Source: Lepidodermella squamata
Lineage: Eukaryota; Animalia; Gastrotricha
Direction of reading: 5' to 3'
Length of the DNA stretch: 64,000 nt
Assembly: GCA_047495785.1 (NCBI GenBank)
Contig: JBLDXI010000011.1
Location: 496,001 to 560,000 of the forward strand
In this document: one piece after another, positions 1-64,000 of the stretch
Position numbering within the stretch: the first letter of the stretch is position 1
Layout: each line of letters starts with the position of its first letter
Made by a program: the position numbers and the translations under genes
Notes under the pieces: generated by a model
What the model was told of the DNA's origin: nothing
The model's input: the letters and a program-made list of their open reading frames with translations, nothing else
Databases searched by the model: none

Positions 1-200
1 TTCAAGTAAAATTCAGGCAAAAAATCTGAAAGAAAGCTGAAAGATGAGATTGAATGAGAATTGCATGCAAGCTTTAAACAGATATCATAAGAGCTTGATT
101 AGAGTAGCTAAGCTATTTTTCGAAACTCACCTTTTTCGAAAACCAACAATTTTAATAAATTTTCAAATTTAAGGTTTTTTCAAAAATGTTGAAAACTGAC

Positions 201-1449
201 CCTCGGGCTCGTTCGGAAAGAAGATTGGGACGAGGGTGTCCTTGGAAGACGACATGACTTCGATGGTGCAGGCTTGGATCGGATCAGCTGGGAGTGAGGT
301 TCCTTGTCCTTTTTCTTGGCCTCGCCCGACGACTTGCACAGATGGTTCTGGTACAGCTTCTCGACGAACGACTTGTCGGAACCTAACAGGAATTTTAAAA
401 ATTAGAAATTAATTTGGGAAAATTAAATTCGACTTCAAAACAAAGTTTTCGCAAAACGAGAAAGCAACTCGAGTTCCTCAAATCTATTGTCTCCAAAACC
501 TCCGTGGAAATAAAATTTGAAATTCGATTATTTGAAAAAATTGAAACATTTTACATTTAAAAAAAAAATTTCAACGGGATTTCAGTTTTAACACGAGTTA
601 CGATTCTCTGTAGCCAGTTGAATTTTAACTGAATTTTGGTTAATTTTCGGATCAGATCAGTTGATTTAATTTTCAAAATTCGAATTAAAATTTTATAAAA
701 GCCTTAAGAAGTCTGGCTTTTAGCCAACGGGGAGATTTTACCAGGCACCCTATTTTGATATTTTGACAAGTCAGCGAGAATTTTGAAATTTTCACATTTG
801 AAAAAATTGAAATAGTAATTTTTCAATTATTGATGATTCAAAATTCCGATTTCTTTTAGGTTCATGAGCCCTAATGAACCAAGTAAGTTGTTTCAAATAG
901 GACCAACTTCTAACTTTCGAAGCTCAAATCGAATGAAGCCGCCCATTGCTCGAGTGAGTTAATTCAGATTATTTCAAAAATTCAAGTTAAATTTCCTCGC
1001 CACTGTTTCAGATTCGAATACCGTGAGAACTTCGATTTACCCATGGGTACTCATAAAAAAGGAAACCTTCCTGAAACCGTATCGGAACCAATGAAATGAA
1101 GGTCAATGAGACACCTTTTCGTTTCGATTCCTTATCCTTTGATTCATCGAGTCCCCAAAAAGTTGTTAAGCTGCTCAAATACTCGAAATTTCGTTCAAAC
1201 AAGCGAAAATTTTTGAATTGTTTTCCAGTTTTTCAATGCCCAAATTTCCCCAAGTTGGAATTCATTTTCTCCCAATATTTTTTCATTTTTTTAATTAAAA
1301 ATTTCAAGGCTAATGGTAAACTGACCTGCGACTTGTTGACCCACTCGTTGCCGACCTTGATCTTGGGCTTGATCGAAGTACTTGATCGAACCGGCGGCGT
1401 TGATGCTCGTCCTTGAACTGCTTGAACTTCATATCAGTGAAGCCGATCA
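201..1449 (-). pseudogene. Myosin II heavy chain motor-domain fragment (two exons, 1326-1449 and 201-382), internally deleted and frameshifted
   Basis: Reverse-strand peptides IGFTD / MKFKQ / KPKIKVGNEWVNKSQ and GSDKSFVEKLYQNHL / KEPH / DPIQACTIEV match myosin II motor motifs. AG/GT splice sites flank both exons, but conserved blocks between the motifs are missing and the frame shifts. Confidence 0.8.
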
Positions 1450-1619
1450 CTGTTCAACGCAAATAGTGGAAAATTTAAAATATTTTCAAAAACGTGTCAA
1501 TTTTCAAAAACTCGAAAAACGTGTATAAATCCCAAATTGAAAAACAGCCTCGAAATCAGCTCGACGAGCAGAAGGCGTTAGGCTATTACAATTTCAAAAC
1601 ATTCGTTAATTTCCGAGAT

Positions 1620-1800
1620 AAATGAGAAACAGAGTCACATCTCCTAGCCAGAAAAATGCAAGAAATCACGAGAAAACTAATCAAGCATGTCACTTGTCAA
1701 AGGGATGTAAGAAGTCAGGAGAAATTTGGTCCAACCGGGTGAAATTTCGAAATTTGTTCAACCAGTTAGCATCGGGGTTTTCCGGGTTTTCTCCGGCAAA
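1620..1800. repeat. Dispersed repeat, homologous to about 8270-8424 plus 9275-9330; represents the empty site of the hAT MITE
   Basis: gtcacatctc...ggagaaatttggtccaaccgggtgaaat...catcggggttttcc aligns with the sequence flanking the MITE at 8425-9274. Confidence 0.7.
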
Positions 1801-3224
1801 TTTTTTCAATTTTTTGGTGAAATCGCGGATAACGAATGGAATACTCTCCATGTAGGTTCAATGCCGAAAAATTCGTCGAAAATATATATGAAAAATATAA
1901 AAAAAGTTGCGCAAATTCTTGGTAAATCGCGTAGAATTTCTGCGTAATTTCTTCAAGTGAAAGAAAAATCGAAGAATATGCATTTTTGGGCTTTTTTGGG
2001 TCGATTGATTTCAAAAGCTGGGCCTTCAAAACCGCCGCTTAATTAGAGACCGAGCGATGTGCCATTGAATTTATCAAAAAACGTCAATCTCGATTTTTGT
2101 CATTTTTTTACTATTTGTGTCGTACCATACTAGTAAATATGCACATTATATACTTCGGAAATATTTTTTACCAGTTTTTCTACAACTTTTTTAATAAAAT
2201 TTAATAAATTTTCGGCTTAACTAGGAATTATAGGAAAAATAATTGATAATTGGGTGATATTGATAGATAGATGTTGAGATGCCAGAATTAGACAAAAAAT
2301 TCCCATCCTAACGTGATTTGCGCAAAAATCCATGATAAACTTATTTATTGAGAAGTATAGGTGAAAGATAAAAATTCATCTCGCAATAAAATCTCGAAAT
2401 TTCAGAAAAATGAGCAACCATTCAGAATTGAGAAATGAGCAACAGGTAGAAATAAAAAATAAGAAAGAGAATAATTCGTCAAATTAGTCGAGTCCATATC
2501 TCTACATTTTCCGTTTTTTTCTGCCATCATTTTTCGCGCTTGATTGGACGCCAAGAAAACGCCGGGTTACAACCCTGAAAAATAATGTGTATAAAAATCC
2601 AAAAAGAACTAAGTGAAATTGGACTAACAGGGTCAATGACACGGCCAACCAGGAGACTTTGAGCGAGCCTACAGAGAAATTAAAAAATACACAAATTTTT
2701 AGTTATCGAAGTATTCAAATAATTTAATCACGCATCGAAAATAATATAATTTAAATAGTTACTGATAAAACTGTAGCCTGCGATTTACTCATCTCTTTAC
2801 TCCCTTACTGTCTGAATGCAGTACGATATTCTTTGAGCCAATAGATTGGATGGCTCAAAATTCAACAAAATAACGAAAATAAATCACGAATTATATGAAT
2901 TTTCTCAGAAAATTGTAGTTGAATTATTTATTACTTCTGAATGTTTTGAAGAGCGGACATCAGAAAAATCGAGAACTACTAGAATTCACGTGTTTGAGAT
3001 CAAATGTCTAATTAGGTACACCATATTGTTCCAACCATATGTCGTACGGACCCTCAACAGTTTTGCATAGGAAATAGAATCTATAAAATATGGAACAAAA
3101 TACCTGAAACCGTTATCAACACGCGCTCTATTTCTGTGTTTAAAAAATATATTTTACGTAATTTCTTGAATGATTTTACTAAACACTGTGTTTCGACGGT
3201 TAGACGCCTGTAATCTGTACTCTG

Positions 3225-3250
3225 GATATATATATTATATATATATATAT
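3225..3250. repeat. Imperfect (TA)n microsatellite
   Basis: atatatatattatatatatatatat. Confidence 0.7.
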
Positions 3251-3930
3251 CAGTTTCAATTAATACAAATAAATTGGTTAGACGTCTATTTATTTGTTTT
3301 TTTCTTATTATTACCCGATTTTCAGTCACGGCGTGTCTACCTCACACTTTTCCTCTTTTGATCACGATCTTCGGTGTGTTTCAAAGTAGGATTCCTGAAA
3401 GAACGAGGGCCGGTTAGTAGGTAAAATCCACCCCAGGTGTATAATAGGTTTAAAATAATTTTAACAATCAAGAAATGACTGCAATTTGGCATAGAATTGC
3501 GCATCCGGGTGCGGCGAAATGCTCAGGTAATGGGTAAAAAATTCGTTAAAGTTGATACTATTTGACGATAAAACCGGTCACATGACTGAAAACTCATCGA
3601 ATTTATAAGCGTTTTCCTGCGGCAAAAAATTGATCAATTTCAGCATGCTTTGAGGTAAAAAGTAATATGGAGCTGATTTTAATACGAATTCTGTATTTAA
3701 AAAATAATTGGTTTCAAGGTCAAATGACTCTGAAAACCTCAAACTTCAGTGAAAAACCTGCAATTTTTTCAATTAGGTTATTTCTCTTTTTGACCCAAAG
3801 CAGACCTGACTTCCTGATTTTTTCTTACAGTATAAGATTCTTCTCGTTGAGACGCTCATTTTGACCTAAACATTTTTTAGGAACTCGGGTCTGCTATAAT
3901 AGCTCAAGGTGTCGAAAAGGTAGGACGTCA

Positions 3931-4100
3931 AAACAGCGAATGCGCAGAACAGCGAAACCGACATAACAGCGAAAGCGACGAAACAGCGAAAAATCCTCCC
4001 CAAAATGCTGTGTAATGTGCGATATTAAAATCGCTGTTATGTCGCAAATTAGATTTTTCGCTGTTTTGTCGCGTTCGCTGTTTCGGTTATTCGCTGTTAT
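3931..4100. repeat. Foldback-like array: four AACAGCGA motifs followed by four inverted TCGCTGTT motifs
   Basis: Motif at about 3932, 3948, 3965 and 3982; reverse complement at about 4031, 4058, 4076 and 4091. Confidence 0.65.
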
Positions 4101-4775
4101 GGCGGTCTGCCGTCGAAAAATGCACTTTTTATCGCATTTTAGCATTTATATGGTCACTTTTGATGAATTTTTTCACCTGTCCAAATAGCCCTGACCAAAC
4201 TATCGCCCACATATTCATACGCAGCACATCCCGGGCTTCCTAGCAATATTAGTTTTATCAACTTTGCTCCGTAGGCCGACGTTAGCCTATAACCGACCAT
4301 CGTCCTTTGCAGCCAAAATTGAGTATGCTGTTTAGGTCAAGAATAAGTGAAGCTTTTACGCAGATTCATGGAAACTTCGAGCAAATTTGAATGTCTGCCT
4401 TTCTCGACTTTGAGCAACGCTGGCTCCTCAACGGTGAGGAATCGGCTCATGAGATTTTGCGAGCTTACTCGAATGGGTTCTCACTGTCCATGGTCGAAAT
4501 TTGAGCCAGGAGAACCTAATGTTTATGGAGTGACAAGCGTTTGACAAAAGTGGCACTTTTTATGCAGATTTAATTCAAGTCACCTTATCTTAAAAGGAAG
4601 ATCATTGATCTCAAAATTTCGCGAAATTCAACCTTTCACTTGTTAGGTAATACTTTAGACGCAAACATTTGTTAGAATCAACTTTCAATCAAGATTTTGT
4701 TAATCATGTTGTCCATCATAGAGAAGGCTCACAAATCCACTGCACATGTCTTTCCCATGGTATGTGATCATCGCA

Positions 4776-5725
4776 TCACGGAGTAAAACATACATCAAAA
4801 CTAAGGCCATAACCCGCGTTACGGCGATAAGCGACGTTTCCCGGCGAGAGAAGCCCGCAGCAGGCTGTGTAAGAGTCAGCGCTGTAGGTATTCGCCGGCT
4901 TGGTGGCCTAGAAGCGAAAGGAGACGATAGGATTCAACAAACAATTCAGAGTATAAGCTACCCGGGTGGAGGTGACGGCAGTCGACGAGATTGAAGCTGC
5001 GCTATATGGAAAGCGGAAACATAATGATGCAGGGGATCCATCGGCCACCAGAGCTGCTATTTTGTACGCGTTGTTAGCGTCGAGTTTTCCAATACACGTC
5101 AATACAGGCGGAGAGCCAGGAGCAATCTCGTATAACAGCGAATTCGCTCCCTTCGCGGCATTGCAGCATTCAGTAAAAGAGTTGAAAGTATTTGGCGAGG
5201 CAGAAGATTGCTGAAATGTGTCAAGCAGGTCTTTTAATCGCAGTTTACATCATTTGATGATTCTTACGGCTGTTCCTTCTACGAGAACCGAGTTGCATGC
5301 CCCAGCATTCGCTGTGCAGAATGGGACATTAGTTCTTGAGATCGATGCATCGCCTTGCGTGGAGGTTATTACGCACAAATTGTAGGTTGGCTGAAGGTGG
5401 CAGATGACAGTTCACATTTTGGAATGGAAATGGTTCAACTTACAGGGCTTACGGGGCTCGCGCAAGATTGCCCACCCGGGCATTGCGTGGCCGCCTTATC
5501 GATGCAATTTTTCGCTGAAACATCGCAAACATTGACCGTAGGCGTGCAGCTTTTCGTTGCGGTGTCACAAGTGTTTGAAGTGGTGTAGCAGGCCTGGCCA
5601 TTCGGGCAGGTTCCAGGCGAATCCGTGACTGCTGCTGACCTCGGGCATGGCGTTGTGCTCGTTGCAGGGCAGGCAGTGGCAGTGGCGAAAACAGCGGCAA
5701 GAAGGGCGAACAACAAAGTTTCCAT
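4776..5725 (-). CDS. Secreted Cys/Thr/Ser-rich protein, copy 1 (4 exons: 5444-5725, 5268-5390, 4962-5210, 4776-4907; 261 aa)
   Basis: Signal peptide METLLFALLAAVFATATA. All three introns are GT-AG, phase 0 and about 55 nt; the frame is open to TGA; exon structure is shared with copy 2. Confidence 0.85.
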
Positions 5726-5779
5726 GATGCGTTGAATTAATTCTGAAGAAACAAGTAACAAGAAAAATGGCGAAAACAG

Positions 5780-6790
5780 AAAAACCTCTTAAATACCATC
5801 AGTTTTTTGCCTCCGAGAAGGGCTGACGAAATTGGACTCGCTTTCAGGTGTCGTTGCGTATTGCCAAAACAACGGGACGGCCGCTACACCTGGTCGCATT
5901 CGGAGGAGTCGATGAGAAAATTACAAATTACGTGGATTGCTATGTAGCCCAACTAATGATCGTCAAGCGCGCGCACCGGCGTCAACCAACTTATTTCATG
6001 CATTACGCATCCATGGCCCTACATTAGAGCGCTTAGTTTCTTGTGTAGGAGAAGGGCAATTATTAGAAGCTGGGCTACTAATGAGACAAATACAGCATAA
6101 AATGCTGTACAGAAGTAGAATAACGGAGTTTTGGTGGCTGCCAGGCCGTGTTCGCCGCGCACGCCGAACATTAGCTTGGATATCTTCTCAACGTATCTAA
6201 ATTGTTTGCTTTAGATACGCCACGGCAACGTCAACTTGAACAACCCAGTGTTGAAACTCATCAAATAACAGCCCTAAAAATTCAAATTAATCCTGGATCC
6301 AAAGGTTAGCCTGCCTCGAAAAATCGCAAAGCTGGTTGAAGCCTGGAAAAGCATATCACCTGAAATGATTGGGCAAGCTAAGCTGACTGTGGAATCACCC
6401 TGTGGATGCAGGTCATATCAACGTATGGGCTTGACGAAAGTGACGACGTTCTCACCTCGAATAAGTGCCCGATTTTTTTCGAGTTCGGGAAAATAGTAGC
6501 CATGGCTATTAACCGATAAAATACGATACGCGTCGAACGAGCCAATGTTTTTATCGGATATAGGCTGATGCCGCCGATCAGTTATCGATGGAACTATTAC
6601 ATTGTAATAGGTCATTGAACCGTGGGTGGGCGTATCCGCATTTGTATCGGCAGACTTTCAAAGCAAAATTCAAGAAAAACAGAACTGATGAATCGAATGA
6701 TTCGAACAGAGAACATGCCGAGGAAGAGATATAAATCAGAACTGCTACCATCAACGTGTTTGAGATTCGGTGCTTATTCTCCATAGTAGA
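5780..6790 (-). repeat. Degenerate, coding-like repeated block upstream of the Cys-rich gene; other copies at about 12870-13830, 13870-14330 and 16200-16950
   Basis: Shared sequence such as ttagcttggatatcttctcaacgtatctaa and ccaaaacaacgggacggccgctacac. Reverse-strand translation looks protein-like but has many stops; no family recognised. Confidence 0.6.
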
Positions 6791-8424
6791 TAGAGGTTAA
6801 TGATTTTATACTACCTGAATGCTATTTGAACGAATCTAAGGTCAGAGATCAATTTGAATAAGCATCTGTGAAAATTTCAAAATTGCTTCTCAAATAACAA
6901 CAAGGCTAAGAAAGGCTCGTGAAATATCATCCGAGTCGATAATGCCAATACCATCACTAGGCGTTATATTACATGTATAAGAATTAAGAATACTAAAATT
7001 TCCACTTCGATCTACCTCAACTCATGTTTTGACGCGACTATTTTCCCTAGTTTCACTCATATTTGCTATTCTTATGTCTTTCTGTTTCCGCTTTGAAAAC
7101 AACGAGTCTTTTGTATTCTTCTGAATAATAATCAAAGAAACCGAAAAATAGCGCATTGTTGCGGGAAGCTCGAGACAAATTATAATTTATCATAGGTCAT
7201 AGGTTATAAATTTATCAACAGTTACAAGCGGCTCCAAACGTTTTTAAAGCAGAGCAGCTTTTTCCCTCTTGAAAAATATTTATTAAATGTAATTATACTT
7301 CATTTTCTATATCAAAATTCAATTTCGAATAAAAAATGATTGAATAAAAAATTGAAATACGAAGTGCCAATTAGTAAATATGTGGTATATTTTACTATTT
7401 TTGTTACAATTCATAAAAAAAATGAGTAAAAACAGCTAACCAATCAGCGGTTGCAAACGTCTTGTTGTGCTTTTCAGCAGCGGCGGCTACGTGAGAAGCG
7501 GCACTCGGCTGGCAGTGTTTCGTCAGCACCACGTAGCTGGCCTCCTGCACTCGGCTCTCCTCGGCCGCGTCCAGGCTGCCCTCGGCTGAGACGCACGTCG
7601 TCGTGGCTCCGGCGGCCGACAGCACTTTCGCAAGTCGAGCGGCTTCCATCGGCAGGCCGACTACAACCAACTTCCGCACGTCGAAAATCTAAAAATAAGA
7701 GAGAAAAGATATTATCATGAAATTTGCTGAGAAATCACGATTTACATAGAAATTTCCGGAAAAGAAAATAATAGAGCTAACCCACAATTTATGTCCATGA
7801 AAAAAAACAGGGATCAACCATTAGACGCATTTAAATAGAGAAGCCTACTTATTCAGAAAAGGGGCCAGATTTACTCAATTTTAACAGCAAAATTAGCTCC
7901 AGGTCCAACTTTTCAGGTCTAATCACCTTTTTCTCGAAGAGATAGCTACAAAAAGTGCAAACCAAATCGAAACAATATTTAAAGCTTTGGTTTCCAATAA
8001 CTTTTTACATTCCTTTCGTCAATAATCGGGATTTCAAGGGCTTCTAAACGAGGGTGGGCTTATATTTCGGTAACTACGGTAATCGGAACACCGCCGTACT
8101 ATTCCTACTTTTCGAATGAAAAGAATTAGGGGCAGTGATCGTACATTTATAATTTTGCTATTTGCCATTTTCGTCATTTTTTAAATTAGGGATAAATTAT
8201 TTCATTCGGTTATTCGAAGGGGCTACATTTTTTGTAAATTATTACAGGTGTCCCATAGGTGACGCAAACACAGAAAATACACGGAAATGGGATCAGAAAC
8301 CGTAAAATGAGAGAAGAAGTCACATCTCATGGCCTGAAAAATGACAGAAAAATTCGAAAAATCACGAGAATAGTCGCTTTTTACTGGCATTAAAAAAAGT
8401 CCGGAGAAATATGGTCCAACCAGG

Positions 8425-9274
8425 CAGGGCCGGATTAACATTCGGCTGGCCTCCGGGCACTTTCTGTTTGTCGGCCTTACTCTCTATGTTTTTCGGCAAA
8501 ATCTAAGCTTTTTCATAGATAAACACAGGATCAATCCCTCAATCTCCAGATTATTCTCATCTGGAAAAGAAAAAGAATTGATGATTTGAAGCGAAAATTC
8601 CTTTCCAACGTATTTTCATTTTGCTTTAGTATTTTTTACTACGAGCAATCGATTCCCACATGCGTATGGCAAAATTTTGCCATTAAGAAATTGAATTTCT
8701 CTATGGCTGAATCAAATTCTGGGACCCCTCTCTTAATTACTCTCTAGGACTCTAGAACTCACTCGAGGTTCCAGATCGGGAGGAAATTTTATTTCTCCAT
8801 GGCTAGCCATAGAGTATTCCCTTATTCATACGTACTTCGAAAAATTCTTTCCATCTTCCAAAAAAATTGGCGAAATTTCAGAATATTGTCTTCTTACTCT
8901 GAGCTAAATTTTCTAAAATATTCCTGATCAAATCGGAAATTGAGGAAGAAGATTTAATTATTATCAATTGTTATTCAAACCACTTAACCAATTTGTGCTC
9001 ATTCAAAAAATCGAGTAGAAATAGCGACAGATGGAATTGGTTATAGCAATTTGATTATATGATTGATAATATGGAACAATTGTCAAGAAAATGAACAAAA
9101 AGAATGCTGGTCCGACTGATTGGAAAGGTTGCAGAGCTTAACGACCGAATGAAGGCCCAAAAGAGTCAGAAAAGTTTTTAGCAATACCGAACCTTTCACC
9201 ATTTACTGGGGATCCCTTTTGACTGGCGGCCCCTGGACACGTGACATTTGTGCCCATGCGTTAATACGGCCCTG
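8425..9274. mobile_element. Non-autonomous hAT-type element (MITE), 850 bp
   Basis: TIRs CAGGGCCGGATTAAC / GTTAATACGGCCCTG; 8-bp TSD caaccagg/caaccggg; uninterrupted homologous site near 1730. Confidence 0.85.
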
Positions 9275-10359
9275 CAACCGGGTTAAATACCGAAAACTAC
9301 CGAACAAGTTACCATCGGGGTTTTCCTCCCGTAAGTTTTTTTCGGTTAAAAGTTCAAATATTCTAAAATTATATTTTAAAGTAGTTTAAAGTAGTAGTAC
9401 ATAATTTTTAAAAGTGAACTTAGATATTTCGCGAATTGTCGGGTTTTCCAGGTTATGGTTAGGGTAAGGTTTATATTCAACGTTAGTGATGCCCTTCCTC
9501 CTTTCAAGTTAAACAAAATGGCAAATTTCGATTAAATGAAAATAATTCCAGATGAAATCGCTGATTTATCGATTTTAGAACATAAAAAAATGTATATAAT
9601 TTTCGAAGAGAAAAGGTAAAAGTGAAGACACGATTTAAAAAATATTCTGCTAAAAATGTTTCCTCACTAAAACTTGAAATATCATCAACATCCGCTATCC
9701 CCAAATTTCGGACTATCGTTTCAAATGAAAATCGATCAAATATTTTTTCATTTTAAATTCAATTCCTAATTTTGAAACAGGTAGAAATCGTAAATATTTG
9801 AACTGACAACTGGCCATGCGACGGCGGTGTTGCAGCAGCTGCGAGCCAAACAAGTCTTTCCCAGCCGGCAGCACGTACTCGGAGTGGTCGAGGATGCGGC
9901 CGCTCGCCGCGCACTCGAGCACCCAGGCCGGGGCGATGCAGCGCGTGCCGTAGGCGACTCCGAACAGGAACTCGACGCTTTCGTTCGGGGCGACGGCGAC
10001 GTGAACGACAGGCCGGCTGGTTGATGCGTCGAGCGACGCGATGTCCATGCCGCCGCGGTAGGAAAACTACTAGTCATTTATCTCCGAAAAATATTTTTTT
10101 TTAACATTGCTAGAATAGAAGGAAGCGTATGACTCGCGAGTTTTTGCAGGCTAAAATTATGTATTGAAAATATGGGCGAAAGATAGAAATTCATCTCGCA
10201 ATAAAATCTCGAAATTCCAGAAGAATGAGCAACAATTCCAATCGAGAAATGAGCAATCGAGAGATAGAAAATACGATTTAGAAAATAGGAAACAAAGTAG
10301 ATTTCGTCAAATTTGTTATCGAGTCCATATCTCAGAATTTTTCGCTTTTTCTTCTGCCA

Positions 10360-13300
10360 TCATTTTTCGCGCTTGATCGGACGCCAAGAAAACGCCGGGT
10401 TACAGCCCTGAAAAATAATTAATATCAATCCAAGGAGGAATTAAAGAAATCGGACTTACGGGATCAATGACACGGCCAACCAGGAGACTTTGAGCGAGCC
10501 TACAAAGAAATAAATAATTCATAAATTTAATTATCGAAATATTCAAATGATTCAATCAAGTACCGAAAATGAAGTAATAATAATTAAAAAATTCATGAAA
10601 CACAGAATCGAATGTTTTGAAGAGCGGAAATCAGAAATATCGAGACCTACTACAATCCACGTGTTTGAGATGCTTAACTTGGCTTACTTTAGATAATGAG
10701 CTACTAGCTACTTTATGACTACTTTATACCTTTATACGAGGATTAGCTGTATAAGTATCGTTCCAAGCGTGCCGGTGCGAATAGCGTGAAATACGTATTG
10801 TATTTTTACTTTTATCATTACCAAATATACTTTTCTGTGTGCGGAAATGATTCATCACGATTTTTTGCTTTCTTGGTCGCGTGACCTGTAAATCACTTGT
10901 CAACATCATTATATAAAATACGGCATGGGCTGATACGCAAGTGACAAGTGATTCTGGGTGACTACTTCACCTCAACATCCCGTTCGATTTTTTCGAAAAA
11001 AATAGGGCATGTAGATCTCACATTCAACTCAACGGTCATCAAACCGAAATTTCCGGCCAGGTAACGGTTTTTGGTAGAAAAAGTCTGAATCAAGCACGTT
11101 TCCGCACAGTGATTATTATTGCATTTTCTTGGTTTCTGCGAAAAATTGCCTGTTGAATGCATCACGGCGTCATCCGCAATAATTATGATTGCTGAAGATT
11201 TGAAAAATTCTAGAAAATTAACGGAAGGGGGTGTGTTTTGATATAAATTGAGGTGAAGTAGCCACCCGAAATCACTTGTCACTTGCGTATCAGACCATGC
11301 CGTATTTTATATAATGATGTTGACAAGTGATTTACAGGTCACGCGACTAAGAAAGCAGAAATCGTGATGAATCATTTCGGCACACATGAATGTAGTATCG
11401 TGTAAGATCGCTCTTTTTATTCATCTATGCATTTGGATGATTTAGTTAAGACAATGCTCTTAAAAATGTGAAGTTACATTTAAATGGTCTTGTTTTTATT
11501 ATAACATCTGTTCTTGCTGTTTAGTTATTGCTAGCCGAGAGGGCGCCAAGGTTTCTTTCGATTTGCGGAACCGGAAAACGGTACAGAAATATTCTAGACT
11601 AAGACTACAAGGTAGATAATTGATCTCAACATTTCGCGAAACCCCACCTTTCGCACTTGTTACGTAACAATAGCTGCATGTTAATGTTTGAATCGACTTA
11701 AGTTAAGGTTTTAATAATGTTGTCCATCATAGAGAAAAAGATTTTCCATAGAGAACGAGAAGGCTCCAGTGCAAATCCAGTGCACACGTCGTTCCCATGG
11801 TATATAACCATCGCATCACGCGACAGTACAAACATCAAAAGCCACGCCATAAGCCGGGCTGAAGTTATGAATGAGATTTGGCGCCAATAGTCCGCAGCAC
11901 GCGGCGTAAGAGTCAGCGCCGTAAGGACCAGTCACCTTGATGGGCTAGAAGTGAAAAGAGACGATTGGAACTAGCAAAAATTTCAGCCAAAAAGAGCTAC
12001 CGCTGTAAGGGCGGCAGCTGGCGAGGGTGTTGCTGCGGTATATGGAAAGCGGTAACATGATATTGGCGGGGTTCCATCAGATGCTGCAGCTGCTATTTTG
12101 TACACTTTGTCACTGTCGACTTTGCCAACACACGCCATTACAGGCGGAGAGCCAGAAACAGGAACACTCTCGTATAGCAGCGAACTACCCCCCCTCGCCG
12201 CAGTGCAACAGTCAGCAAAAGAGCTGAAAGTATTTGCCACGGCAGAAGATCGCTGAAAAGATGAATCAGTAGGTGTTCAAAGCGCAAACTAGTCAGCGAT
12301 TCTTACGGCTGTTCCTGTTGTGAGAACCGAGTTGCACGCACCCGCATTCGCTGTGCAAAATGGGACATTTTTTTTTGACATCGATGCATCACCTTGTGTG
12401 GCGGTTATCACGCACAAATTGTAGGTGGGCTGATGACAATTCACAGTCGATGAAGGCTTTCAGAATGAAAACGGATCAACTTACAGGGCTTACAGGATTC
12501 GCGCAAGATTGCCCTCCCGGGCATTGAGTGGCTGACTTCGCAATGCAGTTATTCGTTGCGGTGTCACAAGTGTTGGCGGCTACAGTTTTCAACAGGCAGC
12601 TGTTCGTCGTAGCATCACAGACGTTAGCAGATGCCACACAGGACGATCCAGAGTTGCAGGGGTTGGTCGTTGTGTAACACGCCTGGCCATTCGGGCACGT
12701 TCCAGGCGAATCCGTGACCGTTGCCGATCTCGGGCATGGCGTTGTGCTAGCTGCAGGGCAAGCAGTGGCAGTGGCAAAAACAGCGGCAAGGATCAGGGCA
12801 AACAACAAAGTATCCATGATGAGTTGAAATAATTCTGAAGAAATGATAATGGCGAAAACAGCCGCCGCTCCACCTCTTAAATACGATCAATTTTTTGCCT
12901 CCGAGAAGGGCTGACGCAACTGAGCTCTGGCATGTCCCCGTATGCACCCGCTTTCAGGTGTTGCGCACTGCCAAAACAACGGGACGGCCGCTACACATGG
13001 GCGTCGATGAGAAAATTACGTGGATAATACACAGGTTGACGGTGGCTATGCTGCCTACCTAATGATCGCCAACTCTGCGCGCACCGGCGTCAACCAATTC
13101 ATTTTATGTATATCGCATCCATGGCCCAACATTCAGGCGCTTATTTTCTTATGTAGGAGAAGGGTTATTTTTTGAAAGATGGGCTATTAATGGAACAAAT
13201 ACAGCGTAAACTGCAGTTCATAAACAGTTTAGCGCAGTTTAGGTGGCTGTCACGCCGTGTTGGTAGCGCACGCCGATCATTAGCTTGGATATCTTCTCAA

Positions 13301-16300
13301 CGTATCTAAATTTTTTTCTTTAGAGATACGCCACAGCAACGTGAACTTCAACAACCCGTAATAGATGGCAGCTGGCAGCTCGAAAAAAACAACCGCCTCG
13401 AATAATAGCTCTAAGAATTAAAAAAATACTGGGTCCAAAGGTTAGCGTGCCCCAAATAATCGCAAAGCAGTCTGGAAAAGCATCTCGCCTGAAATGATTA
13501 CTGCGAATCAACGTGGCAAGCCTGTGGAAGCTGGTCATGCCAACTTTTGGGCTTGATGAAAGTGATGACGTGACATTCCGGGTCTAGCAATTGCATGCCT
13601 CGGAAATTTCGGAAAAAATATTAGCCATGGCTATTAGTCCATAAGATTGAACGAGCATGAAACCAATATTTCTATCGGATAAGCCTGCATTGTACGAAAT
13701 AATTGTACATGGATGGGCGAACGACGTAAAATTCAAGAAAATCAGTTCTAATGAATCGAGAACATTCCGAGGAGACGTCGGAAATTCTGAGAACTGCTAC
13801 CATCAACATGTTTGAGATTCGGTGGTTACTATCCCAGAAAGGCAATGACTTTAAACTTTAGACCAGAAACTGCCCCAAATAATCGCAAAGCAGGTTGAAG
13901 TCTGGAAACTCGCCTGAAATGATTAGGAAAGGCTAATCCGACTGCGGAATCAACGTGGCAAGCCTGTGGAAGCTGGTCATGCCAACTATTGGGCTTGATG
14001 AAAATGATGACGCGACATTCCGCGACTAGTAATTGCCTGTCTCGAAAAAAACCCCTTCGAAAAATTCCGAAAAAAATATTAGCCATGGCTGTGATTCCAC
14101 AAGATTGAACGAGCATGAAACCAATATTTCTATCGGATAAGTTGATGCAGACAGTCATCGATGGAAGCCTGCATCGGTAGAAATAATTGTACATGGATGG
14201 GCGAACGAAGTAAAATTGAAGAAAATCAGTTCTAATAAATCGAATGACTTGAACAGAGAAAATTCCAAGGAAATTCTTGGAATTGCTACCAGCAACATGT
14301 GTAAGATTAGTAAGGCTAATAACTTCAAACGATGATAACGTAAAAAGATTATAACGGCTAGCCAGGGCATCTGTCACATGGCATGATAGTAATTAAGGAA
14401 GCTTTCGTTCAATCACTTGTCCGAACGCCCATCCTAGGCCAAGGTTCGCTCATTCCGGTCAGGAACGACCTATGGTCGAAATAAAACTACAAACGTTCCA
14501 TTCGCACATGCAAAAATGAGTACAGAAATGTCGAAGGGTCCCGTCAAACGTTGCCATTAGAAAGAGGCTCAAATCTGAGAGAAATTTGAGTTAGCATCTG
14601 GGACTAATTAAGAAAATTGCTCATCAAATAACAAGAAGGCTAAGAACATCACGTGAAAGTTCTATGTTTTTGGTTTCCTGAATATCATCCGAGTCGACAC
14701 TGCCATTAATGCCAAAACCATCACTAGGCGTGATATTATATAAACTTATTATAAATCGAAATTTCCACTACATCCAGATCGATCCAACTCAACTGATACA
14801 ACATTCAACTGACCATGGTTTGACGCGTCTATTATCACTCGCTCGAGAACAGTCATATTACCATAATCATAGAGAAAACTTGACCAGAGTAAGCACTCAA
14901 GCTAAATTTTTGATCTGCATTATTAAAGCCAGTGCTTCCCAAAACGGATATCTCCATTGCTCAACAAATTTTGCATGCATATAGAACACGAGCTGCTCTA
15001 TCGCGTGGTATAAGCAACGGAGATATTCGTTTTGAGAAATTCAACTTAGAATAATAATGAAGATTCTGAAATTTTAGCTTGAGTGCTTACTCTGCACTAT
15101 AAATAAAGTTCGCAATTCAGTCGCTAAATAACCGACTTTTGCACGGGCATTTAGGACCCTGGGAGCCTCCAATATAGCCTAAAATTTTTAATTGAAGCTT
15201 CTAATTATCGAAAAAAGAAATTCGAGGCGATAAATACCAAACTTTAGGTAAAAGGTATAAAAGGCGGGTTTTCTAAGGCATCTATATTTGGACACCCTAA
15301 ACTCCATTTTGCCCTATGTCACTCAGGATAAACATAGAGAACGTAGTGATCAGAGTGCGCTTTTTTGTGTGTGCGCGCATCTTTTTTGAAAAGACATAGT
15401 AACTTTGTGTTTTTCAACGCTTTTGCGCGGAAATCGGTCATCAAGTATTTTCTGCCCAATTGCACCGTCCGAATAATTCGATCCTGCTCTTTCACACGGT
15501 AATGGCCGCTTGTTGCCAAAAATTATCTATCCTGGCGATTTTCGAACGGATATCGAATCATCTTCTATGAGGTCGCCCTCGCTCACTTAGCTACTAACAG
15601 TTATTAGTAACTAACTGGGTCTCGGTTTGGACAATGTAGGATTTTTCATGAAACAAGCTTTCCGCAGATATATAAAACTCATACTTTTGATCATGCTATG
15701 CTGGGAAAATGAGTCCTGAACTTTAGTCCATTTTTTCTGTTTTTTCTGAGGAATTGAAAAGTGAGCGTTGAAAAAGGGGAATACGGGCGCCGTCCTTCAC
15801 AGAGATAGACAGTAGGTAATCGATGACACTCTGCACACTGGTTTCCGATTTTTTTCTCAGTTAGCTAACCGGCAATTAGCGAAAAATAAAAAAATTTGAA
15901 TAAAAGTGTTTATCAACTCATTTCTAGGGTTAAAAAAATAGCTAATTCTATTCAAGACTTTAAATAAAAATCTGAAAAATTCACCAAAATGAGCGGCTCA
16001 AAAAGTTAATATATATACCTGTTTTCAGCGTTCTAGAATGATTTTTAAGGATAGTGACCATTGTCTCAAATGACAAAAAAAATTTAAAAATAATTTGTGA
16101 ACGACGGCGCCCGTGTGTGATTTTTCTTCGGCAATTTTTCAATTTTTCTTGTAAAGCGTGCTGAGGTCGTTCTTTTGCCTACCTGAACCAATTTCAAACA
16201 ACCGCCGCTCGACCTCTTAAATACGATCAGTTTTTTGCCTCCGCGAATGGCTGACGCAACTGATCCCTGGCATGTCCCCGTGTGCACCCGCTTTCAGGTG

Positions 16301-19300
16301 TTGCGAACTGCCAAAACAACGGGACGGCCGCTACACATGGGCGTCGATGAGAAAATACGTGGATAATACACAGTTTGACTGTGGCTATGCTGCCGACCTA
16401 ATGATCGCCAACTCTGCGCGCACCGACGTCAACCAATTCATTTTATGTATATCGCATCCATGGCCCTACATTCAGGCGCTTATTTTCTTATGTAGGAGAA
16501 GGGTTATTTTTTGAAAGATGGGCTATTAATAGAACAAATACAGCGCAAACTGCAGTTCATAAATAGTTTTGCGCAGTTTTGGTGGCTGTCACGCCGTGTT
16601 GGTAGCGCACGCCGATCATTAGCTTGGATATCTTCTCAACGTATCTAATTTTTTTTCTTTAGAGATACGCCACGGCAACGTGAACTTAAACAACCCGGTG
16701 TTGATACTCACCGCCGATAGATGGCAGCTGGCAGCTCAAAAAAATCAACCCCCTCGAATAATAGCTCCAAGAATTAAAAAAATACCGGGTGCAAAAATAC
16801 TGGTTGAGCGAGCCCCAAATAATCGCAAAACAGGTTGAAGTCTGGAAATTATTCGCCTGAAATGATTATGAAAGGCTCATCCGACTGCGGAATCAACGTG
16901 GCAAGCTTGTGGAAGCTGGTCATGGCAACTATTGGGCTTGATGAAAATGAATTACCCCCACTTGCGCAACTATTGAGGCGTCATTTGGTGTATGTGTAGC
17001 AGATGATAATCGCACGTGCCAAAAAGTGCTTTCAACATTTCAACAATTTCAGTCTCGCCATTTTATCAGCTAATAACACTAAATACTATTTCACAAAATT
17101 CCTCTCTGCCCTAACTGTAAAAAAGAAATTTAAAAATCGATCGAGGTCTGAAAGTTAAGCGTGTTTTGCCGAAATACGAACGGGTGGAGCAAGATATCCA
17201 GCAAGTTGTACGCGATTTCGACAACAGCGAAAAAAACCGCCGACGATTTTCTCGCTTGCGTAGACAGTTTGTCATCATTGATTGCTGATTACAAAAAGTG
17301 AACATCGTTGATCGGCTCTTCTACAAGCTTTTCTACACACTTTGCCTCTTCTTGTTATATATCCGCTCTAGTTCTGCGCTGAACATTTTGAAGTAAAACG
17401 GGCATGTTGTTTTGCCTTTTGAATAATGGACCATCAAATGACATACACCAACAATGACGCCTCAATAGTTACATTTTCAAAATATTATTACTTTTATAAT
17501 GTATCTAATTCAGTTTTGATGAAAACTGCCCAAAACTGAAAAAATAACTAAAAAAGTTGCGCAAGTGGGGTAGGCAAGTGATAGTTGCACAAGTGGCAGT
17601 TGTGCAAGTGGGGGATAACCGTGTGGTCATTTTTTCTCTATATAGCCTATAAATAAGGGCAATTTAAAAATAATCTCACAATTTTTCCGAATATTTGCTA
17701 AGAATCATGAAACAAGCTGATTTCTTCCTAACGAATAAAACCAAATTTCTATGAATATTCACCCAAGAAGCGGAAAAATAGCGCACAGTTGCGGTAGGGC
17801 CAAATCCACAGGAAAAACATTATTTATAAAATGTATACATTTTATTCCGGATTATAATCCTCACTATCGCTAATTTAAAATATCCGCCCAGCGAAAAATC
17901 ATCATTGGTATCCCTGAAGATGGTTATGGAAAATAATTGGAACGTTGGAACTAAACTTATAATTATACTCAATTTCATCACTCGATTGTACTCCACTGGT
18001 TACCAAGCATATATAAATATATTTTCAATTTTACATAAAAAAATAATACGTAATTGAAGCTAGCGGTCCAATTTGAGTTTTTTACCAGCGGTCCAATGAA
18101 GGAGTGATGATACCCTACTAGCCAAGTCATTTTCAGATGATTACAACCTGGCAAATTTTTTAAACTATTTGGCTTATTGGTCCGCTGAAAATTTATGTGG
18201 ACCGCTGGCCTTGGACCGCTAACTTCTGTAAAGCCCGCTGTTATAGAAGCTAGCGGTCCATTAGCCAGCGGTCCAATTAGCCACCAGACCAAAAAATTTG
18301 CCATCATCGAAATAGTCGAAATATCATATTAGCCATAGTTCCACGTGGATGCTATGCGTCAATTATTATGACGCTGCTGAGTTTGTTTACCCAGAATGCT
18401 ACGGTACCAAATGAGACAAAAGGTAACATCTGCTTCCAGGAGGTGAAGGTATAGAGCCCTAAGTCACATTTCCAGGGTATTCGGTTTAAACCCCAACCAG
18501 TATAAACCAGTTTAAACCGGTACCGGTTTATACCGGTTTTTTTAGGGCCTGAAAAAACCGCGGTTTTTTCAAAAAGCGGTTTTTGGGGTGTTTTCACGCA
18601 AAAAAGCTCACATTTTCATAGATGACGGCAAGCCAGAAGTCGTCTGAGAGTCATTACGTCCCCAGGATCAATACCGCACGGTTGAAATACTTTAGAAAGA
18701 CTACACTGTATCACATAAAATCGATTGAGCTAAATTTTGAAAAATCGATCACCCGATCAGTTACCAATAATCGATAATCGATAATCGATACCTGATGCGG
18801 GTGATTTGATGTCACCATCGTGTTCAGCGGCAAATTCTACCTAAGATACCAAATTTTCATGGCGACATCTATAATAGTAAAGAGACTATCGCGAAATCAG
18901 TTTCACTTCCGGTAGGGTATAATTAGGCGGTTTTAGACCTTTCAAGTTGAAATTTTCAAATAAAACCGGCAAAACCGCTTCCTTTGTCGTTGAAACCCCC
19001 CTTAGAAACCCCAGAGGGGTAACTTTTCACGGCGGAACCGAATCCGTTTTCAGAATTTTACTAATCATCATACTTCCGGAGATAACTGCTTTTTTTAGTT
19101 GTTTTATTGCTTTATTGCACTAAGAAATTTTTTTTCTTCCAGGTGAGAAAAATGGCCGTGTGATATGTCAAACTATGTAGTTTTTCACGTAGAATCACGT
19201 GGTGCAGTCCAAATCTCTACAGGACCAAGTGCTAGCGAGCTCTGGCTATGTCAAATAAGACATTTCAGTGATTTTAGCATATGTAAAAAAACCGGTTTTT

Positions 19301-22300
19301 TTTCACCGGTTTAAACCGGTTTCTACCGGTGGGTGGTTTTTTCAACAAAAAAACCGGTCGGTATTATACCCTGCACATTTCTCTCGATAAGTGGTTTGAA
19401 TTTTACTATATTAACGCAAAAAGCAATGACTGATTCAACTAAAAAGAAGAAAATGACGAAGAAGGAGTTAGTGAGGCTTACGCTGCGTGAGCTTCCGCCG
19501 AATTCCAACCTGGGTAAGTTTTAGGACTTCCTGAATTGGCTTCTCGAAGTAAATTTTTGAAAATAGGTTCATGGCGAGACCCCACGTCAGCGTGGAAATA
19601 CGTAGGTCTACGAGTGTACGGAGAGGAGTGTCCGACAAACACTAAAAATGCATATAACCTCGGCCGTGACATGGTCTCATCGTTAGATGATTTTGCTCGA
19701 GAAAGCACGGAAAAACCCAAGCAACGCGTCCAATTTGACATCAACAAAGAACCAGACTTTCTTGTGAAGTTGGCGAAAGACCAGCTAGGGTTGGAGGAGA
19801 GGGGCGTCGTGAGAAGCAGAATAAAATTCTCCCCCGGATGGTCTCATGTTTTACAAATAGCTTGCTACCAGGCTTGCCCCGGTAACTGCGTAATCAACTT
19901 CAAGTCGCATAATATTAGCCCCAATGGCGTCACAACTGGAGATGGCAAGTGCACCGGCTGTCGATCATTTGCCTTCAGGTAAATTTTCGCAACGCAATGA
20001 CATTGAAAAACACATTCAGCTGAGCAACTGATACTTAGATGCGACGTGCCAGACTACGGCGATGGTGATTTCATTTTCAACTTTCAAATGTTCGGTTAGT
20101 GGCAATGAAAACCCTATACAATTTTAATTACTATGTAACCTTAGAAAAGTTCAACCACCCCGTCGGTGGCAAGCAGCTGCCAGTTAAGGGCAAGCGCAGG
20201 GATGAAATGGCAGAGCTTTTGAAATCGAAATCAGCTGACGTGCTTTATTATGACTTGACTGTCGACCACGCCCAGGGAGAGTCTGTTTTGCCGGTTCCGG
20301 ACAAGAAAGTTCTCCAGAAAATCAACTCAGAGAAAAATAACTTGGGTAATTGAAATTTTACCGGACTTCCTCAAATATAATTTAATCTAATCTAATATAC
20401 TTAATTTTAGCTGGCCGGAAATCCAAGTGTTGGTACGAAGATAATACTATCGAGCTGAACGAGCAATTGAAAGCTTCAGCTGCTGCTGAAGCTGCGAAAA
20501 CAGCAGATTCAACGTCACTGGTTTCGAAAATCGACAAAAGATACATTCAAGGCTTTAAAGTAAGACCTTGCCTATTTTGCATCCCCAGGTTTTCGAACTT
20601 CATTCAGAGTTCATCCAGAGTAGGATCAATTCATTTTTTCCTTTTTAATTGAACAAAAGAAACTTCATGCCTGAATCTATCCGTTATGTCTCTTTTCAGG
20701 TCCATCCCTTTGCTATTTACCTATGGACACCACTTCAGCTGGACCTGTTCTTTGATTTCCTGAAAAAGGGGTACAACATTGCGTCTATCGACGCCTCTGG
20801 ATCTGTTGTTCCCTGCGATTTGCTTACTGGAAAGCGAATGCTTTATTACGCTTTTCTTATGGTGAACATCTTAGAGTTTATTAATGTATGAAATCCAATT
20901 TCTGTTTAGGTTAACGTGGAATTATTCACATCAGACGAGTCGAAATCTCCAACTCAAACTACTACCGTAAGGGCCAATTAAATTTCTTATGGTGTTTTTG
21001 GTAGCCATATACATATTTTCAGGTACCTGTCGAAGCAATCCAGCCCGATGAAATGAGCCTCGAAACGGTGAGACGGTGGTAGCGTTAAATTTTAGTTCAT
21101 CGCGTTTTTTGTTGTTGTAGTGGCTTCAAGAAGTTCGCTCTCCAGTGGTTGCGGAAAAGCGGTCTGTCACGCCTAAACGTCCAGGCGGTGATGCTATGGC
21201 TTTCTTGCCTGCCAAACGAAAGCGCGGGCGGCCGAAGAAGAAGGTCGAGATCGAGAGCGTTCAACATCAGCCAACCCAAAATGCTGATCAAGGCGGAAAT
21301 GTCACCAAAAGAAAGCGTGGAAGGCCACGCAAAGCAGCCAAGGTTGTCCAGGCCGGTGAGCAGAAGACCTCTGATTCATCGAAATCGAAGCGTGGACGGC
21401 CGGCGAAAGCAGTTGCAGACCAAGTCAATCAGGCCAACGCTGTCACTGGACAAGTTGACGCCGAAAAATACTGCCTCAACCTCGGGTATTGGCTTTTCAA
21501 CATGGTTGCCGATGGAAACTGCCTTTTTCGAGCGGTCTCGCATCAAGTCGACGGCACTGAGGCGAATCATTTAGTCTATCGACAAATTGCGGTCGAATAT
21601 CTCATCGAACATAAAAACGACATGGACGAAAACGTCCGTACGCAGCTGCGCGATAACGAGAGCGACATGACATTCGAAGAGTATGGTGAGTTGGAATTTT
21701 GTTCATGTTAATTTCAATAATCAAGGACCGTTGTTATTTGTTATAGTGAATGCGCTCTCCAGGCCATATTTCTTCGCCGGGCAGGAGGCGATTTATTGCC
21801 TCGCTATGGCGTTACGTCGGAACATTCGCGTTGTTCAAATTAGTCGCCCTGACTACGTCTACGGCAATTTCGCCGAAAATTTCGAAATACGTATTTTCTA
21901 TAACTCCATCAATCATTATGGATCCCTTATCAAAAAGTGATTGCTAGCTTTCTTATTGCTAGCTATACCCATTTAACATGTTTTACTATGTAATTGCTAA
22001 CCTATTCTACAGCTTTCTTGTTTTCTTAGATATCTGCCGCTGGCGATTCTCATCTTTCCGACAAGTAAAGAAGCAGTTGAAATCTTGAGTCTTTTGCTTA
22101 ATCAACTATATACTATGGCTAATATGATATTTCGACTATTTCGATGATGGCAAATTTTTTGGTCTGGTGGCTAATTGGACCGCTGGCTAATGGACCGCTA
22201 GCTTCTATAACAGCGGGCTTTACAGAAGTTAGCGGTCCAAGGCCAGCGGTCCACATAAATTTTCAGCGGACCAATAAGCCAAATAGTTTAAAAAATTTGC

Positions 22301-25300
22301 CAGGTTGTAATCATCTGAAAATGACTTGGCTAGTAGGGTATCATCACTCCTTCATTGGACCGCTGGTAAAAAACTCAAATTGGACCGCTAGCTTCAATTA
22401 CGTAAAAATAATTGAATTAAAATTAAAATACGTGCCTAGCACTTTTAAAACTGAACTCAAATTGAGAAATTGAGTAAAAAACAGCTAACCAATCAGCGGT
22501 TGCAAACGTCTTGTTGTGTTTCTCGGCAGCGGCGGCCACGTGTGATGCGGCACCCGGCTGGCAGTGTCTCGTCAGCACCACGTAGCTGGCCTCCTGGACT
22601 CGGCTCTCCTCGGCCGCGTCCAGGCTGCCCTCGGCTGAGACACACGTCGTCGTGGCTCCGGCGGCTGACAGCACCTTCGCGAGTCGAGCGGCTTCCATAG
22701 GCAGGCCGACTACAACCACCTTCCGCCCGCCAAAAATCTAAAAATACGAGAGAAAAATTATTTTCATGAAATTTCGAGAAAATCACGATTTATATTGAAA
22801 TTCCCGGAAGAAACAATTATAGAGCTAATCAAAAATGTAAACCCATGAAAAAAACAAGGAACGCCATTCAAGGATTATAAATAGAGAAGCCTACTTATTC
22901 AATAATGGACCAGATTTACTCAGTTTTCAGTTGCTCCATCTCCAATTTTTCCAATTAATCACCTTTTTCTCAATAAAAAATGCAAAAAATGCAAACCAAA
23001 TCGAAACAATATTTAAAGTTTGGTTTTTAATCAATAATTTTCAGCTTGGAATTCCAAATTTTTTCAAGAAATTCTTTGCAAATTTTTACACCGTTGTAAT
23101 TATCTTGTCCTGGGCCTAATTGTGGTAATTTTTCCACGGCCTGATCCAGGTAATTCACCTGAGAAAAATGGCCCGAGAGAAAGGTACAATTTTGACAACT
23201 CTAAGGTAATGCCCCTTTCTCAACTAGATCATCTAGCATCATCTAGCGTGATTAATCGTGTGCGTGGTAAAAATTAACATATTTTTTATTTGATGTTAGA
23301 ATTATGTGTGTTCAAACGCTGTTTCCAAAGTGTTACTTTGTAACTTCACCAAAAATAAACGAACGGTGCTAGAATTTCGGAAAAAATTCTAGAATTATCG
23401 ACACGAGTCAGGCCTTATCGAAGTCCCATTTGAAAATTGATAAAGATGCCTTTCAACTTAGTTTTTTGAGTTTGTACCTCAAAATCGCTGCTTTGCAGGT
23501 ATTTTACCTGGAACTGGCTGTTTGAAATTTCAATAATTACTAGCTAAACGACAGCTTCATTTTGGTACGAAAAATTCAATCTAAAACCGTCCAGGTGAAA
23601 ATATCCAGGGGTGATTTTAGGGTTTTCGAGGGTTCGATTCCGAAAATCAGCAGTCAACAATGGAATCGAATACGGGAAAACAAAATCGATACCCTTATTC
23701 TACAGGAGCCAGAGGATTTTTTTTATATTTTTCCACAAATTTAGGAAGTCAACCGCAGGTAGAAAAAAGTTGTCAAAATTGTACCCCTCCCCGGTATTTA
23801 CATCAAGTGGTGGGGTCCTCCACAAAGCAGCAGGCTTCAAAGCAAGGTAAACGCGCTAAACAGCAGGCGCTCAGGCTCAGCCTCTCATTTTCAACCAATG
23901 GACTAACATTATGGTCAGCTATTATAGCTTTCCAGCTTTGAGGAACATAAGTCATGAGAACTCCGTAATGTAGCTCAGACCTCAATTTGACCAAAAAGGT
24001 CGTTTTCGAAAATTTTCCACAATTCATAAGCCGGGCTCTTAAAATTATAAAAGGCCGATATTCAGAAAATTACGCAGAATTTTATTGAATTAATTCGATT
24101 TATTGTTGCGAGGCGTTTGCACCGCTTTTTGGGTTTATCCTGCTTTTGAAGCCTGCTGCTTCGTGGGGGACCCCAAGTGATGCACTTTCTCGTTTCAAGT
24201 TAAAACAAATTCGCATTTTTCGATTAAATGTAAAAAATCGCTGAAGTATCGATTAATCGATTTTGAAAAGTAAAAAAAATCAATGATTTAAATTTTCCGT
24301 ATTTTCTCGAATAACTCGATAATTTTCGAATAGAAGAGCAAACAAATTTTCCTTCGTATTTTTCCTCAATTGAACTAAAAATATTTTCAACTTAAAGTAA
24401 CTCAAAATTTCGGACTGTCAAATGAAAATCGATAAAATATTTTTTCAATTTTAATTCGATTATTTGGATCCAGGGAATTCAGTACCAAATTATCCCATCA
24501 GTTCCAAATCCCCAATTTCAAGTCCTAAATTTGAACCCTAACCAGTTAAAAACCGAATAAAATGTTTAGGTATTCGATTAAATGAATTTTTTCCCTTCAT
24601 TATTTTCTAATTTTGAAATAAATAAAAATCGCAGAAATTTGAACTGACCATGCGACGGCGGTGCTGCAGCAGCTGCGAGCCGAACAGGTCTTTCCCAGCC
24701 GGCAGCACGTACTCGGAGTGGTCGAGGATGCGGCCGCTCGCCGCGCACTCGAGCACCCAGGCCGGGGCGATGCAGCGCGTGCCGTAGGCGACTCCGAACA
24801 GAAACTCGACGCTTTCGTTCGGGGCGACGGCGACCGTGAACGACAGGCCGGGCGCGACGGGCAGGTTGATGCGGCCGGCGGGCAGGCCGTCGAGCGACGC
24901 GATGACCATGCCGCCGCCGGTTGTGATCACGCGGTGCAGGTGCGCGAAGTCGTAGTCGCCCGTTGGCTGGTCGCCCGGGGCCAGGACGAACAGAATGGGC
25001 AGGCGGCCTTGACTGGATTTCAGTTGGAAAACCTGAAGGAAACAATGTAATTCAAATTCAAATTCAAATTCAAAATTCAAAATTCAAAATTGGATTCAAA
25101 ATGATGGATTCAATGGGTTCTATGTCAATTGAGCAAACGAAAACTGACCAACGAAAATTGAGCAAGGGCTTTTGAGCAACGAAATAAGAGCAAAACGACT
25201 TTTGGGCAAAATGAGATTAGCGCAAAATGACACCAGAGCAAATTTGGTTTACAATAAATAAGAGCTAAAATCATAGAGATGATAGACGTCGCATTTACAC

Positions 25301-28300
25301 TAGACTACCCACAATTATCCAAGTTAATTATTTTCACTGTTGCGCAATCATTTTTCAAGAAAGACTGAATGCGGGGTTTTATCCAATTTTAATTCAAATT
25401 TAAAAGATTTACCAAAGAAGCGAGTCTGCTCGAGAAGAAAATACCTCAAAATTAGCGCGATTGGGGTCTATGCGTACCTAGAACCTTGCTTGAAATTTTT
25501 GACAATTTTTCCCGAGGAAAATTATTGAAAAAAATTCGAAAATTGAAATTTAAAATCATAATTTGACAATTTTAGATTGCGCATCAAAATTGATGAAATT
25601 GAGGTGTGATGGTGTCATATTTTGGGCAAAAATATTAGACCAAACTTTAATAAAATTGGGCTGCTTGTACTACAAAAATGACCTCGAAAAATCAATCAAT
25701 CATGAGAAATACCTCAAACAAATCTATATTTGTTATTTTTGAATTTTCCAGGTATTTTATAGAGCTACAATACATAATACAGGGTGGTTTGAAACTGTCG
25801 CAGTGACGCGATTCGTTGCATAATTCATTTAAGGATGATTTTCGCAAAATTTAAGAATTTTTATAATTGCGGAATCGATCTCTTATATTTGGGTGTGCCA
25901 AGTGCACACCCTAAATTTGAGACTCCAGCACTAGATTTCAATTAAATATGGTTTTTCGAATGCTTAACCGATAGACCTTCACGTTACATGTATTTCGCGC
26001 TATGAGCGGTCAGTTTACGAATTATACTTCAACCTATAAAGCCGATATCGATTCCAAGTATCGATTTGATTTAAAAAATCAGTGATTTTCCCGATATCAG
26101 CCGTCTTTCACGTATCACGTATCACGTAGCTGAAATAAATATCCTACGGGATCAGGGAGGGCATCAGTATCGATCAAAAACCGAAAACGCCGAAATCGCA
26201 AAAAAATCTGAAAAATTTAGTGCCAGGAACATTTAGTGCTGGAACCTCATTTTTAGTGGTGGAAATATTTGGACCCTGTACCAGAGAATTTTATGGATCA
26301 CTTGCCAGCCAACGATGTGATCGGGAAATTGCTATTACCTGATACCGCTAAATTTGAGTTTTAAACCGCCTTGAAGTGACTACGTTACAGTGCCCATCAA
26401 AAATTCACACAAAAATAAAAGCAGCGCTCGTGAGTTTTAGTAAAAATGATGACGCAACAGCCTAAGTAATTAACATCGATAATTACGAAGTAGCTCGTGT
26501 AAATGCGACGAGAGTGCTCACTCCCCATAAAAACCATACAACGCTATGGGGGCCATATGGCAGGGGATTAGCTCATTGTCCTGGAGTACAAAACTGAACT
26601 AATTACAAATCGATCGATCGCACAAATCGCTGGCGCCAGCGCTTCGATTATCGGCTACAGGGTCGGGCTTTGGGTCATCGCTAAACTGAGAGACGGCCGA
26701 TTTTTTGATACCAAATTTACCCAGGTAGCAATTTTAGAAGTGGTCGATAGGTGACCGAGAAGTCAACGTCCCTTTTCGACCTTTTACCTTTGAGGCGGTC
26801 CACACCTGGATCTAAGGTGAAATTGAACGACCTTTTGAAGCCAAGTTATTCATCAGGTGGAGAGGATCATTTTGACACCTGATTTAGATCTGGAACCCCC
26901 ATATTTTGATCGGTGGAAATTTTCAAAATTTTCAAATTTTCAAAAGCAGAAGTAATTCGGAAAACGTCAATGGAAAACTCCAATATTAACAATTTTTTGA
27001 ACAAGGTATTTCAAAATTCCAGCCTAAGAAAACGTCAGAAAAATCAAAATTATAGCTGGACAAATTATGAAATTTAATTTTGTTAAACTATTATTTTGCT
27101 CAATCTAATCTCAATCACTCTTACTCAATCTGATTTTCAAATATTTTCTCAAGTATGATGATCGAAATTAATTTGGGTGAAATAAAATCATGAATTTTCC
27201 AGTCAAGGCTTTAACCAATTTAATTTTACAAAATTAATCATAAATTTTATCAAAAATCCCATCTTATTATTGCGATATTACCACGTCGAAAACATTATTC
27301 TGCAAAGTTTAATATAATTTTAGTTTTCTCCCTCTAAATTCAATATTGTTGAGGTCTACACTAAGCCCCAGGTATGCATAACAATCTCAAAAGCTTCGAA
27401 AATTCGACAATATTTTCCGCAAAATTTTTCGGGATCTCAATTTTAGCTGGACGAAATTGTGGGTACAATGAAGTTCTCGAACACAAAACGAGGCGCTTCA
27501 AAACTGAACAGATCGATGACTTGGATAGAGACGTCATTGCTCAACTCAACTGCCTTCGATTTTCGCGAAGTTTTTCTCACTCTCGACCTTGATCAACCCG
27601 AATAATAAGCCCACGACTATATACAATAATTATTGTAAATTCCTGTGAAATTTTCAGATAATAACTCAAATAAACGGCAATTAAATTCTACAATTTGGGA
27701 ATATTCCGGACTAAAAAATTCAACATATTTTCGAGAAGAATTCGCCAAAAAATTCTTGCCCAAAAATTTCCGAGTCTCATTAGCGATAGAGTCTTCGCAC
27801 AAATTGCAGTCGAAAACTGATTAGCAATTCTGTGGCGTTGGAACTCGCGTTTTGGTGAAGGAATAAATTCCAGCAAATTCACATCAACCCCTGTGGAGGA
27901 GCCCCTCGCTCAATTTTACGCCCACGCTCCGAGGACCGAAATTCGCGAGAATATTGAAAACTTTGATACAAGAAAATTTGAACTGGCGTCGAATTTACTC
28001 CAACCCGATATTATTTAACTAATCAATTGATTACTAATTCAAGAGATAACCTCATAATTGAGTCAAATAGAAGGCTCTCAGGGGAGTAAAATCCAGAGTA
28101 AAAATGCTTCTAAATAGCGAGCTTATTGCCCTCAATGATTTTAAACGAAATCGAACGAAAGCCTAATTTTTGAAGCTACTTTGCCAAGCGATGCCTCGAG
28201 AAAAAATCATCTTCAGTAAATATTCATCGAATTTCGACCATCCCATCGGATCTTAATTTCTATCGATAAGTGATTGATTTTAAAAATATCCATTAGACTT

Positions 28301-31300
28301 GAGCTTTTTAAGCAAGATTATGAAGACCTAATCAGAACTGGAAAATTCAGTTATTTTAGGCCTCTTTCATCTCATAGAAATTTTGAAATTAGGGAAAAAA
28401 CGAATAATCTAAAAAATCTATAAACGATAAAATCCGAAAATTGATCAAATCACGTACGGACTTCGAATGGTTTGAAAATCAGGTTATTTCGATGGGATTT
28501 TAACTGAGCGTGTTCCACGAATAATTTTTAACTCTTACCGATGAGATCAGGGTTAAAATTTTCAGTTAGAATATTAGATTAATAATTTTCCTCGTTCTAT
28601 GCAAAATATTGATTGTTATTTGCTCTAATAAAAATTAGGAAATATACTTTAATTGGCATCTAAATCAATTTTTTCTGCATCTAATATCTTTTTTCCACGT
28701 CTAAATCTTTTTTTCGCATCTACGCCTTTTTTCTACAGCTAATTCTACTTTTTCTCACATCTAATTGAAAAATAGCTGGAATGACTTCAAAAAAATTGAA
28801 AAATGATTCAGCGCGTTTTTCTCGATAGGAAAACATATGTTTCGTTGCCAGATCAGGCGCGCGGAAAAATGCACGTGGGAAAATGTTAATAGAAGAATGC
28901 ACGTGCGAAAGGCGTAGTAAATAAATTGTGCAATAGTCATGTTTAGCGCATGAAGAAACATGTCAAGGAATGGTGGGCCGGAAAACAGCACCCCAAGCTT
29001 TATCGCCGGATAAAGAAGGACATCGATGATCTACAACTGTCGCGCTGTAGAAAAGAGTTCATCATCGTGTCGAAGCTCCTCTACACTGGGAATCATTATA
29101 TGGCTTTGGAAAAGCCTTAAATTGATGTTTTTCTTTCATTTTTCCGTTTTTCTTTTCTTTTCTTTTCGCTAAATAAAGCGATTTACCTATGTTCTGGCAA
29201 CAAAACATATGTTTTCTTACCGAGAAAAACGCGCTGAATCATTTTTCAATTTTTTTGAAGTCATTCCAGCTATTTTTAAATTAGATGTGAGAAAAAGTAG
29301 AATTAGCTGTAGAAAAAAGGCGTAGATGCGAAAAAAAGATTTAGATGTGGAAAAAAGATATTAGATGCAGAAAAAAATGAATTAGATGAATATTAAAGTA
29401 TGGTCCAAAATTAGGCTGGTCGGAAAATAAGCGGCGCAAATAAACTCACGGTTGGCGAGACACTTTCGGGTACAACGTAGGCGCCCGTGTACGGCTCGTA
29501 GGCCTTCGCCCCAACCGCCTGCACGGCGATCGGCTCGTTCGGGTTCAGGGCGATGGGCGGGGCGAAACTGGGCATCGCGCGGCCTCGACCGCCTCCGCCA
29601 CCCATCGGACGACCGCCACCGGCACCTGGGCCACCGCGCATCGGGCGCCGGTTGGCCATTCCTCCTCGCATCGGAGCAGCCCTGAAACGAAATTAAAAAT
29701 CAGCTAAAAATATTAAATATTTCCCACTGGGAATAACTGGGTGAAAGGCTATAATTGTCAAATGAAAATCACCGCAAAAAAATTGATTAAATGGAATTTA
29801 TTAAAATTCAATAATTTTATCCTGATTTTTTTAGGATGGTCGAAAAAGCTACCAATGGGTTCTAATAAAAAATCAATTAAAAAAATAAAAAAAAATTATC
29901 AAAAATAATTCCCTTAATAATGAGCGAGATTTTGCGGTTTCGGCTGCAACTATCCAAAAAAAGAATTCAAACAATATTCTAACTAAAAAGAGACTTAAAG
30001 GTAAATTCTGAGGGGAAATCATGCCTTCGAAATAATTTTTTCTGCATCAGATATTTTCTCAATAATTTTACCATAGTATAAAATAATTCCCACCTCCCTC
30101 CTCCAACGTCACCTCGGACCCCTTAAAGCCCGGTCGATACGAATTCCGATCATTTTTTATTTTTTGTGCCTTGCTAGCGTCTTTTAAGGTCGGCCATCGA
30201 AAAAATTGAAAATTCGACTCGGGTGAGCGTTAGCTCAAATTTAAAGTTTAGTTTTTCAAAAAATCTCTAAATAAATTTCTGCGCATGCCAATGAGGTATA
30301 TTACCATAACTTATTTTTTATAAAATCAGGGTGAAAAGTAAAAAATTCCGCAAAGTATCCCAGCCATTTGAAATCGGCATATCCTTGTGTCCTACAAAAT
30401 TTACGTATATTTTTTCTGAATTTTCCAGAGCCGAAAAACATGGTTTTGTCCGAAATAAAAACTTAAGGTACTTATAATACGAATTTAATTCTCTATTAAA
30501 TTGTAGAACAATGCCAGAATATGTTCTCTGAATTAGTACCATTTTTAAATACTCGCTTAAAATGCGACATACAGCATCGTTTATCTCGAAAGAATAAGCG
30601 GTAGTCCTAGTGTAGGGCATCGGCTCCATGATGACCGAAGATAGGGATATTAATATTTGATGTTATTTAATAACAATGAAGTTGATGAAGCACACAACTA
30701 GAATATCAATGCCGCTTGACAAAGAAAACAACTAATTAATAATAGAAAATGAACTTGCCACGTGCTTCTTCCATTATAAGTTTAATTCGTTCATAACATA
30801 ATAATATATAAATTACCCCTTTAACGAAACATACGCGGAGACTTGAATTAAAAATGAATGTTCAAAAACTGCATAAAAAAATTAAAAAAATCAGAAGTTT
30901 TCATTCAAGAGTTATCAGGTCAGCATTCATCATGCTATCCATCAACCATCAGAATAAATAATTCAACCAACTTTTTCATTTTTTTTAAATAATTTTTAAA
31001 ATTGGAGGGTGACGTTTTGCATTAATACTTAAGGTATGAACACTTCCAAAACCTCAAATCTCAACGACATTAATATTCAGATAAATATTCAGATAAATAT
31101 TTCAGGGCTTACTTGGCTTGAAAACCACCACCGCGACCTCCTCGAGCCGGCATCGACTGCTGCATGGCCTTGCCCTTCGGCTGATCTTTCACTGCCGACA
31201 ACGGTGCCAAGGGCGCGACATCGCCGGATGGTTGCAAAACGTGGGCGCATGTGTTCAAGAAGTCGAATATGATCAGCATCTGCTCGCGAACTGCGTGAAT

Positions 31301-31903
31301 GTCAAGTCCAGCAGGGAATTTCAGCGCTGGCATAACCGGAACTGGTGGCAGAGGCATGGGCGGAGGCAAGCTTGAGACTGCGGTCTGATTCTCAGCCGAT
31401 TTCCCACCTCTGCTAACAACCGAGGCAGCTTTGCCACGACCGCGACCCACCGGAGAGCCCCGAACTGAGCCTGCCTTGCTGGGTGAGCTCACTGGAGTAT
31501 CAGCCTGCTTCTTACCGCCTTTCTTCGTCGCGTTTTCCATTGAAGGAGACCATTCAACGTCACTGCCTACCAAATCAGGATTCTCGTGACCATCTTCCTC
31601 CTCATCATCACTCTCTTCGTCTTCATCCTCATCACTGTTATCGTCTTCAGCTCCACTGTCATCGTCATCCTCCTCCTCTTCATCTTTGTAGTCTTCAAAC
31701 TCCTCCTTCGCAACGATAGGACGCTTCAAGCCAGCGGGAGGAGTGACCGTTTTACTCTCAGCTTTCACGACTTTAGGCTCCGCCTTCACGGGCTCGGCTT
31801 TCACAGCAACTTTCTTCACGTTACTCTCAACATCAACATCTGAATCGTCAGCAATTTCGATCTTTGCGAACTTTCCACCGCGACCTCTTCCGCGTCCAGA
31901 CAT
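10360..31903 (-). CDS. RGG/acidic N-terminus plus tandem-BRCT protein, 53BP1/Crb2-like (exons 31113-31903, 29450-29681, 24649-25032, 22490-22737, 10460-10499, 10360-10407; about 580 aa)
   Basis: All six exons join in frame with canonical GT-AG sites (phases 2,0,0,2,0; 1743 nt). BRCT1 CIAPAWVLEC...YVLPAG and BRCT2 IFGGRKVVVV...TADWLAQSLLVG resemble the 53BP1 C-terminus. Linking exons 1-2 to exon 3 is inferred from phase compatibility only. Confidence 0.75.
10830..11392. mobile_element. Tc1/mariner-like MITE with about 140-bp TIRs
   Basis: About 10836-10975 is the near-perfect reverse complement of about 11248-11386; TA flanks both ends. Confidence 0.75.
11816..12817 (-). CDS. Secreted Cys/Thr/Ser-rich protein, copy 2 (4 exons: 12485-12817, 12307-12429, 12001-12252, 11816-11944; 278 aa), nested in intron 4 of the BRCT gene
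   Basis: Signal peptide; three phase-0 GT-AG introns; open frame; paralogous to 4776-5725. Confidence 0.85.
14885..15094. mobile_element. 210-bp palindromic MITE-like element
   Basis: cagagtaagcactcaagctaaa ... tttagcttgagtgcttactctg, with further internal pairing; no clear TSD. Confidence 0.65.
15783..16114. mobile_element. MITE-like element with 19-bp imperfect TIRs
   Basis: acgggcgccgtccttcaca ... tgtgaacgacggcgcccgt. Confidence 0.5.
16953..17621. mobile_element. Nested inverted-repeat elements: inner 18-bp perfect IR (16968-16985 / 17453-17470) inside an outer element with TGCGCAAGTGG-type repeats
   Basis: aactattgaggcgtcatt / aatgacgcctcaatagtt; ccccacttgcgcaac / gttgcgcaagtgggg plus tandem gcaagtg units at 17560-17612. 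Confidence 0.55.
18473..19373. mobile_element. Non-autonomous hAT-type element nested in the Mutator-like element, 901 bp
   Basis: Termini CAGGGTAT / ATACCCTG; perfect 8-bp TSD cacatttc; subterminal AAACCGG repeats at both ends. Confidence 0.9.
19426..21940 (+). pseudogene. Spliced (about 10 exons) transposase-derived gene: NOF-FB/MULE-like N-terminal half, three AT-hooks and an OTU domain; probably disabled
   Basis: YIQ..VHPFAIYLWT..SIDASGSVV..KRMLYYA resembles the first catalytic-Asp region of NOF-FB/MULE transposases. RGRP occurs three times; OTU motifs DGNCLFRA and NHYGSL are present. There is an apparent frameshift near 20410-20450 and no visible second D/E block. Confidence 0.7.
23812..24174. 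mobile_element. MITE with about 41-bp imperfect TIRs and GGGG...CCCC ends
   Basis: ggggtcctccacaaagcagcaggcttcaaa / ttttgaagcctgctgcttcgtgggggacccc; flanks aagtggt/aagtgat may be a 7-bp TSD. Confidence 0.65.
25049..25100. repeat. (TTCAAA)n tandem repeat next to the exon 3 acceptor
   Basis: aattcaaattcaaattcaaattcaaaattcaaaattcaaaa. Confidence 0.7.
28647..29398. mobile_element. Foldback-type MITE with about 205-bp TIRs built from about 20-bp CATCTAA...T-tract subrepeats
   Basis: 28644-28852 is the near-perfect reverse complement of 29193-29401; TA flanks both ends. Confidence 0.8.
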
Positions 31904-32644
31904 TTTTGCTAAATACAATAACCTTGCAAACTGAAGCCTAGTTCGAAAGAAATTGGCGATCAATATTAACGGATGGCAAGCAGAACAAAAAGATGGCGAC
32001 TGCGATAAATGAAGTTACCTGAACGAAGCAAGATGTGAAACTGCAGAACTCCCTAATGAACGCGCGATGAAGTGCGCGAAGTGCGACAAAATGTGCATGA
32101 AAATAGCGCCAAAACTAATCAAATTCAAAAACGTACTCATCAATAAAATGTTAGTGAAAATGTAAATAAAACAACAATTTAAAATATTTAAAGTTCTAAA
32201 ATATTCAAAATTGACTGCTGCCTTGCTGCATGAAAAATCAGCCGTCACCTATATCGATCTGCGTTTTTTGTGTGTGGAATGACTGCAGAGGCTGCGGGCT
32301 GCGTCCTAGTCACAAGTGCAATAAGTGTGGCCACTTTGCCCAAAACATGTTTCGATGTGAGTAACCTTTTATAATGGGCAGTTTTAGGTCTGAGATCTCT
32401 GCTATGCAGATCGAGCTGAACACAATCGACCGATGGATGAAGGCAAATCGACTAGCCAAGTTATGTCGATCGCCGACAATTCTAGTGCCGAACCCATCGA
32501 AGAGTCACTAAACGGGCGAACACTAAGTCGCACTGGTGAACCAAGTTAAATAGGTTTCCCGTTCGATTCCCGTTCGTGCTGGTCACCAAACCTCGATTTC
32601 ATGGAGGATCAGCCAGTTTTACCAGTTTTATCGTTATCTATCTT

Positions 32645-33215
32645 AGAAGCAAATGCGAAAAGTATAATGCCCATCTAATGGTATGCGATTCATCAACGAA
32701 CAACTGTCTGTCCAAATGTGTACCCGCACCCTGCTCTAGCGATCCAACATGCACACCATCCGCCAATCTATGCGACGCGGTTTTGTATCATGAAATCAGC
32801 TACAAATTGCCCGGCAGGACAAACTGGCGCGAGCCATGTGAGCCAAGCCTCCTTAATCATTCTTCTCATTTTTGAATTTTGATGTATCAGCCCTCTTTCA
32901 ATTCGTGCCAAATAACAGCAAGGAAAGGAGATTCAGTCTTAAAAAGTAATGATCAATTTTGCACAGTTAACACTGTTGCTTGCGACTCCGTACTAACCAT
33001 TGGGAAAACTGCGAGGATTAGCTGAATTTATTTCACTTCAAACACTGATGCTCTCTCAGGTATCTCCCCGGTTGAACCGGTGCTCGTCAGGCTCCAAGTT
33101 TCCAAGAGTGTTGTATGCTTCTATCGCAGAGAACTGTCACATTTGAAAAAATGGGCACCGGTTCTTATGACGTTTCTGGTTCTGACTTCAGCCGAGCCGC
33201 TTGAACTTACATTGG
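32645..33215 (+). pseudogene. Degenerate third member of the secreted Cys-rich family (exon 1, 2 and 4 homologues)
   Basis: VCDSSTNNCLSK...CIMKSATNCPAGQ, PSFNSCQITARKGDSVLKSNDQFCTVNTVACDSVL and FQECCMLLSQ align with copies 1 and 2; there is a frameshift and damaged donors. Confidence 0.7.
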
Positions 33216-33495
33216 GTTCGCAAATCTTGTCGTTTTATTTCAATAACTTGGTGTGATCTTTTTGCACAAATTATGAATCATCGCCATGCAAAAATGCAGC
33301 GATGATTCATAATTATTAGCTGTTGTTCGCACTAAGAAGATAACTAAGAAGATAACGTTGAGCTAACATGGTTTCTCCCTTTGATGGACGGTGATGTTTC
33401 ATCGCCTGTCTTCGCCCTCTTCAAAACCGGTCAAAGTCCTGAAGAGAACAAATAAAGCTATTATTACAAAACACAAATAAAAAATCGAAGCGGGA

Positions 33496-33951
33496 TGTCT
33501 GTACTTGCGCAAACGATTCTGCACAAAAGCATTTGCACAAAATATTTTGCACAAACTCCATTTTTCAAGCGGAATCAAGCTTAATAAGAAAATTGAATAT
33601 ACCAAATTGAAGACAAAGCCCATTGGCATCAAAGACTGATTTCGGGCCTTGCTTTCTGAGATACTTTAGTGCGTCCGATTCGAGTTTAAATTACAAGGGG
33701 TGGCGAGTTTCACGTTCGGATCTAGGGCAATGATGAATTGATAAAATGAAGCTGAAGTCGATCAATCAATGCTGCCATGTCCATTTTTTCTGCTTTTATC
33801 ACTCAAGACTGCCCTGCTGTTGCATTAGACAGATTTTCTAAGCAATGAATGTTGATATCCGATATGAAAATGGAGTTTGTGCAAAATATTTTGTGCAACT
33901 GCATTTGTGCAAATGCTTTTGTGCAAAATTGTTAGTGCAAGTATACAGGCA
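33496..33951. mobile_element. Foldback-like element with TGCACAA subrepeat arms
   Basis: Left arm gcacaaaagcatttgcacaaaatattttgcacaaactccattt is inverted relative to 33867-33950. Confidence 0.7.
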
Positions 33952-35054
33952 AATCATCGAAGCTTGGTGATTTGCAAGAATGTTCATTGTTACGTCTGTC
34001 AAGTTCAAGCCTGTGAGTTTGTACTCGTCGGCGATCGGGTCGCAGCAGGGCGAAGCGAAGTGGTTAAGTAACTGGTCATCGAGAGTAATGGACAGTGCCA
34101 TCTTCCAGTTTCATGTGCCTACTCGAGGTCTGCTCGAGCCGCCGCAGGGACCCATGAGACGCGATACATAACAGAAATGTAGATTTTTTGAATTGAATAA
34201 AACAATTAAGTATAAATCTATATTGTGAAGACTTCATGGTGTAACCTCGCGGAAGTCTGTTTTTGAAAGATATCACTCCAATGCAATTTAAATAGCCTGG
34301 CCCCGGGGTTGCCTGGTCTATAATCATCGAAAGGTGAAAACATCATTGATAATAGAATTGAAAACAATTTACTTGAACCTGAAACTCCTGTCTGATTCGA
34401 TCTGTGCTATGGTTGACGACATAAGGCCGTCCTAGGCTGCACGGTACAGGTCCCTGCGATTTCCAATGAAGCTGCAGGTTTAAACTGCAAGCAGTCTAAA
34501 CGGTCCATACATCTCACCAAGTACTAATGCATGCTTCTATAGGCATAGCAGTTGAAATTGTCTCCGATTGCAGGATAGAGAGAGTGAATTTTAGTTAAAC
34601 GTTATAGGACGCACTTCACTGGATGATTAGTTTTCCCAATGCTTAATTTCAATAGGACAGCTCGAAACTTTTCTATGATTCATGATTTAGGGATGATTCA
34701 TTTTACATTTTTAAGCGGCGAATAGCATATTGAATAGAAGCGCCGCATTCATATGCGAAGCGTAGGTTGAATAATGATACTTCCAAGTTACAAAACCAAG
34801 TTGCAGAAATTATTCTTACTATCTTGACCCAATTTATACTGATATAATATGCCTGATGTAATCTGGAATGCGTGGAACATTTCCTGAACTGATTACTTTG
34901 CGTTAAAATGTGTAATGCCAGAGGCTATTAATAATTTATTGCAACTTGGAATACGCGATGTAACATGGAAATCGCACGCCTTCGCGATCCGCAGCCAACA
35001 TGAGAAGCATACAATGAATCCAGCTATTTAAGATGAATAAAGACATTGGCAACT

Positions 35055-35062
35055 ATATAAGT
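35055..35062 (+). promoter_or_regulatory. Candidate TATA box of the transporter gene
   Basis: TATATAAG about 80 nt upstream of the ATG at 35139. Confidence 0.4.
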
Positions 35063-35138
35063 ATAAGCCATCGCTGCAGCGCACGCATCCGCATTTCTTC
35101 ATAAGTCTTATAAAGTTATATTCCAACTGCGACTAGCA

Positions 35139-36703
35139 ATGACTACTGGAAGAGCTCCCATAAGTAGCAATGCAAGGCGAGCACAGCAATATCTCGGAAT
35201 ATTCGTGGCCTGTTACATGAGTATTGTCGTTGACGGTCACTTTTATGCTTTCGGCTTGCTGAAGCTAGAAATGGAAAAAGAGTACCCCGACACTCCAACC
35301 GAATCAATCTCGCTAATCGGCGGTCTCTATGCAACGTGTTACCTACTTTTTGGTAAGTTTGACGATTTTCTATTGATTCTATTGATATTTTCAAGCATTA
35401 ATTTCCAGCTCCGATTGGCATGGCTATACTCGCTGCTTTCGGCTTGAAAACCGTCTCAATTCTAGGAACCTCACTTCATGTCCTCGGCTTTTTTCTTGCC
35501 TTTCTGGGGCAATGGATCAAATGGGGATTCGTCCTCGACGTCATTTTTGTCGGCATCCTACCAGGTCTTTTTTTCTCAAAAAAGCCTAGGTTTTCCTTAA
35601 TTTCTCGATCCAGGAATTGGCGGTGCTCTAATGTTTGGTCCTTCGATTGTTGGTGCGCCGGATCAATACGGGAAAGATGCTGGTATTCACAAAGCTATCA
35701 CCACTTCAATCGCAACGGCCGGGTCGCCCGCCGGGGCTCTGTTGTACGGCTTTCTGTTCAAATACTTCCTGATGGCAACGCCATTCGGTTGGCGAGGGGT
35801 TATGCTCTTCTACGCAATCATGGCTGCTGTGATCATCCCGTTGAGTTTCACGTTCTACAAACTGCCTGAGGACCCTCTACCAGCCGGGCAACGCCCTCCG
35901 ACCGCATTGGAACGGTTCAAAGACAAAGTAGCTGGGCAGTTCACAAAGAAAATTTGGAGTTGCAGCAACAAAGCGTTCTTCGCTTTCCTCATCTCAACGT
36001 CATTCGCCGTCCTGGGATACCCAGTCGCTACGCTTCTTGTCAACACGATGGCGAAAGACCCTAAAATGGGCATCAGCGACACCACGGAGAGGAACCTCAT
36101 TTTCTACTGGGGCATATCAAACGTCATCGGCCGCTTGTCCCTTGGCTCGCTACCGAAATGGGCTAACCACAGCAAGGTTTTCTTCTCCTCTTATTCTATC
36201 TACGTATTGTCGCAAATTCTTTCTGCTGCTGATGTTTCGTTGTTCCCACTCTACATGTCAAGCGGGGATGTTGCCTTCATTCTATTTATCGTTTCCTACG
36301 GCTTCATTTCTGCGCCCATCATGGCAATTCGAAGCACATATTTAGGCGATCTTTTCTACCCGAGCGATGGCAAAACGACCGAGCAAGAAGCTAACGAAAT
36401 CAAGAATGCCTCATTTGGCTGGCAATTGGTCAGTGACGGCATATTTGCGTGGATCGGATTCTACGTGTCAAGTAAATATTTTTCAATTTTCAATTGCATC
36501 ATATTCAAGACATTTTCTTAGCTATGTTGAACAACATATCACCGTTGTACAGTTGCTTGTTCGCAGGGGGGACTTTGTTGGCTGGTGCCATCACCCTAGC
36601 CCTTACGTTCAGCCCCTACTTCAAAGGTCTCAGCAGCAGACTAGAGCATGCGAAGGCCGCTCCTGCTGAGAAAATTCCTCTAGCCGAAGTCGCTTCCGAA
36701 TAA
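35139..36703 (+). CDS. MFS transporter, monocarboxylate/aromatic amino acid (SLC16-like); 4 exons with about 50-nt introns
   Basis: About 12 hydrophobic helices; YAFGLL..E, AGSPAG, FGWRG and GRL motifs typical of SLC16; introns near 35353-35408, 35564-35613 and 36472-36521. Confidence 0.8.
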
Positions 36704-36846
36704 TCTAATTCAAATCTTGCTTGCCCTGTGATTCGTCCCAGTATTAATTTTTTCTCGAATTTTGAGTTAAATTGAAAATTTAACTAATTTTTCTTTTCAT
36801 TTTTTCCCTTAGACTTTAATTAAAAATTGCGAAGTTTATTCGAAGA

Positions 36847-38673
36847 ATGGCACAACAATTGTCGCTAGGCGAAGCTAAAATCGCGCAAATTCGAACTCGT
36901 TGGAACGCCGGCTCTTTCTGCGATCAAAGAGGCACTTCACTGCCTGATAGGCAAAAGGTTGTTCTGCCCATATCAGGCCAGCGCAACAAACTGATAACAA
37001 GCGCCCTGCCCTATGTCAACAACGTGCCGCATCTTGGCAACATCATCGGCTGCGTGCTGAGTGCTGATATTTACGCACGGTTTTGCCGCCTACGTCGCTA
37101 CAATACGCTGTTCATATGCGGAAGCGACGAGTACGGCACGGCCACGGAGACGAAAGCGATCGAAGAGGGCACAACGCCGCGGCTGCTTTGTGACAAGTAC
37201 CACGAGATTCACCGCACTGTCTACGATTGGTTTCAAATCAGCTTTGATCACTTCGGCCGAACTTCGACTCCACAGCAAACCGAGATTACCCAGGATATTT
37301 TCTGGCGACTCCACAATGCTGGCTTGATAACAAGCTCGTCGGTCGAGCAGTTGTTTTGCGACCACTGTGACCGCTTCTTGGCGGATCGCTTCGTCGAGGG
37401 TACGTGCCCAAAGTGTCGCTATTCGAATGCGAGGGGCGACCAGTGCGACAAGTGCGGTTCGCTAATCAACGCTGTTGAACTTGAGAAGCCGGTCTGTAAA
37501 ATCTGCGGGGATGAGCCGAAAATCGCTAGTTCCGAGCATCTTTTCCTTGATCTAGCCTCACTCGAACCTAAGGTGCGTGACTTCGCTGAGCGGTCAATGT
37601 CAAACGGCGATTGGACTGACAACGCTAGGGCTGTAACTCGGGCATGGCTGAAAGATGGCATAAAGCCACGCTGCATCACTCGTGACTTGAAGTGGGGGAC
37701 CCCGTGCCCGTTGCAAGGCTTCGAAAGTAAGGTTTTCTACGTATGGTTCGACGCTCCGATCGGGTACATTTCGATTACGGCTCAATACACCAGCGAATGG
37801 AAGCAGTGGTGGAAGAACCCAGCCGGGGTTCAACTCTACAATTTCATGGCAAAGGACAACATTCCGTTTCATAGTATCATCTTCCCGGCCAGTTTGATTG
37901 GCGCTGAGGACAATTACACGCTTGTTAACCATCTGGTCGCGACTGAGTACCTGAATTACGAAGGCGGCAAGTTTTCGAAAAGTCGTGGCCTCGGCGTGTT
38001 CGGTAGCGATGCTCAAACCTCAGGGATCGCGAGTGACTACTGGCGATTTTACCTTGTCATGATCAGACCCGAAACGGCGGATTCAGCTTTTAAATGGGCC
38101 GATTTCGCAGCTCGAGTCAATAACGATCTCTTGGCAAATTTCGGAAACTTTGTCAACCGATCACTGAGTCTTTGCTTCAAAAACTTCTCTGGCAATTTGC
38201 CGGCAGTTGGCAATCTTACAGAAGATGACTGTATCTTTCTGAACAACGTTGAACTTGAAATGACAGCCTATCAAGCGATTCTGGACAAAGTCTTGCTCCG
38301 AGACGGTCTGCTTTCGGTTCTAGCCATCTCGAGACTTGGCAACCAGTATTTGCAAGCGAACGAGCCATGGAAGTTGTTGAAGACTGACATTGATCGGGCG
38401 GGAAGTGTCGTGGCTATCGCAGTTCATGTCGTCGCAATTTTGTCTACCTTGATTGAACCCTACATGCCAGAGACTGCCGGTAAAATACGGCAACAACTGG
38501 GCATAGCGATCGATTCGACGACTGGGCTATCTTTAGAGGCCGATTCTCCTGCTTTCGAACCGATACTACCAAAAGGGCACAAAATAAATGAACCCGTTCC
38601 GCTATTCACGCGTATCGAAGAGGAGCAGTGGAAAACTCTGGCTGAGAGGTTTGGCGGCTCTCTTCAAGAGTGA
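36847..38673 (+). CDS. MARS1: Cytoplasmic-type methionyl-tRNA synthetase, intronless, 608 aa, core only
   Basis: [18 protein letters not shown] (HIGH motif), DEYGTATE, two Zn knuckles, YVWFDA, KFSKS and the anticodon-binding domain. Confidence 0.96.
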
Positions 38674-38764
38674 AATCTACTTCAACTCCAGAAAAGATCC
38701 AGTAAAATTTGCTTTTGAATGATTGCTTTTGTTTTTTTCGGTAGACTTAATAACTTGTGTTAAA

Positions 38765-39991
38765 ATGGATCGTGTCATGAGGGAAACTGGTGGGCAAGCG
38801 TCGTTTGTATTCACCTCCGAATCTGTGGGCGAAGGCCATCCGGATAAACTGTGCGATCAGATAAGCGACGCTGTAGTCGATGCATTCCTAGCCGTGGATG
38901 CCGATGCCAAAGTTGCCTGCGAATGCGCTGTCAAGTCCGATGAGGTCTACGTCTTCGGCGAGTTTATCTCAACCGCCGCTGATCGCGTCAACATCGACAC
39001 TGTGGTGCGTGACGTGATTCGAGGCGTTGGCTACAGCGATGCTGAAACTGGCATCGACCCAGAAACGTGCCAAGTTCGCGTGAAACTCGAGGGGCAAAGC
39101 CCTGAAATCGCCTCAGCTGTTCACATTGACAAATCAGTTGAAACAACTGGCGCCGGTGATCAGGGTATGATGTTTGGCTATGCTACCGACGAAACGCCTG
39201 AATTGATGCCGCTCTCCCTTGTTTTGGCTCATAAGCTCAACAAACGAATGGCGGAACTGCGCCGAAGCGGGGAATTACCCTGGGCGATGCCTGATTCGAA
39301 AAGCCAGGTCACGGTCGAATACCGCTGGGAGGGCGGAACCGTGGTTCCAGTGGCTGTCACTGCTGTTGTAATTTCGATCCAACACAAAGCTACGGTCACG
39401 CTCGACCAGTTGCGCCGGGATTTGTTGCAGCATGTTGTCATTCCAGTCATTCCAGAGAAGCTGCTCAGCGATCGAACCGAGATGATCCTGAACCCTAGCG
39501 GTTCGTTCATCGTTGGCGGGCCGAAGGGCGATGCGGGTCTAACGGGCAGGAAGATAATAGTCGATACGTATGGGGGTTGGGGCGCTCATGGCGGCGGCGC
39601 CTTTTCGGGAAAGGATCCGACCAAAGTCGACCGATCTGGGGCCTACGCGGCGCGTTGGGCTGCGAAATCGCTCGTCGCTGCCGGGCTATGTCGCCGGTGT
39701 CTGGTTCAGGTGTCCTATGCAATTGGCCGCTGTGAGCCGGTGAGTATAACAGTTTTCGATTACGGCTCAGCGAAGGGTGACCTGACGGCTGATGATTTGC
39801 AAAGTGTTATTGCCCGCAATTTTGACCTTCGCCCCGGTTGTATCATTCGGGACCTGGATCTGAAGCGTCCCATCTACCGGCGAACGGCTTGCTACGGCCA
39901 TATTGGGCGCGATGAAGCTGAATTCACGTGGGAGCGTGTAAAAGAACTCGAGCTAACTGATGCAATCCGCAAAAAGTTGGGCAAGCAATAG
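38765..39991 (+). CDS. MAT: S-adenosylmethionine synthetase, eukaryotic type, intronless, 408 aa
   Basis: [28 protein letters not shown] and [18 protein letters not shown] signature motifs. Confidence 0.97.
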
Positions 39992-40204
39992 CAATGTTTG
40001 GCTGCTCATTCATATGTTTGAGCTCATATCTATGACTGATAAGGCGCTTGCTATGAGCAAGATAATATTCTTTGATTTTTTCGAATATAAACTGTTGATG
40101 AGATTAAGCATAATCAGTTTTCCTCCAACGCTTGGTTTAATGACCGTAAACCGTTTTTAGCATTAAGTTAAAATATAGTTGTAGTTAAAATGGGCAGTTG
40201 GTCT

Positions 40205-41393
40205 TCATTCCAGCATTTTGTGAAATAAAACACCATCGACAATACCAGAACAAGTTACGACAAAGAATCCTGCAACTGAGTCCATTATATCGGCGATGGA
40301 AAAGTAAATTGAGAACACCTCCATGACAGCGTGTTGTGATAATCGCTCCTTCGCCAAACGGAGGGTTACCAGGGTGTACAAAGTTACAACCGCTCCGATA
40401 ACAATTTTCGTTTCTATCAAAATAGCCAGATAAACAGGGTCTGGCGACTGAGGAATCCCTTCGAAAATCATGCCGAGAATGACGAAATACGCAAGTAGAA
40501 TTGTGATGTTGTAAACAGGCCGATCAGGCAGTCGCGCTGGCATTATCAGGCCTAGAATTTGAAGAAAAGCCGGAATGTAACACGGAACGATGACTTGCTG
40601 GATGATGAAACCCGGCTTGCGTTTGAATGATAACTGAATCGAGACATTATCATCTTCATGCAATAGGCTATGACGTTGGTAAGTCCATACATTGCCGACA
40701 TCGCTACCCTGCCGAAAGGCGGCAGCTATTGATACCCCTACTAAATCAACATGAGACTTTTGTTCGAGGCGAATTGCGCATTCGAAGCCATCGAATGGGA
40801 ATTTTGATATTAGCGAATTTTCAGCGCAGAAAGATTCCAACTTGAGTGCACTGCTCCATCTAGAAGAACCATTGAACATGTAGATATCAACAGCAGATTC
40901 ACCAATCGACCTAATCAATCAAAAACATTCAATTTTTCCGGAGAGAGGTGTGCTTACTCCATAACGGCCCCGGGGGATGAGACTGAATTTCTGTGATATA
41001 CTGTTGGTTTCCACACTTCGTCCAGCGATGCACTCATAGCAAATTGCTTGCGGCTCAGATATTCGCAGTTGCTGGTGATGTTTACGACCGCGAGCTTCTT
41101 GCAAAAAGCCTTCAAATCGCACGGCCATGACCACCGGGCCGTTATTTCACCGTGGACGGACATAAGCCGGTCGGTGTCGCGAATATCTACGGGCGATCTC
41201 AAGTAAATGTATAGTTTAATAGGAAGCGTTTTCCTTTCCGCCAGTTAGGATGTAATGATTTGGCAGCCACTTGTAGAACGCCAGGGGGCACGACACACGA
41301 AACAAATCGTGGATAGCCGAGAGATCATGGAATCGCTCAAGCGCGTTAGCTTGGAATACAAGAAATAGCAAATTTGTTGCCACTAAGAGCATA
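40205..41393 (-). CDS. Divergent Cys-loop ligand-gated ion channel subunit (possibly a pseudogene)
   Basis: Signal peptide, VWKPTV, C..FPFD..C loop, FKRKPGF pre-M1 and four TM segments. Intron near 40912-40954; a frame change near 41235-41272 requires either a weak 37-nt intron or a frameshift. Confidence 0.7.
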
Positions 41394-41549
41394 TCTCCGA
41401 ATTAATTTGTTTGGGGTGATTTAATTCGATACATGTTTTTTGTCACGAAATCAGTAGAGAAGCTAACACATGGAGGCCTTTTTGATACAATTCTGTTGGC
41501 TTAGACTTGAGTTTTCATATCCGGAAGAACTCAATGCTTGAATTGAACG

Positions 41550-41900
41550 GGAAGCGAGTAGTCGAGTGGTCACAGCGTCTCACTGGCTGCGAAGAGGCAC
41601 GGGTTCAATCCCCAGAACCGCACAACGTCAATCTTGCGTCTCCGCACAACGTCTGCATTCTTCTGCGGTTCCGGGACCGTAAATCAAGCTGCCATGAAGA
41701 GCCATGCGGCCAACTGGAGCCAAGGATTTAATCCTCGAGTGTGAAAGGTGAAAGCTGCTGGTAATTCCCGCCAAGCAGTTCCTCCGAGACCGCGGCTCCC
41801 TTCCTCCCGGTGTAGGAAGCCATTCACCGGCAATCAAGAGATGGCTACTCAGTGCGAAAGCCTGGGGACCATGGATCGATCAGCAATAATCGGCTCATGT
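41550..41900 (+). mobile_element. tRNA-derived SINE-like element
   Basis: Pol III A-box TAGTCGAGTGG (41559-41569) and B-box GGTTCAATCC (41602-41611), followed by a GC-richer non-coding body; 3' end uncertain. Confidence 0.6.
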
Positions 41901-42421
41901 ATAGATGACTCTTAGGCCTCATATATGTGATGACATGTGATCCAAGTGCTAAATGTCGAAAGGCGAATTGCGCAATAAAGTATGAGAGTATGAGAATTCT
42001 ACTATCCTACAGAGTGGTATTGACGATTGACGAGAATAGGCTAACTGATGAATAAAACCTGCATCCGCTCGGTGGTGGAATTTTCAGCCTGGAACTTCAG
42101 ATTTTCCGGATCAAGTCAAAATAAAAATAAAAATCCAGAATCTATATCTTATCAATTATCAAGCTGTTTAATAGCTGAGTTTTGTAGCTCTGCTTCGTAA
42201 TAACAAGTTTTGAAAAGCCTTTTGAATTGTAGAAGGGAAAACCTTTTTACAGTCAGAAGAGCTAAACGGCAGTGGAATTACAAGATTGGAACTTCAGAAA
42301 AATGCCTGTTTAGTTGCTCTCATTTCTCTGTCTATATAGTCAGCCAAGAAACTGTTAACCTAATGGCTAAATACGACACATTTTTAAATTTATCGCAATT
42401 TAAACATTAGTGCTCTCGCAG

Positions 42422-42810
42422 GAATCTTCGCAGCCAACTTTCCCGACGTTCGCTGCTTGCTGTAATGCTGCAAAACAAAGTTTTAATATCATTTACGAGA
42501 TGCTTCCCGACACTCTTTCTGTATTGGCTTGCATTGGAACAGTCCACTGGTATTCCCAATAATACCCCAGGGGATCAGTGGCATTTTGCTTCCACTTTAC
42601 ATATACCGCAACTCTATCGAATTTTGTTCGTCGACATCAGCGGGTAACGTTCTAAATAAGCTGTTTTCTTCATTCTTTCTTTTTTCGCTTCTAAACAACC
42701 ACAACCTATTCTATTCATGCTAAAATTGTCCAAGAGTGGTGTATGCTTCTATCGAAGAAAACTGTGACATTCAAAAAACTGGGCATTGTTTATGGCGTTG
42801 CTGAATTGTC
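42422..42810 (+). pseudogene. Degenerate fourth member of the secreted Cys-rich family (exon 3 and 4 homologues)
   Basis: TFPTFAACCNAAKQSFNIIYEMLPDTLSVLACIG aligns with exon 3 TFNSFTECCNAAKGANSLLYEIAPGSPPVLTCIG; 42731-42805 is similar in DNA to 33103-33180. Confidence 0.65.
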
Positions 42811-43128
42811 TTTACCTTGATTTTACCTTGATTTATGGCAAATTTTGAAGTCATCTAGACTCCTGGCCGGAAATACGGAACTAATTTCCTAATTGCCCTA
42901 ATTTGGATACTGTTAAATTCTTCTCGGCAAGTTAAGTGGGGAAATCGCTTTTGTTGCTTTTCCTGAGCGCTTCCGCGATGCATAATACTCGAGAAGCCAC
43001 ATGAGCCCCTCGCCCGTATTTAGAATTATTTTCTCGTGACACGTTCTGAAAATTCCTGAAACAGATTGGCTACTAGCTAAACAATGCAAATTTCTTGAGT
43101 TGCGGGCAAAAAAACGCGTGATGAAATC

Positions 43129-43289
43129 GCGCCAGGCCTTAATTATTCGATTAAACAAGTTTCATTTTGCTTCGATTCGTTACCAGAAAGGTCTGTCCCA
43201 GACCGGCATCATGCTCGATGAACAACGGGGTAAAGTAGTGTTCATCGTTGTTCATCAACTTGTTTAATCGAATAATTAAGGCCTGGCGC
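43129..43289. repeat. Perfect 33-bp inverted repeat with an internal secondary hairpin
   Basis: gcgccaggccttaattattcgattaaacaagtt (43129-43161) and its reverse complement (43257-43289). Confidence 0.85.
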
Positions 43290-43780
43290 TACGCGAACGA
43301 TCAGCTCGTCCAATTACAGTCATCAGCCTCGATTCTTGGGCCTCGATTCGAGTGAATTTAGTTTATGGCGTACTGCAACTTTGAAAGAAAAACCTATAAT
43401 TCGAGCGTTTCTTATTTCCCGAGAAACCACTCCCCGCGGGGAATAGAGAGCACACCTTCTATTCCTACTAAATTGATGATTGGAGTAATTCCAATTATTT
43501 CCTTTGAATTGTTTCTGTTATCTCGATTCGCAAACTTCTAATGTAATAAAGAAACCTTATCAGAGGGCGTGGTCTCGTAAATCGTTGCTAACAGAGAACA
43601 GAGGAATTTCCATCGAAAAGTTTGTCAATTACCGATATCTAGGCGAAGCGCGACGGCGGGTTGACGTTATGGCGTGCCGAGGAGTTTCCGTGGAACTGCC
43701 CGTATTAAAGCAGCCGCCGTTATAAACTAAGCCGGAAACATCGCATTTTTATTTTATCGCGCAACTGTTATTACAATAAG

Positions 43781-44741
43781 ATGTCTCAGTATTTCGTCTT
43801 TGCGCTTCTAGCTTTTGCTACGATTTTCCAAGAGTCTGAATCGTTGAAATGCTACGTTGCCTCATCGCTCACGCCTGAGCTGCCGGCTAACGCTCAACAA
43901 GTCGAACGTAATGGTGCAAATTTATATTGCAAGGTTTGCTTGAGCATTTAGCTTAACCAGCTTCGAAATTATCTATTCCAGAAACGATACACCGGCGCAA
44001 ATGGAATACAAGTAAGATTCCTATTACTTAGAACTTGGAGTAAAAGCTGAAATTAACTAGCCTTTAGTCCATTGCGGACAAAAATTGCAGCTATTTATAT
44101 GTTTTCATTGTTTGGAAGGGCATGTATCAGTGGGACTTTGACACGTTGAACGTATACCAAGAAGAAAATTTGGACGTGACTTACTTGAGCGATCGAGCTA
44201 TTCGTTTTAAAGAATGCTCATGCAAAACAGACCTCTGCACCGGCAAGGAAATGGATTCGACTTGCGCCGTCAAAAGCCTTAGCAAAGAATGCTGGGCTAT
44301 GCCGGTTAACGGGAACAGCAAAGTTTTCGACCCATTAACAGCGGTCAAAATTCAATGCAGCAGCAATCAACATTGCGCGGTTAGCTATTTCCAGAGTAAC
44401 AAAATTTATGATGAATGATGAATTCATCCTATTTTTTACAGAAAGTGACTTATTGGTCTGGTCCAGCAGCAGTAGGCTACTTGCACGGCTGCATTGATTC
44501 GACATCTGTGAATGCTTGCGGTCGGACATTTTTTAAAAACGTTACTTCCGGCTCGCAAACTGTCGATTACAAAATTTGCACGTGTTGCGGGGAGACGTGC
44601 AACGGCGCCGATTTCGACTCGATGGGACCCGACCAAGAGCTATGCAAAGGCACTAGCGGCGGCTCAGGTGCTGTTTCGCTTCGCCACGCCAACTTGGCAG
44701 GCCTTATCATCGCAACATTCGCTGTTTTATTCGCTTTTTGA
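43781..44741 (+). CDS. Two-domain Ly6/uPAR (three-finger)-like, probably GPI-anchored protein; exons about 43781-43933, 43982-44011, 44119-44379, 44442-44741
   Basis: Signal peptide followed by LKCY; domain ends CSCKTDLCT and CTCCGETCN; hydrophobic C-terminal tail; TATAAA near 43721. Confidence 0.75.
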
Positions 44742-44912
44742 GAACATTGTTTGATTGATGCAATGTGATACAAACCTCACTAACTTTGATTCGTGATTTT
44801 ACTGTTGAAATCGAAACTAAATTGGATAAAATCTTCGATTTGGCAAAGAAGCTTCAAACCCAATGATCCTTTTCAAAGTTTTATTTAAAAATCAAATGAA
44901 ATCAAAATGAAG

Positions 44913-46136
44913 CTATTCTTCGGCTTTTCTGACTCCCTGATTATCTTTGATAATGTTAGGATACATTGCATAGTTCGCAATTCCACAGATATTGATCCCT
45001 CGCCGAACTCGAATGAAACCATTCTCGCCCCACCAAGTTCCCCAGCTATTCACAAGGGTCCAGTACGGGATTTGAACCTGCTCCTCGTTATCACCCTCAA
45101 CAGTTTCGATTCCATAACCAACCAGCAGTAAGGCATGATTCAAATTCATATTGTTGCAATTATCAGCATCGGAGAAAATCCCCGATTTATAGAAAATAAA
45201 CGAACGTTGGCTTGCATCGATCGCAACTACAACCGGTCCGGATTTTAACGCCTCCATCATTTCGTCCTCATTGCCACTCGCTAGTTGGACGTAGGTCATT
45301 ATCCGGCCGTACCGTGAATTCGGGTTATTCTGAAACCGGCAGATCATTGAAGAAAGGCCCATGTAAGGGTATTGGCCCTCGCTGTTAAGGCCTCCGCTAG
45401 AAATCACGTATTCCAACGCAGCGGCTGTTGAGCCACCCTGGCAACCTCCATTTCCGAACGACCAGGAGCAATCTAGGAGATTTTGCGGGGATAATGGGAC
45501 GAAATTCTCGCCGGTTGAAATGTGGAGGCGACTTTCGATAGCTCCAACTGTTGCGAAGGCCCAACTAGCCGAGCAATGTTGGCCCTGATCTCGGACACTG
45601 CCGATAGCTCCGTAGAACCTCCAGTCTAAGAAAGCCGTGATATTCGGTTCCAATAACGGACTCGCTTCATGCATTTTGATGTCGTACAACGCTTTGAAAC
45701 CTCGTTGAAACTAAGAAGACAAAATCAAACTATTCTCCGTGACGTTCTATCAGGCTTACCAGAACAGTTTTCGATTCTAGGCGAAAATATACGCCAGGTT
45801 TAAAGCCGAAGCGCGTTGCCATAATTTCAGACGGGTGCATGTCTCCGAATTTGTTCAACGCGAGTTTGTACAGGTTACTCAGCATGCTTCGATTGCTGTT
45901 GTGGTTGTTTATGAAGTTGAGATTCAACCGAAATTCATCGTACTTTCGCGCCTCGCTCGCTGCTATATGCATCTTTCGGTTGGCCTTTTTCCATTCCTGG
46001 TAATCTACGTCTCGCTTGAATTCCTCTGAAAAGAAATCGGAATATTGAAGAAATATTTGAGTGGGGAATCTTTACCTTCAAGAAACGCATGGGATGCAGC
46101 GAAAATCACGAAAAATAGCTGCAGCGACTTGATCAT
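44913..46136 (-). CDS. Cathepsin L-like papain-family protein with the catalytic Cys replaced by Ser
   Basis: Signal peptide; propeptide with LNKFGD; mature-domain motifs LDWR, QGQHCSASWAF, GCQGG, NHALLLVGYG and NSWG. Confidence 0.9.
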
Positions 46137-46427
46137 TTTTTGTTGTTTTTGTTTAGGAAACAGCGGCGTCGCAAAATGCGAGAAAAACAAACGAGCTCAT
46201 GTTTACACAAGTTGTTTATCGTATACGTTGTTGTTTTGCGAGCGCGTCATCTAAAAAATGAGCCCTGATGGCTATAAATATACGCAAAAATAACTAATGC
46301 GGATATTTACCAAATGAACAGGAAATATATGCATTAAATCAAGGCATCCAATAATTCAATTACAGCCAATGCAGCGTGACGAGAGGATGAGGATGGGAAA
46401 ATCAGGGAAAATTCGAATAAGAATAAG

Positions 46428-46724
46428 ATGCTTGCCAAAATTTTGAATAGCGATAGGAATTTTTTCGCGACCTTGGCTGTTTTAGTCTTTTTCGCAGTGC
46501 TTTTCAACATTTCACTGTATTGCTTCCTGGCTAATCGTGAGCAATTCGGCAAATTTTTTGCGCTCGATGGAGAAACCAAAGCCGGCAGAATTCTTCAAGC
46601 TAGACAGCAGCGGTTACTGGCTGAATGCTATCGAAAATACGGAACAACAGCAGCAAAGGCCTTGCCCATTGTAAAAATAGTCTGCTTGGCCGAAGTTTCA
46701 TCGCTAGATGAGAAAACTACATAA
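46428..46724 (+). CDS. Short type II membrane ORF, possibly the truncated N-terminus of a Golgi transferase
   Basis: ATG start, one N-terminal TM helix and a stem ending RQQRLLAEC; no catalytic domain follows. Confidence 0.3.
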   Translation: MLAKILNSDRNFFATLAVLVFFAVLFNISLYCFLANREQFGKFFALDGETKAGRILQARQQRLLAECYRKYGTTAAKALPIVKIVCLAEVSSLDEKTT

Positions 46725-46977
46725 AATCGTTATTCCCTTCTGTTTGCAATTCTAAAATTATTCTAAAACATATTGAATAAACAGCATTATTTGAATTTCT
46801 CTCCCGATAACGATTTCCCAACGCTTGAAAGTTGAAAACCTATGTGAATAATCGATTTTAAAAATCCCGATTTTCCCGATAGCTGCAGTCGTTATGAAGC
46901 TTCTAGTTTCAATCAATCCCGTAATTTTATTTCTTCGATTAAGCTGCCCATAACCAAAACATTTGTCATCGAACTGT

Positions 46978-48123
46978 TTATGCATTTCTAACGCATCGAG
47001 CGTAATTTAGGACCGTCCTCAAGTCACTCTGCGGCCCAACATACTGCGGGTACGTCTGCCCACTGGCGACATACTTCGGATCACTCCTCTGACACCCAGC
47101 GCCGTGGACATCAACCAAAGTCCCACTCGGCGCACCGTAGCCAAGGCCAAACGCGACATAGGCTGCATACTGAGGCTTAGCACCGTCTTTATGGGTTGAG
47201 CCAGACCAGAAATACGGGAAACCGCTCGAGCCATCTGGAGCTGTTATCGAACTAACGCTGAACAACGAATCAATCGCAGCAGTTCCCGTGGTTTGAGGCC
47301 CTTTCGAGTAATCAACGATACTCTGAAGTTCCTTAGCATTAGGAAGTCGCCAATCTGAGTAGGAAGTTAGCGTAAGACCCTCGCAATACGCTAGGGCGGA
47401 CTTCCAGTCCATCCCGTAGCCGCTATCAGCCTGCTGCCACATAAGACCAGTTGCTTTATCGGTGATTGTACCGTCGGAATTCGACGAAAAGTCATTCACG
47501 CCATACGCGGTGTTGCCTCGAACGAAGCGGAAGTATTTCGAGCTTGTTGTAGGGTAGCATTTGATGCGGCCATCGATGAAATTAACGCCGAACATACATT
47601 CTTGATTGCCGAAGACCAGCCCGGTGTATTTCGTCCCGCTAATCGTTTGAGCATCAATTTCCCTCTCGCCAATGGTTGTATCCCCCAGGGGTTGGTTGAA
47701 GTACGTTTCATCGATGAATTTCTTCGTCCCAGCTTTAGCGCTTGAAACATCGCCCGTCATTTGAATGAGCGAGTACAGCTCTTTGATGGTGGGAATTCGC
47801 CAATCTGTATAGCCAGCCGTGTCTGCGCTTGAAATCGCTGTTAACGCCTCGGCTATCGTCATTTTCGTCATATTTTGCTGCCACATAAGCCCGGTTATTT
47901 GATCCGTGATCGTTCCATCGCCGTTATTGACGTAGGATGGCCAATTCCCGGTGTAAGTCGCGTCCTGGCCGTACCAAGTTGCGCTCGATGAGGTCGGGGC
48001 GTTCTTCCCAGCCAAAACTGCCGTATCGTTGTAGTAGGTCGTTACTCCAGTATCTACGATAGGATAGGTCAGACTGGCAACTAGCGGCAAAGCCGCTAAA
48101 ATCAAGTAAATCGCCTGCAACAT
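46978..48123 (-). CDS. Secreted double-DUF1566 (Lcl C-terminal) protein of bacterial type, intronless, 381 aa
   Basis: Two repeats of N.DGTITD..TGLMWQQ ... DWR(I/L)P..KEL.S(L/I); N-terminal YPIVDTG and GQDA.Y; C-terminal DVHGAG.QRSDPK...GPQ.D...NY.RCVR. Confidence 0.88.
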   Translation of the reverse strand: MLQAIYLILAALPLVASLTYPIVDTGVTTYYNDTAVLAGKNAPTSSSATWYGQDATYTGNWPSYVNNGDGTITDQITGLMWQQNMTKMTIAEALTAISSADTAGYTDWRIPTIKELYSLIQMTGDVSSAKAGTKKFIDETYFNQPLGDTTIGEREIDAQTISGTKYTGLVFGNQECMFGVNFIDGRIKCYPTTSSKYFRFVRGNTAYGVNDFSSNSDGTITDKATGLMWQQADSGYGMDWKSALAYCEGLTLTSYSDWRLPNAKELQSIVDYSKGPQTTGTAAIDSLFSVSSITAPDGSSGFPYFWSGSTHKDGAKPQYAAYVAFGLGYGAPSGTLVDVHGAGCQRSDPKYVASGQTYPQYVGPQSDLRTVLNYARCVRNA

Positions 48124-48330
48124 TTTCGCGAGTGAAAAAGCGATTCGAATCTACCCGGTATTTAAAGCGATACCAATCGACAGCTGTTCACATATTTTTG
48201 TTTTTCTGTCGTTAGTTCTTCTTAAATTAGTTGTCAACATGTTTAATCAGTTTGTTTGATCTGCTGTTCGCACTTCAATTTTATACTGGCCCGGTGCTAC
48301 GTACTCGATAATTCGCACTTTATTCGTAAA

Positions 48331-51300
48331 TTATTTGGATTTGCCATAATTTTGAGCTATAAACGAAGCGATTTCTTTGAAAGGTTTGCCATTCATGTGC
48401 CGCTGCTCGGCTAAAAACTGCGACAACGTAAATGGGCTTTGTTTCGATGAATCCTCAGCCTCCACTCTCGCGCCACACTTTTGAACTAGGTACTTAACCA
48501 TATCCAAATGGCCGCCTTGAACTGCTTTATGTAGAGGCGTTTCGTCCAATCTGTTTCGCAGGTCACTCGTTACGAGTTTCGGACTCTTCTTGTGGATCAG
48601 CTTCAACGAATCCAAAGCTCCAGCCCCAGCTGCGACGTGGACTATTGAATCATCTTGTTCACCACCCCTCGAATCGATTTTTGCCTTGAGGTTAAGCAGC
48701 AACTCGATAATTTGAGGGTTATTCGATTTCGCAGCCAGATGGATCGGTCTCAAGTTCTTATGACCCGGCATTTCGATGTCAATCCGCTTTTTCGCTAACA
48801 TAGTCGCTATATCAGCATAACCATTCAAACAAGCTAGATGAAAAGCTGTATTGCCTTGTGAGTCTTTTGTAGTCACCGCAGCTCCAGAAGTTAGCAACAT
48901 ATCGACAACTCCATAGATTCCAGTCAGAACAGCAAAATGAATCGGAGCTCGTTCGAAATCTTCCTTGCCGCTTTTTGAATTGAGATCAGCCTTTGCTCGG
49001 ATTAAAAGCTTCATGGCCTCGATTTGCTGAGCCTTAGTCGCGGTATGAAGTGGGGTTCTACCATTTTTACCCCGGAGATCTCGGCAGCTTTTGTTGGACT
49101 GAAGCAAGATGTGGCAAAGCTCTATTTGCCCATTACGAGCTGCGATATGAATCGGCTTATCGCCATTCTAAAGAAACGCAACGCAACAATTCAAATTCAA
49201 AATTCGACTGTAAAAAGCCGCCTATAAAGCTTTTAAGAATGAAGATAAGATGAAGGCTTACCGCATCTGGAAGATCCAGCGAAGCTCCTTTCGATAGGAG
49301 CAATTTTGCTACCTCAGACTTCCCAAGTTGAACCGAAAGGGAGAACGGCGTCGTATACAGATCATCCCCTCCTGGTGACCTTTGGTCGATCTTCGCCTTC
49401 TGTTCCAGCAGCAACTCAACCATAACCTTCTGTTGCTCAAATTTGTTAGGATCTCCAAAGGCTACGATTTGGTGCAGCGGGGTCTTCCCGGCAAAACCCG
49501 GCGCTTCGATCTTCGCACCGTTCCTGATCAAAGCCATGCAAGTTTCACTATGCCCTGCTAAAACTGCGAGATGAAGCGGCATATCTCGATTAGCATCCAG
49601 AGCGTTCACATCAGCTCGCTTCTCGCAGAGGAGGTCGATGAGTTCCGGTTTCCCGGCTCCTGCTGCCAAGTGGAGGACTGACCTCGAAGCGTCCAAGATA
49701 CCGCTTTTTGCGAAAATGAAAGCCTTCTTTTCCAGCAATGTTTTCGTAACTAAGATTTGGCCATGAACTGCGGCTGTTAGGAGCGGAGTTCGTTCCATGA
49801 ATCCTTTCGATTCGAGCGGGAAACCCTTTTCCACCAAATATTTAGCTATCTCACTTTGGCCAGACTTTGCCGCAATGTGAAGTGGACCATCCGTGCCGAT
49901 TTTAGCGATTTTTGAAGCTCCCCTTTCGACTAGCAGTTTCACAGCCTCGAATGAGCCGTGGAGAATTGCAAGGCATAGCGGAGTGGCTTCATCGTCTAAC
50001 GGTCCACTTTTCGCATCGATTTGAGCTCGATGTTCCAGAAGGACACGGGCAACCTCATGTTTGTTCTTCCAAGCAGCTTGGTGAAGAGCTGTCCTCATGT
50101 TGAAACCGGGGGTGTCGATATCAAGTTTCCACGACGAGTATTTCGTAAGCAGGAAGCGCGCGATATCAGTATGACCTAAAATTCAGGAAAATTCATAAAA
50201 GATTCGATTTTTAGTCGGTATTACCTGCAATGGCTGCTACATGGAGTGGGGTGTTCTCATTCGAGTCCCGTTCGTTGAGTGGAGCACCATTTTCAATGAG
50301 AAATTCGACCATTTTCCGCTTGCCGTAGTAGCAAGCCAAGTGTAGACAAGTGCTTTCGTGATCCTCCTCGCCACTCCTCGCCTTCAAATTCGCACCGCCT
50401 TGAACCAAAATCTGAGCAGACTCAACTTGCCCCTCAACACAGCAAACATGTAAAGGTCGCCTTCCGTTGAAGCCCCGCATTTCTAGATCAATTTTCGGCT
50501 GTTTGAGATTAACAAAGTACTTCAAAATCTCCAAATTCGGCTGCTTAGCCACTAAATGAAGGGCAGTGTAACCCTCGCCATCTGTTGCATCAACCGGGAC
50601 TTTGAGATCTTGAACCATGGCTGTAACCACACTGAGGTGCCCAGCTAAAGCAGCAGCTATCAACGGGGTATTTCCGCAATCTCCGGTTGATCGAGCATCT
50701 TTTTGAGCCCCAGCTTTGATCAGATCTCGAACTGTATGCGCATTACCGGCTACAGCAGCGGTGTGGAGAGGAGTTCGACCTGCGAAGCCAACAGCCTCAA
50801 AATCACCCCCGTTAACTTGAGACAGGGCTAACGTCGTCTCGCTATTGCCGAATTTCGCAGCGGTATGGATGGGAAGATCCCCGTTATTATTCGGGGCTAG
50901 GAGAAGATCTTTATGAGTCCGACCCAAGTACCACGCAACTTCCGTTTTCCCATGCTGCGCCGCGTAGTGAAGGGCTGTAAACCGGTTTTCGGCCTCGGAA
51001 GCTCGAGCGAAGAGATCAGCATGCCATTGGGACAGCATTTTCACGAAATCAAGGTTTCCTAACATGAAACGTCCCGACTGTATATCAAGTCGTCTGTAAA
51101 GTTGATTTCTTACCTTTTATACAGGCGAGATGAAGCGCCGTCCGTTCAGTTTTACGCGTTCGATCATCCACGTCAGCGCCTTGCCTTAACAACAGCTCCC
51201 CAGCATCAGGATGGTTGAAATTCGCAGCCGTTTGCAGTGGCGTCTGGCCCTCCTCAGTGCTAGCTCTCGTGTTCACATCAGCCCCAATAGCTATCAATGT

Positions 51301-53333
51301 AGTTATTGATTTCACCTTGCCATACTGAGCAGCTACATGAAGGAGCTTCAATCCGTTCGAAGTTGTCATTTCATTAACGTCTTCGCCATTATCTCGGAAG
51401 AATTTGTCGATCTGCCGCGAGTTATCAGTCTCAGCCGCGTGCCAAATGTCCCCTTCACTCCTAAATTCGTCATTTAACGGCGGAGTTGGCGTTCGTTTCT
51501 TGAAAACTGGGGGAGGGGTGGTGCTTTTCCGCCTTAATGAAGGAGATGGGCTCTTACTGCGAGGTTTTGTTACTGTGGAAGAGGAAGAGGAAGAACCAGA
51601 TGTGGAGTAGGATCCAGATGATGATGATGCTGAATAACTGCCGCTAGAAGACGAGGAAATCGGAGGGCTAGGGGTTCTAGGTGTTTTTTTCCTCTTCGGT
51701 TTTGGCGACGGACTTTTCGACTTTTTCCTGACTTCCTTAGGCGACTCAGGAATAGGAGTTGGGGTCTTCTTCTTTTTCTTTGGCGACTTCTTCTCAGCAG
51801 AAGCAGGCACTGCATCTACGAGTGACGGGCTTTTCGATTTGAAACTCGGGTATGATTTTCGGGTTACCGTTGATGAAGTAGCGGAAGTTGAGTAAGAAGA
51901 TCCTGATGAATAGGACGATGAATGAGTCGCGGAGCTAGAACCACTTGAGTAAGAAGACGAAGTGGACCCGGTATAGGAAGACGATCCTGTGCTAGAGCCA
52001 GCTGTTGACGGTTTGTTTTGCTCGACAGGGGTCAGAGGTTGGATTCTTTTAACCTTCGAAATCGGAGGTTCAGCCAAGACTTGAGTCATAGTAGGTCTTC
52101 GCTCAGGTAACTTCTCCAACATCCAGCTTAGCAGTCGTTCGAGGTCTGGAAAGTAGTTTTTACTCAACGGAGGAGTTGGGGCCCTAAAAATATCATAGGA
52201 TGAGAAATTCTGAAAAATTCACATTAACTTACAGCATTACAGACTGAATGTCTCGAAACTGTAGAAAAATTACGAATAGCTTATTCAATGTTGCTAATTT
52301 TAGTAACTTACAGGCTTCTTTAGGTTAGCGAGCTCAAATCCGATAATTCCTAGCGACCAAACATCCGCCTTGTCGTTGAGATTGATTGGATGTTTCCGGA
52401 AATTTTCCGGGGCTGCATAGCAAATTGCTAGACCAGTTGGTTGCGGCGAGTCTTCAGTTTCGTAGACCCATCTCCCTATCCCGATATCCGCTAATTTCAC
52501 CCCATTCGGTATTACGAAGACGTTTTCAGGCCTTAAATGGCCGTGAATGATTGGCGGACTCAGTTTGTGGAAATGCTCGAGAACTTGGGCGATCTGGCTG
52601 AGCCATTTTACGATCTAACGAGTCCAGAAAGTTAAGATGAATTGATTATGAATGTATGAGTATTTACGTGTTCTTCAGGAAAGGGCTGACGAGCCTGGAT
52701 CATCTTTTCAATCGTAACACCCAAGTGATCACCCAGTTGATGCTCCATAATAATGTGCAAGAATGCAGTTTCTGAAAACACAAAAACCTTAGTGCGAGCA
52801 AAAAGCTAGTAGACCGAAGTGGTAAATTATTGGCTAAATTCCATGAAAGGAGAAATTATCAATATTTTAACATTGTAATTCTGCTGAAACCAAAAGTGAA
52901 GCTTTCTAATTTCTAAATAATTAGGAACTAATGGTAGGCTATTCTATTGGGGCTATTCTAGGCTATAACTATGTCTAAAGAGTAGGAAAATGTAGATTTA
53001 CTCCTTTGCTCAAAAATATGAGGCCCTGATAATCCAACAATTAGTATTCAAAGAGGAAAACTGCCTGAAAAATTGCCACTTACCCACAAAAAAGTCGTAG
53101 ATAGCCAGCAAATTAGGATGCTTCATTCTGACCAGTTTCTTCAGCTCCAATTGCGCCTTGTCCAAGTGCTCCTTGCTTTGCCCGAATCGACTCAGCGGTA
53201 TAAATTTGATGACCTTGTAATTGGGCAGAGCGCCCTTGGGCACTTTCTCCTGCCGGTCGGTGACGATGAGACATGGCGGGCCTAGAGAGCCGCTGGATTC
53301 CGGCAGCGGCTGTTTAACACGGTACCTATCCAT
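48331..53333 (-). CDS. NEK-like pseudokinase with a Ser/Lys/Pro-rich linker and roughly 25 or more ankyrin repeats (about 9 exons, including a 26-nt microexon near 52233-52258)
   Basis: Kinase motifs HPNL, IIHGHLRPENVF, VKLADIG, YAAPE, DVWSLG and ERRPT; many TPLH/TALH repeats; exons join in frame. Confidence 0.85.
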
Positions 53334-53772
53334 CAGTCATCTTATCGAATTGATTGTTTTACTACGAAAAGAAAATACTGAGAAGCACCTTAGAATAGCG
53401 AAACAAAAGAAGACTGGGGAAAATCGATGGTATATGAAATCGATAATAATACACCCTGGCATACCTAGCTGCGGTATTGATTGGCATAAACAAAAAACAA
53501 CCAAATGAGGTTGAGACATTAGCTCAAAAATTGAGAAACTTTATTGCTCTTTGACTATATTTTGCGATTTATCAATTTTGGTAACGTTTTACGAAATCTG
53601 GATTGCCGCGTTTCCACGCCCATTTTTGTTTGATGTTGTTAGCGTCGCAAGTGTTGAAAAACATCGAAGTATGATCCTCGGCGACTTCGAGACATTCGTG
53701 CCTCCGAACATTTTGAATCAAATCAGACTATAACAAGAATGAAAAATTATAGATGTTTTTGAAAAATCTCTT

Positions 53773-55430
53773 TTATACTGGAAGGTAGCTGAACCACATT
53801 CGATCGTCATCAATGTCGCATTGGAAAACGCCGAGCTCGTTACTAATAAGCGCCCAGCAGGCGTCTTCGAATCTAACTTGATTATTGCTTGCGTACCATT
53901 GCTGGGTCGCTATATATTTCAAAAATCAGCTATACTTGCAAACTGAGAATAGTTTCATACTTCTCCAAGGGCGGCATTGCCGCAGAAGTAATCGATTTTG
54001 GACAATGTCTATACATAGATTGTTCCACTGGCTCCGGACTTGCCCTGAAGCCTCTGCCTCAGCCCAGCGAAAACCCTCAGGAAAGACGTTTTGCATAAAC
54101 CAGCTGAAGGATGAGCAATTCATGCGATCCCTGATCGCGATTCGGTCGGAAACATCGACATCAGTGTCCAAAGGGATGGGCTGAAGTTCGTAGTAGAGAT
54201 ACTGAAACTCATCCATCCAAGCCTTAGCCAGACGGACGTTGTTTTGAAGGAAGAAGTATTTTAACGGCGTGTAAGCATTCGAGTAAGGAAATAGCGTTGG
54301 CAGCGTCCTCTCCGGGTACAAATGGCCAAATCTACTGCAGGGGATGATTTCCAACTTCCCGCCACACATCCAAACTTTCAAGCTGATTTCCATGTTTTCA
54401 GTACCCCATATTTCGTAACCAGGGTCGTAACGGCCTAAATCGTTGAAGTAATCGCGGCGAATCGCAAAATGGCCGCCGATGAATGTTGGCGTCTCAATCG
54501 GGTCCGTCGGCGATTTCCTGCGCTGCTTCCTCCATCTCGAAAGCTGAAAGCTGAAATCATACTTCAGATTCGTTAAAAATTAGTCAAAAATACCCTCCTA
54601 CTCCCAAACATGAAAGAATAAAAGCCGAATGCGAAATAATTGTCCTGATCTTCTTTAGGTTGGTACTCCATTGTCATAGAATGAATCGTGTCCATCACAG
54701 GAATAGCCATAGTTTTAGGATTTAGCCGTATCCTCTCCAACAACGGCTCTAGCCAGTAATCCGTCACCTCAATGTGGCTGTCGAAGAAGACCAAAACCTC
54801 TCCAGTCGCATTTTCGACCCCAAAGTTATGGGCCCGGCTAAGACCGAGCCGTTCCCCCGTTCTGAGAACTCGAACTTTGGGGAATGCCTTCAAATATCGG
54901 TCCAAAGGCTCTTTTAGGTAGTCGTAAGTTGAAGCATCGTCTACTAAAACAATTTCTTTGATTAGACTTGTTGGAGATCTGTCCAGGATCGAATGAACTG
55001 TCCTTAGTAGGACAGACCAAGCTTCATTATGGAAACAAATTACGACTGAGACATCCGGTAATTTTGCCACGTCGTAAGTCAAAGGGCGACAAGCAGGATC
55101 TCGATAATCTGGCAGTGACCGGTGTAGGGACATCAAATCAGCGGCGAATTTGTTGTAGAAGTACTGGAAGAAGGCTTCGGTCATTCGTTTCATGTGTATC
55201 CGGTCGAGGCCGTTCGTGTCTATTTCAACCGCCATGCCATTTTTGCCGAATTTATCCGGTATTGAGTCGACGTAATTTTCCGGTTCGATGAATTTGTATA
55301 ATTTATGGGAATTTCGGAGCGAAAATACTGTGACATAATTAAAAGGAAATTTTAAAATTGCTACGAGCCACAGGGAAGCTATGGCTAACACGGCTATACT
55401 GCCTAGTCGTCTCAACGACAGCAAACGCAT
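53773..55430 (-). CDS. GALNT: Polypeptide N-acetylgalactosaminyltransferase (GT27) with a ricin-type lectin domain
   Basis: Type II TM; SVVICFHNEAWSVLLRTVHS, FFDSH, ENMEISLKVWMCGG and PCSRFGH motifs; C-terminal LCID/C..W repeats. Confidence 0.93.
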
Positions 55431-55733
55431 TTATTAAATTTTACATAAATAGCAGTATAATATAATGTTTTTGCCACGCGCAACCGGCATACGGTTACTT
55501 TAAGTATTAAATCATAGTGGCATTATAGCCATGTGCATGCTTAAGTGCATGACACTACACGTAGAATAGCCGTAAAAGTGAGATTAATAGGATTCATGTT
55601 TCAAAGCCCAGTTCAACTTCCTTCCAGAAATAATTTAAAATTGAATCTCGAACATAGTTTATTCTGAATTTCGGCAGTGTTCTCTTATAGCCTAAATCGT
55701 GCTTTAAATCAGGAAAACTCAAAACTTCACGTG

Positions 55734-58700
55734 TTATTCCTTGCAAAGTGCATAAGTGCAGCCGGCAGTTGAAGCGCCTTTGCTCATCAAAAATTTGACG
55801 ATTTCCGGCTTGTTGCTGTAGGCTGCCATCATCAGGGCAGTATGGCCAGGGTAATTTGAGGTAGCGCTCAGTTTCGCCTCGATGGCCGCTCCGTTATCAA
55901 CCAAAAGCTTCACCGAGTCCAAATGGCCCCAGTACGCAGCCCAGGTTAGTGCTGTATGGCCATCTGTTGCCGTAGCATCGATATCAGCACCTCGGTCCAA
56001 AAGTAGTTGGACGATATCGCCGTGGCCGTAGTAGGAAGCCCACATGAGAGGAGTCATATTGTTGTTTTTCGGATCTCGGGTATCTACATCAACACCTGAA
56101 GAGAAAAAAATCGGCAGAATTATCCGAAATTGGACGCAAGGTCCCTTGGCTAGAAGGTCTCAGAGGTCCACTTTAGAATTTCACGTCGGTCTATTCGAAA
56201 AATTCGACCTTAACAACTCCTCAATCGATTGAGTACAGTTTTTATCATTATGGGATCAAAATCGGATCAAAACCTTTACCTAGATCGAGGTCTGCTTTGA
56301 CTTGTTCCAGTGATCCGTTGATGGTCGAAGCGATGAGGTGGCGGGTTAGTTCGCCAGCAGACTGTTTGTCGATTGCAAGAAGAAGTTCATGAAAAAGCAA
56401 ATTAATTAGGCCGAAATTTTGATTTTCACCAAAATGCGGCCTCACCACGGCTGAGCGCGAGTTCGCAGCTCGGCGCCCTGTTTGTTGTTGGTTGCTGCTG
56501 CTGGAATTCGCCAGCCTAACGCATATGCCAGCTTGGGACCACGAACCATCAGAGCGGCAAGTGATGGTCGGCGAGCCGAGGAGCGTGAATCCGCTGTTGC
56601 AGATCACGGCTCGCGTCGAACCAAATGTCAGAGAGCCGTTGCTCTCAACGCGGCCGTTATTGACAGCTGGCAAGTTTGCGCACGCTGAAATGAAACATGA
56701 GTGTCATCTCCAATATCAAAGACTTCTTTACGTCCTAAAATGCTTTGAAAGCCCTTTGGGATCAAATTAGGATCTTAAGTAGATCAAGCTCCAATTTTCG
56801 ATCTGTCTTGGATCAACCTCGGATCGACTCGAAAGTTTGATCCGAGATTGATCCATAAGTATCAGATTAGCTCTAACTTTGATCAAAGTGTGACATTCGA
56901 TCCCCACTTGATCCTAATCCGCTTTTGATCTTCCCTAGATCTATTTTATTACGGTTTCTAAAAGATACGCTTACTCTGGCGTTGGCAAGGCGATGGATCC
57001 GACCATTGGCCGTTGCTAAGGCACCGAATAGTGAGAGCAGCTCCAGTCGGCAACTGGAAGCCGTAGTTGCAAATGACAGCTCGCGTTGTTCCAACCTCAA
57101 ACGCAGCCAACTCGTCGCCATCCAGCTGCTCGACGTAGCCATTCTCAACTAGCAGCGGGGTAGGCCCGCAACGTATTGGCATGCAAGACCCAGGTGTACT
57201 CCACTGGCCACTCAGCTGGCAGGTAACTGATCCAGAACCGGATAACGCGAAACCAGCGTAGCACTTTACCGACCGATTTGAGCCGAAAGTTGAAAGGCCG
57301 CCTTCGATAGCTCCGTTTGAAATCGTAGGGGGCTGGCCGCAGACTATCGCCCAGCAAGCGCCTGGGGTTGTCCAGGTTCCGTTACTTTGGCACTGGATTT
57401 GGCTTGGAGATCCGGCTCCAATGCGGTACCCGGTAGCGCAGCGTAGTGATCGCGTATCTCCTGAACCTTCGAAAACCCCGTTTTGGACTGTTGGTACCTG
57501 CCCGCAGCCTGGTCGGGGTACGCAGCTACCGGGTGCTGGGCGCCAGGGTGACCGGTTCCAGGGTAGGCAGACGCTGTTTCGGTTGCCTCGCAGGGCGAAA
57601 CCATCGCGGCAGGCGATCGAGATTTCTTGGTTAGCGGCGATTTGCGCGTCTGGCTCCGATATTTCGCTTTCGGTTGCGTCATCCTCGATTAGTGAAATTC
57701 GGGAATTCGCTATCAGTGGCACCTAAGATTAAATAAACTCAGCAAAAATTGAAAAAACCATTCTATTTTTTTACTTGGCACCGAGTTGGAACCGGTGTCG
57801 TAGTAGTCGTTGTAGTAGTGGTTGTAGTCGAAGTCGTCGGAATTTCAATCAACCGGCACGTACCCGGCTGAGACCAGAGGCCGTAACCGACACACGTGAT
57901 TGCGTTGTAGCCCACCAGAGTGAAACCAGGGTTACACGAGACATACCGAAACCCACCCACGGCAGTCTCGGAATTATCAGAACCGTCGATCCGGCCGGAG
58001 GTCAGCCCAGGCGGGCTGTCACAAGGCCCGGGTGGCGAATCACCGGGGCGTGGCAGCATCAAGGGTGGGACAAAACTTCGAATCCAACTGAGTGATTTAC
58101 AAATTCGTACGAAAATCGATAAATTATCGAATCGATTTCTCCCTTCATCGCAGCTTGCGTCGTTATGATTGGATGATTTCAGCCCGAATAGGATGAATCG
58201 CCCGCTGGGTGGCTGGAAATCGTTGGCGTTGTGGTAGCACAACAGTGGGCTGCCTGTTTCGCCTCGGCATCGCGATGTATACGTCGATCGGGCGCAGAAT
58301 TTCGACTCGGAAAACGGACCGGCTGATATTTCGTCCGAGCAAGAGTTGAAATCTTCAATCGAAAATGCGATTTTCTTCAGAAAATTATTCGTTCGACCGT
58401 ATCCTGTTAATCAAATAAATTTCAAAAAAATCTGAAATTTTTAAAAATTAAAATTCTCAGAAAATGACATTTTATGATAAAATTTTAATAAATTTAGAAA
58501 AATTGAAATAAATTCCCAAAAACTTCACCTTTTGCGTCCCAGCTCGGCAAAACGCCTCGCGAGCATGAGTCCAAACGAGTCGAAGTCTCGTCGTAGTAGT
58601 GCGCCCGCTCGCACACCTGGTCACTGGGCAGCATAACCGCGCGAATCTGCTCGTTTTCGCGCAATCGCCGCGCCAGTTTGATCACAGCCAAGTTGTAGGC

Positions 58701-59177
58701 ACCCGTTGTTGAGCTGTAATTAGGGTGGATGTAAATGCGGGACGAAGTCACGTTTACTTCGCCCGGTTCGCAAACTTGCTCCGCATCATGTTTTCCAAAC
58801 AGTAGAAAAACACTGGAAAAAATAAAAAAATTACGAAAATTTACTAAAAAATTGGAATATTTAAAATTCAGAATTTGAAATTTTAATTTTCAACAATTTT
58901 GAATTTTTTAAAAACTGTACCTGGTCGCTGTTTCAGGCTGATTTGTCTTTTTGTTGAGTTTTCGAACGCAATTAGCTGTGGTTAACACGAAATCTTGATG
59001 AATCAGCGCACCGCTACACGGCCACAGGGTGTTCTCAGAGGTGAAATTAACGAAAAGCCGGGCAACAAATGGAAATTCATTCCTATCCGCCAGATCAGCT
59101 CGCATGAAATCATCAGCATCTTGGCCGCTGGTTAGAATAATAAAAAATTCCGAAATAATAACAACGAATTTAAACAT
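55734..59177 (-). CDS. Secreted mosaic protein: inactive trypsin-like domain, about six CCP/sushi modules with a Thr-rich linker, and C-terminal ankyrin repeats
   Basis: Signal peptide; EFPFVARL, CSGALIH..FVLTTANC, YNLAVIKL and CRGETGSPLLC; repeated C..P...NG...C..GF.L.G...TC...G.WS..G.C; in-frame splice into MTPLMWA/TALTWA/TALMMA repeats. Confidence 0.8.
56758..56942. repeat. Intronic GATC-dense repeat; GATCAA-type units followed by inverted TTGATC-type units
   Basis: More than a dozen GATC motifs in about 185 bp. Confidence 0.5.
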
Positions 59178-60419
59178 TTTTCCGAGACGAAATATTTTAT
59201 TTTAACTGATTTATAGTTTAATAATTTGGACAATCAGTATTTACGCGGCGACGTGTGAACGGATGTTGGCAAGTGGGCGGAAAAGCCGGCTTAGCGGTTT
59301 CGCGCCCCTCGATTCGAATTTTATTCAACTTTTTTCTGCCTCATTATTTTCAGGTCAAGGCGCTATTTAGCAGACTCTTAATTATTATTACTTGATCTAT
59401 TTTCGAGCAATTTGTTGCTAAGAACGCGTCGGTTGCTATGGGCCGCGAATCGTTAATTATTCGCAAAATTTCTCTTAAAACGCACTGAAAAATAACAAAA
59501 AAATCGAAAATAATATTGGTAAAATAAATTAAAAGTAGGGAATAAATTCTAGAAATAAATTAATTATTAGCCTAATATTAAAAAAAGTGTAACACCAAAA
59601 CCGGACTGAGCTCGGAGGCGGATGTATTTATTTTACATGAATAAACAAACGATTTGTGAGATACCGGTCTCATTTTCTCGGGGCATGATTTTTTTCCTAT
59701 AATATGCTGTTGCATATAATTTCTTCTGATATATTAATAATACAGGAAGATGAGATGAGCGAAGATGAGCGCTGATTGCGCGTTGAATAATTTAGTGCGC
59801 AAATCGCGACACGCCATGGTGACAAGTGTTTTTTTTCCTGAGGCGGAATAGCCGGCTCGTTGGTTACAGCCCATCGTCGCAAATTCATTGCATACATTTG
59901 AGATCATCGACATGCTAGAATTTTTGCTTTAAATAACTCAGACTAATTTTCATACCTACAGACATTTGTCTCACAAGCTTGGATCAAGCGTTTCGAGCTT
60001 CTGAAATTGTTAAAAATATAGAAAAAAAAACTTAAATTTTTTCATAAATTTCAAATAAAATTTAGAAATTTTAGAAGTTTATTTTCCTTGTATAAAATAT
60101 TCAAGGAAAATTAAATTCTTCTTTTTATTATGATTTTTTCTTTCGAAAATTATGAATTTAGCGTCTTTGAATTTTTATAATTTTCTGGAATAATTCTTAT
60201 GGTTTTAACCTCGAAAAAATGAGAAAATAATTTAGCCGTTAAATTACGTCACTTAACGATATACCTTCATGGTAGAACAATAGCCATGTAACCTTTTGGA
60301 ACGTGCCTTTTCACGTATCGTGTTAATAGAATAATTGATGTCTTAATTTTCAAGGTTTCTCGCGAAGCCCGAAATATCACAAACTTTTCATGAATTTTTA
60401 GCTCATTTTTTCGGAAAAA

Positions 60420-63161
60420 ATGGCGCTATCGCAAGAAACTATGGCGCTCATCCGTGAAGCGTGTCGGCAGGAGGCGCGATCAGCCGTAGCCGAATCCGGG
60501 TCATCACTGCCCGGCGACGCTTTCGCATCGGCTATCAGCGAATACGTCGCGAATGGGACATTTCACTCGGATGTTTGGCACGTCGAACTGGCGCCACTCA
60601 GGCGGAACCTAAACACATTTTTCCTATTGGTCATGGGATTTTTCGTCTATTGTGAGTATCGAAATTAATTAATTTAATTTCTTTTAATTATTTTTATCAA
60701 GACATGGATGTTGGATTTATGCTACTCGAGGTCGGCCTCATTCGGACGAAAAATGTGACAAACGCCCTATTGAAAAATGCGTCATATGCATGTAAGAATT
60801 AAGAAAAAATCTTTTGAAAAAATTCAAATTTGAAATTTCAGTCACCCAAGCTCTTGGCTACTGGGTCATGGGCTATGCGATCAGTTTCGGTCGAACGAAT
60901 TCACGCTTCGTTGGATCTTCACACTGGGGCTGGAAATTCGACCCAGACGTAATTATTTTTATAATATTAAAAAATCTTAAATTTATTAAATTTAAAATCT
61001 ATTACCCATTTTTTCAAATTTTTGGCCTCAAGTTTTGAATTATCTTTAAATTATTTATTCCTTATTTTTTTGGAATAATAGGTCCCAGACTATGCTTTCT
61101 GGTTTTGGCAATACGTTTTCGCGTGCACCAGCGGCGCCATTCTGACCGGCGCCATAGCCGAAAGAGCGCAGCTAGTCGGCTATTTGATATACACCATCTG
61201 GGCGTCGGCCTTCACGTACCCTTTCGTTGTTCACTGGGCGTGGCATCCTGAAGGCTGGCTGAAACTGGGCGGAACTTACAACCTCACGGATGGCAGTGTC
61301 GCCCAAATTGGCTATGAAGATTTTGCTGGGTCGGGCGTTGTTCACATTTGCGGAGCTGCAGCAACACTAAGTGAGAACAAATTCACGATTAATTAACAAA
61401 ATGACTCGGAAAATTTGGAAAATTCCTAAAAATTGAAAAAAATTAAAACTCGAACTTTCTCAAATTTATTCGATTTTTTTGAATTTTTTTAAAAGAAAGA
61501 TTGATGTTGCTATACTTTTTTAATTAATGAAAAATTCAAGTTTTTTAAAAAGAAAATAGTGTTAGCTCATTGTTCATTGTTTTCTGTTTTATTCCGATTT
61601 TCCAGTTTATATCCTGGTTCTTGGGCCGAGAATTGGGAGGTTCAAGGCGAATGGCGAGTCGAACGATATGCCGGCTCACAATTTGACCCTCGTGACCATC
61701 GGCTGCATGATTCTATTCACTGGCTTCTTGGCGTTCAACTCAGGATCACAGGCTACAATTGGCAATATCGGCGATTACTTGCCCATAGCAAAGTAAATTA
61801 AAAAAAATCAGAAAAAGCTAAAATCGATCAATTTATTTCGAATTTAATACATTTTTCCATTTTTTCAGTTTTTGAAAAAAATGAAAATTATTAAAATTTA
61901 TTTTGAAATTAAAAATTGAAAAATTAAAAATATTTTCAAAAATTTCTTTCTTATTTTTATATTTTCAATTTTCAAATAATTATCCAGAGCCGCAGCCAAT
62001 ACCGTGCTAAGTGGAACTGGTGGCTATCTATGCGTTCTTCTCGCCTACAAAATCTACTACAAACGCTGGTCTCTGATCGGTGGGCTGTGCGGCGGCCTCG
62101 CCGGCTGCGTCGCCATTTGCGCCCCAGCCGCCGTGGTCGAGGGCTGGGCGGCGTTCTGCATCGGCATCATCGCCGGCCTCATGTACATGCTGCTGTCTTA
62201 CCTGTTGCGAAAGGCGAAAATCGACGATGCGGTCGACGCGTTTCCAGTTCATTTCGGCGGCGGGTTTATTGGCGTGATATCACTGGCTTTTTTCAAAATC
62301 GATACCGGCATTTTATATGCCTGGAACGAAAAATCAGGCTATGTAAGTTCGAAAATTATTCTTAAAAATAAAATTCAGGATTATTCGAGGAAATCGAGAA
62401 TTTTTTAACATGTTTAAATTAAAAAATTGAAAATTCAATTTTAACATTTTTATTAAATTTTTTTTTAATTTACAAAATTAATTTGAGTTTAATTTAATTT
62501 TTTACAGATGTTGGCGTGGCAATTATGCGGAGCTACAGTGACTTTTGCTTGGGCTCTGGCCAGCACGTACATTCTATGCATAATTCTGAAGCTATTCAAC
62601 CTACTGCGGGTCGATCGAGATACGGAACTTGCTGGTCTCGACTACGGCCATGGCCATGAAGAGGCATACCCAGCGGCTGGCTATATCGAAGGAATCGTGC
62701 CTGAATTGCTGGCTACAAGCCAACAACGCCAAGTGAGTTTCAAATCTATGTAATTCTGAAATTTCGAAAATGTCAATTTCAATTTTGAATTTTTTGAATA
62801 AATTTATTTCCCAAATTTCGAAAAAAATGTAATTTTTTAAAATGTTAAAAAATCAATTTTTTCACATTTTTTTCAATTTCAGGTCACTGAGGACATTGAG
62901 CCCTTGGGTGCTTATGGCGCCTATCACCCGTGGCCCGGGCGCAATAAGGACTGGTGCCTAGCTGATGCGAGTCGCTGCTCAGTCACGGTGCGAAAAGCCG
63001 GCTACAACGCCGAGAATAAAGTGGCCAATAACAGCGGAGCCGAAACGCCCATTCCAACTGCTGTTCTCGTTGATGGGCATCATGATAAGAAACCGACCAC
63101 CGAGGGTAAAATCATCCCACCGAGAACACTGCCGCCAATGACGGATGCGACGCAAGCCTAA
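60420..63161 (+). CDS. amt: Ammonium transporter (Amt family), 8 exons
   Basis: GFMLLEVG, FWQYVFA, GAIAER, YPFVVHWAW, DFAGSGVVH and IDDAVDAFPVH; both pore histidines are present. Confidence 0.95.
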
Positions 63162-64000
63162 AACAGCGACAAAAAATGATGGGCATCGCTGTATAAAATA
63201 TGCAATAATTTTGTAACCGAACTTGCGATATATATACTCAGCCTTTTCAATTTTTTATTGCAATGATGATGATTATTTTTCACAATTTATCAAAGCGTGA
63301 TGTTATAGCACCCGTAACCCGAGTGAAATAAAGAATCCCGTGCATGAAATTCGGACATTCAATTACTCCAAGAGTCTTATCCTATGAAAAACTGAGCGTT
63401 CATTCTTATATCAGAAGAAGTTGTTTGTAGTTGAAGTTTCGCCGAGTGACGAGGCCCAAAGAGAGGTACCGTTGTCTTTTGCTATCTCAGGCTGGGAAGC
63501 GATAGAATTAGGCGGCAGATAAGAGAAATGACCACCACATAATGCTCGAAAGAGTTTATTTTTCCAAGGGAAAAATATCTCATAAGATATATAACTTACG
63601 GCCAGTTTCCTATTCTTATCTCCACAGAAAATTTTGGCGATTTAACATCGTAGGGAGACTAAAGCAAACCTTTCCAGAGTGCGAAGTACAGGAGGTACGG
63701 GCAAGGGTACGGGGGTATCATACCCGCAGGATGAAACCATTGTTGGTCCGAACATTAGCCTAAAATAATCCAAAAGTACCCCCGGCTCGAGAATCATACC
63801 TCGTGCACTGATCTTTTCTAATGCGTCCCGGCCACCTAAATCTGTTGGTTGAGTTTACTTTTGCTAAGCCAGAACAGATTACACCGACTTGATGAATTCT
63901 AGCATAACTTGTGTTAAGCTGTTGAACCAAAATCAGCGCATTTGTATCATTTCAGCTGTTTAAAACTGACTTTCGAACTAAAATGGCGTCTACACCTTAC

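Follow-up and report, generated by a model that had tools for sequence, protein, structure and literature searches.

Three neighbouring genes on the forward strand of the stretch of DNA analysed here (the window, 64,000 nucleotides) encode a divergent SLC16-like transporter, a methionyl-tRNA synthetase (MetRS) and an S-adenosylmethionine synthetase (MAT). Their arrangement raises the question of whether they are transcribed as one unit, as an earlier note on this DNA had proposed, and whether the grouping around methionine is more than coincidence. The gaps between the genes that the earlier note had given, 143 nt and 91 nt, are correct, as are their coordinates. The cluster and its signals are made up as follows:

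35054 to 35061, forward strand: TATA-like box (TATATAAG), which probably serves as the cluster's promoter and lies 33 nt ahead of the cDNA 5' end at 35087
35087 to 35138, forward strand: 5' UTR of gene 1, beginning at a capped-type cDNA 5' end
35139 to 36703, forward strand: gene 1, divergent SLC16-like MFS transporter, 469 aa in 4 exons, stop codon TAA at 36701-36703
36704 to 36846, forward strand: spacer 1, 143 nt, 27% GC, described from sequence and an acceptor scan
36847 to 38673, forward strand: gene 2, cytoplasmic-type MetRS, 608 aa in a single ORF, catalytic and anticodon-binding core only
38674 to 38764, forward strand: spacer 2, 91 nt, 29% GC
38765 to 39991, forward strand: gene 3, MAT, 408 aa, no intron, on a long branch
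39992 to 40140 (end approximate), forward strand: 3' UTR of MAT and final transcript segment of the cluster, from X1 RNA depth

The three genes and their products

The short spacers stand out locally because no convincing gene precedes gene 1 back to an ORF at 31109-31963, about 3 kb away. On the other side, the next ORF 3' of MAT (40205-40918) lies on the opposite strand. Three same-strand genes in succession are not more than chance would produce, at about 1 in 4. The same holds for the missing introns taken alone, which are not remarkable given that the window has many exons of 250-380 codons. That MetRS and MAT lack introns, as had been claimed, is borne out by the single ORF of each gene and by RNA contigs that are collinear and show no GT..AG joints. 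The rise in GC content at 36-40 kb is a matter of coding density. GC3 of the trio (0.56-0.575) is the same as in neighbouring genes, and the three genes therefore look resident and not recently acquired.

The coding sequence of gene 1 (35139-35352, 35409-35564, 35614-36471, and 36522-36703) gives an open spliced translation. Its introns, all GT..AG (35353-35408, 56 nt; 35565-35613, 49 nt; 36472-36521, 50 nt), are all three removed in X1 cDNA contigs. Because a word search was blank and a single-sequence search of the PDB returned no chain even at E 10, the identity of the transporter was resolved with full HMMER and a family profile. The protein reaches 32 bits against Pfam MFS_1, just below the cut-off, and full HMMER retrieved 18 relatives among 1.84 billion representatives, the nearest named ones being ‘monocarboxylate transporter-like’. 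Among solved structures, the family profile A1 matched SLC16 chains only (E 4e-19 to 6e-17), namely MCT10, MCT1, MCT2, and MCT8, which upholds the earlier SLC16-like assignment. The top match was MCT10, an amino-acid carrier, tied with MCT1. Judged from these profiles, the transporter is specifically related to SLC16, beyond a general MFS relationship.

MetRS and MAT are the enzymes they had been taken for, as both score above Pfam and NCBIfam equivalog cut-offs; exact look-ups showed neither protein to be already recorded. MetRS matches tRNA-synt_1g (PF09334, E 1.7e-148) and Anticodon_3 (PF19303), scores 598 bits against NF001100 (cut-off 587), exceeds the cut-off of TIGR00398, and aligns over residues 6-605 with the core structure of human MARS1 (5gl7, E 8e-245). 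It carries HLGN at 62-65, KFSKS at 375-379, and four CxxC motifs. The protein is 57-61% identical to animal MARS1 proteins of about 900 aa and aligns with their residues about 234-824, without the N-terminal GST-like and C-terminal WHEP domains that most of the listed animal relatives carry. With N-terminal and C-terminal segments from five MARS1 proteins as tblastn queries, we found no GST_N or WHEP coding in the window, and a hidden GST or WHEP exon of MetRS is thus absent from it. Through the GST-like domain, MetRS is tethered to the multi-synthetase complex. The absence of this domain from a cytoplasmic-type MetRS of an animal is a small lead that bears on the evolution of the complex.

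MAT contains all three Pfam MAT domains (PF00438, PF02772, and PF02773), scores 517 bits against TIGR01034 (metK; cut-off 309), and matches human MAT1A/MAT2A structures at E 1e-158. The catalytic motifs GHPDK, GAGDQG, and GGGAFSGKD are all there. Its identity to every relative compared is 60-64%, whereas other animals share 66-86% among themselves, and 14 of 167 near-invariant columns are altered, including R175M, R197A, H199T, T200A, and F380I. In a tree of unknown root, this long branch can be placed neither inside nor outside animals; its sister and sole close relative is one metagenome protein, P0123, which comes from a single 5'-truncated contig. A MAT on such a branch is a small lead that bears on SAM metabolism.

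Horizontal transfer or a bacterial origin of MetRS and MAT was considered and rejected: eukaryotes supply the best-matching structures and relatives (for MetRS, animals), and GC3 is the same as in the neighbours. Conserved MetRS-MAT adjacency outside this genome did not turn up in the few other loci examined, e.g., those of Lingula and Corticium, whose MARS1 genes have neighbours other than MAT. On contigs with relatives of the transporter no MetRS or MAT was found, and MAT-bearing contigs from Didymodactylos and Brachionus gave no information on synteny. The metagenome scan with MetRS yielded relatives of only about 50% identity and therefore no close synteny partner; a single locus of the 80, L060, carries a MAT, in head-to-head orientation to MetRS. 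Fusions of MetRS and MAT were absent among the top 120 MetRS relatives (up to 1064 aa), and a full-text literature search returned no description of a MetRS-MAT operon or of the combination of MetRS, MAT, and an SLC16-like transporter.

Promoter, transcript ends, and spacer signals

A TATA-like box had been reported at the first gene alone, and the scan of the + strand from 34300 to 40300 indeed revealed a sole TATAWAW, at 35054. On an X1 contig, the tail of the template-switch oligo (TGGTATCAACGCAGAGTACATGGGG) immediately precedes 35087, so at least this form of the gene 1 mRNA is not trans-spliced. Depth of run X1 is 0 across 34800-34990. At the far end of the cluster, X1 RNA depth persists as far as the bin 39957-40147 and drops to 0 in the next, 40148-40338.

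In spacer 1, an AATAAT at 36699-36704 overlaps the stop codon of gene 1 and is followed by a U-rich tract. Coverage of gene 1 by its X1 contig stops at 36715, 11 nt past AATAAT. A strong 3' splice acceptor, TTTTTTCCCTTAG, ends at 36812, and the 34-nt leader behind it contains an in-frame TAA, which means that this first acceptor is not part of a coding exon. Spacer 2 comprises a poly(A)-like AGTAAA at 38701-38706, a U-rich tract, an acceptor (TTTTTTTCGGTAG) that ends at 38744, and a 20-nt leader. The putative poly(A) site and the acceptor are about 96 nt apart in spacer 1 and about 25 nt apart in spacer 2. Both leaders begin with a common ACTT(T)AAT(T)AA motif, and AGACTT(T)AAT, found just twice across the 64 kb, coincides in both cases exactly with one of the acceptors.

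The sole GT..AG pair of spacer 2 is 38702-38744 (43 nt). Removal of this segment leaves 48 stop-free nt and brings MetRS, one UGA, and MAT into one frame. Reading the sequence by hand, we rejected an alternative donor at 38670 that would bypass the UGA, as it runs into TAA.

None of the cDNA contigs was seen to cover or bridge either spacer, and the contigs did not yield the 5' ends of the MetRS and MAT mRNAs. Estimated from binned depth, RNA contigs are missing on about 36716-36840 and apparently absent on about 38674-38790. Contigs do not reliably show transcript ends, and those of mature cDNA are a poor probe of a polycistronic precursor. Rfam and tRNA scans of the window gave no matches, and hence the window holds no SL RNA gene and no SECIS.

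Transcription of the cluster and the methionine grouping

In our view, all three genes probably (at roughly 0.55) belong to one operon of the spliced-leader (SL) type. RNA polymerase II would start at 35087, about 33 nt past the TATA box, and one polycistronic precursor would carry all three genes. Cleavage and polyadenylation near 36715 would complete the transporter mRNA. The MetRS and MAT mRNAs would be freed by 3'-end processing of the preceding gene together with trans-splicing of a leader at the acceptors that end at 36812 and 38744. This reading is supported by spacers of 143 and 91 nt, as opposed to a stretch of about 3 kb upstream of gene 1 in which no gene is convincing, and by the one TATAWAW in 6 kb, positioned 33 nt before a template-switch-tagged cDNA end. 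Each spacer has about 28% GC, a poly(A)-like hexamer, a U-rich tract, and an acceptor 20-34 nt before the ATG. Further support comes from the RNA contig of gene 1, which stops 11 nt after AATAAT, from the mature RNA contigs, which do not cover the spacers, and from the confinement of AGACTT(T)AAT to the two acceptors in 64 kb. Counting against an operon, RNA contigs leave the spacers unbridged, and no spliced leader was present among the 12 of 46 loose contig ends listed. In addition, TATTAAT in spacer 1 could be a compact internal promoter, and the acceptor of spacer 2 has a possible cis donor at 38702 and is then not strictly unpaired. Of the co-transcribed unit proposed earlier, the operon-like anatomy has held up (one TATA box, a capped 5' end at gene 1, and acceptor-terminated spacers), while no spacer-bridging RNA contig backs the co-transcription itself.

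It is rather unlikely that each of the three genes is transcribed on its own and the cluster reflects mere crowding, with minimal promoters in the AT-rich spacers or in the 3' end of the preceding gene. The acceptors would then serve short 5'-UTR introns or the trans-splicing of monocistronic outrons. The lack of bridging RNA fits such an arrangement, as does the TATTAAT about 70 nt upstream of the acceptor in spacer 1, where possible donors (GTTAAA at 36766) would create a 47-nt 5'-UTR intron. However, neither spacer contains TATAWAW, and 3' UTR, poly(A) site, promoter, and 5' UTR would all need to fit into the 91 nt of spacer 2. The tight spacing also differs sharply from the situation upstream of gene 1, a region of roughly 3 kb.

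Whether the cluster is a selected methionine module appears quite doubtful to us. The carrier would import methionine or a keto-/hydroxy-acid precursor, and a specialised MetRS and MAT, extra paralogues beside the canonical genes, would be co-expressed and split the pool between translation and SAM. That the two enzymes may be a specialised paralogous pair has only indirect support, from the divergence of MAT, which is far greater than that of animal MATs inter se and includes the 14 altered columns, and from the missing GST and WHEP domains of MetRS. Of the 40 listed differences of diverged copies, 33 are synonymous, so that these copies, which are expressed, are under purifying selection; together with MCT10 as the best, though tied, carrier profile match and the motif that opens both leaders, this would be consistent with such a module. 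However, any other copies of the cluster are probably haplotypes or homeologues and thus no independent evidence, and MetRS-MAT adjacency is absent at the Lingula and Corticium MARS1 loci and beside the transporter relatives, while the one MAT among the 80 metagenome loci stands head to head with MetRS. Moreover, by our own estimate, with ~15,000 gene pairs of which about 1/1000 are ‘functionally related’, chance alone should give some pairs of this kind in each genome.

The 43-nt segment in spacer 2 would also allow cis-splicing of 38702-38744 to link MetRS and MAT within a single mature RNA, and read-through of the UGA would then yield a MetRS-linker-MAT protein with both functions (about 1033 aa), whose predicted junction peptides would cross NLLQLQKRSNLITCVK. 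Such a fusion is suggested by the 48 stop-free nt in frame with both ORFs and by the diverged DNA copy of the spacer, in which the sole indel seen, an extra C after 38738 in one X2 DNA contig, falls within the 43 nt. Yet no 38701>38745 joint was listed for the cDNA contigs, although all three introns of gene 1 were detected in them, the copies have a common origin, and the GTAAAA donor overlaps the poly(A)-like AGTAAA. An in-frame, stop-free result has a chance of roughly 5-9% by our own estimate, the window contains neither a SECIS nor any other Rfam element, and the top 120 MetRS relatives include no fusion. We regard this possibility as very unlikely. Hardly more credible is the full combination, a dedicated, selected animal methionine operon with one promoter, a carrier for methionine or its keto-/hydroxy-acid, a complex-free MetRS, a specialised MAT, and in addition the bifunctional MetRS-MAT formed by splicing and UGA read-through.

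On present evidence, the methionine grouping amounts to a chance neighbourhood and nothing more, one that was copied along with its segment, and the pairing of MetRS and MAT, which both consume methionine, with an SLC16-like carrier may bring mild co-regulation. Animals rarely have metabolic gene clusters, and if the grouping were selected, a co-transcribed carrier-MetRS-MAT unit would be a direct handle on how methionine is divided between protein synthesis and methylation. Should the cluster be just another SL-type operon, it contributes little more than a clearly bounded example with a TATA box, a cDNA 5' end, and two acceptors; as such, it would be a convenient locus for testing operon transcription in a poorly known animal.

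Comparison with known systems

The transporter resembles the SLC16 family (MCT1, MCT2, MCT8, and MCT10) in that its profile matches are limited to SLC16 chains, but it is very divergent, with PDB chains out of reach for the single sequence. Like human MARS1, MetRS keeps HLGN, KFSKS, and the zinc knuckles, whereas about 220 N-terminal residues and the roughly 85-residue C-terminal WHEP region are missing and its gene has no introns. MAT retains the three domains and catalytic motifs of eukaryotic MAT (human MAT1A/MAT2A; metK) but differs in its long branch and altered near-invariant residues.

SL operons have a promoter at the first gene only, and this gene may escape trans-splicing. Their downstream genes are preceded by a poly(A) signal, a U-rich tract, and a 3' splice acceptor. 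In nematodes, tunicates (Oikopleura, Ciona), flatworms, and chaetognaths, the same-strand genes of SL operons lie roughly ≤100 nt apart. Intercistronic distances in operons of SL-using animals are typically about 30-110 nt (PMC7986045). Unlike SL-resolved operons, the cluster described here is known from gene structure and signals, from which we infer the leader and the precursor; it shares with them the same-strand genes, the short spacers, the sole TATA box at gene 1, and the acceptors before the ATGs.

Layout and boundaries of the cluster

The trio of transporter, methionyl-tRNA synthetase (MetRS) and S-adenosylmethionine synthetase (MAT) genes forms a real, neatly delimited and operon-like cluster. 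The earlier note's observation of three co-oriented genes with short spacers, intronless MetRS and MAT and a TATA box at gene 1 only is right in every detail.

35139-36703, + strand: gene 1 (SLC16-like transporter), CDS in four exons
35353-35408, 35565-35613 and 36472-36521, + strand: gene 1 introns, short GT..AG, spliced out in contigs of read run X1
36847-38673, + strand: MetRS, single uninterrupted ORF, 608 aa
38765-39991, + strand: MAT, single uninterrupted ORF, 408 aa

A template-switching oligo tail on one X1 contig directly abuts position 35087, which identifies X1 as cDNA. X1 depth is zero immediately 5' of this cDNA end, and the sole + strand TATAWAW in a scan of 34300-40300 lies 33 nt 5' of it, at 35054. 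RNA contigs are collinear with both the MetRS and MAT ORFs, and the first ORF 3' of MAT is on the opposite strand. The spacers measure 143 and 91 nt, with a GC content of 27-29% versus about 50% in the coding parts.

Between the ORF at 31109-31963 and position 35087, ORF and Pfam searches yielded nothing convincing (short junk-like ORFs only). The gene-poor 32000-35086 stretch contrasts with the 91-143-nt spacers within the cluster; depth of the DNA read run X2 is doubled at 34800-34990, and part of the stretch may be repeat. A high-copy repeat begins immediately downstream of the cluster, at 40339-40500, where X2 contig depth reaches about 1100, compared with 60-250 elsewhere in the region, and loose ends are many. 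Among the X2 contigs, one form carries a 1003-nt deletion in MetRS (37397-38401; junction AGGAA, depth 40), and another skips 100 nt of MAT (39510-39611); the two forms reflect either degenerate additional copies or artefacts of assembly. Further downstream, an intronless 381-aa ORF (46978-48123, - strand) encodes two Lcl C-terminal (DUF1566-type) domains (Pfam E 7e-42), a mainly bacterial family, and is a candidate for horizontal transfer. Four long ankyrin-repeat ORFs follow in series (48331-52167, - strand), with a papain-family protease (44913-45689), a GT2 glycosyltransferase (54573-55430) and Sushi-repeat exons (56958-58242) nearby.

Identity of the three proteins

MetRS contains class I catalytic and anticodon-binding domains, scores above two NCBIfam equivalog cut-offs and hits the core structure of human cytoplasmic MARS1 (5gl7) with an E value of 8e-245. 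All of its top-ranking relatives are MARS1 proteins from animals, about 900 aa long (57-61% identity), but the alignment is confined to their residues ~234-824. MetRS lacks both a GST-like domain at the N-terminus and a WHEP domain, and coding sequence for either was found nowhere in the 64 kb. The protein keeps intact HLGN and KFSKS motifs and four CxxC knuckles, and differs at 19 of 267 near-invariant columns, mostly by conservative changes.

MAT has all three of its domains together with the catalytic motifs. Among themselves, other animal MATs share 66-86% identity, and even a ciliate MAT shares 63-69% with those of animals, whereas the protein encoded here reaches only 60-64% with any relative. 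In the tree it sits apart from other eukaryotic MATs, on a long, strongly supported branch shared only with the metagenome protein P0123. This sole close relative (64% identity) comes from an intron-free, 5'-truncated contig of 1185 nt (JGI 3300043825, Ga0484017_002055). Near-invariant columns are changed at 14 of 167 positions in MAT, at 9 in P0123 and at 0-8 in the other controls.

The transporter is a highly isolated sequence. It scores slightly below the Pfam MFS_1 cut-off, and a word search and a single-sequence PDB search both came back blank. Only 18 relatives were found among 1.84 billion representatives; the top ones (35% identity) come from metagenome contigs that look eukaryotic, and the closest ones with a name are annotated as 'monocarboxylate transporter-like'. 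The profile of this small family matches SLC16 structures only (MCT10, MCT1, MCT2 and MCT8; E 4e-19 to 6e-17), which supports the SLC16-like identity proposed from sequence. The only sizeable relatives lie on contigs L087-L095 (ENA ERZ23486787, ERZ23486764, ERZ27332993 and others), some as tandem pairs; these contigs are eukaryote-like and also carry ANF_receptor and RanBP-type genes. Since the GC3 of the three genes (0.56-0.575) resembles that of neighbouring genes, the trio gives no sign of recent foreign origin.

Gene adjacency and the methionine theme

A full-text literature search found no published MetRS-MAT operon, and the combination of transporter, MetRS and MAT is apparently undescribed. 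The conserved adjacency for which the earlier note proposed a synteny check was not found: MetRS and MAT are not adjacent at the Lingula and Corticium MARS1 loci, neither gene lies near the transporter relatives on their contigs (L087-L095 included), and 79 of 80 metagenome MetRS loci have no neighbouring MAT. The exception (APMI01092117.1) carries a MAT homologue (8-949, - strand; 57% identity) and a MetRS homologue (1739-3442, + strand; 47%) head to head. Two rotifer MAT contigs gave no information on adjacency. Reads reveal expressed copies of the cluster that are 90-99% alike; of the 40 differences listed, 33 are synonymous, so these copies are functional. Most simply, they are haplotypes or homeologues and not independent evidence for adjacency.

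The idea that the trio is a selected methionine module is helped by its odd MetRS and MAT, but we consider it doubtful: if roughly 1 in 1000 neighbour pairs is 'functionally related', a genome with about 15,000 pairs should contain several by chance.

Spacers and mode of expression

In spacer 1 (36704-36846), an AATAAT overlaps the gene 1 stop codon, and the gene 1 RNA contig stops 11 nt further on, at 36715. A U-rich stretch then leads to a strong splice acceptor ending at 36812 and a 34-nt leader, whose in-frame TAA means that this acceptor cannot extend a coding exon. In spacer 2 (38674-38764), AGTAAA (38701-38706) is followed by a U-rich tract and an acceptor that ends at 38744; the leader here is 20 nt long. 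As read from the sequence, each spacer thus has the predicted layout of a junction between cistrons of a spliced leader (SL)-type operon. The leaders begin alike (36810-36823 and 38742-38754), with TAG|ACTT(T)AAT(T)AA at both putative trans-splice acceptors, and AGACTT(T)AAT is otherwise absent from the two strands of the 64 kb. The common start may be a signal for processing or translation, or it may reflect a shared origin.

Spacer 2 also holds a sole GT..AG pair (38702-38744, 43 nt), whose excision leaves 48 stop-free nt and places MetRS, one UGA, 16 codons and MAT in one frame. A read-through fusion of the two enzymes by this splice is nevertheless very improbable, as the joint is absent from the cDNA contigs while all three gene 1 introns were detected there, and a stop-free in-frame linker is expected by chance in roughly 5-9% of cases.

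The RNA contigs leave ~36716-36840 and ~38674-38790 bare (estimated from binned depth), none bridges either spacer, and none of the 12 loose read ends listed (of 46) lies at 36813 or 38745. On these grounds we limit an SL-type operon, our candidate reading, to a probability of about 0.55 and regard transcription of the three genes from independent compact promoters as rather unlikely. The spacing within the operons of SL-using animals agrees with that of the spacers here (PMC7986045).

Follow-up and report, generated by a model that had tools for sequence, protein, structure and literature searches.

A complete, intronless coding sequence at 46978-48123 on the minus strand of the window (the whole stretch of 64,000 nucleotides analysed here) encodes a predicted secreted protein with two tandem domains of the Lcl_C family, formerly DUF1566. 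With a probability of roughly three in four, this is a real animal gene that stems from one ancient bacterial transfer, was duplicated, has been maintained by selection and encodes a likely ligand-binding secreted protein of lectin fold. As a gene transfer into an animal, the case is well founded but of a rather ordinary sort. Horizontal gene transfer into animals is established yet often disputed case by case, and the usual objections are answered here by linkage to host genes, heterozygosity, transcription, selection and occurrence in a second species. No literature on horizontal transfer in Gastrotricha was found, the first gastrotrich genome paper makes no mention of gene transfer, and no report of a transfer of DUF1566 (PF07603) to animals was found in the literature. 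A large, highly conserved family of bacterial tandem-DUF1566 proteins gains a eukaryotic member with this gene; the practical value is modest.

The gene and its neighbours

The reading frame comprises 381 codons from an ATG to a TAA stop at 46978-46980 and is open for just 9 codons beyond the ATG. Bacterial proteins of about 400 amino acids align colinearly with its product along 95-100% of the length, and the gene therefore has no intron. Residues 1-17 (48073-48123, minus strand) form a hydrophobic leader (M-L-Q-A-I-Y-L-I-L-A-A-L-P-L-V-A-S), which reads as a predicted eukaryote-type signal peptide with small residues at positions -3 and -1 of the putative cleavage site (V-A-S) and is followed by LTYPIVDTG. 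Past the stop codon, at a distance of 47-52 nt, lies an AATAAA hexamer resembling a polyadenylation signal (46926-46931, minus strand); in the cDNA-like run X2, the bin 46944-47130 is covered and the bin 46757-46943 is not.

Both neighbours share the strand of the gene. Upstream, an ankyrin-repeat gene with an AATAAA of its own at 48324-48319 ends at 48331 and is separated from the ATG by a spacer of 207 nt (48124-48330, minus strand), part of which is spanned by the bin 48253-48439, where X2 depth is again zero. The 5' UTR must lie in this spacer, along with a promoter or else an acceptor site for trans-splicing. A rotifer spliced-leader sequence and a nematode SL1 sequence were searched for in the genome with up to two mismatches, and neither was matched, a result without diagnostic value for the host. 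The downstream neighbour is a cathepsin L/S-like gene (Peptidase_C1, E 1e-64) whose introns, canonical GT..AG and about 49-50 nt long, lie at ~45711-45759 and ~46026-46074. The original prediction had described an intact, intronless frame of 381 residues with a short signal peptide and with spliced genes at 0.2 kb and 0.85 kb, all of which agrees with the present reading, in which the distances are 207 nt and about 0.85-0.9 kb. GC content at third codon positions is 0.56 in the gene versus 0.45-0.52 in the adjoining host exons. When the large cathepsin exon was queried alone, the best matches reached only 42% and came from vertebrates and amphioxus, which, as judged from this one sequence, marks the host as an animal lacking close relatives in the named databases, the phylum not being given by that exon.

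Domain architecture and bacterial relatives

Pfam recognises Lcl_C (PF07603) in two stretches of the protein (E 6.6e-42; 142.9 bits against a gathering cut-off of 34.9), and a family scan of the animal's own genome likewise returned two domain matches above the cut-off in this frame. Domain 1 (residues 63-204; 47512-47937, minus strand) and domain 2 (residues 213-381; 46981-47487, minus strand), delimited by Pfam, alignment and structure model, are both predicted to adopt a C-type-lectin-like fold, the second being the larger. Domain 1 contains the elements DWRIPTIKELYSL, EREIDAQT and FGVNFIDGRIKCYP and the animal-specific residues Cys176 and Cys189; domain 2 has the animal-specific Cys247 and, towards its C-terminus, DVHGAGCQRSDPK, GPQSD and RCVR. 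The core D-W-R-[ILV]-P-[TN]-x-x-E-L occurs in each domain (D107-W-R-I-P-T-I-K-E-L and D257-W-R-L-P-N-A-K-E-L), with W, R, P, K and L of the core motif invariant across 72 sequences. The motifs of the two-domain subfamily (EREIDAQT, FGVNFxDGRIK, DVHGAGxQRSDPK and GPQxD) are all present, as are those named in the original prediction, in the order given there; its assignment to a prokaryotic double-DUF1566 subfamily is borne out by the two Pfam stretches and by full-length colinearity with bacterial proteins.

Relatives were sought in a collection of 5.8 billion proteins within a length window of 0.55-1.75. Identity to the window protein is 52-61% for the 120 best of the roughly 8000 proteins scored, and every one of those 120 with a source name is bacterial; those named among the proteins listed belong to Flavobacteriaceae, Ignavibacteriales, Desulfobacterales and similar groups. 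All six relatives' contigs that were checked are bacterial, five of them plainly so (P0216, P0111, P0022, P0196 and P0010), and the sole non-bacterial exception among the best relatives listed is P0003, which lies on the contig of a related animal. Atlas clusters consist of 96-100% Bacteria, and the 80 best loci from JGI metagenomes reach at most 58% identity. Among the matches listed, no bacterial sequence is closer than 61% and no broad distribution across animals is seen. The bacterial donor probably belonged to the Bacteroidota/Ignavibacteriota group.

The bacterial proteins of about 400 amino acids (for instance from Formosa, Maribacter, Aureibaculum and Ignavibacteriales MAGs) are uncharacterised; they are 55-61% identical to the window protein and agree with it in both domains and in the order of the motifs. 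Whereas they carry a lipobox cysteine or a longer leader, the animal copies start with a signal peptide of eukaryotic type and lack the Por_Secre_tail (T9SS) extension of their bacterial relatives; in the window protein the leader is free of cysteine, PF18962 is not found and the C-terminus reads CVRNA. The animal copies further differ in three extra cysteines (T176C, G189C and Cys247), a loop shortened by 6-7 columns after GRIK-C-YP and the loss of the near-invariant Trp161, derived states that are common to all four animal proteins. Five bacterial gene neighbourhoods were considered as a functional clue and rejected, as they are not conserved: one contains an arylsulfotransferase, one a heparinase-like neighbour and the rest unrelated genes.

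Host linkage, expression and a probable single origin

The evidence from sequencing runs consists of assembled contigs of the runs X1 (DNA), X2 (2015) and X3 (2014), not of raw reads. In the DNA run, depth is 74-130 across the frame and its flanks, two haplotypes of about equal depth are present both inside and outside the frame, and one contig (46760-47406) spans the 3' junction. Coverage in X2 and X3 is confined to the exons of the cathepsin gene, the window frame and the ankyrin gene; in X2, loose ends consist of SMART-oligo and poly(T) and depth is zero in both intergenic spacers. From this coverage pattern and from the adaptor or poly(T) ends we infer that both runs are RNA-derived. As coverage is limited to exons in two older independent runs, one of them with SMART-oligo and poly(T) ends, the gene is transcribed. 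Purifying selection is evident: 31 of the 37 variants listed in the frame are synonymous and 6 are non-synonymous, and dN/dS between the two paralogues described below is 0.175. Between the window copy and the other paralogues synonymous sites are saturated, at a protein identity of 60%.

The two further intact paralogues lie together on another contig (C12, the window copy being on C11), are 64% (L002) and 60% (L003) identical to the window protein and each begin with a signal peptide. A fourth copy, P0003, adjoins genes for MCM2, a kinase and a guanylate-kinase/PDZ protein in two independent metagenome assemblies. Between this related animal and the host genome (G000), identity of MCM2 amounts to 93% at the protein level and 75% at the DNA level, and collinearity of the P0003 locus with the host genome extends as far as the DUF1566 gene. 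This locus is not syntenic with the window locus, and a true orthologue of the window copy was not found. The transfer is older and more elaborate than a single gene, with three paralogues here and a copy at a fourth locus in the relative.

An artefact, in which the frame of an associated bacterium was stitched into an animal contig by contamination or during amplification and assembly, is highly improbable. It would account for an intronless gene whose product is 57-61% identical to bacterial proteins, and the assembly was made from multiple-displacement-amplified DNA of Lepidodermella squamata, a procedure that generates chimeras. However, depth over the gene equals that of the flanks, both haplotypes run through the frame and into the flanks, the 3' junction is crossed by a contig, and the gene is found in two older independent runs with exon-only coverage. 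Neither a bacterial neighbour gene nor an excess of promoter- or terminator-like sites was found at the window locus; the leader is of eukaryotic type rather than a lipobox, and an AATAAA follows the stop. Two diverged paralogues occur elsewhere in the genome, a homologue with the same derived characters sits among the MCM2, kinase and PDZ genes of the relative in both metagenome assemblies, and no bacterial sequence above 61% identity appears among the matches listed. A series of independent transfers, by which the window copy, the C12 pair and the copy of the relative were each acquired from similar bacteria, is very unlikely as well. The four loci are different and without synteny, and the copies are as distant from each other (53-64% identity) as they are from bacteria (55-61%). 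Yet the four animal proteins form one clade in unrooted trees, with an SH-aLRT support of 87 in a tree of 123 rows and 100/99 in a careful tree of 55 rows. They have in common eight substitutions, including two gains of cysteine, at sites where bacterial conservation is 90% or higher, and neither these substitutions nor the loop deletion occur in any of 68 bacterial rows or in the motif-readable metagenome loci (the animal-type signature was seen in none of the 28 loci with a core motif readable by pattern among the 80 best). Horizontal transfer followed by domestication, as originally proposed, is thus upheld by the bacterial relatives, continuity with intron-bearing animal genes, host-like depth and haplotypes, exon-only coverage, selection and replaced sorting signals, and coverage gives no sign of an assembly chimera; a copy also occurs in a related species, at a non-syntenic locus on an animal contig, and the animal copies branch together.

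According to the preferred reading of one ancient transfer, a bacterial tandem Lcl_C surface or secreted protein of about 400 amino acids entered the gastrotrich lineage, where its lipoprotein or T9SS sorting signals were lost and a signal peptide of eukaryotic type and a poly(A) signal were gained. The three new cysteines and the shortened loop were also acquired after the transfer. Duplication gave rise to the copy on C11, the pair on C12 and the copy of the related species at a further locus, all of which have been retained under purifying selection.

Predicted fold, function and known systems

The structure model of the window protein (pLDDT 90.3, pTM 0.90) suggests a rigid pair of C-type-lectin-like domains akin to bacterial adhesin tips. 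Domain 1 was matched to 8q4e, the C-terminal domain of the Legionella adhesin Lcl, with a Z score of 10.9 and an rmsd of 2.5 A over 109 aligned residues (Foldseek probability 0.99). Domain 2 was matched to the C-terminal domain of Bd2740 (8oks) at Z 8.0, followed by many C-type-lectin-like domains and by TvpA, Mtd and FGE-like folds at Z 6-7. A search of PDB sequences with the window protein gave no significant match, and the relationship was found by fold search only. Disulfide bonds may link Cys176 to Cys189 and Cys247 to Cys377, and the animal-specific cysteines might mimic the disulfides of C-type-lectin-like domains.

Of 178 columns conserved in bacteria, 128 are retained in every one of the four animal proteins; these positions, together with the eight changed ones, point to residues of interest. 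Because most of the residues conserved in bacteria are kept, the type of ligand bound by the protein has most probably remained that of its bacterial ancestors. Judging from Lcl, from fimbrial tip proteins and from the fibre tips of Bdellovibrio, the ligand may be a surface glycan or a polyanionic polymer. In a bacterivorous animal, such a protein might attach to microbes or to the extracellular matrix and so serve in capturing food, in defence or in adhesion, and the suggestion of a role in adhesion, glycan binding or defence made in the original prediction fits the modelled fold.

The same origin could have yielded an enzyme, or a binder of metal or small molecules, on a fold of the FGE/CLec type and retained for its chemistry, which appears unlikely on present evidence. 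For a binding module the subfamily is unusually well conserved, with 55-60% identity across bacterial phyla and 88 columns that do not vary among 72 sequences, and the invariant His, Asp, Arg and Lys residues of the C-terminal motifs, including H311, D338, H340, R346, D348 and K350, would also suit an enzyme or a metal or small-molecule site. Moreover, domain 2 resembles EgtB, SenA, PvdO and CalU17 at Z about 6-6.6, and in Formosa agariphila two tandem copies adjoin an arylsulfotransferase. The top structural matches, however, are adhesin or fibre-tip domains, the enzyme matches fall within the Z range rated as a common arrangement, the Formosa neighbourhood is not conserved in the four other bacteria, and neither Pfam nor NCBIfam picked up a catalytic motif from the FGE or EgtB family. 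A more far-reaching version of the ligand-binding reading, put forward tentatively and doubtful at this stage, is that a bacterial surface-binding module was re-engineered for eukaryotic secretion, with cysteines recalling the disulfides of C-type-lectin-like domains, a trimmed loop and the loss of a tryptophan, and expanded into a family of divergent charge (pI 4.2 to 8.2) of soluble, lineage-specific receptors that recognise polymers of bacteria or of the matrix. With a pI of 4.9 the window protein is acidic in its mature form, and L002, with a pI of 8.2, is basic. If true, this family would be a bacterial-derived counterpart of animal C-type lectins serving feeding, immunity or the adhesive-tube system.

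The closest structural parallel is the collagen-like adhesin Lcl of Legionella pneumophila, a member of the same Pfam family, the C-terminal domain of which is a GAG-binding head of C-type-lectin-like fold in an architecture that includes a collagen-like stalk and an N-terminal anchoring helix (PMC11162425). Both this head and domain 1 are C-type-lectin-like and devoid of the canonical motifs for Ca2+ and carbohydrate. In contrast to Lcl, the window protein has neither collagen-like G-x-y repeats nor an N-terminal anchoring helix, in its sequence or by Pfam match, and it joins two domains in one chain, whereas Lcl is a trimer of single domains with a positively charged surface that binds GAGs. 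Identity to the Lcl domain is only 20%. The CLec-fold tips of Bd2740 (8oks), a Bacteroides fimbrial protein (4eps), Yersinia InvE/invasin, Treponema TvpA and the Bordetella phage protein Mtd resemble the window protein at the fold level (Z 6-8). All of them are terminal ligand-binding modules, have no detectable sequence relationship to it and sit on the tips of long fibres or on DGR-diversified scaffolds. Canonical animal C-type lectins, which are defined by the Ca2+/sugar motifs EPN/QPD and WND and by a conserved double disulfide, are likewise similar at the fold level only (Z about 6), and Lectin_C (PF00059) was not matched by Pfam in the window protein at E <= 0.01.

Bacteria have also been the source of other animal genes for secreted proteins that bind or that act on cell walls, among them many in bdelloid rotifers, the tae and dae amidases of ticks and mites and lysozyme-like genes. 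The window gene has in common with these an intronless, secreted bacterial-type gene that was domesticated, duplicated and placed under purifying selection.

Gene structure, host linkage and transcription

The gene under study could be read directly as an ORF of 381 codons with an ATG start at window 46978-48123 on the minus strand, upstream of which the open frame extends by just nine codons. The encoded protein starts with a hydrophobic leader of 17 residues, followed by LTYPIVDTG, and contains two PF07603 (Lcl_C, formerly DUF1566) domains in Pfam (E 6.6e-42, 142.9 bits, cut-off 34.9); NCBIfam yielded only sub-threshold matches to two adhesin models (Lsa25 and a FimD tip adhesin). The intact 381-aa frame and the short N-terminal signal peptide of the original prediction were borne out, and every motif that it listed was found in the order given.

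The spliced animal genes claimed to lie close by are present as well, both on the same strand as the DUF1566 gene. The ankyrin-repeat gene (48331-51065) ends with a stop at 48331, 207 nt upstream of the DUF1566 ATG (spacer 48124-48330), and carries an AATAAA seven bases past this stop; the two genes might be co-transcribed. Another AATAAA hexamer was read 47-52 nt past the DUF1566 stop. The cathepsin L/S-like gene (Peptidase_C1, E 1e-64) is spliced, its exons lying on either side of canonical GT..AG introns about 49-50 nt long. When its large exon was searched alone, the closest match reached 42% (vertebrates, amphioxus, echinoderm and nematodes), and such distant best matches would fit an animal of a poorly sampled phylum. 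Sigma-70-like promoters and intrinsic terminators were no commoner than in shuffled sequence. The window has a G+C content of about 42%, in an assembly of 121.2 Mb and 151 contigs, and at third codon positions the DUF1566 gene (GC3 0.56) comes close to the host exons next to it (0.45-0.52), with values between 0.31 and 0.73 in the bacterial relatives sampled. The 0.9-kb spacer between the DUF1566 and cathepsin genes contains two overlapping ORFs of 81-98 aa (46428-46724, plus strand; 46334-46579, minus strand) with zero coverage in the cDNA-like runs, which are probably no genes.

Sequencing reads were evaluated throughout as assembled contigs. The DNA run X1 (2024) covers the whole stretch from the cathepsin to the ankyrin gene, spacers and ORF included, with a summed depth of 74-130 in every bin, and one of its contigs (647 nt) spans from 218 nt beyond the 3' end of the ORF into the ORF. 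A second haplotype at about half depth occurs inside the ORF and in the flanks alike. Two older runs that belong to other studies also contain the ORF: X3, from 2014, bears the same organism label and X2, from 2015, a different one, and in them 100% identical pieces stand beside pieces of 92-98% identity. Coverage in X2 and X3 is confined to exons of the cathepsin, DUF1566 and ankyrin genes, the depth of X2 being zero over 46009-46943 and 48253-48439. X2 can be recognised as oligo-dT-primed cDNA by a SMART-type oligo among its loose ends and by a stretch of poly(T) at the cathepsin gene's 3' end. Transcription of the DUF1566 gene is thus supported; a transcript model is not, since contigs cannot give strand, ends or level.

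Within window 44700-50300, X2 also contains many joints between opposite strands about 80-120 nt apart inside exons, probably palindromic amplification or assembly artefacts of the library without biological meaning. At 47552-47592, a 41-nt segment coding for the FGVNFIDGRIKCYP motif, extra contigs in X1, X2 and X3 match and then run into unlike sequence; most simply, they derive from paralogues on contig C12 that have this most conserved segment in common.

Bacterial relatives and animal copies

A search of 5.8 billion proteins, admitting lengths within 0.55-1.75 of the window protein, scored about 8000 relatives. Among the best 120, identity was 49-61% and query coverage 95-100% in nearly all, P0008 being a long partial match (coverage 73%). 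All named matches among these 120 are bacterial (Aureibaculum, Mariniflexile, Maribacter, Formosa, Lacinutrix, Ignavibacteriales, Desulfobacterales and Candidatus Magnetomorum), as the original prediction of a horizontally transferred bacterial-type gene would have it. The contigs of five relatives were all ordinary bacterial gene arrays, and the share of Bacteria in ESM-Atlas neighbour clusters was 96-100%.

The ORF call of the top-scoring bacterial match, P0001 (573 aa, ENA metagenome), spans a partial upstream DUF1566 copy and a complete lipoprotein copy, which suggests that DUF1566 genes occur in tandem in this bacterium as well. Formosa agariphila (HG315671.1; stretch L010, 7091-11667) carries two Lcl_C genes in tandem (380 and 412 aa), with a LytTR-type two-component system on one side and an arylsulfotransferase gene on the other, and a heparinase II/III-like gene precedes the copy of a Bacteroidota MAG (L011). 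These neighbours hint at sulphated-polymer biology; such neighbourhoods were not kept in three other bacteria.

A six-frame search of the whole assembly found exactly three genes of the two-domain architecture (six domain matches): contig C11 carries the window copy, and C12 a pair separated by about 88 kb. The C12 copies are intact, lack introns and start with a hydrophobic leader; identity is 64% and 60% in comparison with the window protein and 83% within the pair. The dN/dS of this pair is 0.175; between the window copy and the other copies, synonymous sites are saturated and 60% of residues are kept. Within the window ORF, 31 of the 37 listed differences are synonymous and 6 non-synonymous.

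On the sister-species check named in the original prediction, a copy in a related species is given by P0003, a protein of 389 aa (59% identity) found on contigs of two independent metagenome assemblies. Being flanked by MCM2, protein-kinase exons, a guanylate-kinase gene and a PDZ gene, it lies on an animal contig. This contig is collinear with the L. squamata locus across the PDZ, guanylate-kinase and MCM2 genes, up to a point just short of the DUF1566 gene, which L. squamata lacks at that spot. The two MCM2 proteins are 93% identical, their DNA about 75%. P0003 therefore comes from a related, clearly distinct species and represents a fourth, non-syntenic locus. In L. squamata, MCM2 residues 485-620 recur at 89% identity in an isolated fragment (C54:3602689-3603096; about 2690-3097 of stretch L009) that lies 1.6 kb 3' of the intact MCM2, at the collinearity break where the related species has its DUF1566 gene.

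Probable single origin and rival histories

In a 123-row tree, a single branch separates the four animal proteins from the rest (SH-aLRT 87), and in a careful 55-row tree their clade is supported at 100/99, with the window copy and P0003 paired at 97/65. Over 68 bacterial rows, 178 columns are at least 90% conserved; 128 of them are unchanged in all four animal proteins and eight are altered in all four (Trp161 lost, T170V, T176C, G189C, M196, S281T, N316 and G353). The animal proteins also have in common a deletion of six to seven columns in the loop after GRIK-x-YP and a further cysteine, Cys247, in A-Y-C-E. This animal-type signature was seen in none of the 68 bacterial rows and in none of the 28 loci with readable core motifs among the best 80 JGI metagenome loci, and a profile built from the four animal proteins found no additional animal-type member. 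The simplest history is a single transfer followed by duplication and then speciation; should the 97/65 pairing hold, the duplication would predate the divergence of the two species. In this unrooted tree with an unresolved base, the shortest paths to bacterial rows lead to MAG proteins of Bacteroidota and Ignavibacteriota that carry T9SS tails.

The published L. squamata genome was obtained by MDA and HiFi sequencing, alongside that of C. elegans in the same study. Contamination or an MDA chimera is very unlikely in view of the heterozygosity common to ORF and flanks, the ORF in independent older runs, the paralogues elsewhere in the genome and the related animal's contig with P0003. Several independent transfers are unlikely and opposed by the support for the animal clade and the derived characters common to its four proteins. 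Within the best 120 matches per search and the length range of 0.55-1.75, nothing observed speaks for vertical descent from an ancient gene of eukaryotes; weak or partial homologues in eukaryotes may lie beyond these bounds. Bacterium-to-animal transfer is a well-known kind of event. Our literature search found nothing tying DUF1566/PF07603 to gene transfer into animals, and the word 'horizontal' is absent from the L. squamata genome paper. New in this analysis are a third gene copy, the non-syntenic copy of the related species, a single-origin tree with discrete synapomorphies and selection figures for the window copy.

Proposed function and comparison with known systems

AlphaFold2, run with a 72-sequence alignment, modelled the two domains as one confidently packed unit (mean pLDDT 90.3, pTM 0.90). 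The leader would direct the protein into the secretory pathway, and the mature protein of 364 residues may be soluble, with its two lectin-like domains in a rigid arrangement, and would keep most of the conserved surface and core of the bacterial family. Its ligand class is probably that of the bacterial ancestors, a surface glycan or polyanionic polymer, and the strong charge differences among the paralogues (pI 4.2-8.2) hint at diversified ligands. A bacterivorous gastrotrich could use it for capture or agglutination of bacteria or for microbe recognition in defence; alternatively, it may be a component of secreted adhesive or cuticular material. The main functional rival, catalysis or the binding of a metal or small molecule, could draw on the unusual conservation, with 88 invariant columns (including His311, Asp338, His340, Arg346, Asp348 and Lys350), and we regard it as doubtful.

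Domain 1 (63-204) is fitted by the C-terminal domain of Legionella Lcl (8q4e; Z 10.9, rmsd 2.5 A, 109 residues, 20% identity), which is C-type-lectin-like without canonical Ca2+/sugar motifs and binds sulphated glycosaminoglycans by a charged surface (PMC11162425). Domain 2 (213-381) matches the C-terminal domain of Bdellovibrio Bd2740 (Z 8.0) and, at Z 5.5-7.8, a Bacteroides fimbrial protein, InvE/invasin, Treponema TvpA, phage Mtd, FGE-like enzymes and many animal C-type lectin domains. Since a collagen stalk, a lipobox, a T9SS tail and a Lectin_C match are all absent from it, the window protein belongs to the Lcl_C family and its two-domain subfamily and is neither an Lcl adhesin nor a canonical animal C-type lectin. 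Of its new cysteines, the one in domain 2 belongs to helix alpha-1 and faces the conserved C-terminal Cys377, and those of domain 1 lie on two adjacent strands. These animal-specific cysteines would fall at sites where canonical CTLDs form disulfides, and putative disulfides here may reflect adaptation to oxidative ER folding.
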